From: Candidatus Poribacteria bacterium
Lineage (GTDB): Bacteria > Poribacteria > WGA-4E > WGA-3G
Reading direction: 5' to 3'
Length of the DNA stretch: 64,000 bases
Assembly (NCBI GenBank): GCA_965197475.1
Contig: CBDANF010000003.1
Location: 1,696,001-1,760,000 of the forward strand
The translations under genes were made by a program, and so were the position numbers. Of this stretch, positions 1 to 64,000 are shown one piece after another (position 1 is the first letter of the stretch; the number at the start of each line of letters is the position of its first letter). Below the pieces are notes generated by a model that did no database searches, had not been told where the DNA came from, and was given only the letters and a program-made list of their open reading frames with translations.

Positions 1-832
1 ACTGTGTTCCATCCGGCGCATCGTTACCCCACGGATATTTATTTCCACTCAAGCCCCCTCGTGCTGCCATTTCCCATTCTGCTTCTGTAGGTAAACGCTT
101 GCGTGCCCATCGCGCATAAGCCATTGCATCGTGCCAACTTACACCTACAACCGGATGCTCATTCGTCGGAGATTCCGTAGAAACCCAAGGAGGTAACGCA
201 CGATGTCCCGTTTCTTGAACAAATTGCTTATACTCGCCAATAGTCACCTCATGGATATCTATATAAAACGCATCAATGTAGACCGTATGCACCGGTTTTT
301 CATCGTCCTCGGCATCTATCTGCTCGCTTCCCATGAGAAATTCACCTTCAGGAATCAGCACCATACCTTCGGGGATCGTATCAGTCTCCGGTTCAACGGT
401 CGGAACAATCCGAGATGTTGTAACTTTTGAAGGATCTCCCAGCATATATCTGCTTAAATCGTCTTCGGAAGATATACCAGTACCCGATAACGGATACGCA
501 TCTATGCTTTTTTCCCAGTAAGGTAGAATTGATGCTACCCAAGATACAGAGGAATCTAAACGCACCGTAAATGTCAGTGATGTCGTTTTTCTCGGGAAAA
601 CTTCCCAACTGTGAAACGGCTCCTTTCCCGCAGAGACAAATTCAATTAATACTGCCAACCCCTCGGTAGGCGGTTTCGCTTTTAGTAGAAACTGCGCTTC
701 TCCAACCTCTTTGTAACCCACAAATTCTATGGTGACCTCCGGGATCACCACTACATCTTCGGTTTCACCACACCCGAACAGAAAGCAAATCAGTAGCATT
801 AATAACACGCGCTGCCATATCAATAACTTCAA
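1..832 (-). CDS. Formylglycine-generating-enzyme (FGE/SUMF1) domain lipoprotein, 3' end outside window
   Basis: Not in the ORF track. Manual translation gives TTG start after GGAGG, a lipobox-like LFGC, and in frame HPVVGVSWHDAMAYARWARKRLPTEAEWEMAARGG..KYPWG. Confidence 0.85.
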   Translation of the reverse strand, partial: MKLLIWQRVLLMLLICFLFGCGETEDVVVIPEVTIEFVGYKEVGEAQFLLKAKPPTEGLAVLIEFVSAGKEPFHSWEVFPRKTTSLTFTVRLDSSVSWVASILPYWEKSIDAYPLSGTGISSEDDLSRYMLGDPSKVTTSRIVPTVEPETDTIPEGMVLIPEGEFLMGSEQIDAEDDEKPVHTVYIDAFYIDIHEVTIGEYKQFVQETGHRALPPWVSTESPTNEHPVVGVSWHDAMAYARWARKRLPTEAEWEMAARGGLSGNKYPWGNDAPDGTQ

Positions 833-930
833 TTTTTTCCCTCCATGCATGCAACTCACAAGATGTTTTGTCACATTTTCAATTTTTAAACATTCACAGG
901 ATCAAAATGGATGCAGCACTTAGGCTATTA

Positions 931-2991
931 TCACAGCATCCCCAAAAACGCATCAATCTCGGTTGTTGGAGTTTGACAGACATAATTTTCGCAGACATAA
1001 GCCGTTGTGCTGTTATCAATCTGCGGTTTGTTTGCAAGTAGCGGCAACGCCCCACCATCATTCGGTTCGCTCAAGGCAACAATTTTGTTGGGTAGATACA
1101 TGCCGTGTAACGCAGTCAACATCGCTTCCGTTTTCGTATCCCTTTTTCCCCCAACTATAGCGATCTCCTTCGGAGTCGATATCAGGAACGCTAACTCACA
1201 AAGCAATTGTCCAGAGCCTGAAGGCATCACTTCTAACTGATTAAAATAGAGTTTCAATGTCTCTACAGCTTTGTTGTGGAATTCCGGTTTGTCCAGATGT
1301 TTGGCAAGTCGGAATAGACTATGGATAGCCATGGATACCCCTGCGGGTGTGGCACCATCATACGCGGATTTGGATTGGACAATGAGCGATTCGTGCGCTT
1401 TGCCTGTAAAGAAGAATCCATCCCCTGCTTCATCCCCAAACTGGTCAATCATCAGATGTGCAAGGCGTTCTGCCTCAGTGAGCCACCTGGGTTCAAAACT
1501 CGCTTCGTAAAGCGCGATTAAGCCCGCAATGAAATAGGAATAATCTTCAAGATAGGCGTTAAGGTGGCTTTTGCCCTCGCGGTAGGTGCGAAACAAAAGT
1601 CCGTTATCTTGGGAGAGTGTCGTCAACACAAACTCAGCGGATTTTTCACAGGCGGTAAGGTATTCAGGTTTTCTGGTCAATTGGTATCCCATCGCCATGC
1701 CACGGATCATAATGCCATTCCAACTGGTTAGAATTTTATCATCAAGTCCAGGTTTAATCCGTTTTTCTCTTTCCTCAAATAACTTTTGCCTACCGTCTGC
1801 AAGGAGTGCCTCTAATTCATCTTGATCCATTCTCAATTTTCGAGCGAAGATGTCCGGGGGTGTTTGGACGTGAAGTATATTTTCACCTTCAAAATTCCCC
1901 TGCGGTGTGATGTCATAATACTCGCAAAAAATTTCAGCGTTCTTTTCCCCGATAATATCTTCCACATCGGGCAGTTCCCATACAAAAAATTTGCCTTCAA
2001 CCCCTTCGCTATCTGCATCTTGTGTAGAGTAGAAGCCACCTTTTTCAGCGTCGTACATCTCACGCAGCACATAATCTAAAGTTTCTGTGGCTATGTCACG
2101 GTAAAAAGAGTTTTGCGTGGCTTGGTATGCTTCAAAATAAGCGACAACAAGTTGGGCATTGTCATAAAGCATCTTCTCAAAGTGCGGCACAAGCCAGCGT
2201 GCGTCTGTAGAATATCTGTGGAAACCACCACCAAGCTGATCATACATACCACCGAGTGCCATTTTTTGCAAAGTGAGTTCTACCATCTCTAACGCATTCG
2301 GATTGCCGCTGTGGTGCCAATAACGCAAAAGAAAAGGGAGTCCCATACTTGGTGGGAATTTGGGGGCATTGCCAAATCCACCATATTGCGAATCGAATTG
2401 GGAACGGTAGTGTTGGAACGCTTTTGTTATAAGTTCTTCAGTGAGTTCATGTTCGTGCGGATCAACAAGATTACTCATCTGATTGAGTTGTGTTGTGAGT
2501 TGATCTGCTTGTTCCAGTACCTGTGCGTTCTTTTCGTTAAATGCTTCTGCAACGGCGTGCATCACTTTTGGGAACCCTGGTCTGCCATATCGATCTTCGG
2601 GCGGATAATAGGTGCCACCGTAGAAAGGTTTCAAATTGGGTGTGAGGAAAACAGTCATAGGCCAACCGCCGTGACGTGTCATAATTTGGACAGCGTTCAT
2701 GTAAATTTCATCTAAATCGGGGCGTTCTTCTCTATCTACCTTGATATTCACGAACAGTTCGTTCATGACTGCTGCAATATCTTCATTTTCAAAGGATTCG
2801 CGTTCCATGACGTGGCACCAATGACAAGCAGAGTAACCGATACTGAGAAGAATAGGTTTCTGTTCGCGTTTTGCGCGTTCCAACGCTTCTTCACCCCACG
2901 GATACCACTCAACAGGGTTGTGTGCGTGCTGAAGCAGATAAGGGCTTGTTTCATGAATAAGGCGATTGGTATGTTTGAGGGTATCGTGCAT
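931..2991 (-). CDS. Thioredoxin-domain protein YyaL/SSP411 family
   Basis: [44 protein letters not shown]. Start trimmed to the ATG after GGAG because the longer ORF overlaps the tRNA. Confidence 0.93.
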
Positions 2992-3062
2992 GTGCATTCT
3001 CCAGTGTCTGGGAGTCCGAGTTAAGAAGGCAGGTAATCTACTCCCGCTTTTATAAATGAAAA

Positions 3063-3134
3063 TACCGCTACGGGGATTCGAACCCCGGTTTGATGGCTGA
3101 GAACCATCTGTCCTAACCCCTAGACGATAGCGGC
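3063..3134 (-). tRNA. tRNA-Glu (CTC)
   Basis: Cloverleaf GCCGCTATCGTCTAGGGGTTAGGACAGATGGTTCTCAGCCATC...GTTCGAATCC; anticodon CTC; CCA not encoded. Confidence 0.95.
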
Positions 3135-3179
3135 TTATATTTTTACGCAATAAGTAGTTTCGGAATTACGCTTATGTTT

Positions 3180-5453
3180 TTAATTAGTTAGCTGAATCTT
3201 AACGATTTCATTTATAAGGTTAAAATCAATCTCTTGCAAATCATTGATAGGTAATCTAATTTCCAACTTACTTAAACGTTTCGAATTAAACTTTCTGTAA
3301 TAGTTATATCGCCATTTTTCACCATTTATAGCAGCACAGATAAAAATTCCAAAATTTTCATATTCTTTATATTCATCTTTTATATCCAGAACAAACACAT
3401 CTGGATTTGCGGCATATTCATAATCATGATAAAAAGCGCAACATGATCCCCTATTAGACGATATTGTGATTGTTCCTGGTGGATAAATTACATTAACACT
3501 ATTTTTATCAACAAAACTTGAAATACCATTGTTAAATTCAGATGTACTAATTAGGGGTAAAGAACCCAATGGAAGTGTTTTTACACGTCCACTATTTCCC
3601 TTCTTAATGGATTTGAAAAATGTTGTTAAATTGAAAAGTCCACATTTTGGTAATCTTAATTCCTTTTCTTTTCCTTTCCGGTCTATAATAGATTTTCCAT
3701 CAATAAGATTGTTCTTTACAAATGAAACATCACAATGATAGTTTTCTGTATCATGTTGACTAATAAACATTTCAGGTGCGCATTCTAAACTTTCCATGTC
3801 TAACAAACTGCAATCAAGTTCTTTTCTGATAGGGTCAGGAACTGTTTGCGTAGCGATATAATTGCCAATTGCTTTAGCAATAGTATTCATATTGCCTTTT
3901 GCTTGTGATACGTTTTGAGTTTTAGTTCTTACTTCATCATCTTTTAGTGTCGCCCATACTACTTTATCAGTAGAGACATTGTGTGGACGATGACATTGTA
4001 AGATAATAGCATGAGTGCCTTTACTTACATTTGGATAAAATAAATCTTCTGGCAATGTTATCACAGCTTTTAATGTATGTTCTTTTAACATGTTTTTGCG
4101 CCAACTAAGTTCTTCACGCTTGTTATTGGTAGAAGTCATTACGGATGTAGGAAGAACAGCAAAAAGCCAACCGTCATCTTTGATGAACTTAAGTGCTACA
4201 TCTACAAATTCCCATTCAAAGGCATTTTCAAGTGCAAATGGCGGATTCATTAATACTTTATCCGCTTTAATATCTAATTTTGCATTCAAACTGTCTCCTT
4301 CAATAATATTACTACTTCCATCCCCACGAAATATCATGTTGACAATAGCTAATGTGGCAATTACGGGGTCATTGTCTATACCATAAAAGTTACCTGACTT
4401 GAAAGTATGTAAATTGTTCTTATCTCTTTTTACTTTATCTAAAGCCGCAACTAAAAATCCTCCTGTTCCACATGCGGGATCAAACACTATATCGTCATAT
4501 TTTACGTCAAGTAGTTTTGCTGCCCATTCTGTTATATGCCGAGGTGTAAAGACAATTCCAAGTTCATTAGCATCATTAGCATATTTTAGAAATTGTTCGT
4601 AGAATTCACCAAGCACATCTATTCCACTATCAATAGCTGATGCTATGTTTAAGTCGCGTAACAAATCTATTGTTTGACATAAAGCAGCTCTATATTTCAT
4701 ATGGTTATCTTGTGATGGTGGCAAGGTAATCTTTATTTGATCGAAGTATTCCTTTTTATTATGTTTTTGAAGGGTAACTTCTGCCCTTGTATTAATATCT
4801 CTAATTAGACGCGTAGCATTATTACTTAGAGATAGTTTCTCATCTTCTGCTAAAGCAAGCAAAATACAAGCCATTACACTGGCTCGATCTCTCTTGTTAA
4901 TTGCACCCTGATGCAAAATCTTGTTAATATTTTTGGTTTTTGATCTAAATCTCTCATAATCTCCCATGTCGTATTCATCTAACCTACCTGTTCCATTCAT
5001 GATTAGAGAATCCATTTGTTTTGGAGATATAAACCCTGTTGCCCTTCTACCGTTAATAGTTAGTATGTTCCACGATTCACCTACTAAGCATTTTGTTTCT
5101 ATGTGATATGTTGCATCAGGACTGCCTGCAATACCTGTAATTATTTTGCAATTTAGTTCTGATTTATTATTAATATCGTTAGCATATCCTATAGCTTCTT
5201 TTACTGCAAGGTCAAGATCATTAATTGAACTTTTTGCTTCAATAGTCCAATATTCACGCTCATTTAATTTCACGATATATTCTGGGCGTTTCAACCCTAA
5301 AGCTAATTTGAGTTGCGGATCGTTTGCAAGTTCATTTTGCGCAAATACTTGTCCACCATTCTTTAGCGATTGTGTTCTCCAACCAAGTTCTTTAAGCTTA
5401 TCAAGAATAAACCCATATAATCTGAATTCGCTATCTTTTATCTTTTTGTTCAT
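3180..5453 (-). CDS. Fused restriction-modification enzyme (nuclease + N6-adenine MTase + specificity domain; type IIG/IIB-like)
   Basis: N-terminal PE..IEAK (PD-(D/E)xK-like), FTPRHI, motif I DPACGTGGF, motif IV NPPF, C-terminal HsdS-like TRD (PLISTSEFNNGI). Confidence 0.85.
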   Translation of the reverse strand: MNKKIKDSEFRLYGFILDKLKELGWRTQSLKNGGQVFAQNELANDPQLKLALGLKRPEYIVKLNEREYWTIEAKSSINDLDLAVKEAIGYANDINNKSELNCKIITGIAGSPDATYHIETKCLVGESWNILTINGRRATGFISPKQMDSLIMNGTGRLDEYDMGDYERFRSKTKNINKILHQGAINKRDRASVMACILLALAEDEKLSLSNNATRLIRDINTRAEVTLQKHNKKEYFDQIKITLPPSQDNHMKYRAALCQTIDLLRDLNIASAIDSGIDVLGEFYEQFLKYANDANELGIVFTPRHITEWAAKLLDVKYDDIVFDPACGTGGFLVAALDKVKRDKNNLHTFKSGNFYGIDNDPVIATLAIVNMIFRGDGSSNIIEGDSLNAKLDIKADKVLMNPPFALENAFEWEFVDVALKFIKDDGWLFAVLPTSVMTSTNNKREELSWRKNMLKEHTLKAVITLPEDLFYPNVSKGTHAIILQCHRPHNVSTDKVVWATLKDDEVRTKTQNVSQAKGNMNTIAKAIGNYIATQTVPDPIRKELDCSLLDMESLECAPEMFISQHDTENYHCDVSFVKNNLIDGKSIIDRKGKEKELRLPKCGLFNLTTFFKSIKKGNSGRVKTLPLGSLPLISTSEFNNGISSFVDKNSVNVIYPPGTITISSNRGSCCAFYHDYEYAANPDVFVLDIKDEYKEYENFGIFICAAINGEKWRYNYYRKFNSKRLSKLEIRLPINDLQEIDFNLINEIVKIQLTN

Positions 5454-5557
5454 GATATACTCCTTCAGTATAATTTGATAAACATAATATCACACATGAT
5501 AAAATGTTTCAAATCATTTTCCCTTTCATTTAATTGTAACTGATATGAGTCAGTTGA

Positions 5558-5589
5558 TAGGGACCACGCCAAGAGGCGTGGTCCCTATT
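5558..5589. repeat. Palindrome/hairpin inside the island
   Basis: ATAGGGACCACGCC-AAGA-GGCGTGGTCCCTAT, a perfect 14-bp stem. Confidence 0.7.
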
Positions 5590-5666
5590 CCCTATCTAAC
5601 AATGTTGAAATTAAGTATACTAGAAAAAATATAATGTCAAGAACTTTTTATAAATCTAAAACTATT

Positions 5667-6189
5667 CGGAATTAGTAGTTTTGGGATTTGGAAACTCACT
5701 CTAAACCCTTGCAAAGAGTGAGTTTTGCTTGTTTTAATTCGTCAAAAATGGTATAATATTGGTAAGTTAATAAGGTTATTTTTTTAAGGAATAGGACTTA
5801 CCAATGAAAAACTTTTGGTCGAAATGGTTTGTAAGTGCCTCCAGTGGGATATTAGGCAGAATGCTGCTTGTTGTTTTATGTTTAGGAGCGGGTTTTGTTG
5901 GTGGTCAATATATTTCAATCCCAATAGATAAAGAAATAATCACAGGTGCAGGACTCTTCATCGGTATTATTGCACTTTTTATTACAGCTTTTTTCCCTAT
6001 CTGGCTTCCTATGATATTGGAATGGTCTATTATGAAGAAAGATTTTAAAATCAAATCACAGGAATTAGAAAATGAGAACCTAAAATTGAAGTTAAAATTG
6101 CAACAGCAAGAACAACAATCTTTGCCAGATCAAGATGAGTAATATATTCAATAACCTACTGAAATCCAAGTCCCAAACTACTTATTCCA
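5667..6189. mobile_element. Nested mini-cassette bounded by IRs of the same family
   Basis: CGGAATTAGTAGTTTTGGGATTTGGA at 5667 and inverted TGGAATAAGTAGTTTGGGACTTGGA ending at 6189. Flanks AAACTATT / TAACTAAA match only partly. Confidence 0.55.
5804..6142 (+). CDS. Small 2-TM protein with C-terminal coiled coil, unknown function
   Basis: Two hydrophobic segments then ELENENLKLKLKLQQQ; AGGA RBS upstream. Confidence 0.7.
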   Translation: MKNFWSKWFVSASSGILGRMLLVVLCLGAGFVGGQYISIPIDKEIITGAGLFIGIIALFITAFFPIWLPMILEWSIMKKDFKIKSQELENENLKLKLKLQQQEQQSLPDQDE

Positions 6190-6300
6190 TAACTAAATAT
6201 GTGACATAAAACATAAACCCCACATCAAAACAAAAGGAAATCATAAGATAGCAACATCTCACCCGCTCCCTCACATACAAACACACAAAGAAATAATAAA

Positions 6301-7284
6301 ATGAATTCACCTAAAATTTTTCTTTCACATGTAAAAGAAAATGAACCAATTATCAAATCTATTGATCAAAATCTCACAAGATACGGTATTAATGTAATTA
6401 CTGACTACAAAAATATAGAAGGTGGTTCAAATTGGGAAAAAACATTAGAAAAACTTATAGAAGGTAGTGACTATTTTATCCTATGCTTTTCCAAAGAATT
6501 TGAACAACGTAAAAAAAGTGTCGCACATAGAGAATTGGATTATGCTATAAAATGTGCAAAAGATATTCCCTTTTGGAAAAAATGGATAATTCCAATCAAA
6601 ATTAATGAATGCACAATCCCTGATAGAGAAATCAGATCAGGTGAAAAACTTACTCACCTACAATGGATCAGCTTATTTCCTCGTAGCAAATTCAAAAACG
6701 GCATTAAATCTATTGTAAACATAATAAAGAGCGAACAATTGGAAAATACAACAAACGATAAAACAAGAAAGCACAATAGAAATAACAGTTATGTTAAAGA
6801 ACGAAAAAGATTAAATAGAATAATTTCTTTCGAAATAGATATGTCTCCTATTGATTTTATTAAATCACTCCCCCAAATAAAATCGGATTTATTACAGGAA
6901 ATTGGAACAATAAAAGATTCCAAAACCCCTATAGGTGGAACAACTATTGACATCTGCGAAATAAATGAATTGTATATTGATGCACTTCAAAAGATCCTAA
7001 CAAAACTTGCATCTTTCTATTCATCAGATTATTTTATAGACCAATCTCCACAAAATTTCTTTTCAGAGATAATATTTGCACGTAACCCTTTTTACAACAT
7101 AATAACTGAACCAGATGGCATAGGAACAGGGGGGACCATAAGGGGTATTCATTATACCCGCTTAGTAATCGAAGATATTGAAAATCTTATCAAAATAATG
7201 GTTGATGGATTACTATACCCTAAAGGTGATTATCCTGGTCTTGATTACGACAATTGGCTAAAACACTGGCGAGATTCAAGTTAA
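6301..7284 (+). CDS. TIR-domain protein
   Basis: KIFLSH..., W...I...SDYFILCFS, RELDYA (conserved Glu), IIPIKINECTIP; unknown C-terminal domain. Confidence 0.85.
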   Translation: MNSPKIFLSHVKENEPIIKSIDQNLTRYGINVITDYKNIEGGSNWEKTLEKLIEGSDYFILCFSKEFEQRKKSVAHRELDYAIKCAKDIPFWKKWIIPIKINECTIPDREIRSGEKLTHLQWISLFPRSKFKNGIKSIVNIIKSEQLENTTNDKTRKHNRNNSYVKERKRLNRIISFEIDMSPIDFIKSLPQIKSDLLQEIGTIKDSKTPIGGTTIDICEINELYIDALQKILTKLASFYSSDYFIDQSPQNFFSEIIFARNPFYNIITEPDGIGTGGTIRGIHYTRLVIEDIENLIKIMVDGLLYPKGDYPGLDYDNWLKHWRDSS

Positions 7285-7399
7285 ATTATAATCATACATG
7301 ACAGCACTTCACATATAAACACACAGATATTCACAAAATAATAGGTAAGCCCAAAACTACTTATTGCGTATTTTTATAGGTGTTGCTCTACTGCCGATA

Positions 7400-7834
7400 T
7401 TACGATTCGCTTTCAGTTGTTAGTCTTCCTGCGTGTTCAATCATCTCACTTAACACATCAAGATTAACATCTGATAGGTTGCGAAAACTGACGCTGCTTT
7501 TACCAGTCTTGACTTTGCCGAGTCGGGAGTCATAGATTTCAGCCAAGTAACGTTTTCCTTCGACTGCATTTACATACACGCTGAAGTAATTTTTCTGTCG
7601 AGCTAATCCAACAAGAAACCATTCGACCTGCTTCTTATCAGAACGTTGATATGAAAAATTTCCGTAGCCAATGATCTGCTGTTCGCTGCCGCCCCAAAAA
7701 ACACCTTCCCACATACAGTAGTCCTGATCTGGTAATGCTGTCTTGATTAGCGTGTGAAGTTCCTCTAAAACCTTTCTAATATCTGGTTCTTGGTTTGCAA
7801 TATACTCATCAGGTGAGGTTTCTACCCGTTCCAT
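7400..7834 (-). CDS. DUF1801 (YdhG-like) protein
   Basis: IIGYG..Y, VGLARQKNYFSVY, LGKVKTGKSSVSF. Confidence 0.8.
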   Translation of the reverse strand: MERVETSPDEYIANQEPDIRKVLEELHTLIKTALPDQDYCMWEGVFWGGSEQQIIGYGNFSYQRSDKKQVEWFLVGLARQKNYFSVYVNAVEGKRYLAEIYDSRLGKVKTGKSSVSFRNLSDVNLDVLSEMIEHAGRLTTESES

Positions 7835-7893
7835 CTTGTCTCCTCTCAGGTTTACAACACAACTGTGTTCAAGTTGTTACTTTGTAAAGAAAG

Positions 7894-7967
7894 TGGCTGC
7901 CCGGGAAGGACTCGAACCTTCACTACATGGTCCAGAGCCATGCGTCCTACCATTAGACGACCGGGCA
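7894..7967 (-). tRNA. tRNA-Gln (CTG)
   Basis: TGCCCGGTCGTCTAATGGTAGGACGCATGGCTCTGGACCATG...GTTCGAGTCC...GCCA; anticodon CTG; CCA encoded. Confidence 0.95.
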
Positions 7968-8020
7968 TTGACCTTCGTGTTAAGTATATCTTAATAGGTA
8001 CTGCTTGTCAATGTTTTCTG

Positions 8021-9496
8021 CTATTGTAGTGTGATCTTTTCCGAAAGGGTATAGAAAATATCCAAGAGTCCGATGAGGATAGTTGGAACAACAAAGACAC
8101 TCAATAGGGCAAAGGTGCCTTTAGAAAAGGAGAAATCATCCGTATCCTCGGCAGTTTCAAGATACATCGCCTTGACAATACGAGCATAGTAGTAGAGGGA
8201 GACGACACTGTTTAGCAAACCGATAAATGCCAGCCAATACATCCCTTTACTGATGACAGCATTGAACAGAAGCCATTTTCCAAAGAAACCGGCAAAAGGT
8301 GGGATACCTGTCAGTGAAAAAAGGAAAATCGCCATCGAACCAGCAACCAAAGGTGCGCGGGAGGAAAGCCCCCGATAACCGTCAATCATTTCACTACCTG
8401 ATTCGTTCGCAATTAAGACGACAACGTAAAATGCTCCCAAGTTCATAAAAAGGTAAACGATGAGATAAAAGAGAATGGCACCAAGTCCCTCAGGAGTGAG
8501 TAGAACAGCACCCATCAATAGGTAGCCTCCATGGGCAATACTTGAATATGCCAATAACCGTTTGACATTGCGCTGTGGCAGTGCAGCCAAATTACCTACT
8601 GTCATTGTGAGTGCGGAGATTATCGCTAACATTAATCCCCAATCAATAGATTGCATAATTTCCGGTTTGCTAAATCCTGAGTGGAAAAATCTGATGAACA
8701 GCGCAAATCCTGCGGCTTTTGAGGCAACAGATAGGAAAGCCGTTATCGGAATAGGCGCGCCTTCGTAAACATCAGGTGACCACATGTGGAAGGGAACAGA
8801 AGCGATTTTATAACCTATACCCGCCAGGATGAAGGTTATCGCAATTAGCAGGCCGAGTGCGGTTACTTTACCCGAAGCAAGTACTATGGGAAGTTGATTA
8901 CTGATTTCAGACAAGTTTCCCGTTCCTGTCATGCCGAACAGTAGGGACAATCCAAATAGCATTGTTCCAGATGCCACGGCACCATAAGTAATATATTTGA
9001 ATGCAGCTTCACTTGAACGCGGACTATGCGTCAAGAACCCGGCGAGGATATAGGAGGTAAGGCTGACCGTTTCCAACGAAACGAATATCATCAACAGATT
9101 TGTTGACGATGCCATAAGAAACATGCCGAAGGTAACGGCTAACAATAATGCATGGTATTCGCCTTTCAATCTTACATCAAGTTCCTCTGAACGGAGGGAG
9201 AAAAGAATCGTTGCAGCGGTTGCCAGAAGCAGGAGGACCTTGAAGAATATAGCAAATCCATCAAGTTGAATCATTCCAAGAAAGAGGGATTTCGATTCGT
9301 TAGTGCCGAGGGACAAGTGTGTAAATATAACTGCGATTAAGGTAACCCCGAGTCCCACAAGGGAGAGATATGCGACCTTTTCACTTTCCCGATTTTTAAC
9401 AACGAGATCAAGGATTATGACTGCAGCAGCGAAAACGACGAGGAGAATTTCTGGGCTAAAATGCAGAAGACTTTCAATGTTTTTTAAGGGTTCCAA
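8021..9496 (-). CDS. nuoN: NADH-quinone oxidoreductase subunit N
   Basis: EAAFKY, PFHMWSPDVYEGAP, KRLLAYSSIAHGGY; operon position. Confidence 0.95.
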   Translation of the reverse strand: MEPLKNIESLLHFSPEILLVVFAAAVIILDLVVKNRESEKVAYLSLVGLGVTLIAVIFTHLSLGTNESKSLFLGMIQLDGFAIFFKVLLLLATAATILFSLRSEELDVRLKGEYHALLLAVTFGMFLMASSTNLLMIFVSLETVSLTSYILAGFLTHSPRSSEAAFKYITYGAVASGTMLFGLSLLFGMTGTGNLSEISNQLPIVLASGKVTALGLLIAITFILAGIGYKIASVPFHMWSPDVYEGAPIPITAFLSVASKAAGFALFIRFFHSGFSKPEIMQSIDWGLMLAIISALTMTVGNLAALPQRNVKRLLAYSSIAHGGYLLMGAVLLTPEGLGAILFYLIVYLFMNLGAFYVVVLIANESGSEMIDGYRGLSSRAPLVAGSMAIFLFSLTGIPPFAGFFGKWLLFNAVISKGMYWLAFIGLLNSVVSLYYYARIVKAMYLETAEDTDDFSFSKGTFALLSVFVVPTILIGLLDIFYTLSEKITLQ

Positions 9497-9505
9497 ACCT
9501 TCCTC

Positions 9506-11044
9506 CTATAGACTCGCTACTGTGTTCAGAATTTCAGTGAGTTTTGTAACGGATTCGCTGAACATATCAATTGCGAAGTGGGGCCAAATGCCAAGGACAA
9601 TGGTTAGAATTCCGAGTGGCACCAAAGTCAGGATTTCACGTCCATTGATTTCTGGAAGGTCTTCGTATTTAGGGTTGAGTGTTCCCAAGAAAACTCTTTG
9701 AAGCGTCCAGAGGAAGTATGCCGCACCCACAACAATACCAATCGTAGACAAGATAGTCAATGTTTCAAATTTTTGGAAGGCACCGAATAAGGAAAGTGCT
9801 TCTCCGATAAATCCGCTCAAACCGGGCAACCCTAAAGATGCCATAAACGCAAGCGTTGTAATGCCCGTATAGATGGGCATTCTATTTCCTAAGCCACCGA
9901 ACCCGTTAATCTCACGATGGTGCGCACGGTCATAGAGAACACCAACAAGTAGGAAGAGCATAGCACTGATGACACCGTGATTAAACATCTGGAGAATTGC
10001 ACCGTTGATTCCCATAGTATTCCGAGCGGCAAGCCCTAAGATGACAAATCCCATGTGTCCGATACTGGAATACGCTACTAATTTCTTAAAATCGGTTTGT
10101 GCCAACGCGCAGAAAGATCCGTAGACAATATTAATAAAACCGAGTAATGCCAAACTATTACCCCAGAAACCTACGCCGTTGGTAAAAATTGCCAAACCTT
10201 CCGGAAACATCGCCATATTGATTCGCACCAACCCGTAGGTTCCCATTTTTAAAAGAACACCTGCAAGGATAACGCTAATCGCTGTCGGGGCTTCAACGTG
10301 TGCATCGGGAAGCCATGTGTGGAAAGGGAAAATCGGCACCTTGACAGCAAAACCGATAAAGAAACCAAGGAAAACCCACATTTGGAAGCCTGAATCGGCG
10401 AGAGCATGTCCTTCGGTTGATGCCAGCGTAATGAGTGTCGGAATATCAAACGTTCGTAAACCTTGTGCTACTCCATTGACAACGTTGCTGTTGAGATAAA
10501 CCGCAATCATCGCAACCAACATCAGCACGCTGCCGAATAGCGTATAAAGGAAGAATTTAATTGCAGCATATTCTCGACGTGGTCCGCCCCACACACCGAT
10601 CAGGAAATACATCGGCAAGAGTGTCAGTTCAAAGAAGACGAAGAAGAGGAAAAGATCCAACGCAGCGAAAAAGCCTAACATCCCCGTTTCAAGTAACAGG
10701 AACAACGCCATATATGCCTTAATGCCCTTTTCTATGTTCCGCCAAGAGGCAAGCACACAGATTGGTCCCAAAAGAGCGGTCAGGAGTAGCAGTGTTACGC
10801 TTAAACCGTCAATACCAACGTGATATTGAATATTGAAAGTCGCAATCCAGGCGACAGGACCATCAACAAACTGTGTTCCAGCAATTGATCGTTTGTAGTC
10901 AATAAATAAGTAAATTGCGAGTATCAGCGGGATAAGTGCAAAACCGAGTGTAACGCGTTTTATTAATTCTTCCGACTCCTTTGGTAGAAGTAAAACAACG
11001 ATCATCCCCAGCAACGGGACAAAAATCATTAGCGACAATAACAT
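9506..11044 (-). CDS. nuoM: NADH-quinone oxidoreductase subunit M
   Basis: AAIKFFLYT, PFHTWLPDAHVEAPT, KKLVAYSSIGHMG. Confidence 0.95.
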   Translation of the reverse strand: MLLSLMIFVPLLGMIVVLLLPKESEELIKRVTLGFALIPLILAIYLFIDYKRSIAGTQFVDGPVAWIATFNIQYHVGIDGLSVTLLLLTALLGPICVLASWRNIEKGIKAYMALFLLLETGMLGFFAALDLFLFFVFFELTLLPMYFLIGVWGGPRREYAAIKFFLYTLFGSVLMLVAMIAVYLNSNVVNGVAQGLRTFDIPTLITLASTEGHALADSGFQMWVFLGFFIGFAVKVPIFPFHTWLPDAHVEAPTAISVILAGVLLKMGTYGLVRINMAMFPEGLAIFTNGVGFWGNSLALLGFINIVYGSFCALAQTDFKKLVAYSSIGHMGFVILGLAARNTMGINGAILQMFNHGVISAMLFLLVGVLYDRAHHREINGFGGLGNRMPIYTGITTLAFMASLGLPGLSGFIGEALSLFGAFQKFETLTILSTIGIVVGAAYFLWTLQRVFLGTLNPKYEDLPEINGREILTLVPLGILTIVLGIWPHFAIDMFSESVTKLTEILNTVASL

Positions 11045-11211
11045 TTTTTGTATTCTTCCTCGTTGAATTTTGCACTATCGGCAAATTGTTGTAGTTGAAT
11101 TCTGTACTCTCTCGCTGCTATTAGCATATTTTGCGAGAAAATTGAAAATGTAAGGCTATAAACCTTGTTCATTCTTTTTCATTGCGCTTTTCAAACTGCA
11201 CCTATAAGCAC

Positions 11212-13470
11212 TTACAAAACCCTGAAAATCAAGATTATCAACACTATCCCGCCAATAACGACAAAGAGATAGGTTTGTATTGCTCCTGTCTGAAGTCTGC
11301 GGATTCTTCCTCCGGCTGCCCACGTAACTTCTGCTACCCGGTTGACGATACCATCAACAACACGATTATCAAAAAAGCCTATAAAAGCAGCGAGAATATC
11401 GCGTGTTACTGTTCCAACACCGTTGACGATTCCATCAACGACAGTCCCATCAAATTGGGCAAAAAGCCGCGACTTCCACACCGTCAGTGCAACCAACACG
11501 CCGTCGTAGAATTCATCAAAGTAGTATTTGTTCCAGAATAGGTTGTAGACCGGGCGGAAAGTTGTTGCAACAGCTTCTCCAGAGAACCTTCGCTTGTGGT
11601 AAAACAGCCATGAGAGCAGTATCCCTAAAGCCGCGACACAGATTGACAACACCATTGCGATTGTGTGTGCAGGACCGTGTCCAGGATGTGCATCATCAGC
11701 ATGTTCAGTGTCGTTTCCACCCTCTTCTTCAGCTGCTTCTGCTTCGGAAATACCAAAGAGTGATATGCCAAAATTCGCATCACCTATTTTGGTGTCAGGT
11801 GAAACGTAAGCATGTTGCGTTGTATTAGGCATATAGGGTTGTGACGGTGGTTTAACATAATCTTCGTTGAACCAAAGGATATTCACTGCGGGGAAACTCA
11901 GCAGTGCCAAAACGATGAGCGGCACCGTCATCGCCAACGGAGATTCGTGTGCCATGTCGTGCATTTCTTTGTTGCGCGGCTCACCGAAAAAGGTCATAAA
12001 TATCAGGCGGAACATATAAAATGCTGTGATACCCGCAGCAAGGAGTGCCATGCCGAATAGAATGTAGTAATGGGGTGAGTTTGATGCCATTGCCTCTCCA
12101 AGCACACCCCCTAAAATCGCATCTTTACTCCAGAACCCAGAAAAGACAAACGGCACACCTGAAATAGACAACGTTGCGATGAGCATTGTGAGGAAAGTAA
12201 TTGGCATTTTTCGACGGAGTCCGCCCATGTTCCGCATATCCTGGTCAGGTGGGATTTCAGAACCGTGTGCATGAACTAAACTGTGATCATCATGTTTATC
12301 ATGTTCCTTGCCATCTGCGTGTTCATCGTCATGATGGGCATGCATTGCGTGGAAGGCGTGAATAACACTTCCTGAACCAAGAAACAGGAGTGCTTTGAAA
12401 AACGCGTGTGTGGTAAGATGGAAAAGTCCAGCAACATAACTACCTACCCCAATTGCCAACATCATATATCCCAATTGGCTAATCGTAGAGTATGCCAAAA
12501 CCCGCTTAATGTCAAATCGAACGATTGCAATGGTAGCGGCAACAAGTGCGGTAATCCCTCCGACATAAGCGATGACGAGAGACGAAGCTGGTGTCAAAAT
12601 TGGGAACATTCGAGCTACGAGGTATACTCCGGCAGCAACCATCGTGGCAGCGTGTATCAAAGCACTGACGGGTGTAGGACCCTCCATCGCGTCTGGCAGC
12701 CATGTATGCAACGGCACCTGTGCAGATTTACCAACAGCACCACAAAATATGAGCACTCCGGCAATTGAGAGCCACACGATATCTGCTGTATCGCCTGTAA
12801 ACCTTGCGGGGTCAGTAAGCAGCGTAAAAATACCATCTGTTCCGTGCAGAGAAAGAGTATCAAATTTTTTGAACAGCATCATCATACCGATGAACATGCC
12901 AACATCACCGACGCGTGTTGTCAGGAACGCCTTCTTACATGCATTCGAAGCGGAATCCTTTTCAAACCAGAAGCCGATTAGCAGATAAGAGCAGAGACCG
13001 ACAAGTTCCCAACCGATATAGATACCGAGTAGGTTATCCGATACAACCAAGAAGAGCATTGAAAATGAGAAAAGCGAAAGGTAGGCAAAAAACCGTGGAT
13101 ACCTCGGATCACCGTGCATATAACCCATAGAGAAGATATGCACCAGACTACTGACTAACGTGACAACAATCAGCATAATCACGGTAACGCTGTCAAGGTA
13201 AAAACCCATTGAGAAAGTGGTATCACCGAGTGAAATCCAATCAACGGTATGCAGTGCGCCTTGAGCAACTTCACCCTCAGTAGTAGGCGCACTTTGTAAG
13301 CGTGCAACGTCTTGTAATAGCAAAAGTGAGCAGGCAAGCGCGACAAGCATCGCAGCGGTTGACAAATAATCTTGCCGTGGGAAACTACGTTTTGCTAAGC
13401 CCAATAGTGCAAAGATTGCGAAGGCTGCAAGCGGGCAAAGTAAGATAATACTTATTAAGGATACAACCAT
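11212..13470 (-). CDS. nuoL: NADH-quinone oxidoreductase subunit L
   Basis: GKSAQVPLHTWLPDAMEGPTPVSALIHAATMV, THAFFKALLFL; two extra His/acidic insertions. Confidence 0.95.
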   Translation of the reverse strand: MVVSLISIILLCPLAAFAIFALLGLAKRSFPRQDYLSTAAMLVALACSLLLLQDVARLQSAPTTEGEVAQGALHTVDWISLGDTTFSMGFYLDSVTVIMLIVVTLVSSLVHIFSMGYMHGDPRYPRFFAYLSLFSFSMLFLVVSDNLLGIYIGWELVGLCSYLLIGFWFEKDSASNACKKAFLTTRVGDVGMFIGMMMLFKKFDTLSLHGTDGIFTLLTDPARFTGDTADIVWLSIAGVLIFCGAVGKSAQVPLHTWLPDAMEGPTPVSALIHAATMVAAGVYLVARMFPILTPASSLVIAYVGGITALVAATIAIVRFDIKRVLAYSTISQLGYMMLAIGVGSYVAGLFHLTTHAFFKALLFLGSGSVIHAFHAMHAHHDDEHADGKEHDKHDDHSLVHAHGSEIPPDQDMRNMGGLRRKMPITFLTMLIATLSISGVPFVFSGFWSKDAILGGVLGEAMASNSPHYYILFGMALLAAGITAFYMFRLIFMTFFGEPRNKEMHDMAHESPLAMTVPLIVLALLSFPAVNILWFNEDYVKPPSQPYMPNTTQHAYVSPDTKIGDANFGISLFGISEAEAAEEEGGNDTEHADDAHPGHGPAHTIAMVLSICVAALGILLSWLFYHKRRFSGEAVATTFRPVYNLFWNKYYFDEFYDGVLVALTVWKSRLFAQFDGTVVDGIVNGVGTVTRDILAAFIGFFDNRVVDGIVNRVAEVTWAAGGRIRRLQTGAIQTYLFVVIGGIVLIILIFRVL

Positions 13471-13579
13471 ATTTTTTTACTATGGGCCTCCTGGTCCGCT
13501 TGCAGCCGTTGTTGCAAGCGGGTTTCTGATAAGATCGACGATATCTGATTAAATCGAACTTTTAACTGCAAATGAATTA

Positions 13580-13888
13580 TTAACCTTTTAAGGTATCCAC
13601 TTCGTCTGGGCGTATGCTACCGAATTCACGGTAAATAGCGAGAATTATGGCGAGAAATACCGCCGCTTCGGCTGCAGCAAGCACGATACCAAAGATAGCG
13701 ATTATCTGACCATCAATATTTTCTGGCGGTGTAACAAAACGTGAAAATGCGACGAAGTTTAGATTACACGAATTAAGAATAAGTTCAATGCCCATCAGAA
13801 TACTGATAGCGTTTCGCCGAGTTAGTACTGCGAAAATGCCGAGTGTAAATAGAATTGCACTGATTACCAAATAATGTTGAAGACTCAT
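13580..13888 (-). CDS. nuoK: NADH-quinone oxidoreductase subunit K
   Basis: RRNAISILMGIELILN, AAAEAAV. Confidence 0.95.
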   Translation of the reverse strand: MSLQHYLVISAILFTLGIFAVLTRRNAISILMGIELILNSCNLNFVAFSRFVTPPENIDGQIIAIFGIVLAAAEAAVFLAIILAIYREFGSIRPDEVDTLKG

Positions 13889-13927
13889 TTTTTCCTATCC
13901 TACAGATTTAGAAAGTGTCCAACGGAA

Positions 13928-14446
13928 TTAATCCCGAACCTCCTTGCGAGAAATGAGCGCAGCACCAATTAACGCAACTAACAGCAGCACAGATACAACC
14001 TCAAACGGCAGCAAAAAATGTTTTTTTAAAATCAGTTCGCCAATACGCTTGGTTGTCGGTTCAAGTTGCGTTCCATCATCGGTGAGATTTTTCCAACCGG
14101 GTGTATTCGCTATGACCGTCAAAAGCAGCATAAGCAGGGCAAGTGAAATTCCACCACCCAATAGCAGCTGACCGCGTTCAATGTGGATACGCATCTCTAA
14201 CCGTCCGCTTGTCATCATGACACCGAAAAGGATAAGCACCAGAATACCGCCGACGTAAACAATTACCTGTGTTGCTGCAAGAAAATCTGCTTGTAGAAAT
14301 ACGTATAATCCCGCTACCCCAAAGAGAGTAACCATCAGTGCAAAAGCGGCATGAACAATGTTACGAACCGTTACCACAGCGAGTGCAGAGGCAATTGTTA
14401 ATAACGCGAACCCGTAAAAAATAAATGTCTTGAGTGTAAATTCCAT
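13928..14446 (-). CDS. nuoJ: NADH-quinone oxidoreductase subunit J
   Basis: QVIVYVGGILVLILFGVM, LPFEVVSVLLLVALIGA. Confidence 0.95.
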   Translation of the reverse strand: MEFTLKTFIFYGFALLTIASALAVVTVRNIVHAAFALMVTLFGVAGLYVFLQADFLAATQVIVYVGGILVLILFGVMMTSGRLEMRIHIERGQLLLGGGISLALLMLLLTVIANTPGWKNLTDDGTQLEPTTKRIGELILKKHFLLPFEVVSVLLLVALIGAALISRKEVRD

Positions 14447-14460
14447 AAAAGTAGAACTTC

Positions 14461-15180
14461 CTAATCTGCTGCTTCTGTGGCATCTGCCTCGTCTTTACCG
14501 TACATCTCCTGCTTATCAAAATTGAAGATTAAATCTGTGCGATCAAACTTTGAATATTCAATTCCCTCAAGCGAATCCTTCATTACGAGACACTCTGTCG
14601 GACAGACCTCCGTGCATAATCCACAATACATACAGAGGGACATATCAATATCAAACTGGTCAAGATAGAAAACGACCGGGTTTCTCGTAACGACGCGTGA
14701 TACCGTGTCTCCAGAAACGGTTTGGGTGCGGTTTTCATTCTCCGATGGCTCCAGCCGGTCTATAACCTCTTGTGAACCTAAGCGTGTGGTGATATTTGTA
14801 ACGGTTACCGAATCTTCCGGGTTTATCTTCTTTTCATTGCCTTCAATGATACCGATGATTTCCTGTCCGTCCTTGAGATGTACAACGTTCATGCTATCCC
14901 ATAATTGTTCACCCTTGGGAAGTTTCGTGCCGACAATCGTAATACAATCCACAGGACAGATCAACTCACACTTTTTACAGCCGATGCAGTCCTCAATCCG
15001 ATTATAGAGTTGACCACGATACCCTTTCGGAATTTCTCGAACGTTCTGTTTCTTTTCGTAATCGTGTTCATACGGATATTGGTGCGTGACGTTCGGTTCA
15101 AAGAACTGCCGAATTGTAATTCGCATCCCGACGAGGACGGTATAAACACCTCTGTATATGTTTCGTATGTATTTGTCCAT
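14461..15180 (-). CDS. nuoI: NADH-quinone oxidoreductase subunit I with long insertion
   Basis: VTHQYP, YRG, CIGCKKCELICP and CMYCGLCTEVCP. Confidence 0.92.
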   Translation of the reverse strand: MDKYIRNIYRGVYTVLVGMRITIRQFFEPNVTHQYPYEHDYEKKQNVREIPKGYRGQLYNRIEDCIGCKKCELICPVDCITIVGTKLPKGEQLWDSMNVVHLKDGQEIIGIIEGNEKKINPEDSVTVTNITTRLGSQEVIDRLEPSENENRTQTVSGDTVSRVVTRNPVVFYLDQFDIDMSLCMYCGLCTEVCPTECLVMKDSLEGIEYSKFDRTDLIFNFDKQEMYGKDEADATEAAD

Positions 15181-15228
15181 AACGAATGTTCCTTTGTAGG
15201 TCAGTTTCCCACGCGAAAGGTGCGGATA

Positions 15229-15744
15229 CTACCTAAACGCGTATTTAATAAGCACACCGATAAGCAACCCGCTGTGGAGAACGATGCCGTAAATTTTCCA
15301 TTTACGGTCACCTTTGAAGAGTTCACTGGGTAGTGTCATGATCCAGTAAGCGATACATACTATGCCTAAACCTACAACAAAAGAAACCACAAAAGTATGC
15401 AACGACTGAATATTAAAAATTATTGCGATTGAATCGTTCAGGATTACAATTGTGCCTCCGAGAATTGTAAGTGCAATCCCAGAGATACATGCGACTTTTT
15501 CCGTTCTTGTTGCCTCCGTAGTTCTTATTTTTCTGAGGAGCGGGAACACTATATAGAAACCAAAGCATGCGAGACTCACTCCTAAAACGAATCCCAAAGT
15601 AGGCAGCCAATGCTTACTGACACCGTCAGCAATCAAATCGTCCGCGGTTATAAGCAGAATTACACCGATGATAGGTAACTGCTTTACCACCCACGCGATT
15701 TTTTCTTGCTTCGTACTTCGCAAAATCCCCATAACAGCATTCAT
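15229..15744 (-). CDS. Hypothetical multi-pass membrane protein between nuoH and nuoI
   Basis: 171 aa, about 5 hydrophobic segments, GGAGG RBS. Confidence 0.75.
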   Translation of the reverse strand: MNAVMGILRSTKQEKIAWVVKQLPIIGVILLITADDLIADGVSKHWLPTLGFVLGVSLACFGFYIVFPLLRKIRTTEATRTEKVACISGIALTILGGTIVILNDSIAIIFNIQSLHTFVVSFVVGLGIVCIAYWIMTLPSELFKGDRKWKIYGIVLHSGLLIGVLIKYAFR

Positions 15745-15808
15745 CGTTTACCTCCGTTTAGAACTATCCTTAAACTAATATACAGATAATTTCAACACAT
15801 TGCCCTGA

Positions 15809-17035
15809 TTAAGCTGAACTCGCCTGCGGTTCAGCTTTTCGCGCAAGATTTCTACCTGCAAATGCATACGCACCGATAAGACCAGCATAGATAATCGCAC
15901 AACTAATCCCGATGCTCCACACATCATCATGGTCAAAAATCAACCCCCATACACCTGTGCCTAAGATGTTAAAAAATGAAATCGGGATAAAGTATTTCCA
16001 GCACAGATTCATGAGTTGATCCACACGTAAACGTGGTAGTGTCCACCGCAGCCACATCATCAGAAAGACAAGACTCAAAGTCTTGATAACGAAACCGGGA
16101 AGACCACCGAGAAAATCATAACCCGGCAAGACACCTTCCCATCCACCGAGGAAGAGCGTCACAGCAATTGCACTCACCGCGAACATATTTGCGTATTCGG
16201 CAATAAAGAAGAGAGCAAAACGCATACCACTATATTCGGTATGGAACCCAGCAACGATTTCGGATTCTGCCTCAGGCAGATCAAATGGCGTTCGGTTGAC
16301 CTCAGCAATAGAAGATATAAAGAAGATAAAGAATGCTATAAAGGTAAAGGGTGACCGAAATATCAGCCAAGTGAAAACACCATTGGACTGACTATCCACA
16401 ATCTTACTCATACTCAAACTTCCTACGAGCATAACAACTGTCAAAATGGAAAGACCGAGCGGGATTTCATAACTGACAATTTGTGCAGCGGAACGTAATG
16501 AACCCAACAACGACCATTTACTGTTTGATGACCATCCTGCCATAATTACGCCCATGACAATCACAGACGAGATCGCCATGATATAGAAGATGCCAATATT
16601 AAAGTCGCTCACTAATATGTCTTGTCCAAACGGGATTGCAGCGAAAACTGCGAAAGAGCAGGCAAATATGATGTATGGTGCGAGCATGAAAAGAACTTTA
16701 TCACCTTGCGGTGGGATATAGTCCTCTTTGAAGATAAGTTTTATTCCATCTGCCAATGTTTGCAGTGTGCCCCAAGGTCCAACACGCATGGGACCTGTTC
16801 GATTCTGAAAACGTGCTGCTACTTTTCGTTCTGCAAGCACAAGGACCAACGGAAGTAGTGGCACAAGTGCAACGAAAATACCCGCGCATACCAACATCAC
16901 AAGCACAGAACCCAACTCCACAGGAAAATCTGGAATTCTCGGAACGATTACATTTTGGACAAAATCTGTTGCCCAATTAGTTCCTTCTTGTAAATTTATA
17001 TTAGGAAAGAAACCTTCAGATACAATATTTGGCAT
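15809..17035 (-). CDS. nuoH: NADH-quinone oxidoreductase subunit H
   Basis: ERKVAARFQNRTGP, RSAAQIVSYE, NRTPFDLPEAESEIVAGFHTEYSG. Confidence 0.95.
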   Translation of the reverse strand: MPNIVSEGFFPNINLQEGTNWATDFVQNVIVPRIPDFPVELGSVLVMLVCAGIFVALVPLLPLVLVLAERKVAARFQNRTGPMRVGPWGTLQTLADGIKLIFKEDYIPPQGDKVLFMLAPYIIFACSFAVFAAIPFGQDILVSDFNIGIFYIMAISSVIVMGVIMAGWSSNSKWSLLGSLRSAAQIVSYEIPLGLSILTVVMLVGSLSMSKIVDSQSNGVFTWLIFRSPFTFIAFFIFFISSIAEVNRTPFDLPEAESEIVAGFHTEYSGMRFALFFIAEYANMFAVSAIAVTLFLGGWEGVLPGYDFLGGLPGFVIKTLSLVFLMMWLRWTLPRLRVDQLMNLCWKYFIPISFFNILGTGVWGLIFDHDDVWSIGISCAIIYAGLIGAYAFAGRNLARKAEPQASSA

Positions 17036-17079
17036 CTAACCTCCTAACCACAAGTAACATCATCTGTTATCAGATAGTT

Positions 17080-18285
17080 TTACCGATCAACTTCTCCCAT
17101 CACGATATCAATGCTTCCGATAATCGCGATAATATCTGCTATCATCAAACCTCGACTTAGTTCTGGTAGCGCGCTTAACGCACTGAAACAGGGCGAGCGT
17201 CCCTTGACACGCACAGGCTTCGGTGTACCGTCACTTACGATGTAAAATCCAAGTTCGCCACGTGGTGCTTCACTACGGAAATAGATCTCACCTTTGGGTG
17301 GACGGACAGCTTTTAATTGTGCCATGACAGGACCGTCGGGAAGACCTTCCGCTAAAATTTGTCGGACTATCCGCACGGATTCCTTCATTTCATCCATGCG
17401 CACTTTGTATCGACTCCAGCAGTCACCAACAACAGCACCTAACTCAGGAATATCCTTGGCAATAGGCACATCAAAATCAAACCGATCATAGATAGAATAG
17501 GGTTCATCTCGTCGCAAATCCCAATCAACACCTGACCCGCGGATATTCGGACCAGTAGCACCGTAACTCAGTGCCATCTCTGCCGACATAACAGCGACTC
17601 TCATTGTCCGTTCGGCGAAAATGCTGTTTGCTGTCAAAAGATCGTTATATTCGTCAATCTTCGGTTCAAAATAGTCCAGAAACTCTTTGATCTCATCTAA
17701 GAAATTCTGTTCAAAAACAGAACCAGGTTCCATAGGGATGATTTCAGATACACCACCGATGCGGATATAGTTATAGGTAAGACGTGCACCACAAATTTTC
17801 TCAAAAAGCAGAAGAAGCTTTTCCCTATCACGAAACGCATAGAGAAACGGTGTGAATGCTCCGATGTCCATTCCGTAAGTACCAAATGAAAGGAGATGAC
17901 TCGCAATCCGATTTAATTCACAAATAAGCACACGTAGATATTCCGCGCGTTCCGGCACCGCAAAATCCCGTTTTTCGTCCATCTCAATCAGTTTTTCAAC
18001 AGCAAGACAAAACCCCCAATTCTGGTTCATCGCCGCAACGTAATCCATTCGGTCGGTGAAAGGAATGATTTGAGGGTAAGAGAGGTTTTCTGAGTGTTTC
18101 TCAAAACATCGATGCAGATAACCGATATGTGGTATCGCTTCCCGCACGACCTCACCGTCCAACCTCAACTCCAGCCGTAACACCCCGTGAGTACTAGGAT
18201 GCTGAGGTCCCATATTCACTATCATCTCATCGGTGAACGGTTTGAGTTCTATAATTTTCGATTCTGTCTGTTGTGTGTTTTCCAT
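17080..18285 (-). CDS. nuoD: NADH-quinone oxidoreductase subunit D
   Basis: NMGPQHPSTHGVLRL, GYLHRCFEK, C-terminal GEVDR. Confidence 0.95.
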   Translation of the reverse strand: MENTQQTESKIIELKPFTDEMIVNMGPQHPSTHGVLRLELRLDGEVVREAIPHIGYLHRCFEKHSENLSYPQIIPFTDRMDYVAAMNQNWGFCLAVEKLIEMDEKRDFAVPERAEYLRVLICELNRIASHLLSFGTYGMDIGAFTPFLYAFRDREKLLLLFEKICGARLTYNYIRIGGVSEIIPMEPGSVFEQNFLDEIKEFLDYFEPKIDEYNDLLTANSIFAERTMRVAVMSAEMALSYGATGPNIRGSGVDWDLRRDEPYSIYDRFDFDVPIAKDIPELGAVVGDCWSRYKVRMDEMKESVRIVRQILAEGLPDGPVMAQLKAVRPPKGEIYFRSEAPRGELGFYIVSDGTPKPVRVKGRSPCFSALSALPELSRGLMIADIIAIIGSIDIVMGEVDR

Positions 18286-18431
18286 AATGCGGGTTTGAAA
18301 GGTCTATTTTTATCTTTTATGTCTATCTATTTCACTATGAATGATATCTTTTGTGCTGCAAGTTAAACCTAACAATTATTTTCAAAGTTATTCAGTTGCG
18401 TGATTAGAGGCACATGGAAATCGATTCAATG

Positions 18432-18917
18432 TTAGTACGGCACACGCATTCCGCGATAAAAATCAGGCTCCTTATAATCTTTTCGTAGCGGGTATCCTTC
18501 CCAATCATCGGGAAGTAAGATTCGGCGTAGGTCAGTATGCCCCTCAAAGAGAATACCATATAGGTCGTAAGCTTCGCGTTCGTGCCAATCCGCAGTTTTC
18601 CAAATATGTGAAACGCTCGGAAGGTGTGCATCAGTTTTCGGCATTGATGCTTTCAAAACCACGCTATGTCGATGCTGCATAGAATAGAGATGGTAAACGA
18701 CAGAGAATTCTTCCTCCTTGGCACCCAGATCAACACCACTAAGGCACATCAACGAATCAAACGCCAACGTGTCAGTCTCAACGAGATATTGACACACCTC
18801 AGCGATAGCTGCGGGAGCAATTTGAATACTCGGATCGCCAGCAAGTTCGGTGTCAAAACCGAGGGCAGATTCACCAAACTTCTTGGTTAGAATTTCATAA
18901 ATTTCTTCCGGTTTCAC
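18432..18917 (-). CDS. nuoC: NADH-quinone oxidoreductase subunit C
   Basis: ADWHEREAYDLYGI, RRILLPDDWEGYPLRKDY. Confidence 0.95.
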   Translation of the reverse strand: MKPEEIYEILTKKFGESALGFDTELAGDPSIQIAPAAIAEVCQYLVETDTLAFDSLMCLSGVDLGAKEEEFSVVYHLYSMQHRHSVVLKASMPKTDAHLPSVSHIWKTADWHEREAYDLYGILFEGHTDLRRILLPDDWEGYPLRKDYKEPDFYRGMRVPY

Positions 18918-18949
18918 GTAATATCTACTCCAGATGAGATAGTGCTATT

Positions 18950-19555
18950 TTATACAGTGCTTTCAGCGTTTTCGTCTTCAGCGGTTGGTGTTTCAGCTTC
19001 ATCGGCACCTTCGGTTTTCTCGTGTTCATACCATTCTGTTTTGGTAAAGAGTCTCTTCAAGAACGGAACATTGGAACGTTTTGCGACGGTTTGGGTTTTA
19101 ATTTTTTCCTGTAATTTCAACAAACCTTCAATGAGTGCTTCCGGTCGTGGGGGACATCCTGGGACATAAACGTCAACTGGTATAATCCGATCAACCCCTT
19201 TAAGAACATGGTATCCGTGCTGCCAATAGGGACCACCGCTTGTAGCGCAGCTACCCATTGAGATGACGTACTTCGGTTCAGGCATCTGTTCATAAAGACG
19301 TTTGATACGTGTTGCCATTTTAAGCGTTACTGTACCAGAAATCACCATTAAATCTGATTGGCGAGGTGTTGCCCGAGGCACACCTGCCCCGAATCTGTCC
19401 AAGTCGTAGTTAGAAGCAGCTGTTGCCATAAATTCAATTGCACAACAAGCGAGACCAAATGTCATCGGCCAGAGTGCTGAGGATCGTGCCCAGTTCGCGA
19501 CAGCATCAACTGAGGTGACAATTATGTTTTTGTCCAATTTCTCATCAATTATCAT
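18950..19555 (-). CDS. nuoB: NADH-quinone oxidoreductase subunit B
   Basis: [27 protein letters not shown]. Confidence 0.95.
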
Positions 19556-19955
19556 AACTTTCCTCCCTTTGGAAGGACTGTACCTCTAATTGTGTGGAAC
19601 GAATCCACTCCAGATCGCCTTTTGCCCACACATAAGCGAGTCCGACTAACAGGATTGCGATAAAGACGAGCATTTCCAAAAATGCAAAGAGACCGAAGTC
19701 TCGGAAAACAACTGCCCACGGCAGAAGGAATACGACTTCCACGTCAAAGATTAGAAAGATGAGGGCGATCACATAAAAACGGGTGTTGAACTTAATCCGT
19801 GTGTCGCCAATCGGGTCTTCCCCGCATTCATACGGGGTGTACTTTTCGCCCGAAAACAACTTTGTATGAACAAGACGAGAAATAGTTATGTTTAGGACAA
19901 CAAACAAGCAGCCAACAACTAAGAAAATCAGAACATTTGCAAAATCAAAGAGCAT
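19545..19955 (-). CDS. nuoA: NADH-quinone oxidoreductase subunit A
   Basis: [29 protein letters not shown]. Confidence 0.95.
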
Positions 19956-20197
19956 CTATCTTATCCTTATTAGAACGGAAGTTGCAGTGTGTCGTGTTTC
20001 ATTTTGTCTATAAAGTATATCCTAAATTAGTAGGAATTTGCAAGGAAAAAATAAGCAACTCACGTATTTCCGTTATCTTATAAAGTGTTCTTGAACCATT
20101 TTTTCTTACGTTTTAGCATTCCTTCAATTTTTTGTTGCAATACATCTAAAATTTTGCAATAATTTATTAGGAATGAAAAAGTTTGAAGGAGTACGAA

Positions 20198-20965
20198 ATG
20201 TTTAGTTGTGACTACCATATTCATACGCAACTTTCCGGATGTGCCGATAACGAGTTAAGTATAGAGAGAATTATTCATCTTCAACAGGAACGTGGCATTG
20301 AGACAATCGGGATAACTGACCATGATTATAGTTATCAATCTAAAGAAAAAACGATTCAAGCTGCACAGCAGGCGATAAAGGCAGCAGACCCGTCAATTGA
20401 AGTGCATTTTGGTGTGGAGTCACAGATGTTGGAATATCAGGTTACCTCAATACACATTCGTTTGGCATCATATTTTGATTATGTCCTGATGGCTCCAAAT
20501 CACTATCATTTACAGGGTGTTGCACAGCCGAGAAGTTTTCGCGATCCGCGTCGGGTGGCACTACACGAAATCTATATGTTTGAGGCAGCGATTTCTTGCC
20601 CTATCACCGATGCAGTCGTCCATCCTTTTCTCCTCTCCCCAGATGTTTTCCGGTTTTCTACAGAGGAGCTCGCTGCTTTTGCACAGGAAATGATGCGCAA
20701 TATTGAACAGAAACGGTTGATTTATCAACTTGATCTCGCCTCTCAGCGCGGACTCGGTATAGAAATCAGTCCCAAGATGGTTCGTTACAATCAACGCCAT
20801 CTCATAGAATTCTATCAACTATGCTTAGAACGGGATGTGAAACTGCTGATCGGGAGCGATGCACATAACGTAAAACAGTTGGAAGAACTTTCACTGCTTA
20901 CGCCAATTATAGAAGAATTGGGGATTACAGAAGAACACCTCTGGCATCCAAACAGAACAAATTAG
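20198..20965 (+). CDS. PHP-domain phosphoesterase
   Basis: DYHIHT, ITDH, GSDAH. Confidence 0.85.
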   Translation: MFSCDYHIHTQLSGCADNELSIERIIHLQQERGIETIGITDHDYSYQSKEKTIQAAQQAIKAADPSIEVHFGVESQMLEYQVTSIHIRLASYFDYVLMAPNHYHLQGVAQPRSFRDPRRVALHEIYMFEAAISCPITDAVVHPFLLSPDVFRFSTEELAAFAQEMMRNIEQKRLIYQLDLASQRGLGIEISPKMVRYNQRHLIEFYQLCLERDVKLLIGSDAHNVKQLEELSLLTPIIEELGITEEHLWHPNRTN

Positions 20966-21033
20966 TTTGTGATTATAAGTTGTCAACCGACCGTCGCATC
21001 GGTTAAATAAATATATTCAATTGTCGTGGAGCA

Positions 21034-21064
21034 TTCTTGTGGGAGGACTTTGTAAACCCGGTTT
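21034..21064 (+). repeat. REP-like short repeat (related copies at ~30806, ~34475, ~53707)
   Basis: TTCTTGTGGGAGG...TAAACCCGGTTT; related TCTTG(T/C)(G/A)G..GG..T..TAA.CC.GAT motifs in other intergenic regions. Confidence 0.55.
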
Positions 21065-21104
21065 ATGTGTTTGGTACATTTGATCCAACAATTTTCCAAT
21101 GGAA

Positions 21105-21165
21105 GTATGACACTTCTCTACATAGCCACGTTCCATGAAAACGTGGCTATGTAGAGAAGTCATAC
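21105..21165. repeat. Long hairpin between convergent genes
   Basis: 21-bp perfect stem ACTTCTCTACATAGCCACGTT / AACGTGGCTATGTAGAGAAGT, extended by GTATG/CATAC. Confidence 0.8.
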
Positions 21166-21169
21166 AAAT

Positions 21170-22113
21170 CAATTGGGACTTTTAATTCTTCCTCAAGTAG
21201 TGGTTAACAACGCTTCTGAAGGTGAGACAGTGAGGGTGAAGGGTCAAACCAAACCGCATCGAAATTGTGACCGTCATGCGTAAGCTGCTTGATCCTATGA
21301 GTGCTTAAATTGACTGTGAAAAGTTGGGCACCAACGTTTTCTGCCTGTGCATATAAAAGTTCATCACCGCTTGGTGACCACGCCAATGATCGGACATAGG
21401 TATCAATCTCAGCAATCTGCTCAAGTTCGGTTCCGTCTTGATTTACAGTGTAAATACCGCTTTCCTCCCCTATTCGCGACCAGTAAAAGGCAATTTTTTT
21501 ACCGTCAGGTGACCAAGTAGGGTAAAGCATCCACGGAGGATTTTTTGACACAAGCTTCTCTTGTGTGTTGGTTTCAAGGTTATATATGTAGATTTCTCTT
21601 TTTTGGAAGGCAGCCATTACAAAAGCTATCTCTGTGCCATCAGGCGACCAAGCAGGATCCCCGCCTCGTCTGTCCACCGGAATTACCGGGCAACAGATTG
21701 TCCATCTGTTGTGGCAATGTGGATATTCCAACTTTGGGATATTTTTGAATACGCCATATAAGCAATTTGTTTCCCATCAGGGGACCACGATGGTTCGCGT
21801 TTGTAATTCCCGGTGTCAAAGACAGGTTTCATGTTTGTTCCGTCTGCGTCCATAACATAGATGTCATGAAGCCCATTGTTGTTCCGTGCGCCAAAAAGAA
21901 TCTGTTCTCCCAAGGGAGACCAAGCTAATTGGTTAACCGTTTTTCGGATTAAGTTGACACGGTTACCCCCATCTGGGTTCATCATGTCAATACCCCATGT
22001 GTTATCAATTTTTGACACAAACGCAATTTTTGCAGTTGCGGGTGCCTTTGCCATAACCGGACACAACAACATTAGATTTATACCGCATAACAGCAAAAAA
22101 CGTAAATTTTCAT
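21170..22113 (-). pseudogene. TolB-like (PD40 beta-propeller) secreted protein, disrupted
   Basis: WSPDG repeats split over two ORFs. The RBS-linked ATG (22113) is out of frame. The tail VSPSEALLTTT*GRIK is in another frame with TGA in place of Trp. Confidence 0.8.
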
Positions 22114-22458
22114 TGGAAATCCTCCTATAAATACAGGTTCACTTTCAAACACTATTTAATCTTCCGAAAAGTACATTGAATATTACCCGTCCGTACCCAA
22201 CCCTCCGGGGTCAGTTCAATTCTACCGTAACGTGTCAAATGCAACAGGTCATCGGTGCCGGATTCTCCTTGAAAAAAAGAAACACCAACACCTGGCGCGA
22301 GTGATCTCGAAAAAGTAGCATCACTTTCCTTATGGAGTTCACCGTAAGATTCAAGCAAAGTTTGGCGTTCTTCTTGGGTTTTCAAGGTAGTTTAATTGAC
22401 ACAACTAATCAAAATGAGAAACACAGCGTACAGAAATGTTAGTGTTTCATGGTTTCAC

Positions 22459-23205
22459 CTATTTTATCGTTACTAAAATAGCATTGGATTCAAGGGATGT
22501 CTTTCCACGACTCGAATTTAGTGGCAGATAAATGTTCTGCAGCTCATCCTTGTATTTCTCTTTGATGAATTCAATTTGGTCTTGCGTGTAACTGATGGCT
22601 TCTTTTTTTACCTCTGGCGTGAACTGTGGACTAGGATTATTCTGGATTTCCTGAATCTCGCGTTCCAATTCAATCACTTGTGGATGCTGATCTTGAAAGA
22701 ACTCATTGTATACCTCTAATACAATCGTAACTTTTACTGTGTAATTACCAGGTTCAAGTTGATAATGTTTCTGCAGGTTTTCCAATGAAACCTTCTGTGT
22801 TGCACCTGCTTTCAGATCAAAACCTTGAACACATCTGACAGATTCTCCATCTTGATAGAGTGTTTTGAGCGTGTTTGCAGGTGGAAGAGGGCGTTTCATT
22901 CTGACAATCTCACCGTTGCTGTCTGTAACTGTAAGTTGTTTGAAAACCCTTTGTGTTGAAACGGTTGAAAATGGCACCAGCAGATCGAACTTACCGTTTT
23001 GAATGTTAATCTCCAGCGGAATTACTTCTTGTGTTGAATAAGTCGTTTTAGGTGTGGAAAGTTCAAAGACCGCGAGAAGAGCCGATTTTTCTCCTTCAGT
23101 TGAGGAAACTTCCGTCTCAACCGGCCGCAATCCTCTCTCTAAGCTACCGACACATCCACACAAGCTGACAATTAGAAACAGATAAAAAAATGTAAATAGT
23201 TTCAT
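22459..23205 (-). CDS. Hypothetical lipoprotein
   Basis: Signal MKLFTFFYLFLIVSLCGC; GGAG RBS; Ig-like LEPGNYTVKV. Confidence 0.75.
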   Translation of the reverse strand: MKLFTFFYLFLIVSLCGCVGSLERGLRPVETEVSSTEGEKSALLAVFELSTPKTTYSTQEVIPLEINIQNGKFDLLVPFSTVSTQRVFKQLTVTDSNGEIVRMKRPLPPANTLKTLYQDGESVRCVQGFDLKAGATQKVSLENLQKHYQLEPGNYTVKVTIVLEVYNEFFQDQHPQVIELEREIQEIQNNPSPQFTPEVKKEAISYTQDQIEFIKEKYKDELQNIYLPLNSSRGKTSLESNAILVTIK

Positions 23206-23313
23206 AAGTGTATATCTCCTAAAATTACCCAAGTTGCTACCTAACAAATTACTTTTAAATTCATGGGATTTCCTCTATAATGTTTTATCACAACAAAACA
23301 AAAGGAGAACCTC

Positions 23314-23670
23314 ATGGACTTAACCATTGTAGCACTTTATACGATTTGTGACGATCTTTTAATTTCACTCGGTCATTGGACACATCCACAAGCACAAATG
23401 TCGGATGCTGAAGTGGTGACAACTGTGGTTATTGCAGCACGATTTTTTGGAGGCAATCATCAAACCGCTTGCTGTGTCCTAAAAACACTCGGATATATCC
23501 CCGATATGTTAGGGCACTCGCGATACAATCGTAGACTCCATAAGGTCTCTCGGTTGTTTCAAACGCTTTTTGAACATCTCGCTGAAGTATCTAAATCCAA
23601 TAATCCGAAAAACATTTACGCGATTGACACCTATCCCGTCGCCGTGTGTGACAACATTACGACTTGGTAA
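23314..23670 (+). pseudogene. Truncated IS982-family transposase
   Basis: IVALYTICDDLL, MSDAEVVT, SRYNRRLH, YAIDTYPVAVCDN, then a stop at 118 aa. Confidence 0.8.
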
Positions 23671-23700
23671 GTCAGTCCTACCAATCTATACTGCATAAGA

Positions 23701-25839
23701 TCATTTCCTTCCCATAGCATTTGCTACTTTTACTAAGTCCTGGATATTTACAACACCATCTTTATTGACATCATTTCTTAACCCAATCCCACTAAAAAAG
23801 CAACTCTCTCCGAAATCGTTGGCAACGCTAACTAAATCTTGAATGTTAACGACACCATCAGCGTTAACGTCTTCTGGGAGAAGTTCCGATATAGGTAGTA
23901 TGGAAGCCACATCCCACAAAAATCTGCCCGCTGTAAAATCCTTACCATCTGGGCTGAACGTTACGTTACTCCATCCTCCAGTAAGCATGTGCAGCAGCGC
24001 GCCGGTGTTCACATCCCAAAAATGAATATTATTAGGGAATCTGAGGAAAGAACGACTTGCAAGCGTTTGCCCATCTGGACTGAACGCAACGCTTTCCACA
24101 GTTGCCTTAAACAACGTTCGCAGCAGCGTGCCAGTGTTCACATCCCATAAATGAACTCCTACATCATCCCCACTTGCCAGTGTTTGCCCGTCCGGACTGA
24201 ACGCAACGCTATAAACCTTATGATACATTAATGTATCACTTTTCAGCGTGTATAACAGCGTGCCGGTATTCACATCCCATAAACGGGTGGTGCTATCCTG
24301 ACTCCCACTTGCAATCATTTGTCCATCCGGACTGAACGCAACGCTACTCATAGTAAACGTATGTCCTCTGAATGTTTGCAGAAGATCACCGGTGTTTACA
24401 TCCCATAATTCTATGATATTGAGATTAGTATTATAAGACCCACTTGCACTTGCGAGCGTTTGTCCGTCCGGACTAAACGCAACACTCCGAACATTATTCG
24501 CGTTTGCTTTGAATACGTGCAGAGTCTGACCGGTATTTACATCCCACAAACGGATAAAATTGTTATGATCCCCACTTGCCAGTGTTTGCCCGTCCGGGCT
24601 GAACGCAACGCTGGTGATCGTAGTACCATGCCCTAAAAGCATGCGTAGATGCTCACCGGTGTCTGCATCATAAAGATTAAGAGTAAGCCCATTCACTCTT
24701 GCAAGCATCTGACTATCAGGACTAAACGCCACACTACGTTCACCGAGAGCGTCTCCTATAAATCCTGTGATCGTGTGGAGTTTTCTAAAGGTATTGACAT
24801 CAATAAAACATATAGAACCGTCATAACCGCTACTCGCGAGTGTTTGGCCATCCGGACTAAACACCACCTGCATAACCGGAAACCTATGCGTGATTTCATT
24901 TATCTGACGAGAATGTGGTGCCACCGCACGCAGAATCCTGCCAGTGTTCGTATCCCGAAGTTTGATAGAAACTTCACCAGCCACACTTAAACTTACGAAT
25001 GTCTGCCAATCTGGGCTGAACACAATACTCTTATGATAACCACCCCCCAACGTGAATGTACGCAGCAGCGTGCCGGTTTCTACATCGTAGAATTGGAGCG
25101 TACTATCCCAAAGTGCAAGAGTTTGTCCATCTGGACTGAACATAAACAAATTACTTTGTCCAAGCGGCGTGAATGTGTGAAGAAGTATGCCTGTCTCCAC
25201 GCGCCACAACTGAGTGTTATTTTCAGGCCCACGACTTACAAGTATCTGTCCATCCGGGCTAAGACTATGTTTTGAAATAGGACCGGGGATCGGGAGTGAG
25301 CGCAAAAGTTTGCCCCCTGTGTCCACATCATAGAATTGAGTGGAATCCTTGCTACCTACTGCCAATATATGTCCATCTGCACTGAATGCCATTCCATAAC
25401 TCCGAGAGGAATAATTAAGATGACTAAATATCACTGTGCATACAACCCATCCGCGCTCCGTTGATTTGAGTGACTGGCTATTACTCAGCCCACCTATATC
25501 AGGTTGTGGTAGCTTATTTGTTGTAATCTCGTTCAGAAGGGTGCCGGTGTTCACATCATAGAATTTAGCACTCCTGTATCCTGCAAGAGATACTACGAGA
25601 ACTCGAACCTGTTTATTCGGACTCAGCCACTCGTTTGGCGAGTCCTCAATAGGCAGTTCTTGGTAGGTAACAGCATCATAAAAAAGTCTTCCATTAACTA
25701 TAAAATGTGTGCCATCTGGTGAGTACGCTATATCCGTTATCTGCCCTTTACCGATGTTTCTTTTAGTCGTGTCTTGGGCAGAACTTGTTGATAGAAAAAG
25801 TATTGTCAAAAAAACGATGATACCGGTAAAATATTTCAA
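23701..25839 (-). CDS. Secreted WD40-repeat protein with C-terminal dockerin-like domain
   Basis: Signal peptide; many SVAFSPDGQTLAS..WD repeats; DVNADGVVNIQDL twice. Confidence 0.9.
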   Translation of the reverse strand: MKYFTGIIVFLTILFLSTSSAQDTTKRNIGKGQITDIAYSPDGTHFIVNGRLFYDAVTYQELPIEDSPNEWLSPNKQVRVLVVSLAGYRSAKFYDVNTGTLLNEITTNKLPQPDIGGLSNSQSLKSTERGWVVCTVIFSHLNYSSRSYGMAFSADGHILAVGSKDSTQFYDVDTGGKLLRSLPIPGPISKHSLSPDGQILVSRGPENNTQLWRVETGILLHTFTPLGQSNLFMFSPDGQTLALWDSTLQFYDVETGTLLRTFTLGGGYHKSIVFSPDWQTFVSLSVAGEVSIKLRDTNTGRILRAVAPHSRQINEITHRFPVMQVVFSPDGQTLASSGYDGSICFIDVNTFRKLHTITGFIGDALGERSVAFSPDSQMLARVNGLTLNLYDADTGEHLRMLLGHGTTITSVAFSPDGQTLASGDHNNFIRLWDVNTGQTLHVFKANANNVRSVAFSPDGQTLASASGSYNTNLNIIELWDVNTGDLLQTFRGHTFTMSSVAFSPDGQMIASGSQDSTTRLWDVNTGTLLYTLKSDTLMYHKVYSVAFSPDGQTLASGDDVGVHLWDVNTGTLLRTLFKATVESVAFSPDGQTLASRSFLRFPNNIHFWDVNTGALLHMLTGGWSNVTFSPDGKDFTAGRFLWDVASILPISELLPEDVNADGVVNIQDLVSVANDFGESCFFSGIGLRNDVNKDGVVNIQDLVKVANAMGRK

Positions 25840-25919
25840 AAGTATTCTCCTTACTTTATTTGACAGGTGAAAAGGTGTTTTTAGGACGTTTGATATGTTT
25901 AGTCAAACTCACAGTATGT

Positions 25920-27008
25920 TTACAAAGATATGAGTGATATACCCAAACCTGAGCGCGTAGACAGTTCAATAAAACCGTCAATAATTTGTTCGGGCGGGTC
26001 AACGAGGGCACTACGCCAATCTACTTCACCCCATGCATATTCAAGGATACCGAAGTTCGGTACACTTGCCATACATTGCACGCTTGCAGCTGTCGCAACG
26101 GGACCGCTTGGGTTATGAGGTGTTACTTTGACATTCGTTGTCTCTGTGAGGGTTGCTATCTTTTTTAAACCCAACAAACCACCGACATGTTTGACATCCG
26201 GCAATATATAGTCAACGCGCCCTTGTTTTAGTAGTCTGTCAAAATCTGTGAGTGTACGCAGTCGTTCTCCTGTTGCAATCGGCATAGACGTAGATTGACT
26301 TACATGCGCAACAGCATCAAGGTCGGTTAACGGCACCGGATCTTCAATCCAGAAGAGGTTCAGGTCGTCCAATGCTTTGGCTGTTTGAATGATGAGACCC
26401 GGATTAAACCGACTATGGCAGTCTACCATTAGATCTATTTCTGGACCGATAGCAGCACGAATCGCACGAATCCGATCAATACCCTGACAGATAGCAAGGT
26501 TAAGAGTGCCTTTCGAGATATCCGAGACTGAAACACCATCGAACGGTGCGCATTTTATTGCAGTAAATCCTTCGGCGACTGCTTGCTCAGCGTTTCGTGC
26601 AAAACCTTGTGGACTGCGATCTACTGTAGCACGGTTTATATTCGCATATAGACGAATTCGATTTCGGCACTTGCCACCGAGCAATTGATAACTCGGAACA
26701 TCTAACGTCTTGCCGGCCAAATCCCACATCGCCTGTTCAATTCCACTAAATGCGGTATGATAGGCGTGTCCTTCACTCTCACGGAAGAAACGGCGGCGAA
26801 ATGTTTCTAATTCAAACACATTCCACCCGATGAGTGTAGGTTTTAGTGTTTCAATTAGATATTTGACCCGTGCATCGTCTCTACCGTGGGAAGCTTCACC
26901 GATGCCAATTGTACCATCTTCAGCGTGAATTCTAACAAAAAGCCAATTACCGCGATGGTTCACATGGATGATTTCGGTCTCTACAGTTTTGATCTTTAGG
27001 GTGTACAT
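25920..27008 (-). CDS. Mandelate racemase/enolase-superfamily dehydratase (galactonate dehydratase-like)
   Basis: SGIEQAMWDL, MVDCH, WIEDP, ATGER, PHNPSGP. Confidence 0.85.
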   Translation of the reverse strand: MYTLKIKTVETEIIHVNHRGNWLFVRIHAEDGTIGIGEASHGRDDARVKYLIETLKPTLIGWNVFELETFRRRFFRESEGHAYHTAFSGIEQAMWDLAGKTLDVPSYQLLGGKCRNRIRLYANINRATVDRSPQGFARNAEQAVAEGFTAIKCAPFDGVSVSDISKGTLNLAICQGIDRIRAIRAAIGPEIDLMVDCHSRFNPGLIIQTAKALDDLNLFWIEDPVPLTDLDAVAHVSQSTSMPIATGERLRTLTDFDRLLKQGRVDYILPDVKHVGGLLGLKKIATLTETTNVKVTPHNPSGPVATAASVQCMASVPNFGILEYAWGEVDWRSALVDPPEQIIDGFIELSTRSGLGISLISL

Positions 27009-27018
27009 CTTTCGGACT

Positions 27019-27666
27019 TTACGATGTCGCTGCCCATCTTACTGCTTGCGTAAGAAATTTCTGCATTCCGGCTCGTTCAAAGGTACCCGGCCCGTGCCCC
27101 AAGGTAGTATAAAAAACACGCCCCGAACCGTAAGACTTAACCCATGCCATCGGATGCGCCTTGCCGAACCATTCTGCTGTTGCTAATACATGTATGTGCG
27201 GGTCGTACGCTGAGATGTAGATTTCATCTTCAACGTCAAAATCCGATACGCCTTGAGTTGTAGGATGTTCAGTGTCCTCAATACACACAGTAAAGGTTGA
27301 GCCCGGCGGATGCCAGTTTGCATGTCCACCAATCAGATCAACGGCGCGACCACCAATCCACCACGCGGTACCATGAATACCGACTAATCCTTTGCCCTCA
27401 TGCACAAACTGAAACAGACCGCCTTCTTGCGCAGGTGTTAAATCTGGGACGCGTTTGGAAGTGCCATCCTCTTGGCGTTCTGAGCGGGTGAAGCCAGTAC
27501 CGAAGACACACGCGTCATAGTTACTTAACTCATTGGACGCTAAGATATCTTTATCGTCGGTTAAGGTTGCAGAAATTTCTGCATCTGTATCCAGAAAACT
27601 GTGAATTACATTTGCACTCGCATTAAAACGATGGTTATCACCGGATAGCACGAGAATTTTTGACAT
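27019..27666 (-). CDS. ThuA-domain protein
   Basis: GKGLVGIH, DEIY, GSGRVFYTTLGH. Confidence 0.85.
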   Translation of the reverse strand: MSKILVLSGDNHRFNASANVIHSFLDTDAEISATLTDDKDILASNELSNYDACVFGTGFTRSERQEDGTSKRVPDLTPAQEGGLFQFVHEGKGLVGIHGTAWWIGGRAVDLIGGHANWHPPGSTFTVCIEDTEHPTTQGVSDFDVEDEIYISAYDPHIHVLATAEWFGKAHPMAWVKSYGSGRVFYTTLGHGPGTFERAGMQKFLTQAVRWAATS

Positions 27667-28075
27667 AATTGTCTCCTTCCGAACAGCATTGGTAACTCGC
27701 TTATCATGAGAATCTAAACGAGTGAAGTGTTCTTAGTGTCAAAAGTATAGTTGAAAACCGAAAATATGTCAATATAATTGCGGAGCTACGCAGATCTATT
27801 CAATTCTCGTGAAATACGCTTAGGTAATACCATTTCTAAGAGATTGTATTGCATTATTTCGTCCGTCGGGTAGAGCTTGCGATACCCTTATGCGTCAATT
27901 TTAGTGTTATGCGGCGGAAAAAATGGACACCTGTCGCCCCTCTGGGACTTGGTAAACACAGACATCAGCTATACACCTCATGCAGCATGCCATACGCGCA
28001 TGCTGCCTCTCCGAGGTATAGTCAATCGTATATCAGCACCAGCGGTGCGGAAGGTGTATGGTATAAAACAATCTA

Positions 28076-29029
28076 TTATGATATTTTGTCAATTAGATAT
28101 GGTATAATATCCCACAACCGCACTGTGCCATCCTCACTGCCACTCGCAAGTTTTGTCCCATCAGGATTGAACGCGACACTTTTAACAGATGCTGTATGAC
28201 TAGCAATAGTCTTAAGTTGTGCACCTATGTTAACATCCCATAGACGGATAGTTTTGTCCTCACTGCCACTTGCAAGTATCCTTCCATTAGGACTGAACGC
28301 AACACTCCAGACAACATCCGTATGCCCAGTCAGTAATTTCAGTTCCTCTTTCGTGGTAGTATCCCACAAGCGAATGGTTTTGTCCCAACTTCCGCTCGCG
28401 AGGGTCCTGCCATCAGGACTGAACGCTACGCTAAAGACCCAATTTGTATGTCCTTCAAAGGTCGCCTCGTGTTCACCCGTTGCAATATCCCATAAGCGGA
28501 TAGTGTTAGCAGCATTCCCACTCGCGAGTGTCTGTCCATCCGGACTGAACACAACGCTAAAGATATTCTCTGTCCCCTCAGTAAGAGCTTTCAGTTTTTC
28601 ACCTGTCGCCACATCCCACAGATAAAGATTACCGTCCTCACTACCACTCGCGAGTGTCTTACCATCCACACTAAATGCAACGGTATTGACCCAATGCAAA
28701 GCCGTACTTGTCCTCTTCCGCAATGTTTTGAGCTGTTCCCTTGTTTCCGCATCCCAAAGGCAGATCGTCTCACTTTCACTAACACCACCAGCGATAATTC
28801 GTCCATCTGGACTGAATGCAACACTTCTGACAGTACTTGTGCAATGCCCTCCGATATCCACCCAGAACATCTTCTTTTCTTTTCCAGTGGCAACATCCCA
28901 GAAGCGGATAGTGTTGTCCTTGTCCCCTGCAAGTATAGAACCATCTGGACTGAACGCCACACTATAGCGTCTTTCTTTATCTTCATCAATCGTCAAGTGA
29001 GGTATGTGTTCGGCAGTGGTTGTCTCCAT
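28076..29029 (-). CDS. WD40-repeat protein
   Basis: Seven repeats of type SVAFSPDG..LASGS.D.TIRLWD. Confidence 0.9.
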   Translation of the reverse strand: METTTAEHIPHLTIDEDKERRYSVAFSPDGSILAGDKDNTIRFWDVATGKEKKMFWVDIGGHCTSTVRSVAFSPDGRIIAGGVSESETICLWDAETREQLKTLRKRTSTALHWVNTVAFSVDGKTLASGSEDGNLYLWDVATGEKLKALTEGTENIFSVVFSPDGQTLASGNAANTIRLWDIATGEHEATFEGHTNWVFSVAFSPDGRTLASGSWDKTIRLWDTTTKEELKLLTGHTDVVWSVAFSPNGRILASGSEDKTIRLWDVNIGAQLKTIASHTASVKSVAFNPDGTKLASGSEDGTVRLWDIIPYLIDKIS

Positions 29030-29050
29030 AACGAAATTTCTCCTTTGGTA

Positions 29051-30674
29051 TTATTTTTCGGATGTTGCCGATGAAGGCGGTCTCTGCATCACAGGAATTA
29101 CATAGCTGCGAATTGTCAAACCTTCTACTGTTTGGGTTTCTAAACGCGGGGTTGAGTTTTCGCGATGGTCAAAAACGACGTAGTAACCCTCTACTGCTCG
29201 TTCTAATTTGAGGTATGCGATCAGCTGCTTTTTGCCTGCTTCATAACGTCGTTCGCCTTCCCATATCTTTGTTTCAACGATATATTTTCGCCCATTGTGG
29301 AAAATGATGAGGTTAATCCTGCCACGTCCGGTTTGCGCTTCAAGATACATAACACCGCGTACAATGCTGACGAATTGATCAAGGTAAGCATAAAGAAGGT
29401 CCTGCCCGACGAACTCTTGTGGCGTTTCTGGCACTTGGAGTATTCGAAAGCCGACGCGGGCAATAAAATCACGGAAGTTATCCAGCAGCCGTTCTAAATC
29501 AATATATCTTGTTGGGGTGAGGTAATCTTCAAAATCGGTATCTTCCGGAAAGTATTCGTGTTCAAGTCCGTTAAATAACGGTTTGAATGCCTGCAGGATG
29601 CACTGCTGATAAATTGGATTGACAATTTCACAGAGATCGTCTGTGCCTTTTGCTATGACACCATAAGTAGTGAGTTCATTCATGATGTCATCATACGGAT
29701 TGAGGGGGACACCTCTCTCATAAGATGCGATCTTCATGAGAATATTTTTAAAGCGCGGATCCCGACGAACATTCGTAATCAGGTGTTGAATGTTGGTATT
29801 TCGTTCTTGGATAATTTGTGCGTGTGCCGTCAGAAAGTGTTCCATGCGAATTTGTTCGGTTTTCGGGATGTCCATCTCCTCGGTAAGAATCTGTGCGAAC
29901 CGATTGACAAGGAAGGGCTGTCCCCCGGTCTGTCTATGAAGCATTTCAATAACTTCAGGCGTGAAGGGTTGTCCAGTTTCTTCAGTGTACTGCGATAGCA
30001 ATTCCTGTACCTGTGCAAGCGTGAAGTTAGGTAGATTGAAGTCATCTTGGATATTGAACGGGGAGATGGAACGGTCGTAGTTCAGCTGTGTAATGCTCTT
30101 AACACCGACGATACCGACGCTATGTGGACATTGAAGTTCAGTAGAGAGATAGATATGGCGGAGCGTATAGAGAAAATCACTAACAACCGTTTCAGGAATT
30201 CCATCAAACTCATCAATAAAAAGCACAACGTGCTGCCCATCATACTCATAATCTAACAAATTGTCAAACTGCTGAAAAAAGTTCAACATTGAGAAAGAAT
30301 CAGTCAGTTGTGTATCCTTCAAAAATTGTGTTAGTGTCTCAGAAATTCCCTTTCCACTTTGGCGTAAGACTGTTTCTATTTGCCCACGTATCATTTCCAC
30401 GTATCATTTCATAGAGACGTTCATAAAAAATGGTAGGCGAGACATTGCGCAGTATTTGGAAATCCAGTTGAATTGGGAAGTAGCTTGGGATTTCTGTTGA
30501 GAGTGTATCAAGTGCGCGACGGAAAAAGGTGGTTTTGCCGGTCTGGCGCGGGGCAAAGAGAACAATATATCTTCCATCTCTAATGCGGTTAATGAAGTCA
30601 GCAGTCTCCTCAGCGCGTGAAACGACGTAGTTTTTCTGTGGATTTACGGGACCTCGGGTTTCAAAACGTCTCAT
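29051..30674 (-). pseudogene. AAA-like ATPase with C-terminal PD-(D/E)xK-like domain, frameshifted
   Basis: Walker A APRQTGKTT in 30339..30674; Walker B LFIDEFD and IVETK in 29051..30400; 13-bp tandem duplication CCACGTATCATTT at 30384-30409. Confidence 0.85.
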
Positions 30675-30994
30675 TTTTCTCTCCTTGTCATTAGCATTTT
30701 CCCGCCTTTATTGTACCAGAATCCATAGGCATAAATCAAGGTTGATTTTCGATACGGGCAGGGCTATTTAGTTTTCCGTGGTTTCTTGAAATTCAGCGTG
30801 AATTATTCTTGTGGGAGGGATTTATAACCCAGATTTACGCGAATTATAGCGCGCTAAGTCCCAATATTGCATTCTGAAAACCTAAAACTAAATCACCCTA
30901 ATAATTCATACTTTACCCAGAACTTTACACATTCGACGGTGGATAGAACAGATATTCGTTGCCTCAATACCAACAAGTATGGTATGATAGAAAT

Positions 30995-32887
30995 ATGCAT
31001 CAAAATGAACCAAGCGCGATTCAGGACGTTGAGAAACCTTCAACACTCCGTTTTATTGTTGGTACTCTCCTCTTCGGTTCTATCCTCATTATTCTTACCT
31101 GTTATTGGATAATCTCTGCCGAAAACCGTGTAGTGTGGGAACTCACAGATTTCTCAATCTTTCCCACCGTACTTTTCACATTCTTTCTGCTCGCTGCACT
31201 GGCACCTTTCCTGAGGAGAGTATTCAGACATGCTGCGCCAACTTCACGTGAACTCGCGTTGACGTACATCATGGTCTCAGTCGCAACTGCGCTTGCAGGA
31301 CACGACATCGTCCGGCAATTAGTACCGATGATAGCGAACGCGGGATGGTTTGCAACGCCGGAAAATGAATGGTCGGACATCTTCTTCCGCTTTCTACCAA
31401 GGTGGCTGACCATAACCGACCGTAAAATACTGCAAGGCTATTTTGAAGGGGATGACACCTTTTGGCAACCTCGCTACATGGAGGCGTGGTTTTGGCCGAT
31501 TGTTGCGTGGAGCAGCTTGGTAATAGTGCTGTTGTTTATGATGTTATGCATCAACATCATCATTCGGAAGCAGTGGATAGACCATGAAAAATTGAGTTAT
31601 CCGCTAACAACGCTTCCTATTGAACTGCTTGGCAATACCTCAAATCTTTTTCGCAACAAATTGATTTGGCTCGGTTTCGGCATTGCATTTGGTCTTGAGA
31701 TTTTGGCAGGACTGAATTATCTCTTTCCGGTGATTCCATCGCTCAAAATTAAGTATCAACTCTTCTTTTCAGATCGTCCTTGGAACGCGATGGGACGTTT
31801 GCCGGTTTATGTCTATCCATTTGCAATAGGTCTCGGTTATCTAATGCCGTTAGATTTAGCACTATCTTTCTGGGGATTTTATCTGTTTTGGGGTTTACAG
31901 CGCGTCTTTTTCAGCGCGACGGGATGGACAACGGCTATCGGCTTCCAAACAGAACAACGGGCAGGCGCATGGATCGGTATAGGGCTGCTTGCACTAGTGA
32001 CAAGTCGGAGAGAAATTCTAAAAGTGCTGAGAGGTGTATTCTCCTTTAAATCAAAAGATCCCTTATATCAACTTGCTGTCTTTGGATTGATGTTTGGATT
32101 AGCATTTATATTAATATTCTGGTATTTCGCGGGATTATCGCCGTGGGTTGCGCTCGGATATTTCGGCATTTATTTGGTGTTGTGCATTGGAATGACGCGC
32201 ATGCGTGCAGAACTTGGTCCTCCGACACACGAGTTGCACAGAGTGCATCCAGACCGAATTATGCTGCTATTTTTGGGTAGTCGTCCATTAGGCGCACAGA
32301 ACTTGACGAATACAACGCTGCTATCGTGGCTTGCTTATGGGTATCGTTGCCATCCAATGCCGCATCAGTTAGAGGCGTTTAAAATAGGTAAGTACTTCCG
32401 TCTCCGTGAAAATCGGTTGGTTATTGCATTGATAGTCGCCTCAATCGTTGGTGCTGTCATTTCTATTGTCGGGCATGTGGCACTCTATTATGAATTCCGG
32501 TTTGCACGCTGGGGAGTCGGTGAGTTTAACCGCTTGCAAAACTGGATTACCGCCCCGCGTGCACCGAACCTCTCTGCTATCCAACACATGGGGTTTGGCT
32601 TCCTTTTAACCGGTGTGTTGACGGTTCTCAAACGGCAGTTTTTGTGGTGGCCGTTCTATCCTGTGGGATATGCCGTGGGCAATGGTTGGGCAATCGGATG
32701 GATGTGGTTCTCAATTTTCTTAGGGTGGCTCTTCAAGAGATTGCTTTTCACAGGGGGCGGTGTGCGTGCTTACCGCAGGGCGTTACCTCTGTTTTTAGGG
32801 CTTATCTTCGGCCAATTCCTTGCAGGAAGCCTATGGAGTTTGTTAGGCGTGCTGTTCAACAAAAACATGTACACCCTTTTCCCATAA
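30995..32887 (+). CDS. Multi-TM DUF6785/DUF6784-type putative transporter
   Basis: FATPENEW, RKQWIDHEKLSYPL, RMRAELGPP, WWPFYPVGY; paralog of 51718..53685. Confidence 0.75.
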   Translation: MHQNEPSAIQDVEKPSTLRFIVGTLLFGSILIILTCYWIISAENRVVWELTDFSIFPTVLFTFFLLAALAPFLRRVFRHAAPTSRELALTYIMVSVATALAGHDIVRQLVPMIANAGWFATPENEWSDIFFRFLPRWLTITDRKILQGYFEGDDTFWQPRYMEAWFWPIVAWSSLVIVLLFMMLCINIIIRKQWIDHEKLSYPLTTLPIELLGNTSNLFRNKLIWLGFGIAFGLEILAGLNYLFPVIPSLKIKYQLFFSDRPWNAMGRLPVYVYPFAIGLGYLMPLDLALSFWGFYLFWGLQRVFFSATGWTTAIGFQTEQRAGAWIGIGLLALVTSRREILKVLRGVFSFKSKDPLYQLAVFGLMFGLAFILIFWYFAGLSPWVALGYFGIYLVLCIGMTRMRAELGPPTHELHRVHPDRIMLLFLGSRPLGAQNLTNTTLLSWLAYGYRCHPMPHQLEAFKIGKYFRLRENRLVIALIVASIVGAVISIVGHVALYYEFRFARWGVGEFNRLQNWITAPRAPNLSAIQHMGFGFLLTGVLTVLKRQFLWWPFYPVGYAVGNGWAIGWMWFSIFLGWLFKRLLFTGGGVRAYRRALPLFLGLIFGQFLAGSLWSLLGVLFNKNMYTLFP

Positions 32888-32891
32888 GAGC

Positions 32892-33236
32892 TTAAAAGTC
32901 TTCCAACGCCTCAGCTTCGGAGGCATATACGCCAATACTTTGCGTTAACCCAATGGTATTAAAAATAGTTCGCACCTGCATAGCTGGATGTGCAATTCGC
33001 AACGATTGTCCTTTATCCCGTGTTTTCCAAAGCAATTTGATGATCGTGCCAAACCCGCTACTCGTGATGAAACTTTGTCGATCAAAGTTGAGCAGCAATT
33101 TCGTTGCTTCCTGAACTCCGTTGTCAGCATAAGCATCATTAACAGCATCCTCAGATTCATTAGTTAAGTACCCTGTAATGTCAAATATTGCCACGTCGCC
33201 TTCGTGTCGGATAGAAATTTGCGGTTGTGCTCTCAC
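32892..33236 (-). CDS. STAS-domain anti-sigma-factor antagonist
   Basis: FITSSGFG, IFNTIGL, SEAEAL. Confidence 0.88.
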   Translation of the reverse strand: MRAQPQISIRHEGDVAIFDITGYLTNESEDAVNDAYADNGVQEATKLLLNFDRQSFITSSGFGTIIKLLWKTRDKGQSLRIAHPAMQVRTIFNTIGLTQSIGVYASEAEALEDF

Positions 33237-33299
33237 ATTTTCCTCCTCAAGATTAAATCCTTAAATCATTAGTATCCTGAATTCGTTATAAAAGTATCG

Positions 33300-34244
33300 T
33301 CAATCTTCAGTGAAAGTGCGTTGGGGCGGCGTGTGTTTTGGTTGCTCACGCACTATAGTCTTGTCGTCAAGATGAAGCCAAGTTTCAAATTGACGCGTCC
33401 CTTCTCTTAATTCAATCACTCGTGTCCCGCGCGGAAAACCATCTTTGCCATAGGTGTTGTAACCCGTTGCTCTACCGTAGCAGAGGCGAATCCCGTGCAA
33501 ATCGCCCCAGAAATCGTTAATATGATCATGCCCAACGAAGGTCCCTATAACATCCCCAGCTTCGTGCAGAGCAGCAAAAAAACCGGTATTGATTCGAGGC
33601 GCGCAAATATCCTCATATTTTACACCGTAGCAGGTGTGAAAATCCCATACTTCGTGATATTCAGGAATTGGGATGTGGAAAAACGCGAGCGCGGGTAGTG
33701 GATATCCTGCCGATGCAGTATAATTTGCAGATTCACTGAGAAACCACTCTATTTGGGCTCGCTTGATCCAGTCGTAGCCACCAATTTCTGTTTGGGCATA
33801 ACTACCAGAATCAATAAAATAGAGCAGTGCGGCAGAACCAATTTTTTCTGAACTTTGAACTGTTAAAACATAATTTCCAACCCCCGGAATCTCTGCCGGT
33901 CCCGGTTCCGCAAGCGACAAATCACTTTCCTGCATGACTGCCATCAATTCGTGGCGATTTGCTGTGCCTTCATCATCATGATTGCCGAAAACTGCTGTCC
34001 AAGGTGTGCCACACCGTTCCAAAATCTGGACAATCTGTTGAAGTGATTTAACAGCATCATGACACCCCGCCCCCGCCAAGATATCGCCAGTCAACACGAT
34101 TAAATCGGGTGATTCTGATCGTGCTATACTTTCCATCAAAGCCGCAGATTTCTGGTCAGCAGGTTCACCGTTGTGCCAATGGATATCGGTGAACTGGACA
34201 ATCTTAAAACAACCGTCCTCGCGAAATCTTAATTCAATTTTCAT
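33300..34244 (-). CDS. Metallophosphoesterase (Dcr2-like)
   Basis: DIH, TGD, GNHD, FFHIP, GHDHIND. Confidence 0.9.
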   Translation of the reverse strand: MKIELRFREDGCFKIVQFTDIHWHNGEPADQKSAALMESIARSESPDLIVLTGDILAGAGCHDAVKSLQQIVQILERCGTPWTAVFGNHDDEGTANRHELMAVMQESDLSLAEPGPAEIPGVGNYVLTVQSSEKIGSAALLYFIDSGSYAQTEIGGYDWIKRAQIEWFLSESANYTASAGYPLPALAFFHIPIPEYHEVWDFHTCYGVKYEDICAPRINTGFFAALHEAGDVIGTFVGHDHINDFWGDLHGIRLCYGRATGYNTYGKDGFPRGTRVIELREGTRQFETWLHLDDKTIVREQPKHTPPQRTFTED

Positions 34245-35099
34245 TTTCTATAATTTTCCTCCCGCGTAACTATAAACATAATTCCGAAAAAATGCAAGCA
34301 AATTCTACGATATCTTATTATTCATAAATATGTAATACTCGACTCAAATTGTGATTCGGAATATGCCGTTACAATTTGGGGTCACCTCTATAGAGACACC
34401 ACACCTAAAAAGGATAGTAAAACGTATCATAATTTTTTTTTGATTGCGCAGTATGAGAGACTGTACTTCCGCACTTCTTGTAGGAAGGTTTTGTAAGCCA
34501 GATGCTGCCGCTTCACCACTTAATCAGATAATAAATTGGTCTTTTTCTGAAAAAATTAGCGTAATTTACAACTAACACAATCGATTTATACAATTCGGTT
34601 TAAGGAAAATGAGAATGTGATATATTGTCCTAAAATTTGGTAACAGATACAAAAAAGAAGCGTTAATCTTAAACCAAAACAACGTGTTTTTCATAATCGT
34701 TGTAATTGTGCAATGCGATTAAGTTTGAATACCGACCCAAGTTTGCAGTAACGTGAGATCTGTCGGTATTTAGCAAAAAATGCGTTTTAGGAATGCAATA
34801 TACACATATTTTGCATGATTGCATTTCTGTAGATTAGCTAAAACCAGTAACAGTAAGAGTTTTCTGATTGGAACTTGAATTGTTATGTCTTGCGTAAGCC
34901 GGAGATCCTCAACGTGACAACTGTTTTAGACATATCAGGTTTTGTTAGCACTTGAGGAAAGACTGACTTATAGGTTTTGACATCCACACAGGATAAAGCC
35001 AATATGAAGGAAGTAAAACGCACACTTTATATTGTGCATCCCACAAGGGAAATCTTAGGTTCCAAAAAGCAGGAAACTTACCATATCAGGTGATTAATT

Positions 35100-35453
35100 A
35101 TGCAAAAAGCACTTCTCATAATCTGTGTCTATTTCATTGTGTTTGTGTTTCTGGGAATCTTATGGTATTACCCAGTGATGCCATTTCTCTTTTATAACAC
35201 ACTTGCAGATTCTGTAATGAAGGAACGGATGGAAGGGGATTTGATTGAATTCTATGGGATTGTTCACGAAACCCACCAGCTTGCAAGTAAAGGGGTAGCT
35301 GTCACAGCCCGAGAAAAAGTTGTTTTGGTTCTCACTCCTCTGGGTGATTACGGATTAGTGATATGGCCTATAGTTGGTCTTCTCTGGGGCTTGTGGCGTG
35401 GGATGTCTCATCTGCTTCGATCACGAAAATTGAATCCTGTCTCTCACTCATAA
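35100..35453 (+). CDS. Hypothetical 2-TM protein
   Basis: Two hydrophobic segments; followed by a terminator. Confidence 0.65.
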   Translation: MQKALLIICVYFIVFVFLGILWYYPVMPFLFYNTLADSVMKERMEGDLIEFYGIVHETHQLASKGVAVTAREKVVLVLTPLGDYGLVIWPIVGLLWGLWRGMSHLLRSRKLNPVSHS

Positions 35454-35473
35454 TAAATTGGCTTAGAAACCAT

Positions 35474-35512
35474 AAACAGGCGGGAACCTTATTACCCGCC
35501 TGTTTTTATTTT
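35474..35512 (+). terminator. Rho-independent terminator
   Basis: AAACAGGCGGG..CCCGCCTGTTTTTATTTT. Confidence 0.75.
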
Positions 35513-35653
35513 TACTGCCATCCCAAGTCTTTTTGCTTGCCTTCCCTTACAGGCAATGGTATAATTAAAAAAGTTTGCGATAATTAGATCCATTTTGAAG
35601 AGCTAACAGACTATAACTAAACCTAACCACCGGGGTGAAAGAATCTAACTATT

Positions 35654-36601
35654 ATGATCAATTTTGATTATCTTGCTAAAGGGCTCTACGCAATGGCGCG
35701 TGCTCACCATGTTAACACTATGGCGGGACACCTTGGTGCTGCTATCGTTGCGGGATGTCTTATTACAGAAAATCATCCGAACCTTGACGAAAAGGTCTAC
35801 GCGGGAATCAAGGCGGAATTGGATCGTATCGTCTACGGTGAATCGGTTTTTAGTCCGGGAGAAAACGCTGCTATTTCAGTAAATGAGATGTTTACTCCAC
35901 TACCTAAGACACCGTCGAAAGAGAACTTGATTGATGGTATTGCCCAAGCACTGACACATAACATCAATCAGACTCGGCAATCCGGGCACAATGTTATTTT
36001 CGCCGCAATTGCGATCCGCGCACTTAAACGTCATCCTGAGTTTGCCACCCCTGCTATTACTGATGGCATCCGAAAACTGATTGCGGGATTCAACGATGTA
36101 ACACCTGGTACCGCCTATTACGGAAAGGAGAAAGGGCGCATTGATGGGCGTAAAGTCATGTTGCCTGAGGAGGGTACTTTCCCACCCTACAGTGATTTAC
36201 AGACAATGGCAACAGTCGTGCTGGATACATTGATTCAGCATGCTTCGGAACGTCGGCAAGGATACGGTGGACTCTGGCATGTCATCAATCATGCTGCAGC
36301 ACTCTCTGAGTTAGCAGAATACGGCTATCAAGAACTTGCCATTATAGGTTTGGCAGCACATCACCAACACATGCAGTTATGGAAAACATTGCCAAATGTA
36401 ACGGATGAACTTGGCGCGGAAACACCAACAAAGGACGATCCGCGTCAACCAGTTTACTGGCAGTCTAACGATCTCCGCCGTGATCGAGCCCGACTTACAC
36501 ATCGCATCAAGACGTTTTATGGGTTTGACACCTTGGTCGAATTGGTCGAGGACAAAGCAAAACGCGAACAAGGCTATGATAGATTACGATACCTGATGTA
36601 G
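35654..36601 (+). CDS. Conserved hypothetical protein, His-motif helical
   Basis: 315-aa ORF with GHLGAA, GHNVIF, HVINHA, THRIK motifs. Confidence 0.75.
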   Translation: MINFDYLAKGLYAMARAHHVNTMAGHLGAAIVAGCLITENHPNLDEKVYAGIKAELDRIVYGESVFSPGENAAISVNEMFTPLPKTPSKENLIDGIAQALTHNINQTRQSGHNVIFAAIAIRALKRHPEFATPAITDGIRKLIAGFNDVTPGTAYYGKEKGRIDGRKVMLPEEGTFPPYSDLQTMATVVLDTLIQHASERRQGYGGLWHVINHAAALSELAEYGYQELAIIGLAAHHQHMQLWKTLPNVTDELGAETPTKDDPRQPVYWQSNDLRRDRARLTHRIKTFYGFDTLVELVEDKAKREQGYDRLRYLM

Positions 36602-36615
36602 CAGATGTAGCATCC

Positions 36616-37431
36616 ATGCAGAATAAGGATCCTATTAACAAATTTGACATTCACACCACTATCCTCTCAAACGAGAAAGTAGCGGAGGATCATTATCTGT
36701 TGCGTTGTGAGTGTTCTGAGATTGCACAGCATGCACAGCCAGGGCAATTTATTCATGTCCTGATTTCGAACGGGACAGGACTTTTACTCCGCCGACCGTT
36801 TACAATCTATACGGTTGATGATAGAGAAATAACTATGCTCTATCAGATCATCGGTGAGGGAACACAGCGATTGTCAGAGATGCAGAAAGGGGCATCGCTG
36901 CATGTAATGGGACCACTCGGAAATACGTTTGAGATCGCCGACAATCCTGAACCAGCAATCTTAGTTGGTGGAGGTGCAGGTATCGCGTCTTTGATGCTGC
37001 TTGCTGTTGCGTTGCGCGCACAAGGTATACAGACGATCGGATTGGTTGGCGCACAACATCAGGGGCGACTGTTGAGCGTTAATGATTTGAAAGCAATAGG
37101 CGTTGCGGTACATATTGCCACCGATGACGGAAGTGTGGGACATCACGGTTTTGTTACCGACATTCTGACAGACATGCTCCGAAAAAATGACTTACAACGT
37201 CCAACAATCTACGCCTGTGGACCACACGGAATGCTTGCTGCTGTCTCGAAGATTACAACAGAATTTGAAGTCCCGACTCAAGTTGCTATGGAGAATCGGA
37301 TGGGATGTGCATTGGGTGTGTGTCTTGGATGTGTTTGTCCCGTTCGTATTGATGCAAATCGGATTGAATACCAACGTGTCTGCACCGAAGGCCCCGTCTT
37401 TAATGCAACAGATATTGCATGGGAAATTTAG
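36616..37431 (+). CDS. pyrK: Dihydroorotate dehydrogenase electron transfer subunit
   Basis: LRRPF, GPLGN, GGGAG, YACGP, MGCALGVCLGC..VCTEGP. Confidence 0.88.
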   Translation: MQNKDPINKFDIHTTILSNEKVAEDHYLLRCECSEIAQHAQPGQFIHVLISNGTGLLLRRPFTIYTVDDREITMLYQIIGEGTQRLSEMQKGASLHVMGPLGNTFEIADNPEPAILVGGGAGIASLMLLAVALRAQGIQTIGLVGAQHQGRLLSVNDLKAIGVAVHIATDDGSVGHHGFVTDILTDMLRKNDLQRPTIYACGPHGMLAAVSKITTEFEVPTQVAMENRMGCALGVCLGCVCPVRIDANRIEYQRVCTEGPVFNATDIAWEI

Positions 37432-37454
37432 CAAATAAAGTTAAAACAGACAAA

Positions 37455-38561
37455 ATGAATCCTACATTTTATAGCGAATTAACATCAACAAGTCTTGACG
37501 GTGAACTGATTTCAGATGCTTGTTGTGAAAAGATATTATCCGCCTCAGAAGTAGAATTGCTTCCACTATTGGATGCTGCATATCAAGTTCGCAAAACATA
37601 TTTTCAGAACAGAGTCCAACTGCATATCCTCAATAACGCGCAGAACGGCAATTGCCCAGAGGATTGCCATTACTGCGTGCAAGCAAAAACTGCAACGACA
37701 GATATTGATACCTATTCTTTGAAACCGATGTCTGAAGTTCTCGCTGAGGCAGAACGTGCATATCAATCTGGCGCGTATCGCTACTGCATAGTAATGAGTG
37801 GACGGGGACCAAGTCCTAAACGTGTCTCACAACTGGCGGAATTAATCCAATCAGTAAAAGCACGATACCCGATTGAGGTGTGTCTATCTGTCGGATTGAT
37901 TGATGAACCTGCTGCGCGCACTTTGAAAGACGCAGGACTCGACAGATTGAACCACAATCTCAATACCTCGGAATCCCATTATCCAAAAATATGTAGCACA
38001 CATACATATCAGGATAGAATGGATACATTACATGCTGCACAAGCGGTTGGACTTGCCTGCTGCTCAGGTGTGATTGTTGGGATGGGTGAAGAAAACGAGG
38101 ATTTAATCAGAGTTGCTAAGGAACTGCGTAGATTGGAGGTAGCCTCAATTCCTGTCAACTTTTTCCTGCCGATAGATGGCACGCAATTGTCGGAATTTGT
38201 TATGGAAACTCCGCTGGATGTGACTACTATTTTGACACCAGACTACTGCCTGCGTGTGTTATGTTTGTTCCGATTACTAAACCCACAGGCAGAGATCCGA
38301 GTAGCTGCAGGCAGAGAACACCATCTACGGAGCATGGAGGTCATGGCACTCTATCCTGCGAATTCGATGTTCTTAGAGGGTTACCTTAACGCAACAGGGA
38401 AAGAAGCATCACGTACACTACAGATGCTACAAGATGCGGGTTTTACTGTTGAAACAAATGGGGAAATCTCGGATTATTTGCAGCAATCACCGACTGAGCA
38501 GGAAGGTGTGCTTCTCAAAGAGTTGCAAGTGCTTCGTCCGCGAATGGAATCCAACACATAA
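37455..38561 (+). CDS. bioB: Biotin synthase
   Basis: CPEDCHYC radical-SAM motif, NHNLNTS, SIPVNF, IRVAAGRE. Confidence 0.93.
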   Translation: MNPTFYSELTSTSLDGELISDACCEKILSASEVELLPLLDAAYQVRKTYFQNRVQLHILNNAQNGNCPEDCHYCVQAKTATTDIDTYSLKPMSEVLAEAERAYQSGAYRYCIVMSGRGPSPKRVSQLAELIQSVKARYPIEVCLSVGLIDEPAARTLKDAGLDRLNHNLNTSESHYPKICSTHTYQDRMDTLHAAQAVGLACCSGVIVGMGEENEDLIRVAKELRRLEVASIPVNFFLPIDGTQLSEFVMETPLDVTTILTPDYCLRVLCLFRLLNPQAEIRVAAGREHHLRSMEVMALYPANSMFLEGYLNATGKEASRTLQMLQDAGFTVETNGEISDYLQQSPTEQEGVLLKELQVLRPRMESNT

Positions 38562-38591
38562 TGTTAGCGGTAGATATTGTTGGTACAACAC

Positions 38592-39563
38592 CTAATAGCA
38601 GTCGCAGCTTTCTTCCTTAAGATCCAAAGATAGTTGAAGGGTTTGGGGTGCCGTCGCAACGACTCCTCCATTAGTTTTGATTTTTTCAAAGTCAATATGT
38701 CGCATGTCTTCTGGAATAACAAAGGACGACTTTAACACTTCCCAGTCTTTGTCAACAATCGTGATGATTTCTTCGCGATAAAAACTTACCCATACGTCCC
38801 CAATTTTAGAGTTTGGTGATTCTTGCGCTAACTTCCGTTGTGTGATTTCTACATATTGGGGATCAATGTCTATCCCTATAACGTGTCTTCCTAATCTTGC
38901 AGCAGCGACAGCTGTTGTGCCAGTCCCCATAAACGGGTCAAGGATCACGTCGCCTTCGTCTGTGCTCATCAAAAGCAGACGTTCTAAAAGATGTACTGGG
39001 AGTTGACAGGGGTGCGGGTCTCTATGTTTATTATGGCGAATACGGTGTATATCCGACCAGACATCAGGGACAAGAGGTCCAAAAGGATGTAATATTTTTT
39101 TCTTTCCACCGTAGTCTTTTAACAAGTATCCACATTTCCGACATCGCTTATGTGGATAACGAATTTCATAGAATTTGTTTTCACGTTGATTCTTTGCATA
39201 AAACAAAATGCCATAGTGTGAAGGCTGCAAGGTTTTACCCATAGGTGCTGTTGGTGCGTCCCATGCAATCCAGTGGCGAAAATCTGCAACTTCGTTGAGG
39301 AAACCCGAATAGTAGGTTAGCCACTTAGGGATATTGTGCAAGAAGATGGATCCGCTTGGTTTTGTTATTCTCACCATTTCAAGGATCCATTGTTTACACC
39401 AATTGAGATAATCGTCTGTCCCTTTCTCGTCTTTGTAAGTACCGTACTTCTTTTTGAGGTTAAAAGGTGGGTCGGCAAATGTCACATCAATACTGCCTGA
39501 AGGAATTTGTTGCATAATCTCTATACAATCGCCGTGAATGATTTGATTGATAAAATTTTCCAT
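38592..39563 (-). CDS. Orphan site-specific DNA methyltransferase (N4/N6, beta class)
   Basis: DPPFN before DPFMGTGTT; HPCQLP. Confidence 0.9.
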   Translation of the reverse strand: MENFINQIIHGDCIEIMQQIPSGSIDVTFADPPFNLKKKYGTYKDEKGTDDYLNWCKQWILEMVRITKPSGSIFLHNIPKWLTYYSGFLNEVADFRHWIAWDAPTAPMGKTLQPSHYGILFYAKNQRENKFYEIRYPHKRCRKCGYLLKDYGGKKKILHPFGPLVPDVWSDIHRIRHNKHRDPHPCQLPVHLLERLLLMSTDEGDVILDPFMGTGTTAVAAARLGRHVIGIDIDPQYVEITQRKLAQESPNSKIGDVWVSFYREEIITIVDKDWEVLKSSFVIPEDMRHIDFEKIKTNGGVVATAPQTLQLSLDLKEESCDCY

Positions 39564-39688
39564 GTTGATATTGCTCGACGTGCTTGAAACACTTCAAAGT
39601 TTATCGAAAATTTAGTAGAATTATATGTAGCAATCCGATAGCGCAAAGACTCCGATCAGAGGATCAGGACTGAAATCCCTAAAAACAG

Positions 39689-39907
39689 TTATGCACCCGC
39701 CGTTTCAATCTTGCAAGGGATCTTACTAAGAATCAGTTTCTCCATTTCAACTTTGCTGCTGGCATTATCAATGTCAATACCAACAAGCCTGCCATCTGCA
39801 TCATAATCAATAAGGATACCTTCTGAGATTTCTAAACTCTCTACGCTGGGTTGTTCGGACAAAGTGATATACAGTGAGTCGGTTTCTGGATAGTAGTTGA
39901 GTTTCAT
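39689..39907 (-). CDS. DUF2283 family protein
   Basis: YYPETDSLYI..DYDADGRLVGIDI. Confidence 0.85.
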   Translation of the reverse strand: MKLNYYPETDSLYITLSEQPSVESLEISEGILIDYDADGRLVGIDIDNASSKVEMEKLILSKIPCKIETAGA

Positions 39908-39925
39908 GGCTTCAATTTCCAATCA

Positions 39926-41215
39926 TCATCCAATCTGCTTCAAACCGCCCATATACGGTTGCAGCACCGCAGGCACACGCACTGTGCCATCCGGATTCTG
40001 ATATGTTTCAAGAAGCGCAATAACAACGCGCGGCAGTGCCGTGCCAGACGCATTGAGTGTGTGAATAAACTCTGGCTTTGCACCAACTTCTGGACGGTAT
40101 CTGATATTTGCGCGGCGTGCTTGGAATGCCTCAAAGTTGCTACAAGAAGAAACCTCTAAAAACCTTTCCCCTGCTGGTGCCCAAACTTCAATATCATAGC
40201 ATTTTGCGGCGGCAAAAGAGAGTTCAACCGTGCAGTGCTGCACAACGCGATAAGGCAGACCGAGTGCCTGCAAAACGCTCTCTGCATTTGCCAAAAGCGA
40301 TTCGTGTTCCATGTATGAATTTTCTGGTGTGGTAAACTTTACCATTTCCACCTTGTCAAACTGATGGATACGTTGTAGGCCGCGTGTATCCTTTCCATAC
40401 GCACCCGCCTCTCGACGGAAACAAGGTGTGTAGGCAGTATAATAGATAGGCAACTCTTCAGCGGACAATATCTCACCAGCGAAAAGGTTCGTCACAGGAA
40501 CTTCGGCAGTCGGAATCAGAAACAGATCGCTATCAGGATTTTCTTCATCTCTGTCGCACCGATACATATCCGCCTCTAATTTTGGGATTTGACCTGTTCC
40601 TGTCATTGTGGAACGGTTCGCAAGGAACGGAGGAGAAATTTCGGTGTAGCCGTGTTGGATAGTGTGTAGATCAAGCATGAACTGGATCAAAGCACGTTCC
40701 AATCTTGCTCCCAATCCCTTGAAAACGACAAAGTTGCTACCTGCTACCTTTGCACCTCGCTGAAAATCAACAATATCTAACTCTTCTGTGATCTCCCAAT
40801 GCGGTTTTAGTTCAAAGTCGGAACTCGGCAGCTTACCCCATGTTTTGATTTCAATGTTATCCGCTTCACTTGTGCCGAAAGGTGTACTTGCCTCAGGCAT
40901 GTTCGGAATCGTCAAACAGATGGTGTCTATCTCAGTTTTAAGGTCGTTAGCCTCTGCGTTACGCTCCTTGATTTCCTGGGAGAGTTTCCGCATCTCCGCA
41001 ATAGTTTCTGTTGCGTCCTGCTTTTCCTTTTTCAATTGGGCAATTTGTTGTGAAACCTGATTCTGATGCGCCTGCAGAGTCTGTGTGTGAGTCAAATTCT
41101 CACGCCAGCGCGTATCCGATTCAATCAGTTTGTCTAAATCTGCATCAGTCTGGCGATCTGCTAACATCTTGCGAACGTCATCGGCATTTTCTCTAATAAA
41201 TTTGAGGTCAAGCAC
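39926..41215 (-). CDS. serS: Serine--tRNA ligase
   Basis: LIPTAEVP, CFRREAG, RIHQFDKVE, EVSSCSN, HTLN. Confidence 0.97.
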   Translation of the reverse strand: MLDLKFIRENADDVRKMLADRQTDADLDKLIESDTRWRENLTHTQTLQAHQNQVSQQIAQLKKEKQDATETIAEMRKLSQEIKERNAEANDLKTEIDTICLTIPNMPEASTPFGTSEADNIEIKTWGKLPSSDFELKPHWEITEELDIVDFQRGAKVAGSNFVVFKGLGARLERALIQFMLDLHTIQHGYTEISPPFLANRSTMTGTGQIPKLEADMYRCDRDEENPDSDLFLIPTAEVPVTNLFAGEILSAEELPIYYTAYTPCFRREAGAYGKDTRGLQRIHQFDKVEMVKFTTPENSYMEHESLLANAESVLQALGLPYRVVQHCTVELSFAAAKCYDIEVWAPAGERFLEVSSCSNFEAFQARRANIRYRPEVGAKPEFIHTLNASGTALPRVVIALLETYQNPDGTVRVPAVLQPYMGGLKQIG

Positions 41216-41346
41216 GGTAATTCTGCTCCTCTATTATAAGGTGTTGTTTGTAGACACATATTCAGAAGTGAGATTCGTAGCGTGGTTGTAACGAAAAAAC
41301 CACAGCATTGCTTGACACAACCTGTGGCTAATTCTTCAATTATAAA

Positions 41347-41422
41347 CGGGCCCGACGGGACTTGAACCCGCGACCTCCTGCGTGACAGGCAGGCGCGCTA
41401 AACCAAACTGCGCCACGAGCCC
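41347..41422 (-). tRNA. tRNA-Asp (GTC)
   Basis: GGGCTCGTGGCGCAGTTTGG...CCTGCCTGTCACGCAGG...GTTCAAGTCC. Confidence 0.95.
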
Positions 41423-41441
41423 ATAAGATACCTCTAACAAG

Positions 41442-41515
41442 TAGGCGGGACAGGACTTGAACCTGTGACCTACAGCTTGTAAGGCTGTCGCTCTAGCCAC
41501 CTGAGCTACCCGCCC
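41442..41515 (-). tRNA. tRNA-Val (TAC)
   Basis: GGGCGGGTAGCTCAGGTGG...CAGCCTTACAAGCTG...GTTCAAGTCC. Confidence 0.95.
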
Positions 41516-41654
41516 AAAATGAGATTTTTGTATCTCATCTCAAGGACGCTATTAAGTATAACACATGCGCTGTTGTTTGTCAAGAAAATTTTATTTTTCT
41601 GAAAATACTTTTCAGAAATCGTTTGATTAATATTCTGCTTCGCTCATTCTATTG

Positions 41655-42068
41655 TCAAAGTTGGTCTTCAATCCATTCATTATCGTGGTCAGGATTATAA
41701 ATTAAGCCTTTTTTGATGTCAACACAAAGATCAAGGAGTTCCAAAATCATGTGCCCCACAAGGACAGGCGTATTCTTTGGTAAGTCTGTTACCCTTATAG
41801 TCTCCTTTCGTTCCAACACCGTAAATTCGACCGTTGAATAAATAATCCGGTCTACAATACCGTTTGCTGTCCTCGCTCGTGTCGTCCCGACAGGCATCAA
41901 ACCAAGTTGTTCAATGAGCGACTTCGGTAACGATAACCGAGTCGCTCCAGTATCAACAAGTGCATTTTCAACAGTGGCGCGCCGAACCTTTTCAGGTTTG
42001 ATAACGCCTGCGTTTGCCAAATTCAGATCTTTTAGATTGGTGAGTTCAATTTTTGTCGTATGTTTCAT
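41655..42068 (-). CDS. Retropepsin-like (clan AA) aspartic protease, copy 1
   Basis: ALVDTGAT, VLVG..LE.LDL. Confidence 0.88.
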   Translation of the reverse strand: MKHTTKIELTNLKDLNLANAGVIKPEKVRRATVENALVDTGATRLSLPKSLIEQLGLMPVGTTRARTANGIVDRIIYSTVEFTVLERKETIRVTDLPKNTPVLVGHMILELLDLCVDIKKGLIYNPDHDNEWIEDQL

Positions 42069-42200
42069 TTCAATGCCTCATAGGATGACAAAACATTTAT
42101 TTTATTGGAGTATGGTGACATAAATTGCGGAATCAGCATCTTCCTTGTCGCTTTGAACGTTTCTGCGGCCCTGAATATCCTGTTTACCATGCTGCTGTTA

Positions 42201-42614
42201 TTACCATTGCTCTTCAATCCATTCATTGTCATGATCTGGGTTATAAGTTAATCCTTTTCTGATATCAAGACAGAGGTCAAGCATTTCCAAAACCATGTGA
42301 CCCACCAGGACAGGCGCATTATTGGGCAAGTTGGTTACCTCCAGCGTTCCTGTTCGTTCAAGGACAGTAAATCGGACCTCCGAATAAATAGTCCGGTCTG
42401 CGATACCATTTGAGGTCATAGCTCTCGTCGTTCCAACGGGAGTCAACCCGAGTTGTTCAATAAGCGACTTCGGTAACGACAACCGAGTCGCCCCAGTATC
42501 AACAAGTGCATTTTCAACAGTGGCGCGCCGAACCTCTTTGGGTTTGATAACGTCTGCCTCTGCCAAAAATTGATCTTTTCGATTCACGAGTTCAATTTTA
42601 GTTGTATGTCTCAT
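42201..42614 (-). CDS. Retropepsin-like (clan AA) aspartic protease, copy 2
   Basis: ALVDTGAT; same length as and highly similar to copy 1. Confidence 0.88.
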   Translation of the reverse strand: MRHTTKIELVNRKDQFLAEADVIKPKEVRRATVENALVDTGATRLSLPKSLIEQLGLTPVGTTRAMTSNGIADRTIYSEVRFTVLERTGTLEVTNLPNNAPVLVGHMVLEMLDLCLDIRKGLTYNPDHDNEWIEEQW

Positions 42615-42791
42615 TTTCGACACCTTATTGGCTACCAAAAACAGTTGGCTTGTGTGTCTATGTTATGTTTTCTCCAAAAAATTTACACATCGCATATTTT
42701 AGAATCTGTTTATAAGCGTATCACAAAGGAAGAGGGATGTCAAGTTTTTTGAAAAGAAAAGGGGTGTAAATATTTTGTCAATTATGCGGAT

Positions 42792-42974
42792 TGTCTGAAC
42801 CAGGATTCTCAAGATTATAGGATTTCCAGGATTGTTGACGGTATAAATGTTTCTGAAACAGACAAGCAGATAGGAACTTCAAAACCTTTTGAAATGCTCT
42901 GGAGAATAAGCAGTTATCATTGAAGACACGATAATCCTGAAAATCTGTCCATCTTGTAAATCCTGGTTCAGACA
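42792..42974. repeat. MITE-like inverted-repeat element
   Basis: TGTCTGAACCAGGATT (42792-42807) and AATCCTGGTTCAGACA (42959-42974), with internal AGGATT/AATCCT sub-repeats. Confidence 0.65.
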
Positions 42975-42987
42975 GCAGCAGAAAACC

Positions 42988-45288
42988 TTACTTCCTTATC
43001 AACATCTTCCGCGTCGCAGTAAAATCCCCTGCTTTTAATGTATAGAAATACACACCACTGGCGACAGACTCACCAACTTCGTTCTTCCCATCCCAATGTG
43101 CCGCACGACTCTTGCCTTGATAGATACCGACAGACTTATGACCCAACGCCAAGGTGCGTACCACTGTGCCATCTACAGCATAGATAGTCACCTTCACATC
43201 TGCAGACTCTGCTAACTGATACGGTATCCACGTTTCTGGGTTGAATGGGTTTGGATAGTTCGGTAATAAGGATGTCTTTTTCGGGGTTAACGCTGCCAAA
43301 AGTTGTTGTAGAAAGAGAATTCCGCGCTGCGAGGTTGCATCTGTCAAGTTTAGCTGCTGTGCTTGGGATAGCCACTGCTGTACCTCTTCCCTTGTCGGAG
43401 CGATATCCATATTTTGACTTAACACCGCTGGCGCGGCTGCACCTCCACCTATCACACCAGCAACTTGAACCAGGTCCACGATGTTAACAACGTCATCTTC
43501 GTTAACATCTGCCGGATTACCTCCTTCCGGGACTTCTTGATTGAAACTTGATGCAACAAGAACTAAATCTGAAATGTTTACAACCCCATCCCTATTCACA
43601 TCTCCAAAAATCGGTTCAACTACCGATGCACTTTCAAAGGTAGGAATATAACGTAGTCCATCTGTGCCAATAAAGTGTCCTGAGACGCTCACAGTTGAGG
43701 CTTTGACATAGCGAACTTTAAACGTTCCAGTGAAAAGTGTACCGTCACCGTTGCCAACCCCGCCAGCAAGATAGTCTCCCCCGCTGCTTGAGATACGTTC
43801 AAGTGCTGTCCCATCGTAATCCCAAGTAAGGCGATAGTCTTTCACGTTTTGCCCACCGGCAATGTCAACGTTGAAAATGAGTTGTTGGTGACGAGCGGGT
43901 GACAACACTGAAGATGGCGTAACACTAACAACTGCGGATGAAGGAACCGGTGGTGGTTCAACTATCTTGCCGCCGCCGACCAAATGACTCAAACGGTTGC
44001 CGTCGCTGTCTGTGAGGATAACGTTAGAAAGATTGAGGTTTGATTCTTTCACATCAACAACTTCAAATGTGATGGTGGCGAGAATACCGTCACCGCTGCG
44101 GTCATTAGCGAAATTAGTAGCACCAAGCGTTACGTTATTATTCTCTACAATTGGTTGCACGAAATACGACCCTTCTGTTAGGTAATCGCCGTTAATGCTT
44201 GAAACATAACGGATCGCAGTGTGATCAAATTCTAAAGTAAGTTGGTATCCGCCTACCGTTTCCCCTTCAGTAATGTTTATGTTAATAGAAAACTCTTCAC
44301 CAATAACTGGTGACACTACGGGATTAGGTGTGATGCTAACCTTAGCGGGATACTTCCACAGTCGGATTGTGTTATCATCGCTTCCACTTGCGAATGTTTT
44401 TCCATCCGGACTAAAGGCAACGCTGTTGACATCATCCCTATGCTCTGTGAGTGTGCCCAGATGTTCACCTGTCTCAACATCCCACAAACGGATGGTATTG
44501 TCAGCACTTCCACTCACAAGTGTGTTTCCAATCGAGTTAAAGGAAATGCTCCAGATAACATTCTTATGCCCAATGAGGGTGTGCTTGATAGTACCTGCTG
44601 CAACATCCCACAAACGGATAGTACCGTTAGTACTGCTACTAGCAAGCGTTGCGCCATCAGGACTAAACACGACACTCCAGACATCACCTGTATGCTCTGG
44701 AAGGGTGTGATTGAGAACGCCTGTTGCAACATCCCACAGGCGGATGGTATTGTCCAAACTCCCACTTGCGAGTGTCTGTCCATCCGGACTGAACGCTACA
44801 CTATACACACCCCCCGTATGCCCTCTGAGCGTGTGCAGCGCTGCTCCCGTTGCCACATCCCACAGGCGGATTGTCCTGTCCGAACTCCCACTTGCGAGTG
44901 TCTGTCCATCCGGACTGAACGCAATGCTTAAGACACCCCCCGTATGCCCTCTGAGCGTGTGCAGTGCTGCTCCCGTTGCCACATCCCACAGGCGGATGGT
45001 CCTGTCCGAACTCCCACTTGCGAGTGTCTGTCCATCCGGACTGAAGGCTACACTCCAGACATTACTAGTATGCCCTCTAAGTGTTCGTAGGTGCGTTCCT
45101 GTCTCCACATCCCACAAGCGGATGGTCCTGTCCGAACTCCCACTTGCGAGTGTTTTTCCATCTGGACTGAACGCTACACTATACACATAACCCGTATGCC
45201 CTTTAAGGACGGTGGATGGAATATATTGGGCAAAGGTGTTTAGGGAAAACACGGTTAAAAGAATGAGTATCGTCAAAGTTGTTTTCAT
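42988..45288 (-). CDS. Secreted WD40 + cohesin + dockerin protein with FlgD-Ig/secretion-type C-terminal domain
   Basis: Signal peptide, 7 GH..WD repeats, two cohesin-like segments, GDVNRDGVVNISDL, LPNYPNPFNPETWIPYQL..WDGKNE..SGVYFY. Confidence 0.9.
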   Translation of the reverse strand: MKTTLTILILLTVFSLNTFAQYIPSTVLKGHTGYVYSVAFSPDGKTLASGSSDRTIRLWDVETGTHLRTLRGHTSNVWSVAFSPDGQTLASGSSDRTIRLWDVATGAALHTLRGHTGGVLSIAFSPDGQTLASGSSDRTIRLWDVATGAALHTLRGHTGGVYSVAFSPDGQTLASGSLDNTIRLWDVATGVLNHTLPEHTGDVWSVVFSPDGATLASSSTNGTIRLWDVAAGTIKHTLIGHKNVIWSISFNSIGNTLVSGSADNTIRLWDVETGEHLGTLTEHRDDVNSVAFSPDGKTFASGSDDNTIRLWKYPAKVSITPNPVVSPVIGEEFSININITEGETVGGYQLTLEFDHTAIRYVSSINGDYLTEGSYFVQPIVENNNVTLGATNFANDRSGDGILATITFEVVDVKESNLNLSNVILTDSDGNRLSHLVGGGKIVEPPPVPSSAVVSVTPSSVLSPARHQQLIFNVDIAGGQNVKDYRLTWDYDGTALERISSSGGDYLAGGVGNGDGTLFTGTFKVRYVKASTVSVSGHFIGTDGLRYIPTFESASVVEPIFGDVNRDGVVNISDLVLVASSFNQEVPEGGNPADVNEDDVVNIVDLVQVAGVIGGGAAAPAVLSQNMDIAPTREEVQQWLSQAQQLNLTDATSQRGILFLQQLLAALTPKKTSLLPNYPNPFNPETWIPYQLAESADVKVTIYAVDGTVVRTLALGHKSVGIYQGKSRAAHWDGKNEVGESVASGVYFYTLKAGDFTATRKMLIRK

Positions 45289-45379
45289 AGTAAAATTCTC
45301 CTTTTGGTTTTATATTTCAGGTCTAACGGATTATAAGCTGCTTTTTATGGGAAGTCTATAATTAAGTAGACACATTTAC

Positions 45380-45444
45380 TGTAGGAGCGATCTCCGAATC
45401 GCGACGGAGCACTTTGTTAGTCGGGAATCGGAGTTCCCTCCTAC
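45380..45444. repeat. REP doublet (REPIN-like)
   Basis: GTAGGAGCGATCTCCGAATCGCGAC ... GTCGGGAATCGGAGTTCCCTCCTAC, an imperfect inverted pair with GTAG ends. Confidence 0.65.
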
Positions 45445-45903
45445 CATCTCTGTGAATCAACGCCAAACATGAGTGGTGCAGAATACGCGTTTGGTTTTCT
45501 GTATGATTTTGGCGGAGGCGATCTCCGAACACAATTATCACATCCACTGAATAATATCTGCAATACTATCCATATCAAGACAATTACACATCAAGACAAT
45601 TACATAATTTTTTATAAAAAAGTTAATATATGTCTTAATAAGGTTATTTTACCAAATTTTGACTCACTATGTCAATCTTAAATTTGTAGACTTTTTTGCT
45701 TGAAAAATGTACAGTGCTATCAATTTGTTGGGAAGGCTAAATGACCTTTACAATCTGCATTTTTAGTAACGAAAGATGAAGATATTTCGTTTTATGTCAT
45801 GTTTTAGATACTTTAAAAAAACAAATGAGAGTTCATATTTCCGCATATTATTAGGGGAGTTTGCGGACTACGTCATAATAAAACATGCGGAGGAGTAAAA
45901 TTC

Positions 45904-47313
45904 ATGAAACCGTGTTCTGTATGGACGGTAATTCTCTTATTTGCAGTCCTGTTTTCAGGCTGCACTACAATAACAAGTTATAATGAGTTAGCTGATAGAC
46001 ATTACGACTACACAAGCGGAGAAAAAAACACTACTCTTGATGAATGGCGGACGCTAATTTCAGAGTTTAAAAACATCATTCGCGACGATACACAAAGTGC
46101 TTTGGCAGATGATGCACAGTATGCTATCGCTTCTTGTTGGGTTTGGTGTATCAAACTTGGAGATGCAGAGGCACCGCAACACGCCATTGCAGCATTCCGA
46201 AGCCTCATCTATACCTATCCTGATTCGGAACATTTACCCCAGGCACACTTTTGGATCGCCCAGTGCTACACGATGATAGGTGATTCCGCCCGCGCAGCAC
46301 ATCATTACCAGATTGTTACAAACCGATATGCGGATGCAGATATCGCAGCAGAAGCGCAGTTGGCGTTAGGTCGCACTTATGCACAGCAGGGATACGACAG
46401 ACGTGCAGAAACGGTATACGTTGACATTGTGGGATCCGCAGCGAAGAAGGAAATAGTTACCACCGCATCTGAAGAACTTAAGGGACTGAAGACACAACAG
46501 AACCAGACGACACCATCCGATGAAACACCCTCTCAACCGAAAGTCCAACCTGATCCAGAGACGTTAACACCTGGATCCTTGACACGTGAATTTGGATTAA
46601 CTGCCAAGACGATTGTTATAGACGCTGGACACGGCGGGAAAGATCCAGGGGGAGGCAGCGCGGGAAATCTCATAGAAAAACCTATTGTGCTTAGCATTTC
46701 AAAAAAAATCGGGGCAATTTTAACTGCAAAAGGCTATACTGTTCTGCTAACACGAGATACTGATCGCTTTATTCCGTTGAAGGAGCGAACAGCGTTTGCT
46801 ACGAAACATAAAGCGGATCTGTTTCTGAGCATTCATGCAAATGCAAGTGGAGATTCGAGAGCCAACGGTATTGAAACCTACTATTTAGATGTAGCGAGTA
46901 CGGATAAAAACGCTGAAATCATCGCTGCACGAGAAAATGCAAACTCCGGTTACAGTATCCAAGAATTGGAATCACTTTTAAAAGGATTGATAGTAGAGAG
47001 TAAAAGTAAAGATAGCCGTCGATTGGCAAAACATGTGCAGCAGGAATTGGTTGCAGCAACAGGTGCAGCAGATCGTGGAGTTAAACACGCTCGTTTTGTG
47101 GTGCTTATCGGAACGCGTGTTCCCGCTATCCTGATTGAAACGGGATTCGTAACGAATCAGACAGAAGGGAAAAAACTCACATCGGCTGCTTATCAACAGA
47201 AGTTAGCTAATGCTATCGTTCGAGGCGTTGAAAAGTTTTTAGGGAATGCTGGGCAAATCAGCCAAGATAATTCTGATCAACCCAACAAATATTTGGCAAC
47301 AACAGAACGTTAG
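45904..47313 (+). CDS. N-acetylmuramoyl-L-alanine amidase (Amidase_3) lipoprotein with N-terminal TPR
   Basis: Lipobox FSGC; TPR-like helices; IDAGHGGKDPG, FLSIHANA, ILIETGF. Confidence 0.9.
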   Translation: MKPCSVWTVILLFAVLFSGCTTITSYNELADRHYDYTSGEKNTTLDEWRTLISEFKNIIRDDTQSALADDAQYAIASCWVWCIKLGDAEAPQHAIAAFRSLIYTYPDSEHLPQAHFWIAQCYTMIGDSARAAHHYQIVTNRYADADIAAEAQLALGRTYAQQGYDRRAETVYVDIVGSAAKKEIVTTASEELKGLKTQQNQTTPSDETPSQPKVQPDPETLTPGSLTREFGLTAKTIVIDAGHGGKDPGGGSAGNLIEKPIVLSISKKIGAILTAKGYTVLLTRDTDRFIPLKERTAFATKHKADLFLSIHANASGDSRANGIETYYLDVASTDKNAEIIAARENANSGYSIQELESLLKGLIVESKSKDSRRLAKHVQQELVAATGAADRGVKHARFVVLIGTRVPAILIETGFVTNQTEGKKLTSAAYQQKLANAIVRGVEKFLGNAGQISQDNSDQPNKYLATTER

Positions 47314-47366
47314 GTAAACGGATATGGATGTGAAACCGGCAAACCATTTGCTGAGGAAACCCGGTT

Positions 47367-49403
47367 ATGTTTTTTAATGTCTTTCATCGGAAAAAATTAT
47401 GGTTTAGGACCTTTCCCACAGATATCATATTTATCCTCGTGTTAGTTCTCGTCTGCTGTACCGGAGAGTTAACCAACACTGCTGCACAACAGACAGATCT
47501 TGCCATCCTCTTACCATCAACAGCGTCTGGTATAGCAGAGGCAGATGTAAACTATGCCCGTTCTGTCAGTAAACGGTTCGTCCGCATGCTGAATAGCATC
47601 GGTTTTTCTGCTGACGAATTGAAGGAGGAATCTGCCCACACTGTTCCTCGTTTACAAGCCACATCTTCCAATCCGTATCGTTTGATTATCCTACCTTTGA
47701 ACCCAAAAATACGACCAGAAACCGCCACCATTCTGAAAGACTTTGTCGCACGCGGTGGAAAACTATTTGTGACCTATAACCTTGCCGATGAAGTGGGGTT
47801 ACTTCTGAATTTACACAGTAAAAAGTGGCTCCGCGCGGAAGTCCCCGGTCAGTTTTCTTCTGTTCAATTTGACACATCTGAGATATTAGGAGTCCCGACA
47901 TCTGTTCGACAGATATCGTGGAATATCACGGTGGCAGAATCGACAAACGCACAAACAAAAGTTATCGGACACTGGCACAATGCCAGGGGCGAATCCACTG
48001 GGTATCCCGCGTTTTTCGTAGGCGAGGCAGGCGCGTTTTTCAGTCACGTTTTCCTTCCTGATGATATCCAAACCAAAACGCAACTCTTTGCCGCACTTCT
48101 CGGACATCTGGTCCCCGAATTTCAGCATGCAATCGCAAAACGCGAATTGGATGCAACAACCGTTGGACACATAAATGACCTTGATACTTTAACGAAATTT
48201 GTAGCGTATGGTGGGGTTTCAGAAGCAAAGGAAGCATTGCAATCAGGTAAAACCTTGACAACTCAAGCGCGAACTAAATATACTCAGAAGGATTATCATG
48301 CATCTATGACAGCAGCTCGTGCAAGTAGAGAGACACTTTCAAAAGCATATTTTCTCTCCCATCTCAGCGATGAGACGGAAGGACGTGCCTTGTGGAATCA
48401 TTCTGGGCTTGGCGCATATCCCGGTGACTGGGAACGTTCCGCTAAGGAATTAGCTGCTGCTGGCATCAATATGATTCTTCCAAATATGGCATGGGGTGGT
48501 GTGGCACATTACGATAGCAGTGTGTTGCCACATAGTAAGACCTTTGAGCAATACGGTGACCAAATTGCACAATGCGTGAAAGCCTCACATAAGCACAAGT
48601 TGCAGGTTCATGTATGGAAGATAACGTGGAATTTGGAAGGTGCCCCAAAAGAGTTTGTGGAAGAACTCCGGGCTGCGGGACGAACTCAGGTCTCTGCTAC
48701 CGGCAACCCTCTCAATTGGCTCTGCCCTTCGCATCCAGAAAACGTCAAGTTGGAATTGAGTAGTATCATGGAAATTGTGCGGAACTACGATGTTGATGGA
48801 ATCCACCTTGATTATATCCGTTATCCGGGAAGTCATGCCTGCTATTGCCAAGAGTGCCGTAAAAGGTTCATGCTCGCGACAAGACAACATATTAAGGAAT
48901 GGCCCGCACCTGTACTGCCTGGTTCGGGACAACACCGGAAAGCATATACCGAATGGCGCGCGCAACAGATCACCCGCTTAGTACGTTTAATCCACAAACG
49001 TGCACGTGAGATAAAACCTGATATCAAGGTTTCCGCCGCTGTTTTTGGCAGCTATCCCTCATGTGTCACCTCTATTGGACAGGATTGGATTGCCTGGGCA
49101 AAAGCAGGTTATGTTGACTTCGTTTGCCCGATGAACTATACTGAAAATACCAAATATTTCACTGACCTGTTAGAGAAGCAGCTTGCCTTTATGCCAAAAG
49201 GCGTGGCGATTTATCCTGGTATCGGTGCCACTGCTTCTAATTCACTCCTTACACCTGATGCCGTGATTGGTCAGATTCACCTTGCACGGTTCTTAGGTGC
49301 TTCCGGCTGGACAATCTTCAACTATTCAGTCAATATCTCAGATACCATCCTTCCTGCTATCCAAATGGGAGTCGGTAAGCGAAAAGCCGAACCTCCACAT
49401 TGA
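47367..49403 (+). CDS. GHL10 (DUF187)-like glycoside hydrolase
   Basis: LQVHVW, WLCPSHP, YDVDGIHLDYIRYP, QDW..W, PMNY. Confidence 0.85.
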   Translation: MFFNVFHRKKLWFRTFPTDIIFILVLVLVCCTGELTNTAAQQTDLAILLPSTASGIAEADVNYARSVSKRFVRMLNSIGFSADELKEESAHTVPRLQATSSNPYRLIILPLNPKIRPETATILKDFVARGGKLFVTYNLADEVGLLLNLHSKKWLRAEVPGQFSSVQFDTSEILGVPTSVRQISWNITVAESTNAQTKVIGHWHNARGESTGYPAFFVGEAGAFFSHVFLPDDIQTKTQLFAALLGHLVPEFQHAIAKRELDATTVGHINDLDTLTKFVAYGGVSEAKEALQSGKTLTTQARTKYTQKDYHASMTAARASRETLSKAYFLSHLSDETEGRALWNHSGLGAYPGDWERSAKELAAAGINMILPNMAWGGVAHYDSSVLPHSKTFEQYGDQIAQCVKASHKHKLQVHVWKITWNLEGAPKEFVEELRAAGRTQVSATGNPLNWLCPSHPENVKLELSSIMEIVRNYDVDGIHLDYIRYPGSHACYCQECRKRFMLATRQHIKEWPAPVLPGSGQHRKAYTEWRAQQITRLVRLIHKRAREIKPDIKVSAAVFGSYPSCVTSIGQDWIAWAKAGYVDFVCPMNYTENTKYFTDLLEKQLAFMPKGVAIYPGIGATASNSLLTPDAVIGQIHLARFLGASGWTIFNYSVNISDTILPAIQMGVGKRKAEPPH

Positions 49404-49546
49404 TTCTGTTCATGCTTGTTCTCTTATAATTATTGGCATTACTATAACCATTTTGCAATGCGGTTAGGTTTGACTACGTTCAACTCAGATCATCTAAAAT
49501 CTACTTGACCGTTGCTGAAAAATTGTGTAAACTATAGAAAGTTGAG

Positions 49547-49849
49547 GTGTATATGTGGCACGTTACCGATAAATGGGGTAACCGCATTGAGTTGACAGAT
49601 GAAAGATGGCATCACATCCTTGAAAATCATTGGGAATTGAGACACTATCTTAATGAGGTGCTTTTAACTGTCCGAACTGGTAGAAGAAAACAGGCACCGA
49701 TGGATCCTTATAAATACACATATTATAAGGATTTTGATAACCTTCCTCACAATTATACTTGCATTGTTGTTATTGTTAAATTGATTCGGAACAACTTCAT
49801 TATAACTGCATATCCTATAAGAAAAAGGAACTCAGATGAATCACGATAA
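49547..49849 (+). CDS. Putative RelE-like/DUF4258-like toxin
   Basis: IELTDERWHHI..H, C-terminal FIITAYP; overlaps a DUF2283 gene. Confidence 0.65.
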   Translation: MYMWHVTDKWGNRIELTDERWHHILENHWELRHYLNEVLLTVRTGRRKQAPMDPYKYTYYKDFDNLPHNYTCIVVIVKLIRNNFIITAYPIRKRNSDESR

Positions 49850-50090
49850 AGATGGGCTTAAAATTGTCTATGATCAGGAAGCTGATGTGCTTTATGTGAC
49901 ACGAGGCCAACCCGAATATACCGACTATGTTGAATACGCTGATGATTTGATTCTGCGGTTTCACCCTGAGACGAAACAACTTGTGGGATTCACTCTTGTT
50001 GATTTTTCGAAACATTTTGCTAAAAAAGACTCGGACATCGCGCTGCCCTTCGGCGTTGATTTTCAGATGCATGGAGAGCTACCCACTTGA
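49836..50090 (+). CDS. DUF2283 family putative antitoxin
   Basis: YDQEADVLYV, LVGFTL. Confidence 0.8.
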   Translation: MNHDKDGLKIVYDQEADVLYVTRGQPEYTDYVEYADDLILRFHPETKQLVGFTLVDFSKHFAKKDSDIALPFGVDFQMHGELPT

Positions 50091-50126
50091 AACACAGATT
50101 ATCAGTAAAAAGGAGATTATTGCAGC

Positions 50127-51596
50127 ATGGCTCAAAAACCAAATATCCTATTTCTCCAGAGTGATGAACACAGTCCACACGCTATCGGGTGTGAAGGCAA
50201 CGATATTGTACAAACACCGAATCTTGATCGGCTTGCGGAATCTGGCACTTACTTTGATGGGGCATACTGCCAATTCCCACTTTGCACACCTTCACGGATG
50301 TGTATGCTGACAGGAAAATACGCACATCGATGCTCCGCTTGGAATAACGGTTCTATCCTGTTTCCTGAACATCTCACGATACCAGCACATTTCGCAGGAC
50401 ACGGCTACGCTACAGCACTCGTCGGAAAAATGCACTTTGGCGGTAAAGAACAGCACAACGGTTTTCAATCGCGTCCTTATGGCGATCTGCGCGGACGTGC
50501 CGGACATCAACGTGACCCTTTGCGAGGAGGTTCCGGTAACCGCACACGCACGCAAGACGCTGGCATCACAGAAATCCCATCGAGCCTTCTGCAAGAACGG
50601 GTAATCAACGAAGAAACGATTGAATACTTAAGGTCTCAACCTGCTGATCAACCGTGGTTCCTCCTGGCAAGTTATAGTCGTCCTCACTTCCCACTCACTG
50701 CCCCTAAGAGACTTTTCGACAAATACTATCCCGATAATGTGGACATGCCGAATATCCCACCGGGGCATTTGGAACAGACACACCGTTATGCGAAAGGGCT
50801 ACGGAAGAACTTCAATACAGCAGCTATTCCGGAGGAAGAGGCACGGAAGGCACGTGCGGCATACTATGCATGCTGCGAATTTTTGGATGAATGTATCGGT
50901 GATTTACTGACGATCTTGGAGCGCGACGGTCTGTTAGAGAATACAATTATCGTTTACACCACCGACCACGGTGAAATGGCTGGCGAGCATGGACAATGGT
51001 GGAAATCCAGTTATTATGAAGCAGCAGCACGAGTTCCACTTATTATACACGACAGACGATCAGAAGACACCTTCAGCAGACGCGTCAATTTGCCTGTTGA
51101 ATTAAACGACCTATTTCCGACTTTATGCGCAAGAGCAGGTATCCCAATTCCAAATGGTTTGGACGGATCGGATCTGTCAAACCTGATGTCAGGAAATACT
51201 GATGGCTGGCGCAATACTGCCATCAGTGAATACTGGGCAAACCAAACAACCGGACCGATGCGTATGTTGAGAGTGCCCCGCTATAAATATGTCGCTTTCC
51301 CTGAAGACGAATCCATCTTGTTTGATTTGGAAAATGACCCTGACGAATTTGAGAATATTGCAGGAAAGTCTGAAAAGAGCGAATTGGAAGCATCCTTGCA
51401 TGAACAACTGATGGCAGGGTTCTCATGGGAATCTGTCGAAAATCAGAAAAACGCTGATAAAGAACGCAGTAAAGATTGGGCAGCACCGTGGAGCGGCGGC
51501 ACCCCGAATCAATATACGTTACCGGATGGCAGAATTGTTGACGCAGAACTCTGTCTCTATAACCCTGTCCTTCGTGATGAGACCGATGAAAATTAA
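50127..51596 (+). CDS. Sulfatase (choline-sulfatase-like)
   Basis: PNILFLQSDEH, CTPSR, GKMH, PHFP, TDHGE. Confidence 0.92.
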   Translation: MAQKPNILFLQSDEHSPHAIGCEGNDIVQTPNLDRLAESGTYFDGAYCQFPLCTPSRMCMLTGKYAHRCSAWNNGSILFPEHLTIPAHFAGHGYATALVGKMHFGGKEQHNGFQSRPYGDLRGRAGHQRDPLRGGSGNRTRTQDAGITEIPSSLLQERVINEETIEYLRSQPADQPWFLLASYSRPHFPLTAPKRLFDKYYPDNVDMPNIPPGHLEQTHRYAKGLRKNFNTAAIPEEEARKARAAYYACCEFLDECIGDLLTILERDGLLENTIIVYTTDHGEMAGEHGQWWKSSYYEAAARVPLIIHDRRSEDTFSRRVNLPVELNDLFPTLCARAGIPIPNGLDGSDLSNLMSGNTDGWRNTAISEYWANQTTGPMRMLRVPRYKYVAFPEDESILFDLENDPDEFENIAGKSEKSELEASLHEQLMAGFSWESVENQKNADKERSKDWAAPWSGGTPNQYTLPDGRIVDAELCLYNPVLRDETDEN

Positions 51597-51717
51597 GAAA
51601 AATAGTTAAGTGGGCGGTGTGTAGCACGGTGAGAAGAATCAGCTTCGCACCGCGCCAGGCGGTTCAATCTATATTGAAATGTTTTGAACCGAATATCCAT
51701 CGTAGGGAAACTTCAAT

Positions 51718-53685
51718 ATGCCTCGCCGCCCAAAAATCCGTTTCTCTGCTATCTTTGTAGGACTGCTTTTAGTTGGGGGAATTTGTGCAATCACCCCCTA
51801 CAATAACTATTTTATAGAGAATTCAAGAATTGCGGGTAACCACCTACCTGTAGGTTCAATCTTTGGGCTGCTTCTGCTTGTGTTCGTTGTCAATCTACCC
51901 TTACGTCTGTTGACGCGAAGCAGCCGCTTTTCCTTATCATCACTTGAATTAGCAGTTATCTGGATGATGTTGATTGTTGCTGTCGGTATCCCTTCAATGG
52001 GATTGCTGCAATTTCTGCTTCCTTGTCTTGCGGCACTCCGTTATTTCACCACCCCCGAAAACGATTGGGCAGAGACACTCCAACCGCACATCCCAGAATG
52101 GTTAGTCGTCACGGATACGCAAGCTGTCACAGATTTCTATGAAGGACTTTCACCGGGCGGGAGCGTCCCGTGGTCACCTTGGATCAAGCCGCTGCTTATC
52201 TGGGGACTTTTTGTCCTCGTCTTCTATTTTACAACGATTTGCCTCGCCACAATCCTCCGCAAACAGTGGATAGAACGCGAACGATTCTCATTTCCCTTAG
52301 TCCAGATTCCGGTTCAGCTGGCAGCGCAACCCGAAAGTGGAACGCTTCTCAACGCCTTTTTCAAAAATAAATTATTATGGGTAGGCATGGCTTTGCCGGT
52401 GTTAATACACTTTCTCAACGGACTGCACGCTCATTTTCCTACAGTGCCAGAGATCCCATTGATTTATAACATTCACCGCGCTTTTACCGAGAAACCGTGG
52501 CACACAATCGGTTGGTGGCCAGCGATGAACATCGCTATCTACTTTTCGGTTATCGGCGTGGCGGCATTGCTAACGCTTGAAGTGTCGTTTAGCCTCTGGT
52601 TTTTCTTCCTCTTTTTTAAACTGCAATACATCATCATGAATGCCACTGGGGTCGGCATCGGACCTTGGGTGAGTTGTAGCCGTCAAGTAATGGGAGGGTA
52701 TCTGATCTTTGTTCCTGCTGTTTTCTGGGGTGGACGGGAACATATCGCAACGATTTTTAGGAAAACGTTCGGCATGCACAAGAAACAAGCGAGCACATCA
52801 GGAGATAGAGGTTTGATAGACGATTCCGATGAACCGCTGCCGTATCGTTTAGCACTACTCGGATTTTTAGTCGGATTTATTACCCTTGTTGCGTTCCTTG
52901 TGATTGCGGGTATAACCACTTGGGTTGCACTTGTCACACTCTTCTCAATCTTTATCACCTCTGTAGTGTTATCATGGATGGTGGTAAACGGTGGGTTGTT
53001 ACTTGTGCAAGCTCCTTTCTTCCCGTCAGATTACATTAATTTTACACTCGGATCGGAGGCAATGGGGCAAAAAAGTCTCGCCGTTCTTAGTTTTCAACGT
53101 ACTTTTCTGCGAGATTGGGGAGAATTCATGATGCCGAACTTCCTGCACAGTTTTAAGGCAGCCGACGAAGTTCAACTTGTCCGCCGCCGAATCGTGCCGA
53201 TTCTTGGTATTTCAATCGTTGTTGCTATCCTTGTTTCTGTTTATGCCTCGTTGACGCTTGTCTATGACAAAGGCGCGCTATTTTTACAGAATTGGCCCTT
53301 TGTCAATGCCCCGCGTGGCTATTTCAACAAGATGAACAAACTCATCCAATTTCCTGTTGAAACAAAGTGGGATGAAGTATACAGTATGATTGCGGGGGCA
53401 GGTTTTACCGGCTTTATGCTATGGATGCGCCAAAGTTTTGTCTGGTGGTCACTGCATCCGCTCGGATACCTTTTAGGGGCTACCTATCCTTCGTTTCACT
53501 TATGGTCGTCCATTCTCATCGGATGGTTCATTAAATACATTACGCTTAAGTTTGGCGGTCCATTAATGTATCGGCGGATCCGTCCAGCCGCATTTGGCTT
53601 AATTTTTGGTGAATATGTCATGGTAGGTATCTGGATGGTGGTCGGATTTTTCAGTGGCATAGGTTATCATGCCCTACCCCGTTAA
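51718..53685 (+). CDS. Multi-TM DUF6785/DUF6784-type putative transporter
   Basis: FTTPENDW, LRKQWIERERFSFPL, WWSLHPLGY. Confidence 0.75.
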   Translation: MPRRPKIRFSAIFVGLLLVGGICAITPYNNYFIENSRIAGNHLPVGSIFGLLLLVFVVNLPLRLLTRSSRFSLSSLELAVIWMMLIVAVGIPSMGLLQFLLPCLAALRYFTTPENDWAETLQPHIPEWLVVTDTQAVTDFYEGLSPGGSVPWSPWIKPLLIWGLFVLVFYFTTICLATILRKQWIERERFSFPLVQIPVQLAAQPESGTLLNAFFKNKLLWVGMALPVLIHFLNGLHAHFPTVPEIPLIYNIHRAFTEKPWHTIGWWPAMNIAIYFSVIGVAALLTLEVSFSLWFFFLFFKLQYIIMNATGVGIGPWVSCSRQVMGGYLIFVPAVFWGGREHIATIFRKTFGMHKKQASTSGDRGLIDDSDEPLPYRLALLGFLVGFITLVAFLVIAGITTWVALVTLFSIFITSVVLSWMVVNGGLLLVQAPFFPSDYINFTLGSEAMGQKSLAVLSFQRTFLRDWGEFMMPNFLHSFKAADEVQLVRRRIVPILGISIVVAILVSVYASLTLVYDKGALFLQNWPFVNAPRGYFNKMNKLIQFPVETKWDEVYSMIAGAGFTGFMLWMRQSFVWWSLHPLGYLLGATYPSFHLWSSILIGWFIKYITLKFGGPLMYRRIRPAAFGLIFGEYVMVGIWMVVGFFSGIGYHALPR

Positions 53686-53755
53686 TGTATTGTTACCAGA
53701 GAATCATCTTGCGGGAGGGTTCTAAGCCCGATTTGCATTATTTAGGAATAATATC

Positions 53756-54961
53756 ATGCAGACCAACGATAATATTTTAGCGTCACAATGGAAAACACGC
53801 GCTAAAACCCGCCACGCTGTAGCAGGTATCCGCACATGGCACGTCAATCTGAACCCGCGGGCAATGCCGTCACTCGGTTTTGCAAAGGGTGAAATGCCAG
53901 GGCAAACTACACCCAAAAATGCCCATGTTGATTGGCGCGGCCCCTTCGCAGCACAAGCAGGCGCGTTAATCGTAGAAGTTACCACCGATAAAGGATTAAA
54001 GGGATACGGACTCGGCGGCGGTGGACTTGCGGGTGCGATGATTATTGACAAACATCTTCAACACTTCGTCCACGGACGCGACCCACTTGATGTGGAAGAA
54101 ATTTGGGAACATCTCTATCACATTACCTCAATTTATGGACGACGAGGGCTTGTTATTTATGCGCTAAGCGGTATAGAGCTTGCTCTCGTTGACCTATGTG
54201 GTAAGATAGTTGACGCACCTGTCTATAGCCTTTTCACTGACACACCGCGCCTTCAGATTCTCGCGTATGCAACCGGTGCCGATGTCGGTTATTATGCAGA
54301 AAACGGATTCACCGCATGCAAGATTCCCCTCCGAAACGGACTTGCAGAAGGTGAAGATGGCTTCGCTGAAAATCTTGAGATGATACACATCGCACGCGAT
54401 ACTATCGGTATTGATGTGGAACTTATGACAGACATCTACCTACGTTGGGATGTGGACTATACCCTCCGTTTTGCACAGGCAGCAAAAGACGTTAACCTCA
54501 AATGGATTGAAGAACCGATACCACTTGACGATTATGCTGGCATGGCACAGTTAGTGCAAGAGATAGATCCAACGTGGATTGTCTCAGGTGAACACGAATT
54601 TACCCGATACGGATTTCGTGAGTTATTACGATGGAAGGCTGCAGACATGATTCAGCCGGATGTTAGTTGGGCGGGTGGTTTTACAGAATGTCTTCGTATC
54701 GCTCAGGAAGCTGCGGTACTCGGTATCCCGACATGGCTCCATCAAGCAGGCACACCGTGGGGGTTGCATCTTACTGCATGTTTGCCAATGCCGTGCATGG
54801 CGGAGACGTTCGGTCCCTCCCGCAATGGTGTCGAAAATGAACTTTACCGCCGTTTACGTCCTTCCCCTCACGACGGTTTTTTCATGCTCAATGATGCGCC
54901 AGGTTTTGGTGTGGATATTGATGAGGCGTTGCTGGAGGCGTATACAGTTGATCGTATATAG
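53756..54961 (+). CDS. Enolase-superfamily sugar-acid dehydratase (L-rhamnonate dehydratase-like)
   Basis: YGRRGL, ELMTD, WIEEP, GEHEFT, QPDVSWAGG. Confidence 0.85.
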   Translation: MQTNDNILASQWKTRAKTRHAVAGIRTWHVNLNPRAMPSLGFAKGEMPGQTTPKNAHVDWRGPFAAQAGALIVEVTTDKGLKGYGLGGGGLAGAMIIDKHLQHFVHGRDPLDVEEIWEHLYHITSIYGRRGLVIYALSGIELALVDLCGKIVDAPVYSLFTDTPRLQILAYATGADVGYYAENGFTACKIPLRNGLAEGEDGFAENLEMIHIARDTIGIDVELMTDIYLRWDVDYTLRFAQAAKDVNLKWIEEPIPLDDYAGMAQLVQEIDPTWIVSGEHEFTRYGFRELLRWKAADMIQPDVSWAGGFTECLRIAQEAAVLGIPTWLHQAGTPWGLHLTACLPMPCMAETFGPSRNGVENELYRRLRPSPHDGFFMLNDAPGFGVDIDEALLEAYTVDRI

Positions 54962-54984
54962 GTTAAAGAGTGGACATTGCCAGA

Positions 54985-55563
54985 TTAGTTGATCGCGGCA
55001 GATTTAAGGTGCTTCCATCCCTCAATAAGTAAGGAAATACCGCGAATTAGACATGCTACGACAGTGGCTGTGGCGAGTATTAACCCGCCTTGCTTGATGG
55101 TAAGGTTTTCGGGAGCATAAAGGTGCATCCATGCAAGGTAAAGAAAAGTAAGCATTTTCATAGTCCCGTAGACAGCACGACTGATACGAGACCGCATGAG
55201 CGCGTGCGCGAGTCTACTTTTCGGTGGAGTTATGTAGTGTTGCAAGTTGTCTGTTAATATCCCACGTGTCATGACAACGAGGGGAATCCATAAGGGAAGA
55301 TATCCTGCCACAGTGAAGTAAACCCAGAAGACGATCTCGATAATTCTGTCTGCTCCTGTGTCAAGGATTGCGCCGAACTCGGATGTTTCGTTTCGTATGC
55401 GTGCCACAAAACCGTCAACCGCATCCAGCGTGAATATAAGCGCAATTGTTGCAATGCAGGCGATGTCTAAGTAGGGATGTTCTCCAAACATTGCAATGAC
55501 AAAAAAGGTTAAGAAAATGCGACAGAGGGTTATAGTGTTTGCTATCATGCCGGGTTTCGTCAC
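54985..55563 (-). CDS. CDP-alcohol phosphatidyltransferase family protein
   Basis: ANTITLCR; DAVDGFVAR..ETSEFGAILDTGAD; overlaps the upstream gene by 4 bp. Confidence 0.92.
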   Translation of the reverse strand: MTKPGMIANTITLCRIFLTFFVIAMFGEHPYLDIACIATIALIFTLDAVDGFVARIRNETSEFGAILDTGADRIIEIVFWVYFTVAGYLPLWIPLVVMTRGILTDNLQHYITPPKSRLAHALMRSRISRAVYGTMKMLTFLYLAWMHLYAPENLTIKQGGLILATATVVACLIRGISLLIEGWKHLKSAAIN

Positions 55564-57227
55564 TTTTTCGGCACTGCTGTTTCAAGATATTTCTCGTCTG
55601 TTTCTATATCGGGTGGGTATTGAATTTCCCAGAGTTTGATATGTGATGCGGCGAAGTCCGTTTTAGGAAACACGGGTTTAAAGCCTCTGTATCCAAAGGG
55701 GTTTTTATTTAGAAGGGAGTCATGTGGGTCGTCAGGTGTGACAAGGATGTGTGTCGCCTCGTGTGTTTTGAGGTATTCAAGTGCTTCGCGTTCGGTTTTG
55801 GCGTGGTGAACATGTTGATTGTAGAGGTATATCCAGTTCGGTAGATAATGGTCTTGATCGATGAGGGTTTTAACGTCAGCAAGCACGTTGAGTTGGCTAC
55901 CGAACCGCCAATGTGCGGCGACAACACCGTCTTTTAGATTGGTTTTGATCCATGCAAATGTATCGTTGAGTATGCCATGTCCGGGAATAGCGGTGCGCAT
56001 CTGTGTCGCAGCATAAAGTGAGAATCGGGCGTGTCCGCCTATTGGTGCCCAAAAGAGGATGAGGGCGAGTGCGATGGCTGCTGCAATTTTATTGGTTTGT
56101 GTGTTGTTAAGGAAATTTTCGACTGTCTCTGCAAGCATCTTGATGCCGAGTGCAGTAAAGATAAAGACACTACCGTATCTGCCCGTCCAAAAACTAAAAT
56201 AGGTGTTCTTGAGTTCAGAAACGGTGTGCATGAGTGGGGTGTTCATTAAGATTGTTGTTGTCTCAAAGTTTTTGAGTTGTGTGAAAAGGTAACCGAGTCC
56301 GATAGCGAGCATTAAGACTGTCAATCCGAGTGAAAGTTTTCGACTGTGGCTTTTTAACGTCTCTGCTGTCTGAGGGATTGTAATAAGCAACTGCCGTAAT
56401 GCACGGATTACCAAAATCGCTATCGGTGGCACAAGCACAAAGGTAGTCAAGTGTTCAGCAAAGCCCACGCCACTGCGATATGCAGGCGCGATGATGTAAA
56501 GCATAGGCACAAATGAACACACCCAAAGCAGGTAATACCATAAATCTGTTTCGCTTTCTGAAGTAAGAAACCGCCATATCTCTATTGTGTAAATGATGAG
56601 AAGGAATGCACCAAAGCCTTCCCAGGATAGTCCGCCGAGAAGCGTAAAGAAGCCACTAATAAGTGTTAAAACGGTCCGCTTACGTGAGTTTTGCGTTTGC
56701 AACGCGATCAAATAAAAAATGATGGCACTGATAGCGAGTAAAAGACACCAGCAGTCTCTATCACCGAAACCGACGGTGCTGCGCCCAATGGTGCCGGGCA
56801 GCGTTGCAATCAGGATGCCCGTGGTATTCGCCACGAACGCACCGAATGTGCTATAAAGGAAAAAACAGAGAACGCCTAACCCCAGCACAAAACAGACAGT
56901 CGGCATGTAGATACAAACATGATAGAGGGATACGTCTTTGAAAAAAAGATGTGCCACTTTATAGGTATAAGCAAGCATATAAGAATAGAGTGGTAACAAC
57001 AACCCGTTATCTCTACCAATCGGCATCCATCGGTGCATATCGCGGGGAGGTAGTTTTCCCTGTTGGACGATAGTGTTTGCCTGCCAATAGTAGAAGTATC
57101 CATCATTTTCAAGGAACTGTCCATCAGGGAGGGTTTCCGCGCTTTGAATGCGTATCCAAAAGGCGAGAAAGAGAATGCTGCTGAACAGGAGGAGCGAGAC
57201 GAGGTGTTTGAAAAGTGGGGTTTTCAT
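55560..57227 (-). CDS. STT3/AglB/PglB-like GT-C glycosyltransferase with atypical acceptor motif
   Basis: IR..., ENDGYFY, GFGDRD (DxD), TVSE, AAHWRFGSQLNVLA..TLIDQ at the WWDYG position; multi-TM. Confidence 0.75.
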   Translation of the reverse strand: MKTPLFKHLVSLLLFSSILFLAFWIRIQSAETLPDGQFLENDGYFYYWQANTIVQQGKLPPRDMHRWMPIGRDNGLLLPLYSYMLAYTYKVAHLFFKDVSLYHVCIYMPTVCFVLGLGVLCFFLYSTFGAFVANTTGILIATLPGTIGRSTVGFGDRDCWCLLLAISAIIFYLIALQTQNSRKRTVLTLISGFFTLLGGLSWEGFGAFLLIIYTIEIWRFLTSESETDLWYYLLWVCSFVPMLYIIAPAYRSGVGFAEHLTTFVLVPPIAILVIRALRQLLITIPQTAETLKSHSRKLSLGLTVLMLAIGLGYLFTQLKNFETTTILMNTPLMHTVSELKNTYFSFWTGRYGSVFIFTALGIKMLAETVENFLNNTQTNKIAAAIALALILFWAPIGGHARFSLYAATQMRTAIPGHGILNDTFAWIKTNLKDGVVAAHWRFGSQLNVLADVKTLIDQDHYLPNWIYLYNQHVHHAKTEREALEYLKTHEATHILVTPDDPHDSLLNKNPFGYRGFKPVFPKTDFAASHIKLWEIQYPPDIETDEKYLETAVPKK

Positions 57228-57299
57228 AAAAAACTATAAAGAAGGGAACCGGTTGTGACACCAGTTCCCCACTTATGCGTTAATACGCAAGTGTAAGGT

Positions 57300-58730
57300 T
57301 TAACGATATAGATCCGAATGATAGTCGCGAAGAGTTGTCAAACGTTCTCCCGAACAGATACCACGTTGCATGAGATAATTCTGACATTTCGTGAAAAGTT
57401 CACCACAAGGTTCCGTTATCGCCGTGCCATCAGCACGCCTGCCTATGATTATACTACGGATGCACGTATAGGTCGCACACGCAGTGTCTAAAATGCAGAT
57501 CGGATTGATACATGCTGTGGCGGTCGTGGTACAACCACCATTGGGTGGGGGTGTGTTGCATCCACCATTGGGTGGGGGCGTGTTACAGCCGCCGTTTGAA
57601 GGGGGCGTGTTACAGCCGCCGTTTGAAGGGGGCGTGCCGCCGCCGTTCTGACCACCTAACGCAAGATAGTTGCTGGTGCCTTGCCCCATACCAACGCCAC
57701 CACCATCGCCAGATTGTGAGCCGCTGCCATTGGGGTAGTTGTGCAGGTGAATACACTTAAAATAGCCATTAGGATCCGCATCGCAATCGATGGTGGAGCC
57801 GTTGATGGTAAGTGAAGCAGGGCAGGGCCCCGATACCCATTCTTCATGCCCATTCGGTGTGCAAGGTTTAAAATATATCCCACAAGCAATACAAGGGAAA
57901 GCAGGTCTATGTCTCAATTCTTCCGGTTGACAACTCCAATACGGATCACCGCACCCCTTGTAAGTGCCATCGTCCTCTGGACAGGTTTTACAATGATTGT
58001 TTGCTGTTGGCACAATCTCCGTGCAGCTTTCATGTGCACACGTTATAACTGGGGTATCGCTATAGGTGACAGTCCACGACGCATCTATCTGTTTTGTGAT
58101 GGGCGTTCGGGACCCTTCCCGCCAGTCTCCTCCAAATCGGATAGCAACCGGTGTTTTGCTCAGACTCAGTTGAAAGGTTGCATCCTGCTCCGTGAGGATT
58201 GCCGGCTTCGGGACGATGGTAGATGTCACATTCTTTTCGTGCGTGCCGGGATAAAACCTGCTTGTTTCGACAGGCGCATTTATATCGCCAGAACTGTAAC
58301 CGGCTTTGACACGGTAGCACGGGAAGACAACCTTTTGAAACCACTCTACTTCTTTGTTTTCTTCCGTCTGATACCACGGGACATAACCGAAGGTATACCA
58401 TCTTTTGCCCCAGTCACCAACCTTTCGAACGGTAGACGCGCCTTCGCTAAACGTAAATTCAATGTTTCCAAATCCTGTAGCGAAGATACTGGCGTAGTAG
58501 GAGGCATGCGTTGGTGGTTTTTGGGGTTCCCATGAACCTCCCACCAACTCGCCAGATTGATCTACCTTTCGTGTCAAATGATAAGAACTGCCACTTGCAG
58601 GACTTACAGAGTAGTCCGTTCCTGTTGTTATTAAGAACTCAACATCAGCACTCTCTGACACAGGGACTAAGATCAATGGTAGTGCCATTATGAACATAAA
58701 CGTAATTGTAACATAAAAATTAAGTCTCAT
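57300..58730 (-). CDS. Secreted Cys/His-rich protein, array unit 1
   Basis: Signal peptide; CxxC/CxH modules; 4x TPPxNGGC(N/T); conserved tail ending RDYHSDLYR. Confidence 0.8.
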   Translation of the reverse strand: MRLNFYVTITFMFIMALPLILVPVSESADVEFLITTGTDYSVSPASGSSYHLTRKVDQSGELVGGSWEPQKPPTHASYYASIFATGFGNIEFTFSEGASTVRKVGDWGKRWYTFGYVPWYQTEENKEVEWFQKVVFPCYRVKAGYSSGDINAPVETSRFYPGTHEKNVTSTIVPKPAILTEQDATFQLSLSKTPVAIRFGGDWREGSRTPITKQIDASWTVTYSDTPVITCAHESCTEIVPTANNHCKTCPEDDGTYKGCGDPYWSCQPEELRHRPAFPCIACGIYFKPCTPNGHEEWVSGPCPASLTINGSTIDCDADPNGYFKCIHLHNYPNGSGSQSGDGGGVGMGQGTSNYLALGGQNGGGTPPSNGGCNTPPSNGGCNTPPPNGGCNTPPPNGGCTTTATACINPICILDTACATYTCIRSIIIGRRADGTAITEPCGELFTKCQNYLMQRGICSGERLTTLRDYHSDLYR

Positions 58731-58731
58731 T

Positions 58732-59664
58732 CTAATATCCTCCATCAATTATAGGTATTGGGACAGGTCGATCATTCGACTGTTGTAGCGTATGTTCTAA
58801 ACCGAATTTGCGGTAGACTTCTCTTATTGCCTCTTCTCTTTTTCTATCCTTTGCCTCTCTGGAGCTCGGGTCTCCACTATAGAGTCCACCATCTATAAGC
58901 GGCACGGGCCCTTGGGCCGCTGCGATCAGCGTTTCGATTTGTGCTGAGATGCGATTCCATTCAGCAGTATCCCCTCGGCGTTGTGCTTTTGCAAGTTCTG
59001 CTTGGAACGCCTCATGCTGTTCCCACTGTTCGAGGGTGGGGGCGAACCCTACTCCATCTTTATAGAAGATAGTGACGGTATTATCATAGTGTCTTAGTGT
59101 TTCCCCGTTGTGGTTCCGCATGTGCTGCCAGTTTGCACCGATAGGGGGCGGGTCTTCTCCCCATTCTTTACGATACGCCTCTAACCTTTTCCGTTCCTCT
59201 CTATAAGTCTCATAGAAAAGTTGTTTAGTGGCATCATCCATTTTTGAGAACCTCTCAACACATTCTTCTGGCGACATTTCCAAGAAATCCAAAAACTCCT
59301 TTTCAGGATAACTCAGTTTTGAAAATACCTCTTTGAGTTGCTCTGGTGACATTTTCAACCAACTCACAGTTTCTGTCGGCTGTGTTGATTTATCCTTCGG
59401 CACTGTCCGATGCCAATGATCACCATGCCAATATCCTGTTTCCCGAGATTCGCCCGGAGGCGGTGGTCTGACACCAGGCTCAGGCGTGTTTACTTCCTGT
59501 GGTGAACCCTTTGGCTTAGGTCCGTCTTCCAAAAGTTTTTTGGTTGCATCACCTAATACCATTTCCGACTCAGTGTCAGTATCCCGCGGTATCAGTAAGA
59601 ACACACCCGCAATTCCAATCAGTAGCATGAGGATTGCAAGTCCCCATATCATCTGCTTTTTCAT
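58732..59664 (-). CDS. Membrane-anchored HWH-motif protein, unit 1
   Basis: MKKQMIWGLAILMLL.., PPPPG..GYWHGDHWH, WGEDPP. Confidence 0.8.
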   Translation of the reverse strand: MKKQMIWGLAILMLLIGIAGVFLLIPRDTDTESEMVLGDATKKLLEDGPKPKGSPQEVNTPEPGVRPPPPGESRETGYWHGDHWHRTVPKDKSTQPTETVSWLKMSPEQLKEVFSKLSYPEKEFLDFLEMSPEECVERFSKMDDATKQLFYETYREERKRLEAYRKEWGEDPPPIGANWQHMRNHNGETLRHYDNTVTIFYKDGVGFAPTLEQWEQHEAFQAELAKAQRRGDTAEWNRISAQIETLIAAAQGPVPLIDGGLYSGDPSSREAKDRKREEAIREVYRKFGLEHTLQQSNDRPVPIPIIDGGY

Positions 59665-59692
59665 AAGGATTCTCCTTATCTTTCATTTGCCT

Positions 59693-59857
59693 TTATTTCG
59701 CTGCGTCCAGCGTGCAAGGCGGTTTGTTTTGTTCCATACAAGCGGGGATTTCTGCCTGCGTAGCATCAATCATTTTGATTGTGCCAAAGAGCAGTCCGCC
59801 ACCCATAATAACAATAAGTGCCACGGTCAGTCCTATTTTTAAAAATTTCGTTTTCAC
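59693..59857 (-). CDS. Small 1-TM peptide with Cys pair (54 aa)
   Basis: Not in the ORF track. GAAAGGAGG RBS, GTG start, KTKFLKIGLTVALIVIMGGGLLFG..IPACMEQNKPPCTLDAAK. Confidence 0.7.
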   Translation of the reverse strand: MKTKFLKIGLTVALIVIMGGGLLFGTIKMIDATQAEIPACMEQNKPPCTLDAAK

Positions 59858-59963
59858 AAATTATACACCTCCTTTCAAAATTAGTCAAAAAGACCGACCA
59901 AACGATGACAACTGTAAATCAAAACATCAGTATGAAATACCTTTCATAATTAAAGACACAGTT

Positions 59964-60146
59964 TTAGACCGAAAAGGGTGCATACGATATAAAAAAATGA
60001 ATTTTGTCTAAAGATTTGGTAAAACTACCGCTTGCGCTCCTCACTTCGCGAAAGTTTTTCACACTATCCTGTATCCGAAAGCACAGAAAGAGAATGCTGA
60101 TGAGCAATAGGAGCGGGAGGATTTGTTTGAAAAGTGGGGTTTTCAT
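59964..60146 (-). pseudogene. 5' stub of the STT3-like gene (duplication junction)
   Basis: MKTPLFKQILPLLLLISILFLCFRIQ matches the start of 55560..57227, then runs into unrelated sequence. Confidence 0.75.
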
Positions 60147-60157
60147 AATAAACTATA

Positions 60158-60193
60158 AAGTGGGGAACCGGTTGCGACACCGGTTCCCCACTT
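60158..60193 (-). terminator. Hairpin downstream of the Cys-rich gene (copies at 62835-62870 and, weakened, 57244-57269)
   Basis: AAGTGGGGAACCGGT-TGCGAC-ACCGGTTCCCCACTT, a 15-bp stem followed by a T-rich tract on the minus strand. Confidence 0.6.
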
Positions 60194-60218
60194 ATGCGTT
60201 AATACGCAAGTGTAAGGT

Positions 60219-61517
60219 TTAACGATATAGATCCGAATGATAGTCGCGAAGAGTTGTCAAACGTTCTCCCGAACAGATACCACGTTGCATGAGAAGATTC
60301 TGACATTGCGTGAAAAGTTCACCACAAGGTTCCGTTATCGCCGTGCCATCAGCACGCCTGCCTATGATTATACTACGGATGCACGTATAGGTCGCACACG
60401 CAGTGTTTCTAATGCAGATCGGGTTGATGCACGCTGTGGCGATTGTGGTACAGCCACCATTTGCCGGGGGCGTGTTACAGCCGCCGTTTGAAGGGGGCGT
60501 GCCGCCGCCGTTCTGACCACCTAACGCAAGATAGTTGCTGGTGCCTTGCCCCATGCCAACGCCGCCGCCATTGCCTTGTTGTCCACCACCATTACCTTGT
60601 TGACCGCCGCCATTGCCGCTACCACTACCGCTACTTGGGAACTGGTGGATATGCGACGGATCACACCTATAAAAACCTTTTACAGTACAATAAACATTTC
60701 CTCCATCCTGGGTGATGTTAACGGGGCAATTAACTTGCCATGCATGTGCATATGCTTCACTTGGATCAATAATGTGAATGCCGCACTCACCCCGGATTTT
60801 ATCGTTAATCGTGACGGAGTAACTTCCATTGTAAGGATCCGCATTAACGTCACGAGTGATGCCTGCCTCCCATTTCCAATATGTTGACTCCCCAATAACA
60901 AAACTGAGTGATGCGCTTGGCGTTGTACTTGCTTGTGCAGTAAGTGCCTTTTGTTTGCTTTTGTATGTCACAATACTACGTGAACGAGACTGGACAACAC
61001 CAGTAGCTGATACATTGACGGTAGTAGGACTGATTTCCTCGGCAGTCCCAATTTCGTCGGTATTATAAAGCCCGTTCATTTCTTTTATTCTAAAAGAGTA
61101 AACCTCCCTCTCTGCTTTTTTCAGGGGCTCAGAGGCCCAATTGCCAATGGGATAATCCCGTGTCTTTTTCTTAAGGGTAAAAGCAATTTCGCCGTATCCG
61201 GTGGCATTAACCATAATCGTTATGTAGTGAAAGTCTCCAGGTTTGGTAGGTTCCCAATCTTCCTCAAGAATAAGGCTACCAAAATAACTCCCTTGAGCTG
61301 CAAGGGAATAAATCACTCGTTCCCCATGGTAATTTGTTTTATTTCCTGGAGTTGATATAATTACCGGATTAGAGACGTATAATCCGTTAGAATCCATATC
61401 CGAGCGGTCTTCTGCCCAGAGTTCATTACGAATCCAGAAAAAAGAAGCATTTATGTCAATATGAAAAGCAAAAAATGTGAAAAAGATGACGCATATCCAT
61501 AGTCGCTGATTTTTCAT
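60219..61517 (-). CDS. Secreted Cys/His-rich protein, unit 2 (divergent N-terminus)
   Basis: Signal peptide; N-terminal ~290 aa unlike unit 1; same Gly linker and C-terminal tail; 2x NGGC repeat. Confidence 0.8.
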   Translation of the reverse strand: MKNQRLWICVIFFTFFAFHIDINASFFWIRNELWAEDRSDMDSNGLYVSNPVIISTPGNKTNYHGERVIYSLAAQGSYFGSLILEEDWEPTKPGDFHYITIMVNATGYGEIAFTLKKKTRDYPIGNWASEPLKKAEREVYSFRIKEMNGLYNTDEIGTAEEISPTTVNVSATGVVQSRSRSIVTYKSKQKALTAQASTTPSASLSFVIGESTYWKWEAGITRDVNADPYNGSYSVTINDKIRGECGIHIIDPSEAYAHAWQVNCPVNITQDGGNVYCTVKGFYRCDPSHIHQFPSSGSGSGNGGGQQGNGGGQQGNGGGVGMGQGTSNYLALGGQNGGGTPPSNGGCNTPPANGGCTTIATACINPICIRNTACATYTCIRSIIIGRRADGTAITEPCGELFTQCQNLLMQRGICSGERLTTLRDYHSDLYR

Positions 61518-61535
61518 AAGTAGTCTCCTTTTATT

Positions 61536-62333
61536 TTAATAGGAATGTTTTTCCTTGTAAAGTTCATATAGATGTTCAACGCCCAAGCGTTGATAGAGCT
61601 CTAAAACCGCTTTATTATCAAGTTTTATCTGATTCTCTATAGGAATTGGATCTCCATAATACCCAAAACCGGTAGGATCAGGGACCTCCCCTTGTGATGA
61701 GTCAACAAGAGTTTGAATCTCGCTTCTAATACGTTGTATCTCCGCTAAGGTATCACCGGAATATAACTCGCCATTTTTGAGATCTGATAATTTATCTTTC
61801 AAGGCTGCACGTAATTGCTTGTATTGTTGCAACTGTACAGGCATCGGTGCGAAACCTGTTTTTAAATCATAATGAGACACGACAACTGTATTTCTATAAT
61901 GCCGAACGACGTTTCCGTGATTATCACGAAAGTGTTGATATGAACCGTCTGGCGATGGGTCTTCTCCCCATTTAGCTCTATATTCCGCGAGTTGCTGCTC
62001 CCGGAGTGCTTTGACCCTTGCCTTAATTTCTGCTTCAGAAAGTTCAGGCAGTGTTTGCAGAGTTGTAGCGGTATCCGCGGGTGCCGCATGCGGTTCTTCG
62101 TGCCAAACACCATCGTGCCAGTGTCCGTTAGGTGATACACCGGGCGGTGGTGGTTTGCCCGCTTCTTGTGCAGACACCTGTTGCTTTGGTCCGTCCTCCA
62201 AAAGTTTTTTGGTTGCCTCACCTAATACCAGTTTCGACTCAGTGTCGGTATCCTGCGGCATCAGTAAGAAAACACCAGCAATTCCAATCAGTAGCATGAG
62301 GATTGCAAGTCCCCATATCATCTGCTTTTTCAT
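61536..62333 (-). CDS. Membrane-anchored HWH-motif protein, unit 2
   Basis: First ~50 aa nearly identical to unit 1; PPPPG..GHWHDGVWH, WGEDP. Confidence 0.8.
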   Translation of the reverse strand: MKKQMIWGLAILMLLIGIAGVFLLMPQDTDTESKLVLGEATKKLLEDGPKQQVSAQEAGKPPPPGVSPNGHWHDGVWHEEPHAAPADTATTLQTLPELSEAEIKARVKALREQQLAEYRAKWGEDPSPDGSYQHFRDNHGNVVRHYRNTVVVSHYDLKTGFAPMPVQLQQYKQLRAALKDKLSDLKNGELYSGDTLAEIQRIRSEIQTLVDSSQGEVPDPTGFGYYGDPIPIENQIKLDNKAVLELYQRLGVEHLYELYKEKHSY

Positions 62334-62361
62334 AAGGATTCTCCTTATCTTTCATTTGCCT

Positions 62362-62529
62362 TTATTTCGCTGCGTCCAGCGTGCAAGGCGTTTTGTTTTG
62401 TTCCATACAAGCGGGGATTCCTGCCTGCGTAGCATCAATCATTTTGATTGTGCCAAAGAACAGCCCTCCACCCATAAAAACAATCAGTGCCGTGGTCAGT
62501 CCTATCTTTCGCCACCGTTGCTTTTTCAC
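62362..62529 (-). CDS. Small 1-TM peptide with Cys pair (55 aa)
   Basis: GTG start after GAAAGGA; ..KIGLTTALIVFMGGGLFFG..IPACMEQNKTPCTLDAAK. Confidence 0.7.
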   Translation of the reverse strand: MKKQRWRKIGLTTALIVFMGGGLFFGTIKMIDATQAGIPACMEQNKTPCTLDAAK

Positions 62530-62634
62530 AATTATATACATCCTTTCAAAATTAGTCAAAAAGACCGACCAAACGATGACAACTGTAAATCAAAACATCA
62601 GTATGAAATACCTTTCATAATTAAAGACACAGTT

Positions 62635-62823
62635 TTAGACCGAAAAGTGTGCATACGATATAAAAAAATGAATTTTGTCTAAAGATTTGGTAAAACTACC
62701 GCTTGCGCTCCTCACTTCGCGAAAGTTTTTCACACTATCCTGTATCCGTATCCAAAAGGCGAGAAATAGGATACTGATGAGCAATAGGAGCGGGAGGATT
62801 TGTTTGAAAAGCGGGGTTTTCAT
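62635..62823 (-). pseudogene. 5' stub of the STT3-like gene (duplication junction)
   Basis: MKTPLFKQILPLLLLISILFLAFWIRIQ versus MKTPLFKHLVSLLLFSSILFLAFWIRIQ; diverges after codon 28. Confidence 0.78.
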
Positions 62824-62895
62824 AATAAACTATAAAGTGGGGAACCGGTTGCGACACCGGTTCCCCACTTATGCGTTAATACGCAAGTGTAAGGT

Positions 62896-64000
62896 TTAAC
62901 GATATAGATCCGAATGATAGTCGCGAAGAGTTGTCAAACGTTCTCCTGAACAGATACCACGTTGCATGAGAAGATTCTGACATTGCGTGAAAAGTTCACC
63001 ACAAGGTTCCGTTATCGCCGTGCCATCAGCACGCCTGCCTATGATTATACTACGGATGCACGTATAGGTCGCACACGCAGTGTTTCTAATGCAGATCGGG
63101 TTGATGCACGCTGTGGCGATTGTGGTACAGCCACCATTTGCCGGGGGTGTGGTGCAGCCACCATTTGCCGGGGGTGTGGTGCAGCCACCATTTGCCGGGG
63201 GCGTGTTACAGCCGCCGTTTGAAGGGGGCGTGCCGCCGCCGTTCTGACCACCTAACGCAAGATAGTTGCTGGTGCCTTGCCCCATACCAACGCCACCACC
63301 ATCGCCAGATTGTGAGCCGCTGCCATTGGGATAGTTGTGCAGGTGAATACACTTAAAATAGCCATTAGGATCCGCATCGCAATCGATGGTGGAGCCGTTG
63401 ATGGTAAGTGAAGCAGGGCAGGACCCCGATACCCATTCTTCATGTCCTTCTGGGGTGCACGGTTTAAAATCTATCCCACAGATTACACAAGGCCAAGATT
63501 TATGACGGGACGCATCTGGTTGACATGTCCCGTAAGAATCGCCACATCCTTTTGGTGTGCCGTTTACATTACAAGGTACATAGTGCTGCTCCGCTGTTTG
63601 AACTATCTCGGTGCACGCATTATGCTTACAAGAAATCACATTCGTATCACTATAAGTGACATTCCATTGAGCATTTATCTGCCTTGGAATGGGACTACGG
63701 GAGTCCATACGCCAACCTGAACCAAGTCGGAGTGCTGCACTCGGTGATTTACCGATCGTGATTTGGTATGTGCTTGAAATACCAACCAGCACTGCAGGCT
63801 TCGGGACCATGGTAGACGTTACATTCTTTACATGCGGTGTGCCTGTATAAATACGACTTGTGTCTACAGGTGCCGTTATGTCGCCAGGGTGATGTCCTGC
63901 TTCAATACGCCAGCAAGGAAAAACTATTGGTTGAGACCATTCTACTTCTTTATTTTCTTCCGTTTCATACCATGTTGTCAAACCAAGGGTCAATGCACTA
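62896..64000 (-). CDS. Cys/His-rich protein, unit 3 (5' end outside window)
   Basis: Frame open to the window edge; homologous to unit 1 from WY.TEENKEVEW onward; 4x NGGC repeat; same tail. Confidence 0.8.
   Translation of the reverse strand, partial: SALTLGLTTWYETEENKEVEWSQPIVFPCWRIEAGHHPGDITAPVDTSRIYTGTPHVKNVTSTMVPKPAVLVGISSTYQITIGKSPSAALRLGSGWRMDSRSPIPRQINAQWNVTYSDTNVISCKHNACTEIVQTAEQHYVPCNVNGTPKGCGDSYGTCQPDASRHKSWPCVICGIDFKPCTPEGHEEWVSGSCPASLTINGSTIDCDADPNGYFKCIHLHNYPNGSGSQSGDGGGVGMGQGTSNYLALGGQNGGGTPPSNGGCNTPPANGGCTTPPANGGCTTPPANGGCTTIATACINPICIRNTACATYTCIRSIIIGRRADGTAITEPCGELFTQCQNLLMQRGICSGERLTTLRDYHSDLYR

Follow-up and report, generated by a model that had tools for sequence, protein, structure and literature searches.

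Organization of the locus

The window analysed here, a stretch of 64,000 nt, belongs to the genome of a sponge symbiont (Poribacteria) in which a three-gene cassette, undescribed so far, is repeated six times in tandem. The array lies on the minus strand from about 57,143 to 72,620 in window coordinates. When one unit was compared with the complete genome by BLAST, the array proved to continue past the window end to about 72,425, so that the at least three units of 2.7–2.9 kb reported in the initial annotation are real but number six. An ECF sigma factor gene precedes the six units on this strand, and an STT3-like gene and a CDP-alcohol transferase gene come after them. Outside the window lie the ECF sigma gene (L001:8556-9203), units 1 to 3 and the remainder of unit 4.

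A complete unit consists of a promoter-like site, a small membrane peptide with two Cys (54–65 aa), a membrane-anchored HWH-motif protein (255–310 aa), a secreted Cys/His-rich protein (432–526 aa as listed ORFs), a hairpin terminator and, as a stub, 85 nt of the STT3-like gene (stub ORFs of 60–62 aa). This gene content is as described in the initial annotation. All units have the same orientation. Five of the six units combine complete genes with a promoter-like site (11 of 12 matches) and a terminator hairpin and are therefore complete paralogues rather than silent cassettes. Unit 3 has been truncated and is joined to unit 4 by the remnant of an insertion sequence.

All features in the window are on the minus strand. 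In unit 6, the leader (59858..60067), a segment of the constant arm, carries the promoter-like site TTGACT-17-TATAAT (L014 4888-4860; 11 of 12 matches) and a GGAGG immediately preceding the GTG of the peptide gene. The promoter-like motif is conserved in 9 of the 12 leaders compared. Since its −10 box lies only 2–3 nt upstream of the annotated GTG, either the peptide start or the promoter reading is uncertain. The peptide (54 aa, 59693..59857) has two Cys in its tail and gives 13 tblastn matches in the genome. It is followed by the HWH-motif protein (310 aa, 58732..59664), with an N-terminal membrane anchor, the motif PPPPGE...GYWHGDHWH and a variable C-terminal domain, and by the Cys/His-rich protein (476 aa from ATG, 57300..58730), which has a variable N-terminal half and a constant C-terminal part. 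A terminator-like hairpin of 11 pairs with a T-rich tail (57243..57270; L014 2270-2243) lies 3' of this gene and directly upstream of the start codon of the STT3-like gene (555 aa, 55560..57227). The minus-strand run ends with the CDP-alcohol phosphatidyltransferase gene (192 aa, 54985..55563).

In unit 5, a leader with promoter-like site (62530..62738; site at L014 7559-7531) precedes the peptide gene (62362..62529), which starts with GTG after a GGA-rich site. The HWH-motif protein (265 aa, 61536..62333) and the Cys/His-rich protein (432 aa, 60219..61517), whose N-terminal type differs from that of unit 6, are followed by a hairpin of 15 pairs (60158..60193; L014 5193-5158). The first 79 nt of an STT3-like reading frame (60068..60146) are fused to the leader of unit 6 as a duplication scar. 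An equivalent scar (62739..62823) separates unit 5 from unit 4, of which the window contains the hairpin (62835..62870; L014 7870-7835) and the C-terminal 367 codons of the Cys/His-rich gene (62896..64000), which runs on to L001:326.

Within the window, a 300-nt repeat occurs three times with 91–92% identity (starts 57145, 60064 and 62741; spacing 2919 and 2677). The start codon motif of the STT3-like gene is found at 57227, 60146, 62823, 67145 and 69864, and the fusion of its 5' end to a leader of 190–210 nt at 60067, 62738, 67066 and 69779. The breakpoint is identical at all four internal junctions, and the four leader/junction segments are 98.6–100% identical. A single duplication, which joined a point about 85 nt into the STT3-like gene to one about 200 nt before the peptide gene, thus left the same stub at every internal junction.

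Constant arms and variable middles

An identity profile in 100-nt windows of the six-unit alignment confirmed the constant-variable-constant pattern with boundaries inside genes. The 5' arm (leader, peptide and HWH N-terminus; about 500–600 nt) and the 3' arm (Cys-rich C-terminus, hairpin and stub; about 400–600 nt) are 90–100% identical. The middle of 1.8–2 kb, which spans the 3' end of the HWH gene and the 5' end of the Cys/His-rich gene, is 30–55% identical and thus unalignable, with the exceptions of U2/U5 (48–100%) and U4/U6 (53–98%). Synonymous divergence follows the same pattern, as dS is 0–0.22 in arm windows versus 1 or more, and often saturated, in middle windows. For the alignable middles (U2/U5 and U4/U6), dN/dS is 0.08–0.75 where measurable, which indicates old lineages under purifying selection rather than fast-evolving sequences.

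The variable parts have closer relatives in other Poribacteria than in the array. For the C part of all six HWH copies, identity is 64–85% to the best external match and 28–68% to the best array member. Residues 1–60 show a mean identity of 78–85% within the array, but only 18–65% to the external sequences matching the C part. The N-arm tree places the six copies in one well-supported clade of nine rows, in which three outside sequences are nested, whereas the C-part tree gives each copy an external sister. Array monophyly for the C part is rejected by the AU test (p-AU 5.9e-60). The same discordance between arm and middle was found for four of the five Cys/His-rich proteins. Judged from these sequence comparisons, the middles are old lineages, and the arms have been kept alike by gene conversion or recombination. 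The claim that recombination acts on the constant arms is supported.

Relatives in other Poribacteria

Both protein families are multi-copy, with matches in 86 of 176 Poribacteria genomes for the HWH protein and in 52 of 176 for the Cys/His-rich protein. Core types recur across species, whereas the arms differ. The array genome contains a second cassette family, whose arms are 91–100% identical between contigs C2 and C3 and whose middles are unalignable. In seven related loci from five other genomes (18–20 kb fetched), no second unit was detected. The STT3-like gene is directly downstream of the cassette in six of these loci and an ECF sigma gene upstream in two; a CDP-alcohol transferase gene is absent from all seven. 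The conserved neighbourhood thus supports a link of the cassette with the STT3-like gene, but not with the CDP-alcohol transferase. Arrays of two or three units with repeated 5' arms were found in four of seven further loci of other species. Shorter arrays of the family also occur in independently assembled genomes, including single-contig ones.

Cassette proteins and neighbouring enzymes

None of the three cassette proteins has relatives in Pfam, NCBIfam, PADLOC or the PDB. The AF2 model of the U6 HWH protein (mean pLDDT 81.4) matched no PDB fold above background; the model of the Cys/His-rich protein is unusable (pLDDT 45.9). The constant C-terminal part of the latter comprises a Gly/Asn-rich linker, NGGC repeats and a Cys-rich end domain. 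To complex prediction we submitted residues 62–300 of the U6 HWH protein and residues 22–240 of the cognate Cys-rich protein, with alignments that we had built ourselves. The median ipSAE was 0.34 (runs 0.75, 0.34 and 0.28), compared with 0.00 for the best of three controls. At least 27% of contacts are common to the runs, and the partner pLDDT is at least 49. For comparison, 116 of 157 solved complexes and 2 of 215 mismatched pairs attained this mark, but only 18 of the 157, along with both passing mismatches, did so at 0.60 or under. The prediction therefore lends weak support to the suggestion that the two variable modules are paired.

The STT3-like protein has an N-terminal multi-spanning STT3 domain (PF02516, residues 11–302, E = 2.1e-17, 64.2 bits, cut-off 24.5); its score for TIGR04154 (61 bits) is far under the cut-off of 450. 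Oligosaccharyltransferases contain the acidic loop motifs DxD and SVSE/TIXE, and their C-terminal domain contains the sequon-binding motif WWDYG. GDRD (DxD-like) and TVSE (SVSE-like) are invariant in the window protein and six orthologues. A profile of these seven sequences aligned to the C-terminal domain of yeast STT3 (2lgz, E = 0.0092) has HWRFG at the position of WWDYG. The window copy lacks 109 residues (columns 389–497) that are retained by all six orthologues (663–695 aa), and the DNA alignment shows an in-frame loss of 327 nt. The missing segment comprises about four hydrophobic segments and the conserved SRDAMRYD loop, leaving the transmembrane core incomplete. STT3-like paralogues in the same genome also keep the segment, as indicated by gaps of the tblastn HSPs, and one paralogous pair of STT3-like and CDP genes is located at C3:2522090-2524637. 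The array does end at the STT3-like and CDP-alcohol transferase genes as annotated, but the module is not intact, and because of the internal deletion the STT3-like enzyme may play no role in the array genome.

The CDP-alcohol transferase contains the PF01066 domain (67.4 bits, cut-off 22). The ECF sigma protein matches PF04542, PF08281 and TIGR02937 (75.9 bits, cut-off 42.9) and has regions 2 and 4 only, as in group 4.

Probable origin and possible function of the array

The best explanation, which we regard as fairly probable, is a lineage-specific cassette of envelope genes in Poribacteria that was tandemly amplified to six copies, and not a programmed generator of diversity. Related species still carry the locus in single copy; in its ancestral form it would have comprised the genes for the ECF sigma factor, the peptide, the HWH protein, the Cys/His-rich protein and the STT3-like glycosyltransferase. 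After the duplication described above, the array was presumably built by unequal crossing-over between units. The arms, nearly identical at synonymous sites, would have been kept alike by double crossovers or gene conversion within them, which moved or retained divergent cores. An insertion sequence and a subsequent deletion probably destroyed part of units 3 and 4. Two histories fit these data: old tandem paralogues with homogenised arms, or recent amplification followed by the acquisition of foreign cores.

Each complete unit is probably transcribed independently. The variable C-domain of the HWH protein may bind the variable N-domain of the adjacently encoded Cys/His-rich protein, the constant C-terminal part of which could be handled by shared machinery, possibly the STT3-like enzyme. 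If the domains do pair, the array would encode several matched pairs of envelope or secreted proteins expressed side by side, and its function would be to provide a repertoire of such pairs. In a sponge metatranscriptome run, six small contigs match exactly or nearly exactly inside the array. This is a hint of expression, although RNA-library contigs may derive from DNA.

Alternative explanations

The initial annotation had proposed a dedicated diversification system, in which the arms are built-in recombination sites for a regulated swap or addition of paired modules that share one downstream enzyme. The arms do recombine, with boundaries inside genes, they are near-identical even between contigs C2 and C3 in the sister cassette family, arrays with repeated arms recur in other species, and the STT3-like gene is a conserved neighbour in six of seven loci. 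However, the pattern is explicable by general homologous recombination, and the Pfam matches of 16 flanking ORFs (about 17 kb on one side and 11 kb on the other) include neither the recombinase sought in the extended flanks nor a reverse transcriptase; the flanking genes are housekeeping genes or encode eukaryote-like repeat proteins. Furthermore, no inverted repeats were found among the units, start codons, a promoter-like site and a terminator are present in every complete unit, purifying selection acts on the old cores, and the modifying enzyme is internally deleted. We therefore consider such a system unlikely. More specific candidates were also rejected. A diversity-generating retroelement would need a reverse transcriptase, which is not among the Pfam matches of the 16 flanking ORFs, and the variable parts are unalignable instead of showing adenine-specific substitutions. 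Direct repeats throughout and the lack of a recombinase among the same ORFs speak against an invertible shufflon or site-specific switch. Antigenic variation from silent cassettes disagrees with the five complete units, and no silent cassette was found in the array.

The variable region across adjacent gene ends is also the layout expected of co-varying products, and the array might store several specificities of a cognate-pair recognition or antagonism system, similar to polymorphic toxin-immunity or self-recognition loci. Every unit would then encode an allele-specific pair, the Cys/His-rich protein being a secreted effector or ligand and the HWH protein its specific membrane-anchored receptor, protector or tether. 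The weak predicted binding of the U6 pair, the core types shared between species with differing arms, and the multi-copy nature of the family are consistent with this proposal, which we nevertheless rate as rather improbable: the gene of the 'immunity-like' partner lies upstream, and its product exceeds typical immunity proteins in size, no protein matches a toxin, immunity or defence family (Pfam, NCBIfam and PADLOC), and Pfam searches of the flanking ORFs revealed no secretion-system genes in the neighbourhood. Polymorphic toxin-immunity cassettes in the strict sense were rejected on the latter two grounds.

An assembly artefact, i.e. alleles of a single-copy cassette from co-existing strains joined via their shared arms, appears very improbable, although the bin contamination is 6.97%. 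Five variable middles are present as exact short-read contigs in both of two samples from one study. These contigs break off wherever an arm is reached, and two cores are never bridged, so that the unit order is taken from the assembly. Contig depths in the same run vary among the five cores and deviate from that of the flank; as depths do not measure copy number, this is no more than a hint. On the other hand, the fusion of stub and leader can only result from a real tandem join and is present in four copies with small differences, and the unit 3/4 join with its insertion-sequence remnant and truncated gene is not what allele collapse would create. In addition, the contig is 4.17 Mb long, and shorter arrays of the family exist in other, independently assembled genomes, some of them on single contigs.

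Comparison with known systems

In the antigenic variation systems pilE/pilS and vlsE, an expression site is combined with promoterless partial cassettes, and the cassettes are point-mutated. Like these systems and diversity-generating retroelements, the Poribacteria locus has variable segments arrayed between constant ones, but it lacks an expression site with promoterless partial cassettes, a reverse transcriptase and a template repeat, and its cores are unalignable. Polymorphic toxin systems such as CdiA-CT/CdiI and Rhs form arrays of orphan toxin-tip/immunity cassettes. They share the constant and then variable segment spanning neighbouring genes, the tandem variants and the recombining arms. 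In contrast, complete units of the present array look expressible, a toxin/immunity family and a secretion system were not found in the searches described above, and the large secreted downstream partner varies at its N-terminus instead of its C-terminus. IdsD and IdsE of Proteus mirabilis are encoded by neighbouring genes, and their matching variable regions are thought to bind allele-specifically. The array resembles them in its adjacent variable pair with weak predicted binding; there is, however, no relation in sequence or fold and no type VI secretion context, and one genome holds several variants rather than one per strain.

The STT3-like protein resembles STT3/AglB/PglB as a GT-C enzyme with an STT3 N-terminal domain, GDRD and TVSE, encoded beside secreted proteins with Gly/Ser/Asn/Thr-rich linkers. 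It differs by HWRFG in place of WWDYG and the 109 missing residues.

In tandem paralogue arrays, the flanks undergo concerted evolution by unequal crossing-over and gene conversion. The present array shares with them multi-gene direct repeats, junction scars, near-zero dS in shared segments, tracts of mosaic identity and a decay caused by insertion sequence and deletion. It is distinguished by a homogenisation that stops inside two genes, by a paired ancient core in each unit and by core lineages that extend across species.

Organisation of the cassette array

The initial annotation had described at least three tandem units, each with a small peptide gene, an HWH-motif gene and a Cys/His-rich gene, and had read them as a diversifying system served by one intact modifying module. 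The array itself is confirmed and, in the DNA beyond the window, extends to six units (U1 to U6, U1 being most upstream); it runs past the window end, and the part inside the window is its downstream third. The window corresponds to G000:C3:1696001-1760000 in a genome (G000) of 5.7 Mb in three contigs, and all genes of the finding lie on the minus strand. The first gene of the locus encodes an ECF sigma factor (positions 8556-9203 of L001, the stretch from window position 64001 to 84000) with sigma-70 regions 2 and 4 (TIGR02937, 75.9 bits). It is followed by U1 (window 72620-69780), U2 (69779-67067), U3 plus U4 (67066-62739), U5 (62738-60068) and U6 (60067-57143). After U6 come the STT3-like gene (57227-55560) and then a CDP-alcohol phosphatidyltransferase gene (55563-54985).

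A complete unit begins with a leader of 190-210 nt, which ends in TTGACT-17-TATAAT with GGAGG in the spacer. Three genes follow. The first starts with GTG and encodes a small membrane peptide (54-65 aa) containing two Cys. The second encodes an HWH-motif protein (255-310 aa), which is anchored in the membrane at its N-terminus and carries the signature PPPPGE...GYWHGDHWH, and the third a Cys/His-rich protein (432-476 aa) that has a signal peptide. The unit closes with a strong hairpin, its tail rich in T, and with 79-85 nt from the start of an STT3-like reading frame (the stub). The promoter-like site (11/12 matches) is present in five of the six units, and so is the hairpin. Across loci and species, 9 of the 12 leaders compared have conserved a motif of ~40 nt, made up of a TTGAC-like box, GGAGG, a TATAAT-like box and GTG. 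Copies lie at positions 4860-4888, 7531-7559, 11859-11887, 14572-14600 and 17397-17425 of L014 (window 55001-75000), and further copies in L017, L019, L022, L023, L027 and L032, stretches from this or related genomes. If the boxes act as a promoter, the ribosome site would lie outside the transcript; hence either the peptide start or the use of the promoter is doubtful.

All four internal junctions join stub and leader at the identical nucleotide. This points to one founding duplication, with one breakpoint within the STT3-like gene and the other ahead of the peptide gene, after which the array would have grown via recombination between units. The U3 Cys/His-rich gene is cut short, with 99 homologous codons left; a metagenome contig carries a complete version of 510 aa (P0006). 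Between this stump and the 5'-truncated peptide gene of U4 lies a 160-nt piece (L001 1312-1471, window 65312-65471) that matches the end of an insertion sequence at 98-99% identity; this element has five copies and encodes a DDE transposase (PF01609). Presumably, an insertion and a subsequent deletion removed ~1.3 kb at this join.

A repeat element of ~122 nt is located upstream of the ECF sigma gene (L014 18490-18611, window 73490-73611). A 301-nt query containing it gave 121 BLAST hits, and contig depth at this position is very high in all four runs. Another short repeat, with 28 hits, is found downstream of the sigma gene, before the first peptide gene. Across the 20-kb array region Rfam gave no match at E <= 1.

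Homogenised arms and divergent cores

In windows of 100 nt the unit flanks (arms) are 90-100% identical, whereas the middles (cores), formed by the 3' part of the HWH gene and the 5' part of the Cys/His-rich gene, reach 30-55%, which amounts to unalignable. Only U2/U5 and U4/U6, pairs with core types in common, depart from this. Values of dS are 0-0.22 in the arms but 1 or more, or saturated, in the cores. Since the arms are alike at synonymous sites, they are young and not just constrained. In the cores of the two alignable pairs, U2/U5 and U4/U6, dN/dS is 0.08-0.75 where dS is measurable.

The variable C part of all six HWH proteins has a closer relative outside the genome (64-85% identity) than within the array (28-68%). 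Their first 60 residues, in contrast, share a mean identity of 78-85% within the array and 18-65% with those same outside relatives. In the tree of the N-arm the six copies fall within one well-supported clade of nine rows, whereas in the C-part tree every copy is paired with an outside protein and monophyly of the array is rejected (AU test, p = 5.9e-60). Four of the five full Cys/His-rich proteins have the mirror pattern, with an N-terminal core nearer to an outside protein and 85 C-terminal residues that are 78-100% identical within the array. Taken together, dS, identities and tree discordance indicate that the arms were homogenised by gene conversion or recombination and that the cores represent old lineages common among Poribacteria. 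Recombination between constant arms, as initially proposed, is therefore supported. The history may be that of an old array with arms homogenised or that of a young array which took in foreign cores later.

Support for the assembled array

Exact contigs of the U6, U5, U4, U2 and U1 cores are present in two samples of one study and break at every arm. None of the contigs in the runs compared bridges two cores, and the reported joints, lying within repeated arms, are ambiguous. Of 30 bins, run X5 from another study covers only 15, among them a piece of U3 at 98% identity, and its uncovered bins say nothing on absence. The stub-leader fusion repeated with small differences, the insertion-sequence scar and the independent arrays elsewhere argue against an assembly artefact.

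The five core contigs (L014 2797-4488, 5815-6941, 8393-10056, 12867-13982 and 15357-17027) differ in depth within one run. As contig depths, which are not copy numbers, the cores have 21.3, 19.3, 51.5, 44.1 and 17.8 against 80.2 for the flank in run X3, and 11.6, 12.2, 11.6, 6.1 and 6.8 against 13.7 in run X1. Strains with different unit content might account for these differences. In an RNA library of another study, labelled as sponge metagenome, six small contigs match parts of the array exactly or nearly so, and the STT3-like and CDP genes have none, a hint that the array is expressed.

The cassette in other loci and genomes

All named homologues of the cassette proteins are from Candidatus Poribacteria. 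With one Cys/His-rich protein as query, matches were found in 6 of 176 Poribacteria genomes; by profile, the Cys/His-rich family is present in 52 of the 176 and the HWH family in 86, with 39/39 for the same genus. Seven loci of five relatives contain the cassette as a single copy within the 18-20 kb compared. The STT3-like gene follows it directly in six of them (64-81% identical to that of the window), an ECF sigma gene precedes it in two and a CDP-alcohol transferase gene occurs in none. A syntenic locus of another species (L031, G106:C29:425001-443000) has the sulfatase, DUF6785 and enolase-like neighbours in common. It contains the sigma gene, two HWH genes and one Cys/His-rich gene, and neither an STT3-like nor a CDP-alcohol transferase gene.

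Four of seven further loci contain arrays of two to three units in which the 5' arm is repeated (85-93% identity over 350-790 nt); in one of the four the 3' arm is repeated too. The present genome has at least ten more loci of the peptide/HWH/Cys-His type. Two stretches, L023 (G000:C2:1185401-1195400) and L027 (G000:C3:2826401-2836400), carry a sister family, consisting of a 158-aa peptide, an HWH-like and a Cys/His-rich protein. Two tandem units and a third copy on the other contig share its arms (~900 nt at the 5' side, ~600 nt at the 3' side) at 91-100% identity, and its middles, on contigs C2 and C3, are unalignable. Together with the short arrays, this makes recombining arms around divergent cores a trait of the family.

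Cassette proteins and predicted pairing

The peptide, the HWH protein and the Cys/His-rich protein belong to no Pfam, NCBIfam or PADLOC family (PADLOC: 0 families for 10 proteins). Paralogous cassette proteins gave nothing in Pfam but weak TPR matches in some HWH-like proteins. A profile of the Cys/His-rich protein has 158 matches (E <= 0.001) among 1.84 billion cluster representatives. From the 150 matches listed, 56 were chosen for a Pfam scan, and 53 of these have no Pfam family. One has a dockerin domain, one an FN3-like match below threshold and one a probably spurious YadA adhesin hit. Common to the family is a conserved Cys/His module with the end HTH-x-FP. Members of the STT3-linked subfamily have, in addition, a linker rich in Gly/Asn/Ser, NGGC repeats and a Cys-rich domain at the end.

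The AF2 model of the HWH protein (mean pLDDT 81.4) is confident and has a membrane helix, a hairpin that the HWH motif forms, and a domain of mixed alpha/beta type. Foldseek found no match to it in the PDB at E <= 0.001, and a wide VIA-align search gave just helical-hairpin matches within background (Z <= 7.6 over ~43 residues). The model of the Cys/His-rich protein, built from 18 sequences, is too poor for use (mean pLDDT 45.9); a sequence search of the PDB with its profile gave nothing under E = 0.14. For neither the HWH protein nor the Cys/His module did the ESM Atlas contain a usable hit. An anti-sigma role of the peptide or the HWH protein was set aside, since, as read from the sequences, neither has a cytoplasmic domain before its membrane segment. 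The portions of the literature available on Poribacteria oligosaccharyltransferase, cysteine-rich tandem proteins, gene conversion and ECF sigma factors contain nothing relevant.

Complex prediction of the U6 HWH domain with the U6 Cys/His-rich N-domain gave a median ipSAE of 0.34 (runs 0.75, 0.34 and 0.28); the best of three controls scored 0.00. At least 27% of contacts agree between runs, and the partner pLDDT is at least 49 (with alignments of our own making). The mark used for such predictions is reached by 116 of 157 solved complexes and two of 215 mismatches; scores of 0.60 or below account for 18 of the 157, plus both mismatches that passed. The prediction tentatively suggests that the two U6 domains bind each other.

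The STT3-like enzyme

The STT3-like protein has the Pfam STT3 N-terminal domain and GDRD and TVSE motifs. Compared with six orthologues of 663-695 aa, its gene (window 55560-57227, minus strand) lacks 109 codons (327 nt) in frame, corresponding to about four hydrophobic segments and the conserved SRDAMRYD loop. The module previously taken as intact is thus damaged. The conserved neighbourhood argues for a functional tie between the enzyme and the cassette, but the deletion argues that this tie is dispensable or lost in the present genome.

At the position of WWDYG in yeast STT3, the whole orthologue group has HWRFG. WWD contacts the Ser/Thr of the N-X-S/T sequon. With this motif changed, a canonical N-glycosylating transferase appears unlikely from the sequence. 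The NGGC motif occurs in this genome only in the five array proteins, and also in proteins of all six STT3-adjacent loci. Its distribution was considered as a sign of an enzyme-substrate relation and rejected, because it equals orthology and is no independent evidence.

Origin and possible role of the array

Most likely, the locus is a tandemly amplified, undescribed Poribacteria envelope cassette with several matched HWH/Cys-His pairs, which unequal crossing-over, gene conversion and decay would have shaped. Ordinary duplication and gene conversion, rather than a new diversification machine, account for the array. No dedicated machinery was found among the Pfam matches of 16 flanking ORFs between window position 39926 and L001 position 19416. 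These matches comprise seryl-tRNA synthetase, two small aspartyl-protease-like proteins, two WD40 proteins, amidase, glycosyl-hydrolase-like, sulfatase, DUF6785/6784, enolase-superfamily, SHMT-like, two Rieske, ankyrin and helix-hairpin-helix proteins; one of the 16 ORFs has no Pfam family. From the initial interpretation, recombination at the arms and the link to the STT3-like gene stand, and pairing does so tentatively; the dedicated diversifying system and the intact shared modifier do not.

A further reading, which we consider improbable, is that of a Poribacteria-specific recognition system. Here, HWH/Cys-His pairs would be allele-specific, and the arms with the 40-nt leader would serve as portable homology blocks for the exchange of cores between loci, replicons and strains. 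Repertoires of specificities would thereby shift in sponge symbionts, and the STT3-like enzyme (HWRFG) would modify the NGGC-repeat linker. If true, such repertoires could serve to tell kin from non-kin, to bind the host or to act as decoys for phage. Poribacteria are widespread symbionts of sponges that have not been cultured, and little is known about the face they show to the host, to phage and to one another.

Apart from this reading, amplification of an envelope cassette by duplication and gene conversion remains our preferred explanation. The locus defines a three-gene envelope cassette with no match in Pfam, NCBIfam, PADLOC or PDB. Its mode of evolution is distinctive, with arms that are shared and recombine and with cores that are old and paired, and makes it a concrete, testable candidate for strain-level diversity of surface or secreted proteins in a symbiont. 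For binding work the array units offer natural pairs, both cognate and non-cognate, and the locus also has an STT3-like enzyme whose acceptor motif is changed.

Two small adjacent ORFs in the neighbourhood (window 41655-42068, 137 aa, and 42201-42638, 145 aa; both minus strand) match retropepsin-like aspartyl protease families. Eukaryote-like repeat proteins are encoded on the flanks of the locus, at window 42988-45288 (minus strand; WD40, 766 aa) and at L001 12854-14140 (ankyrin, 428 aa) and 16554-17579 (WD40, 341 aa).
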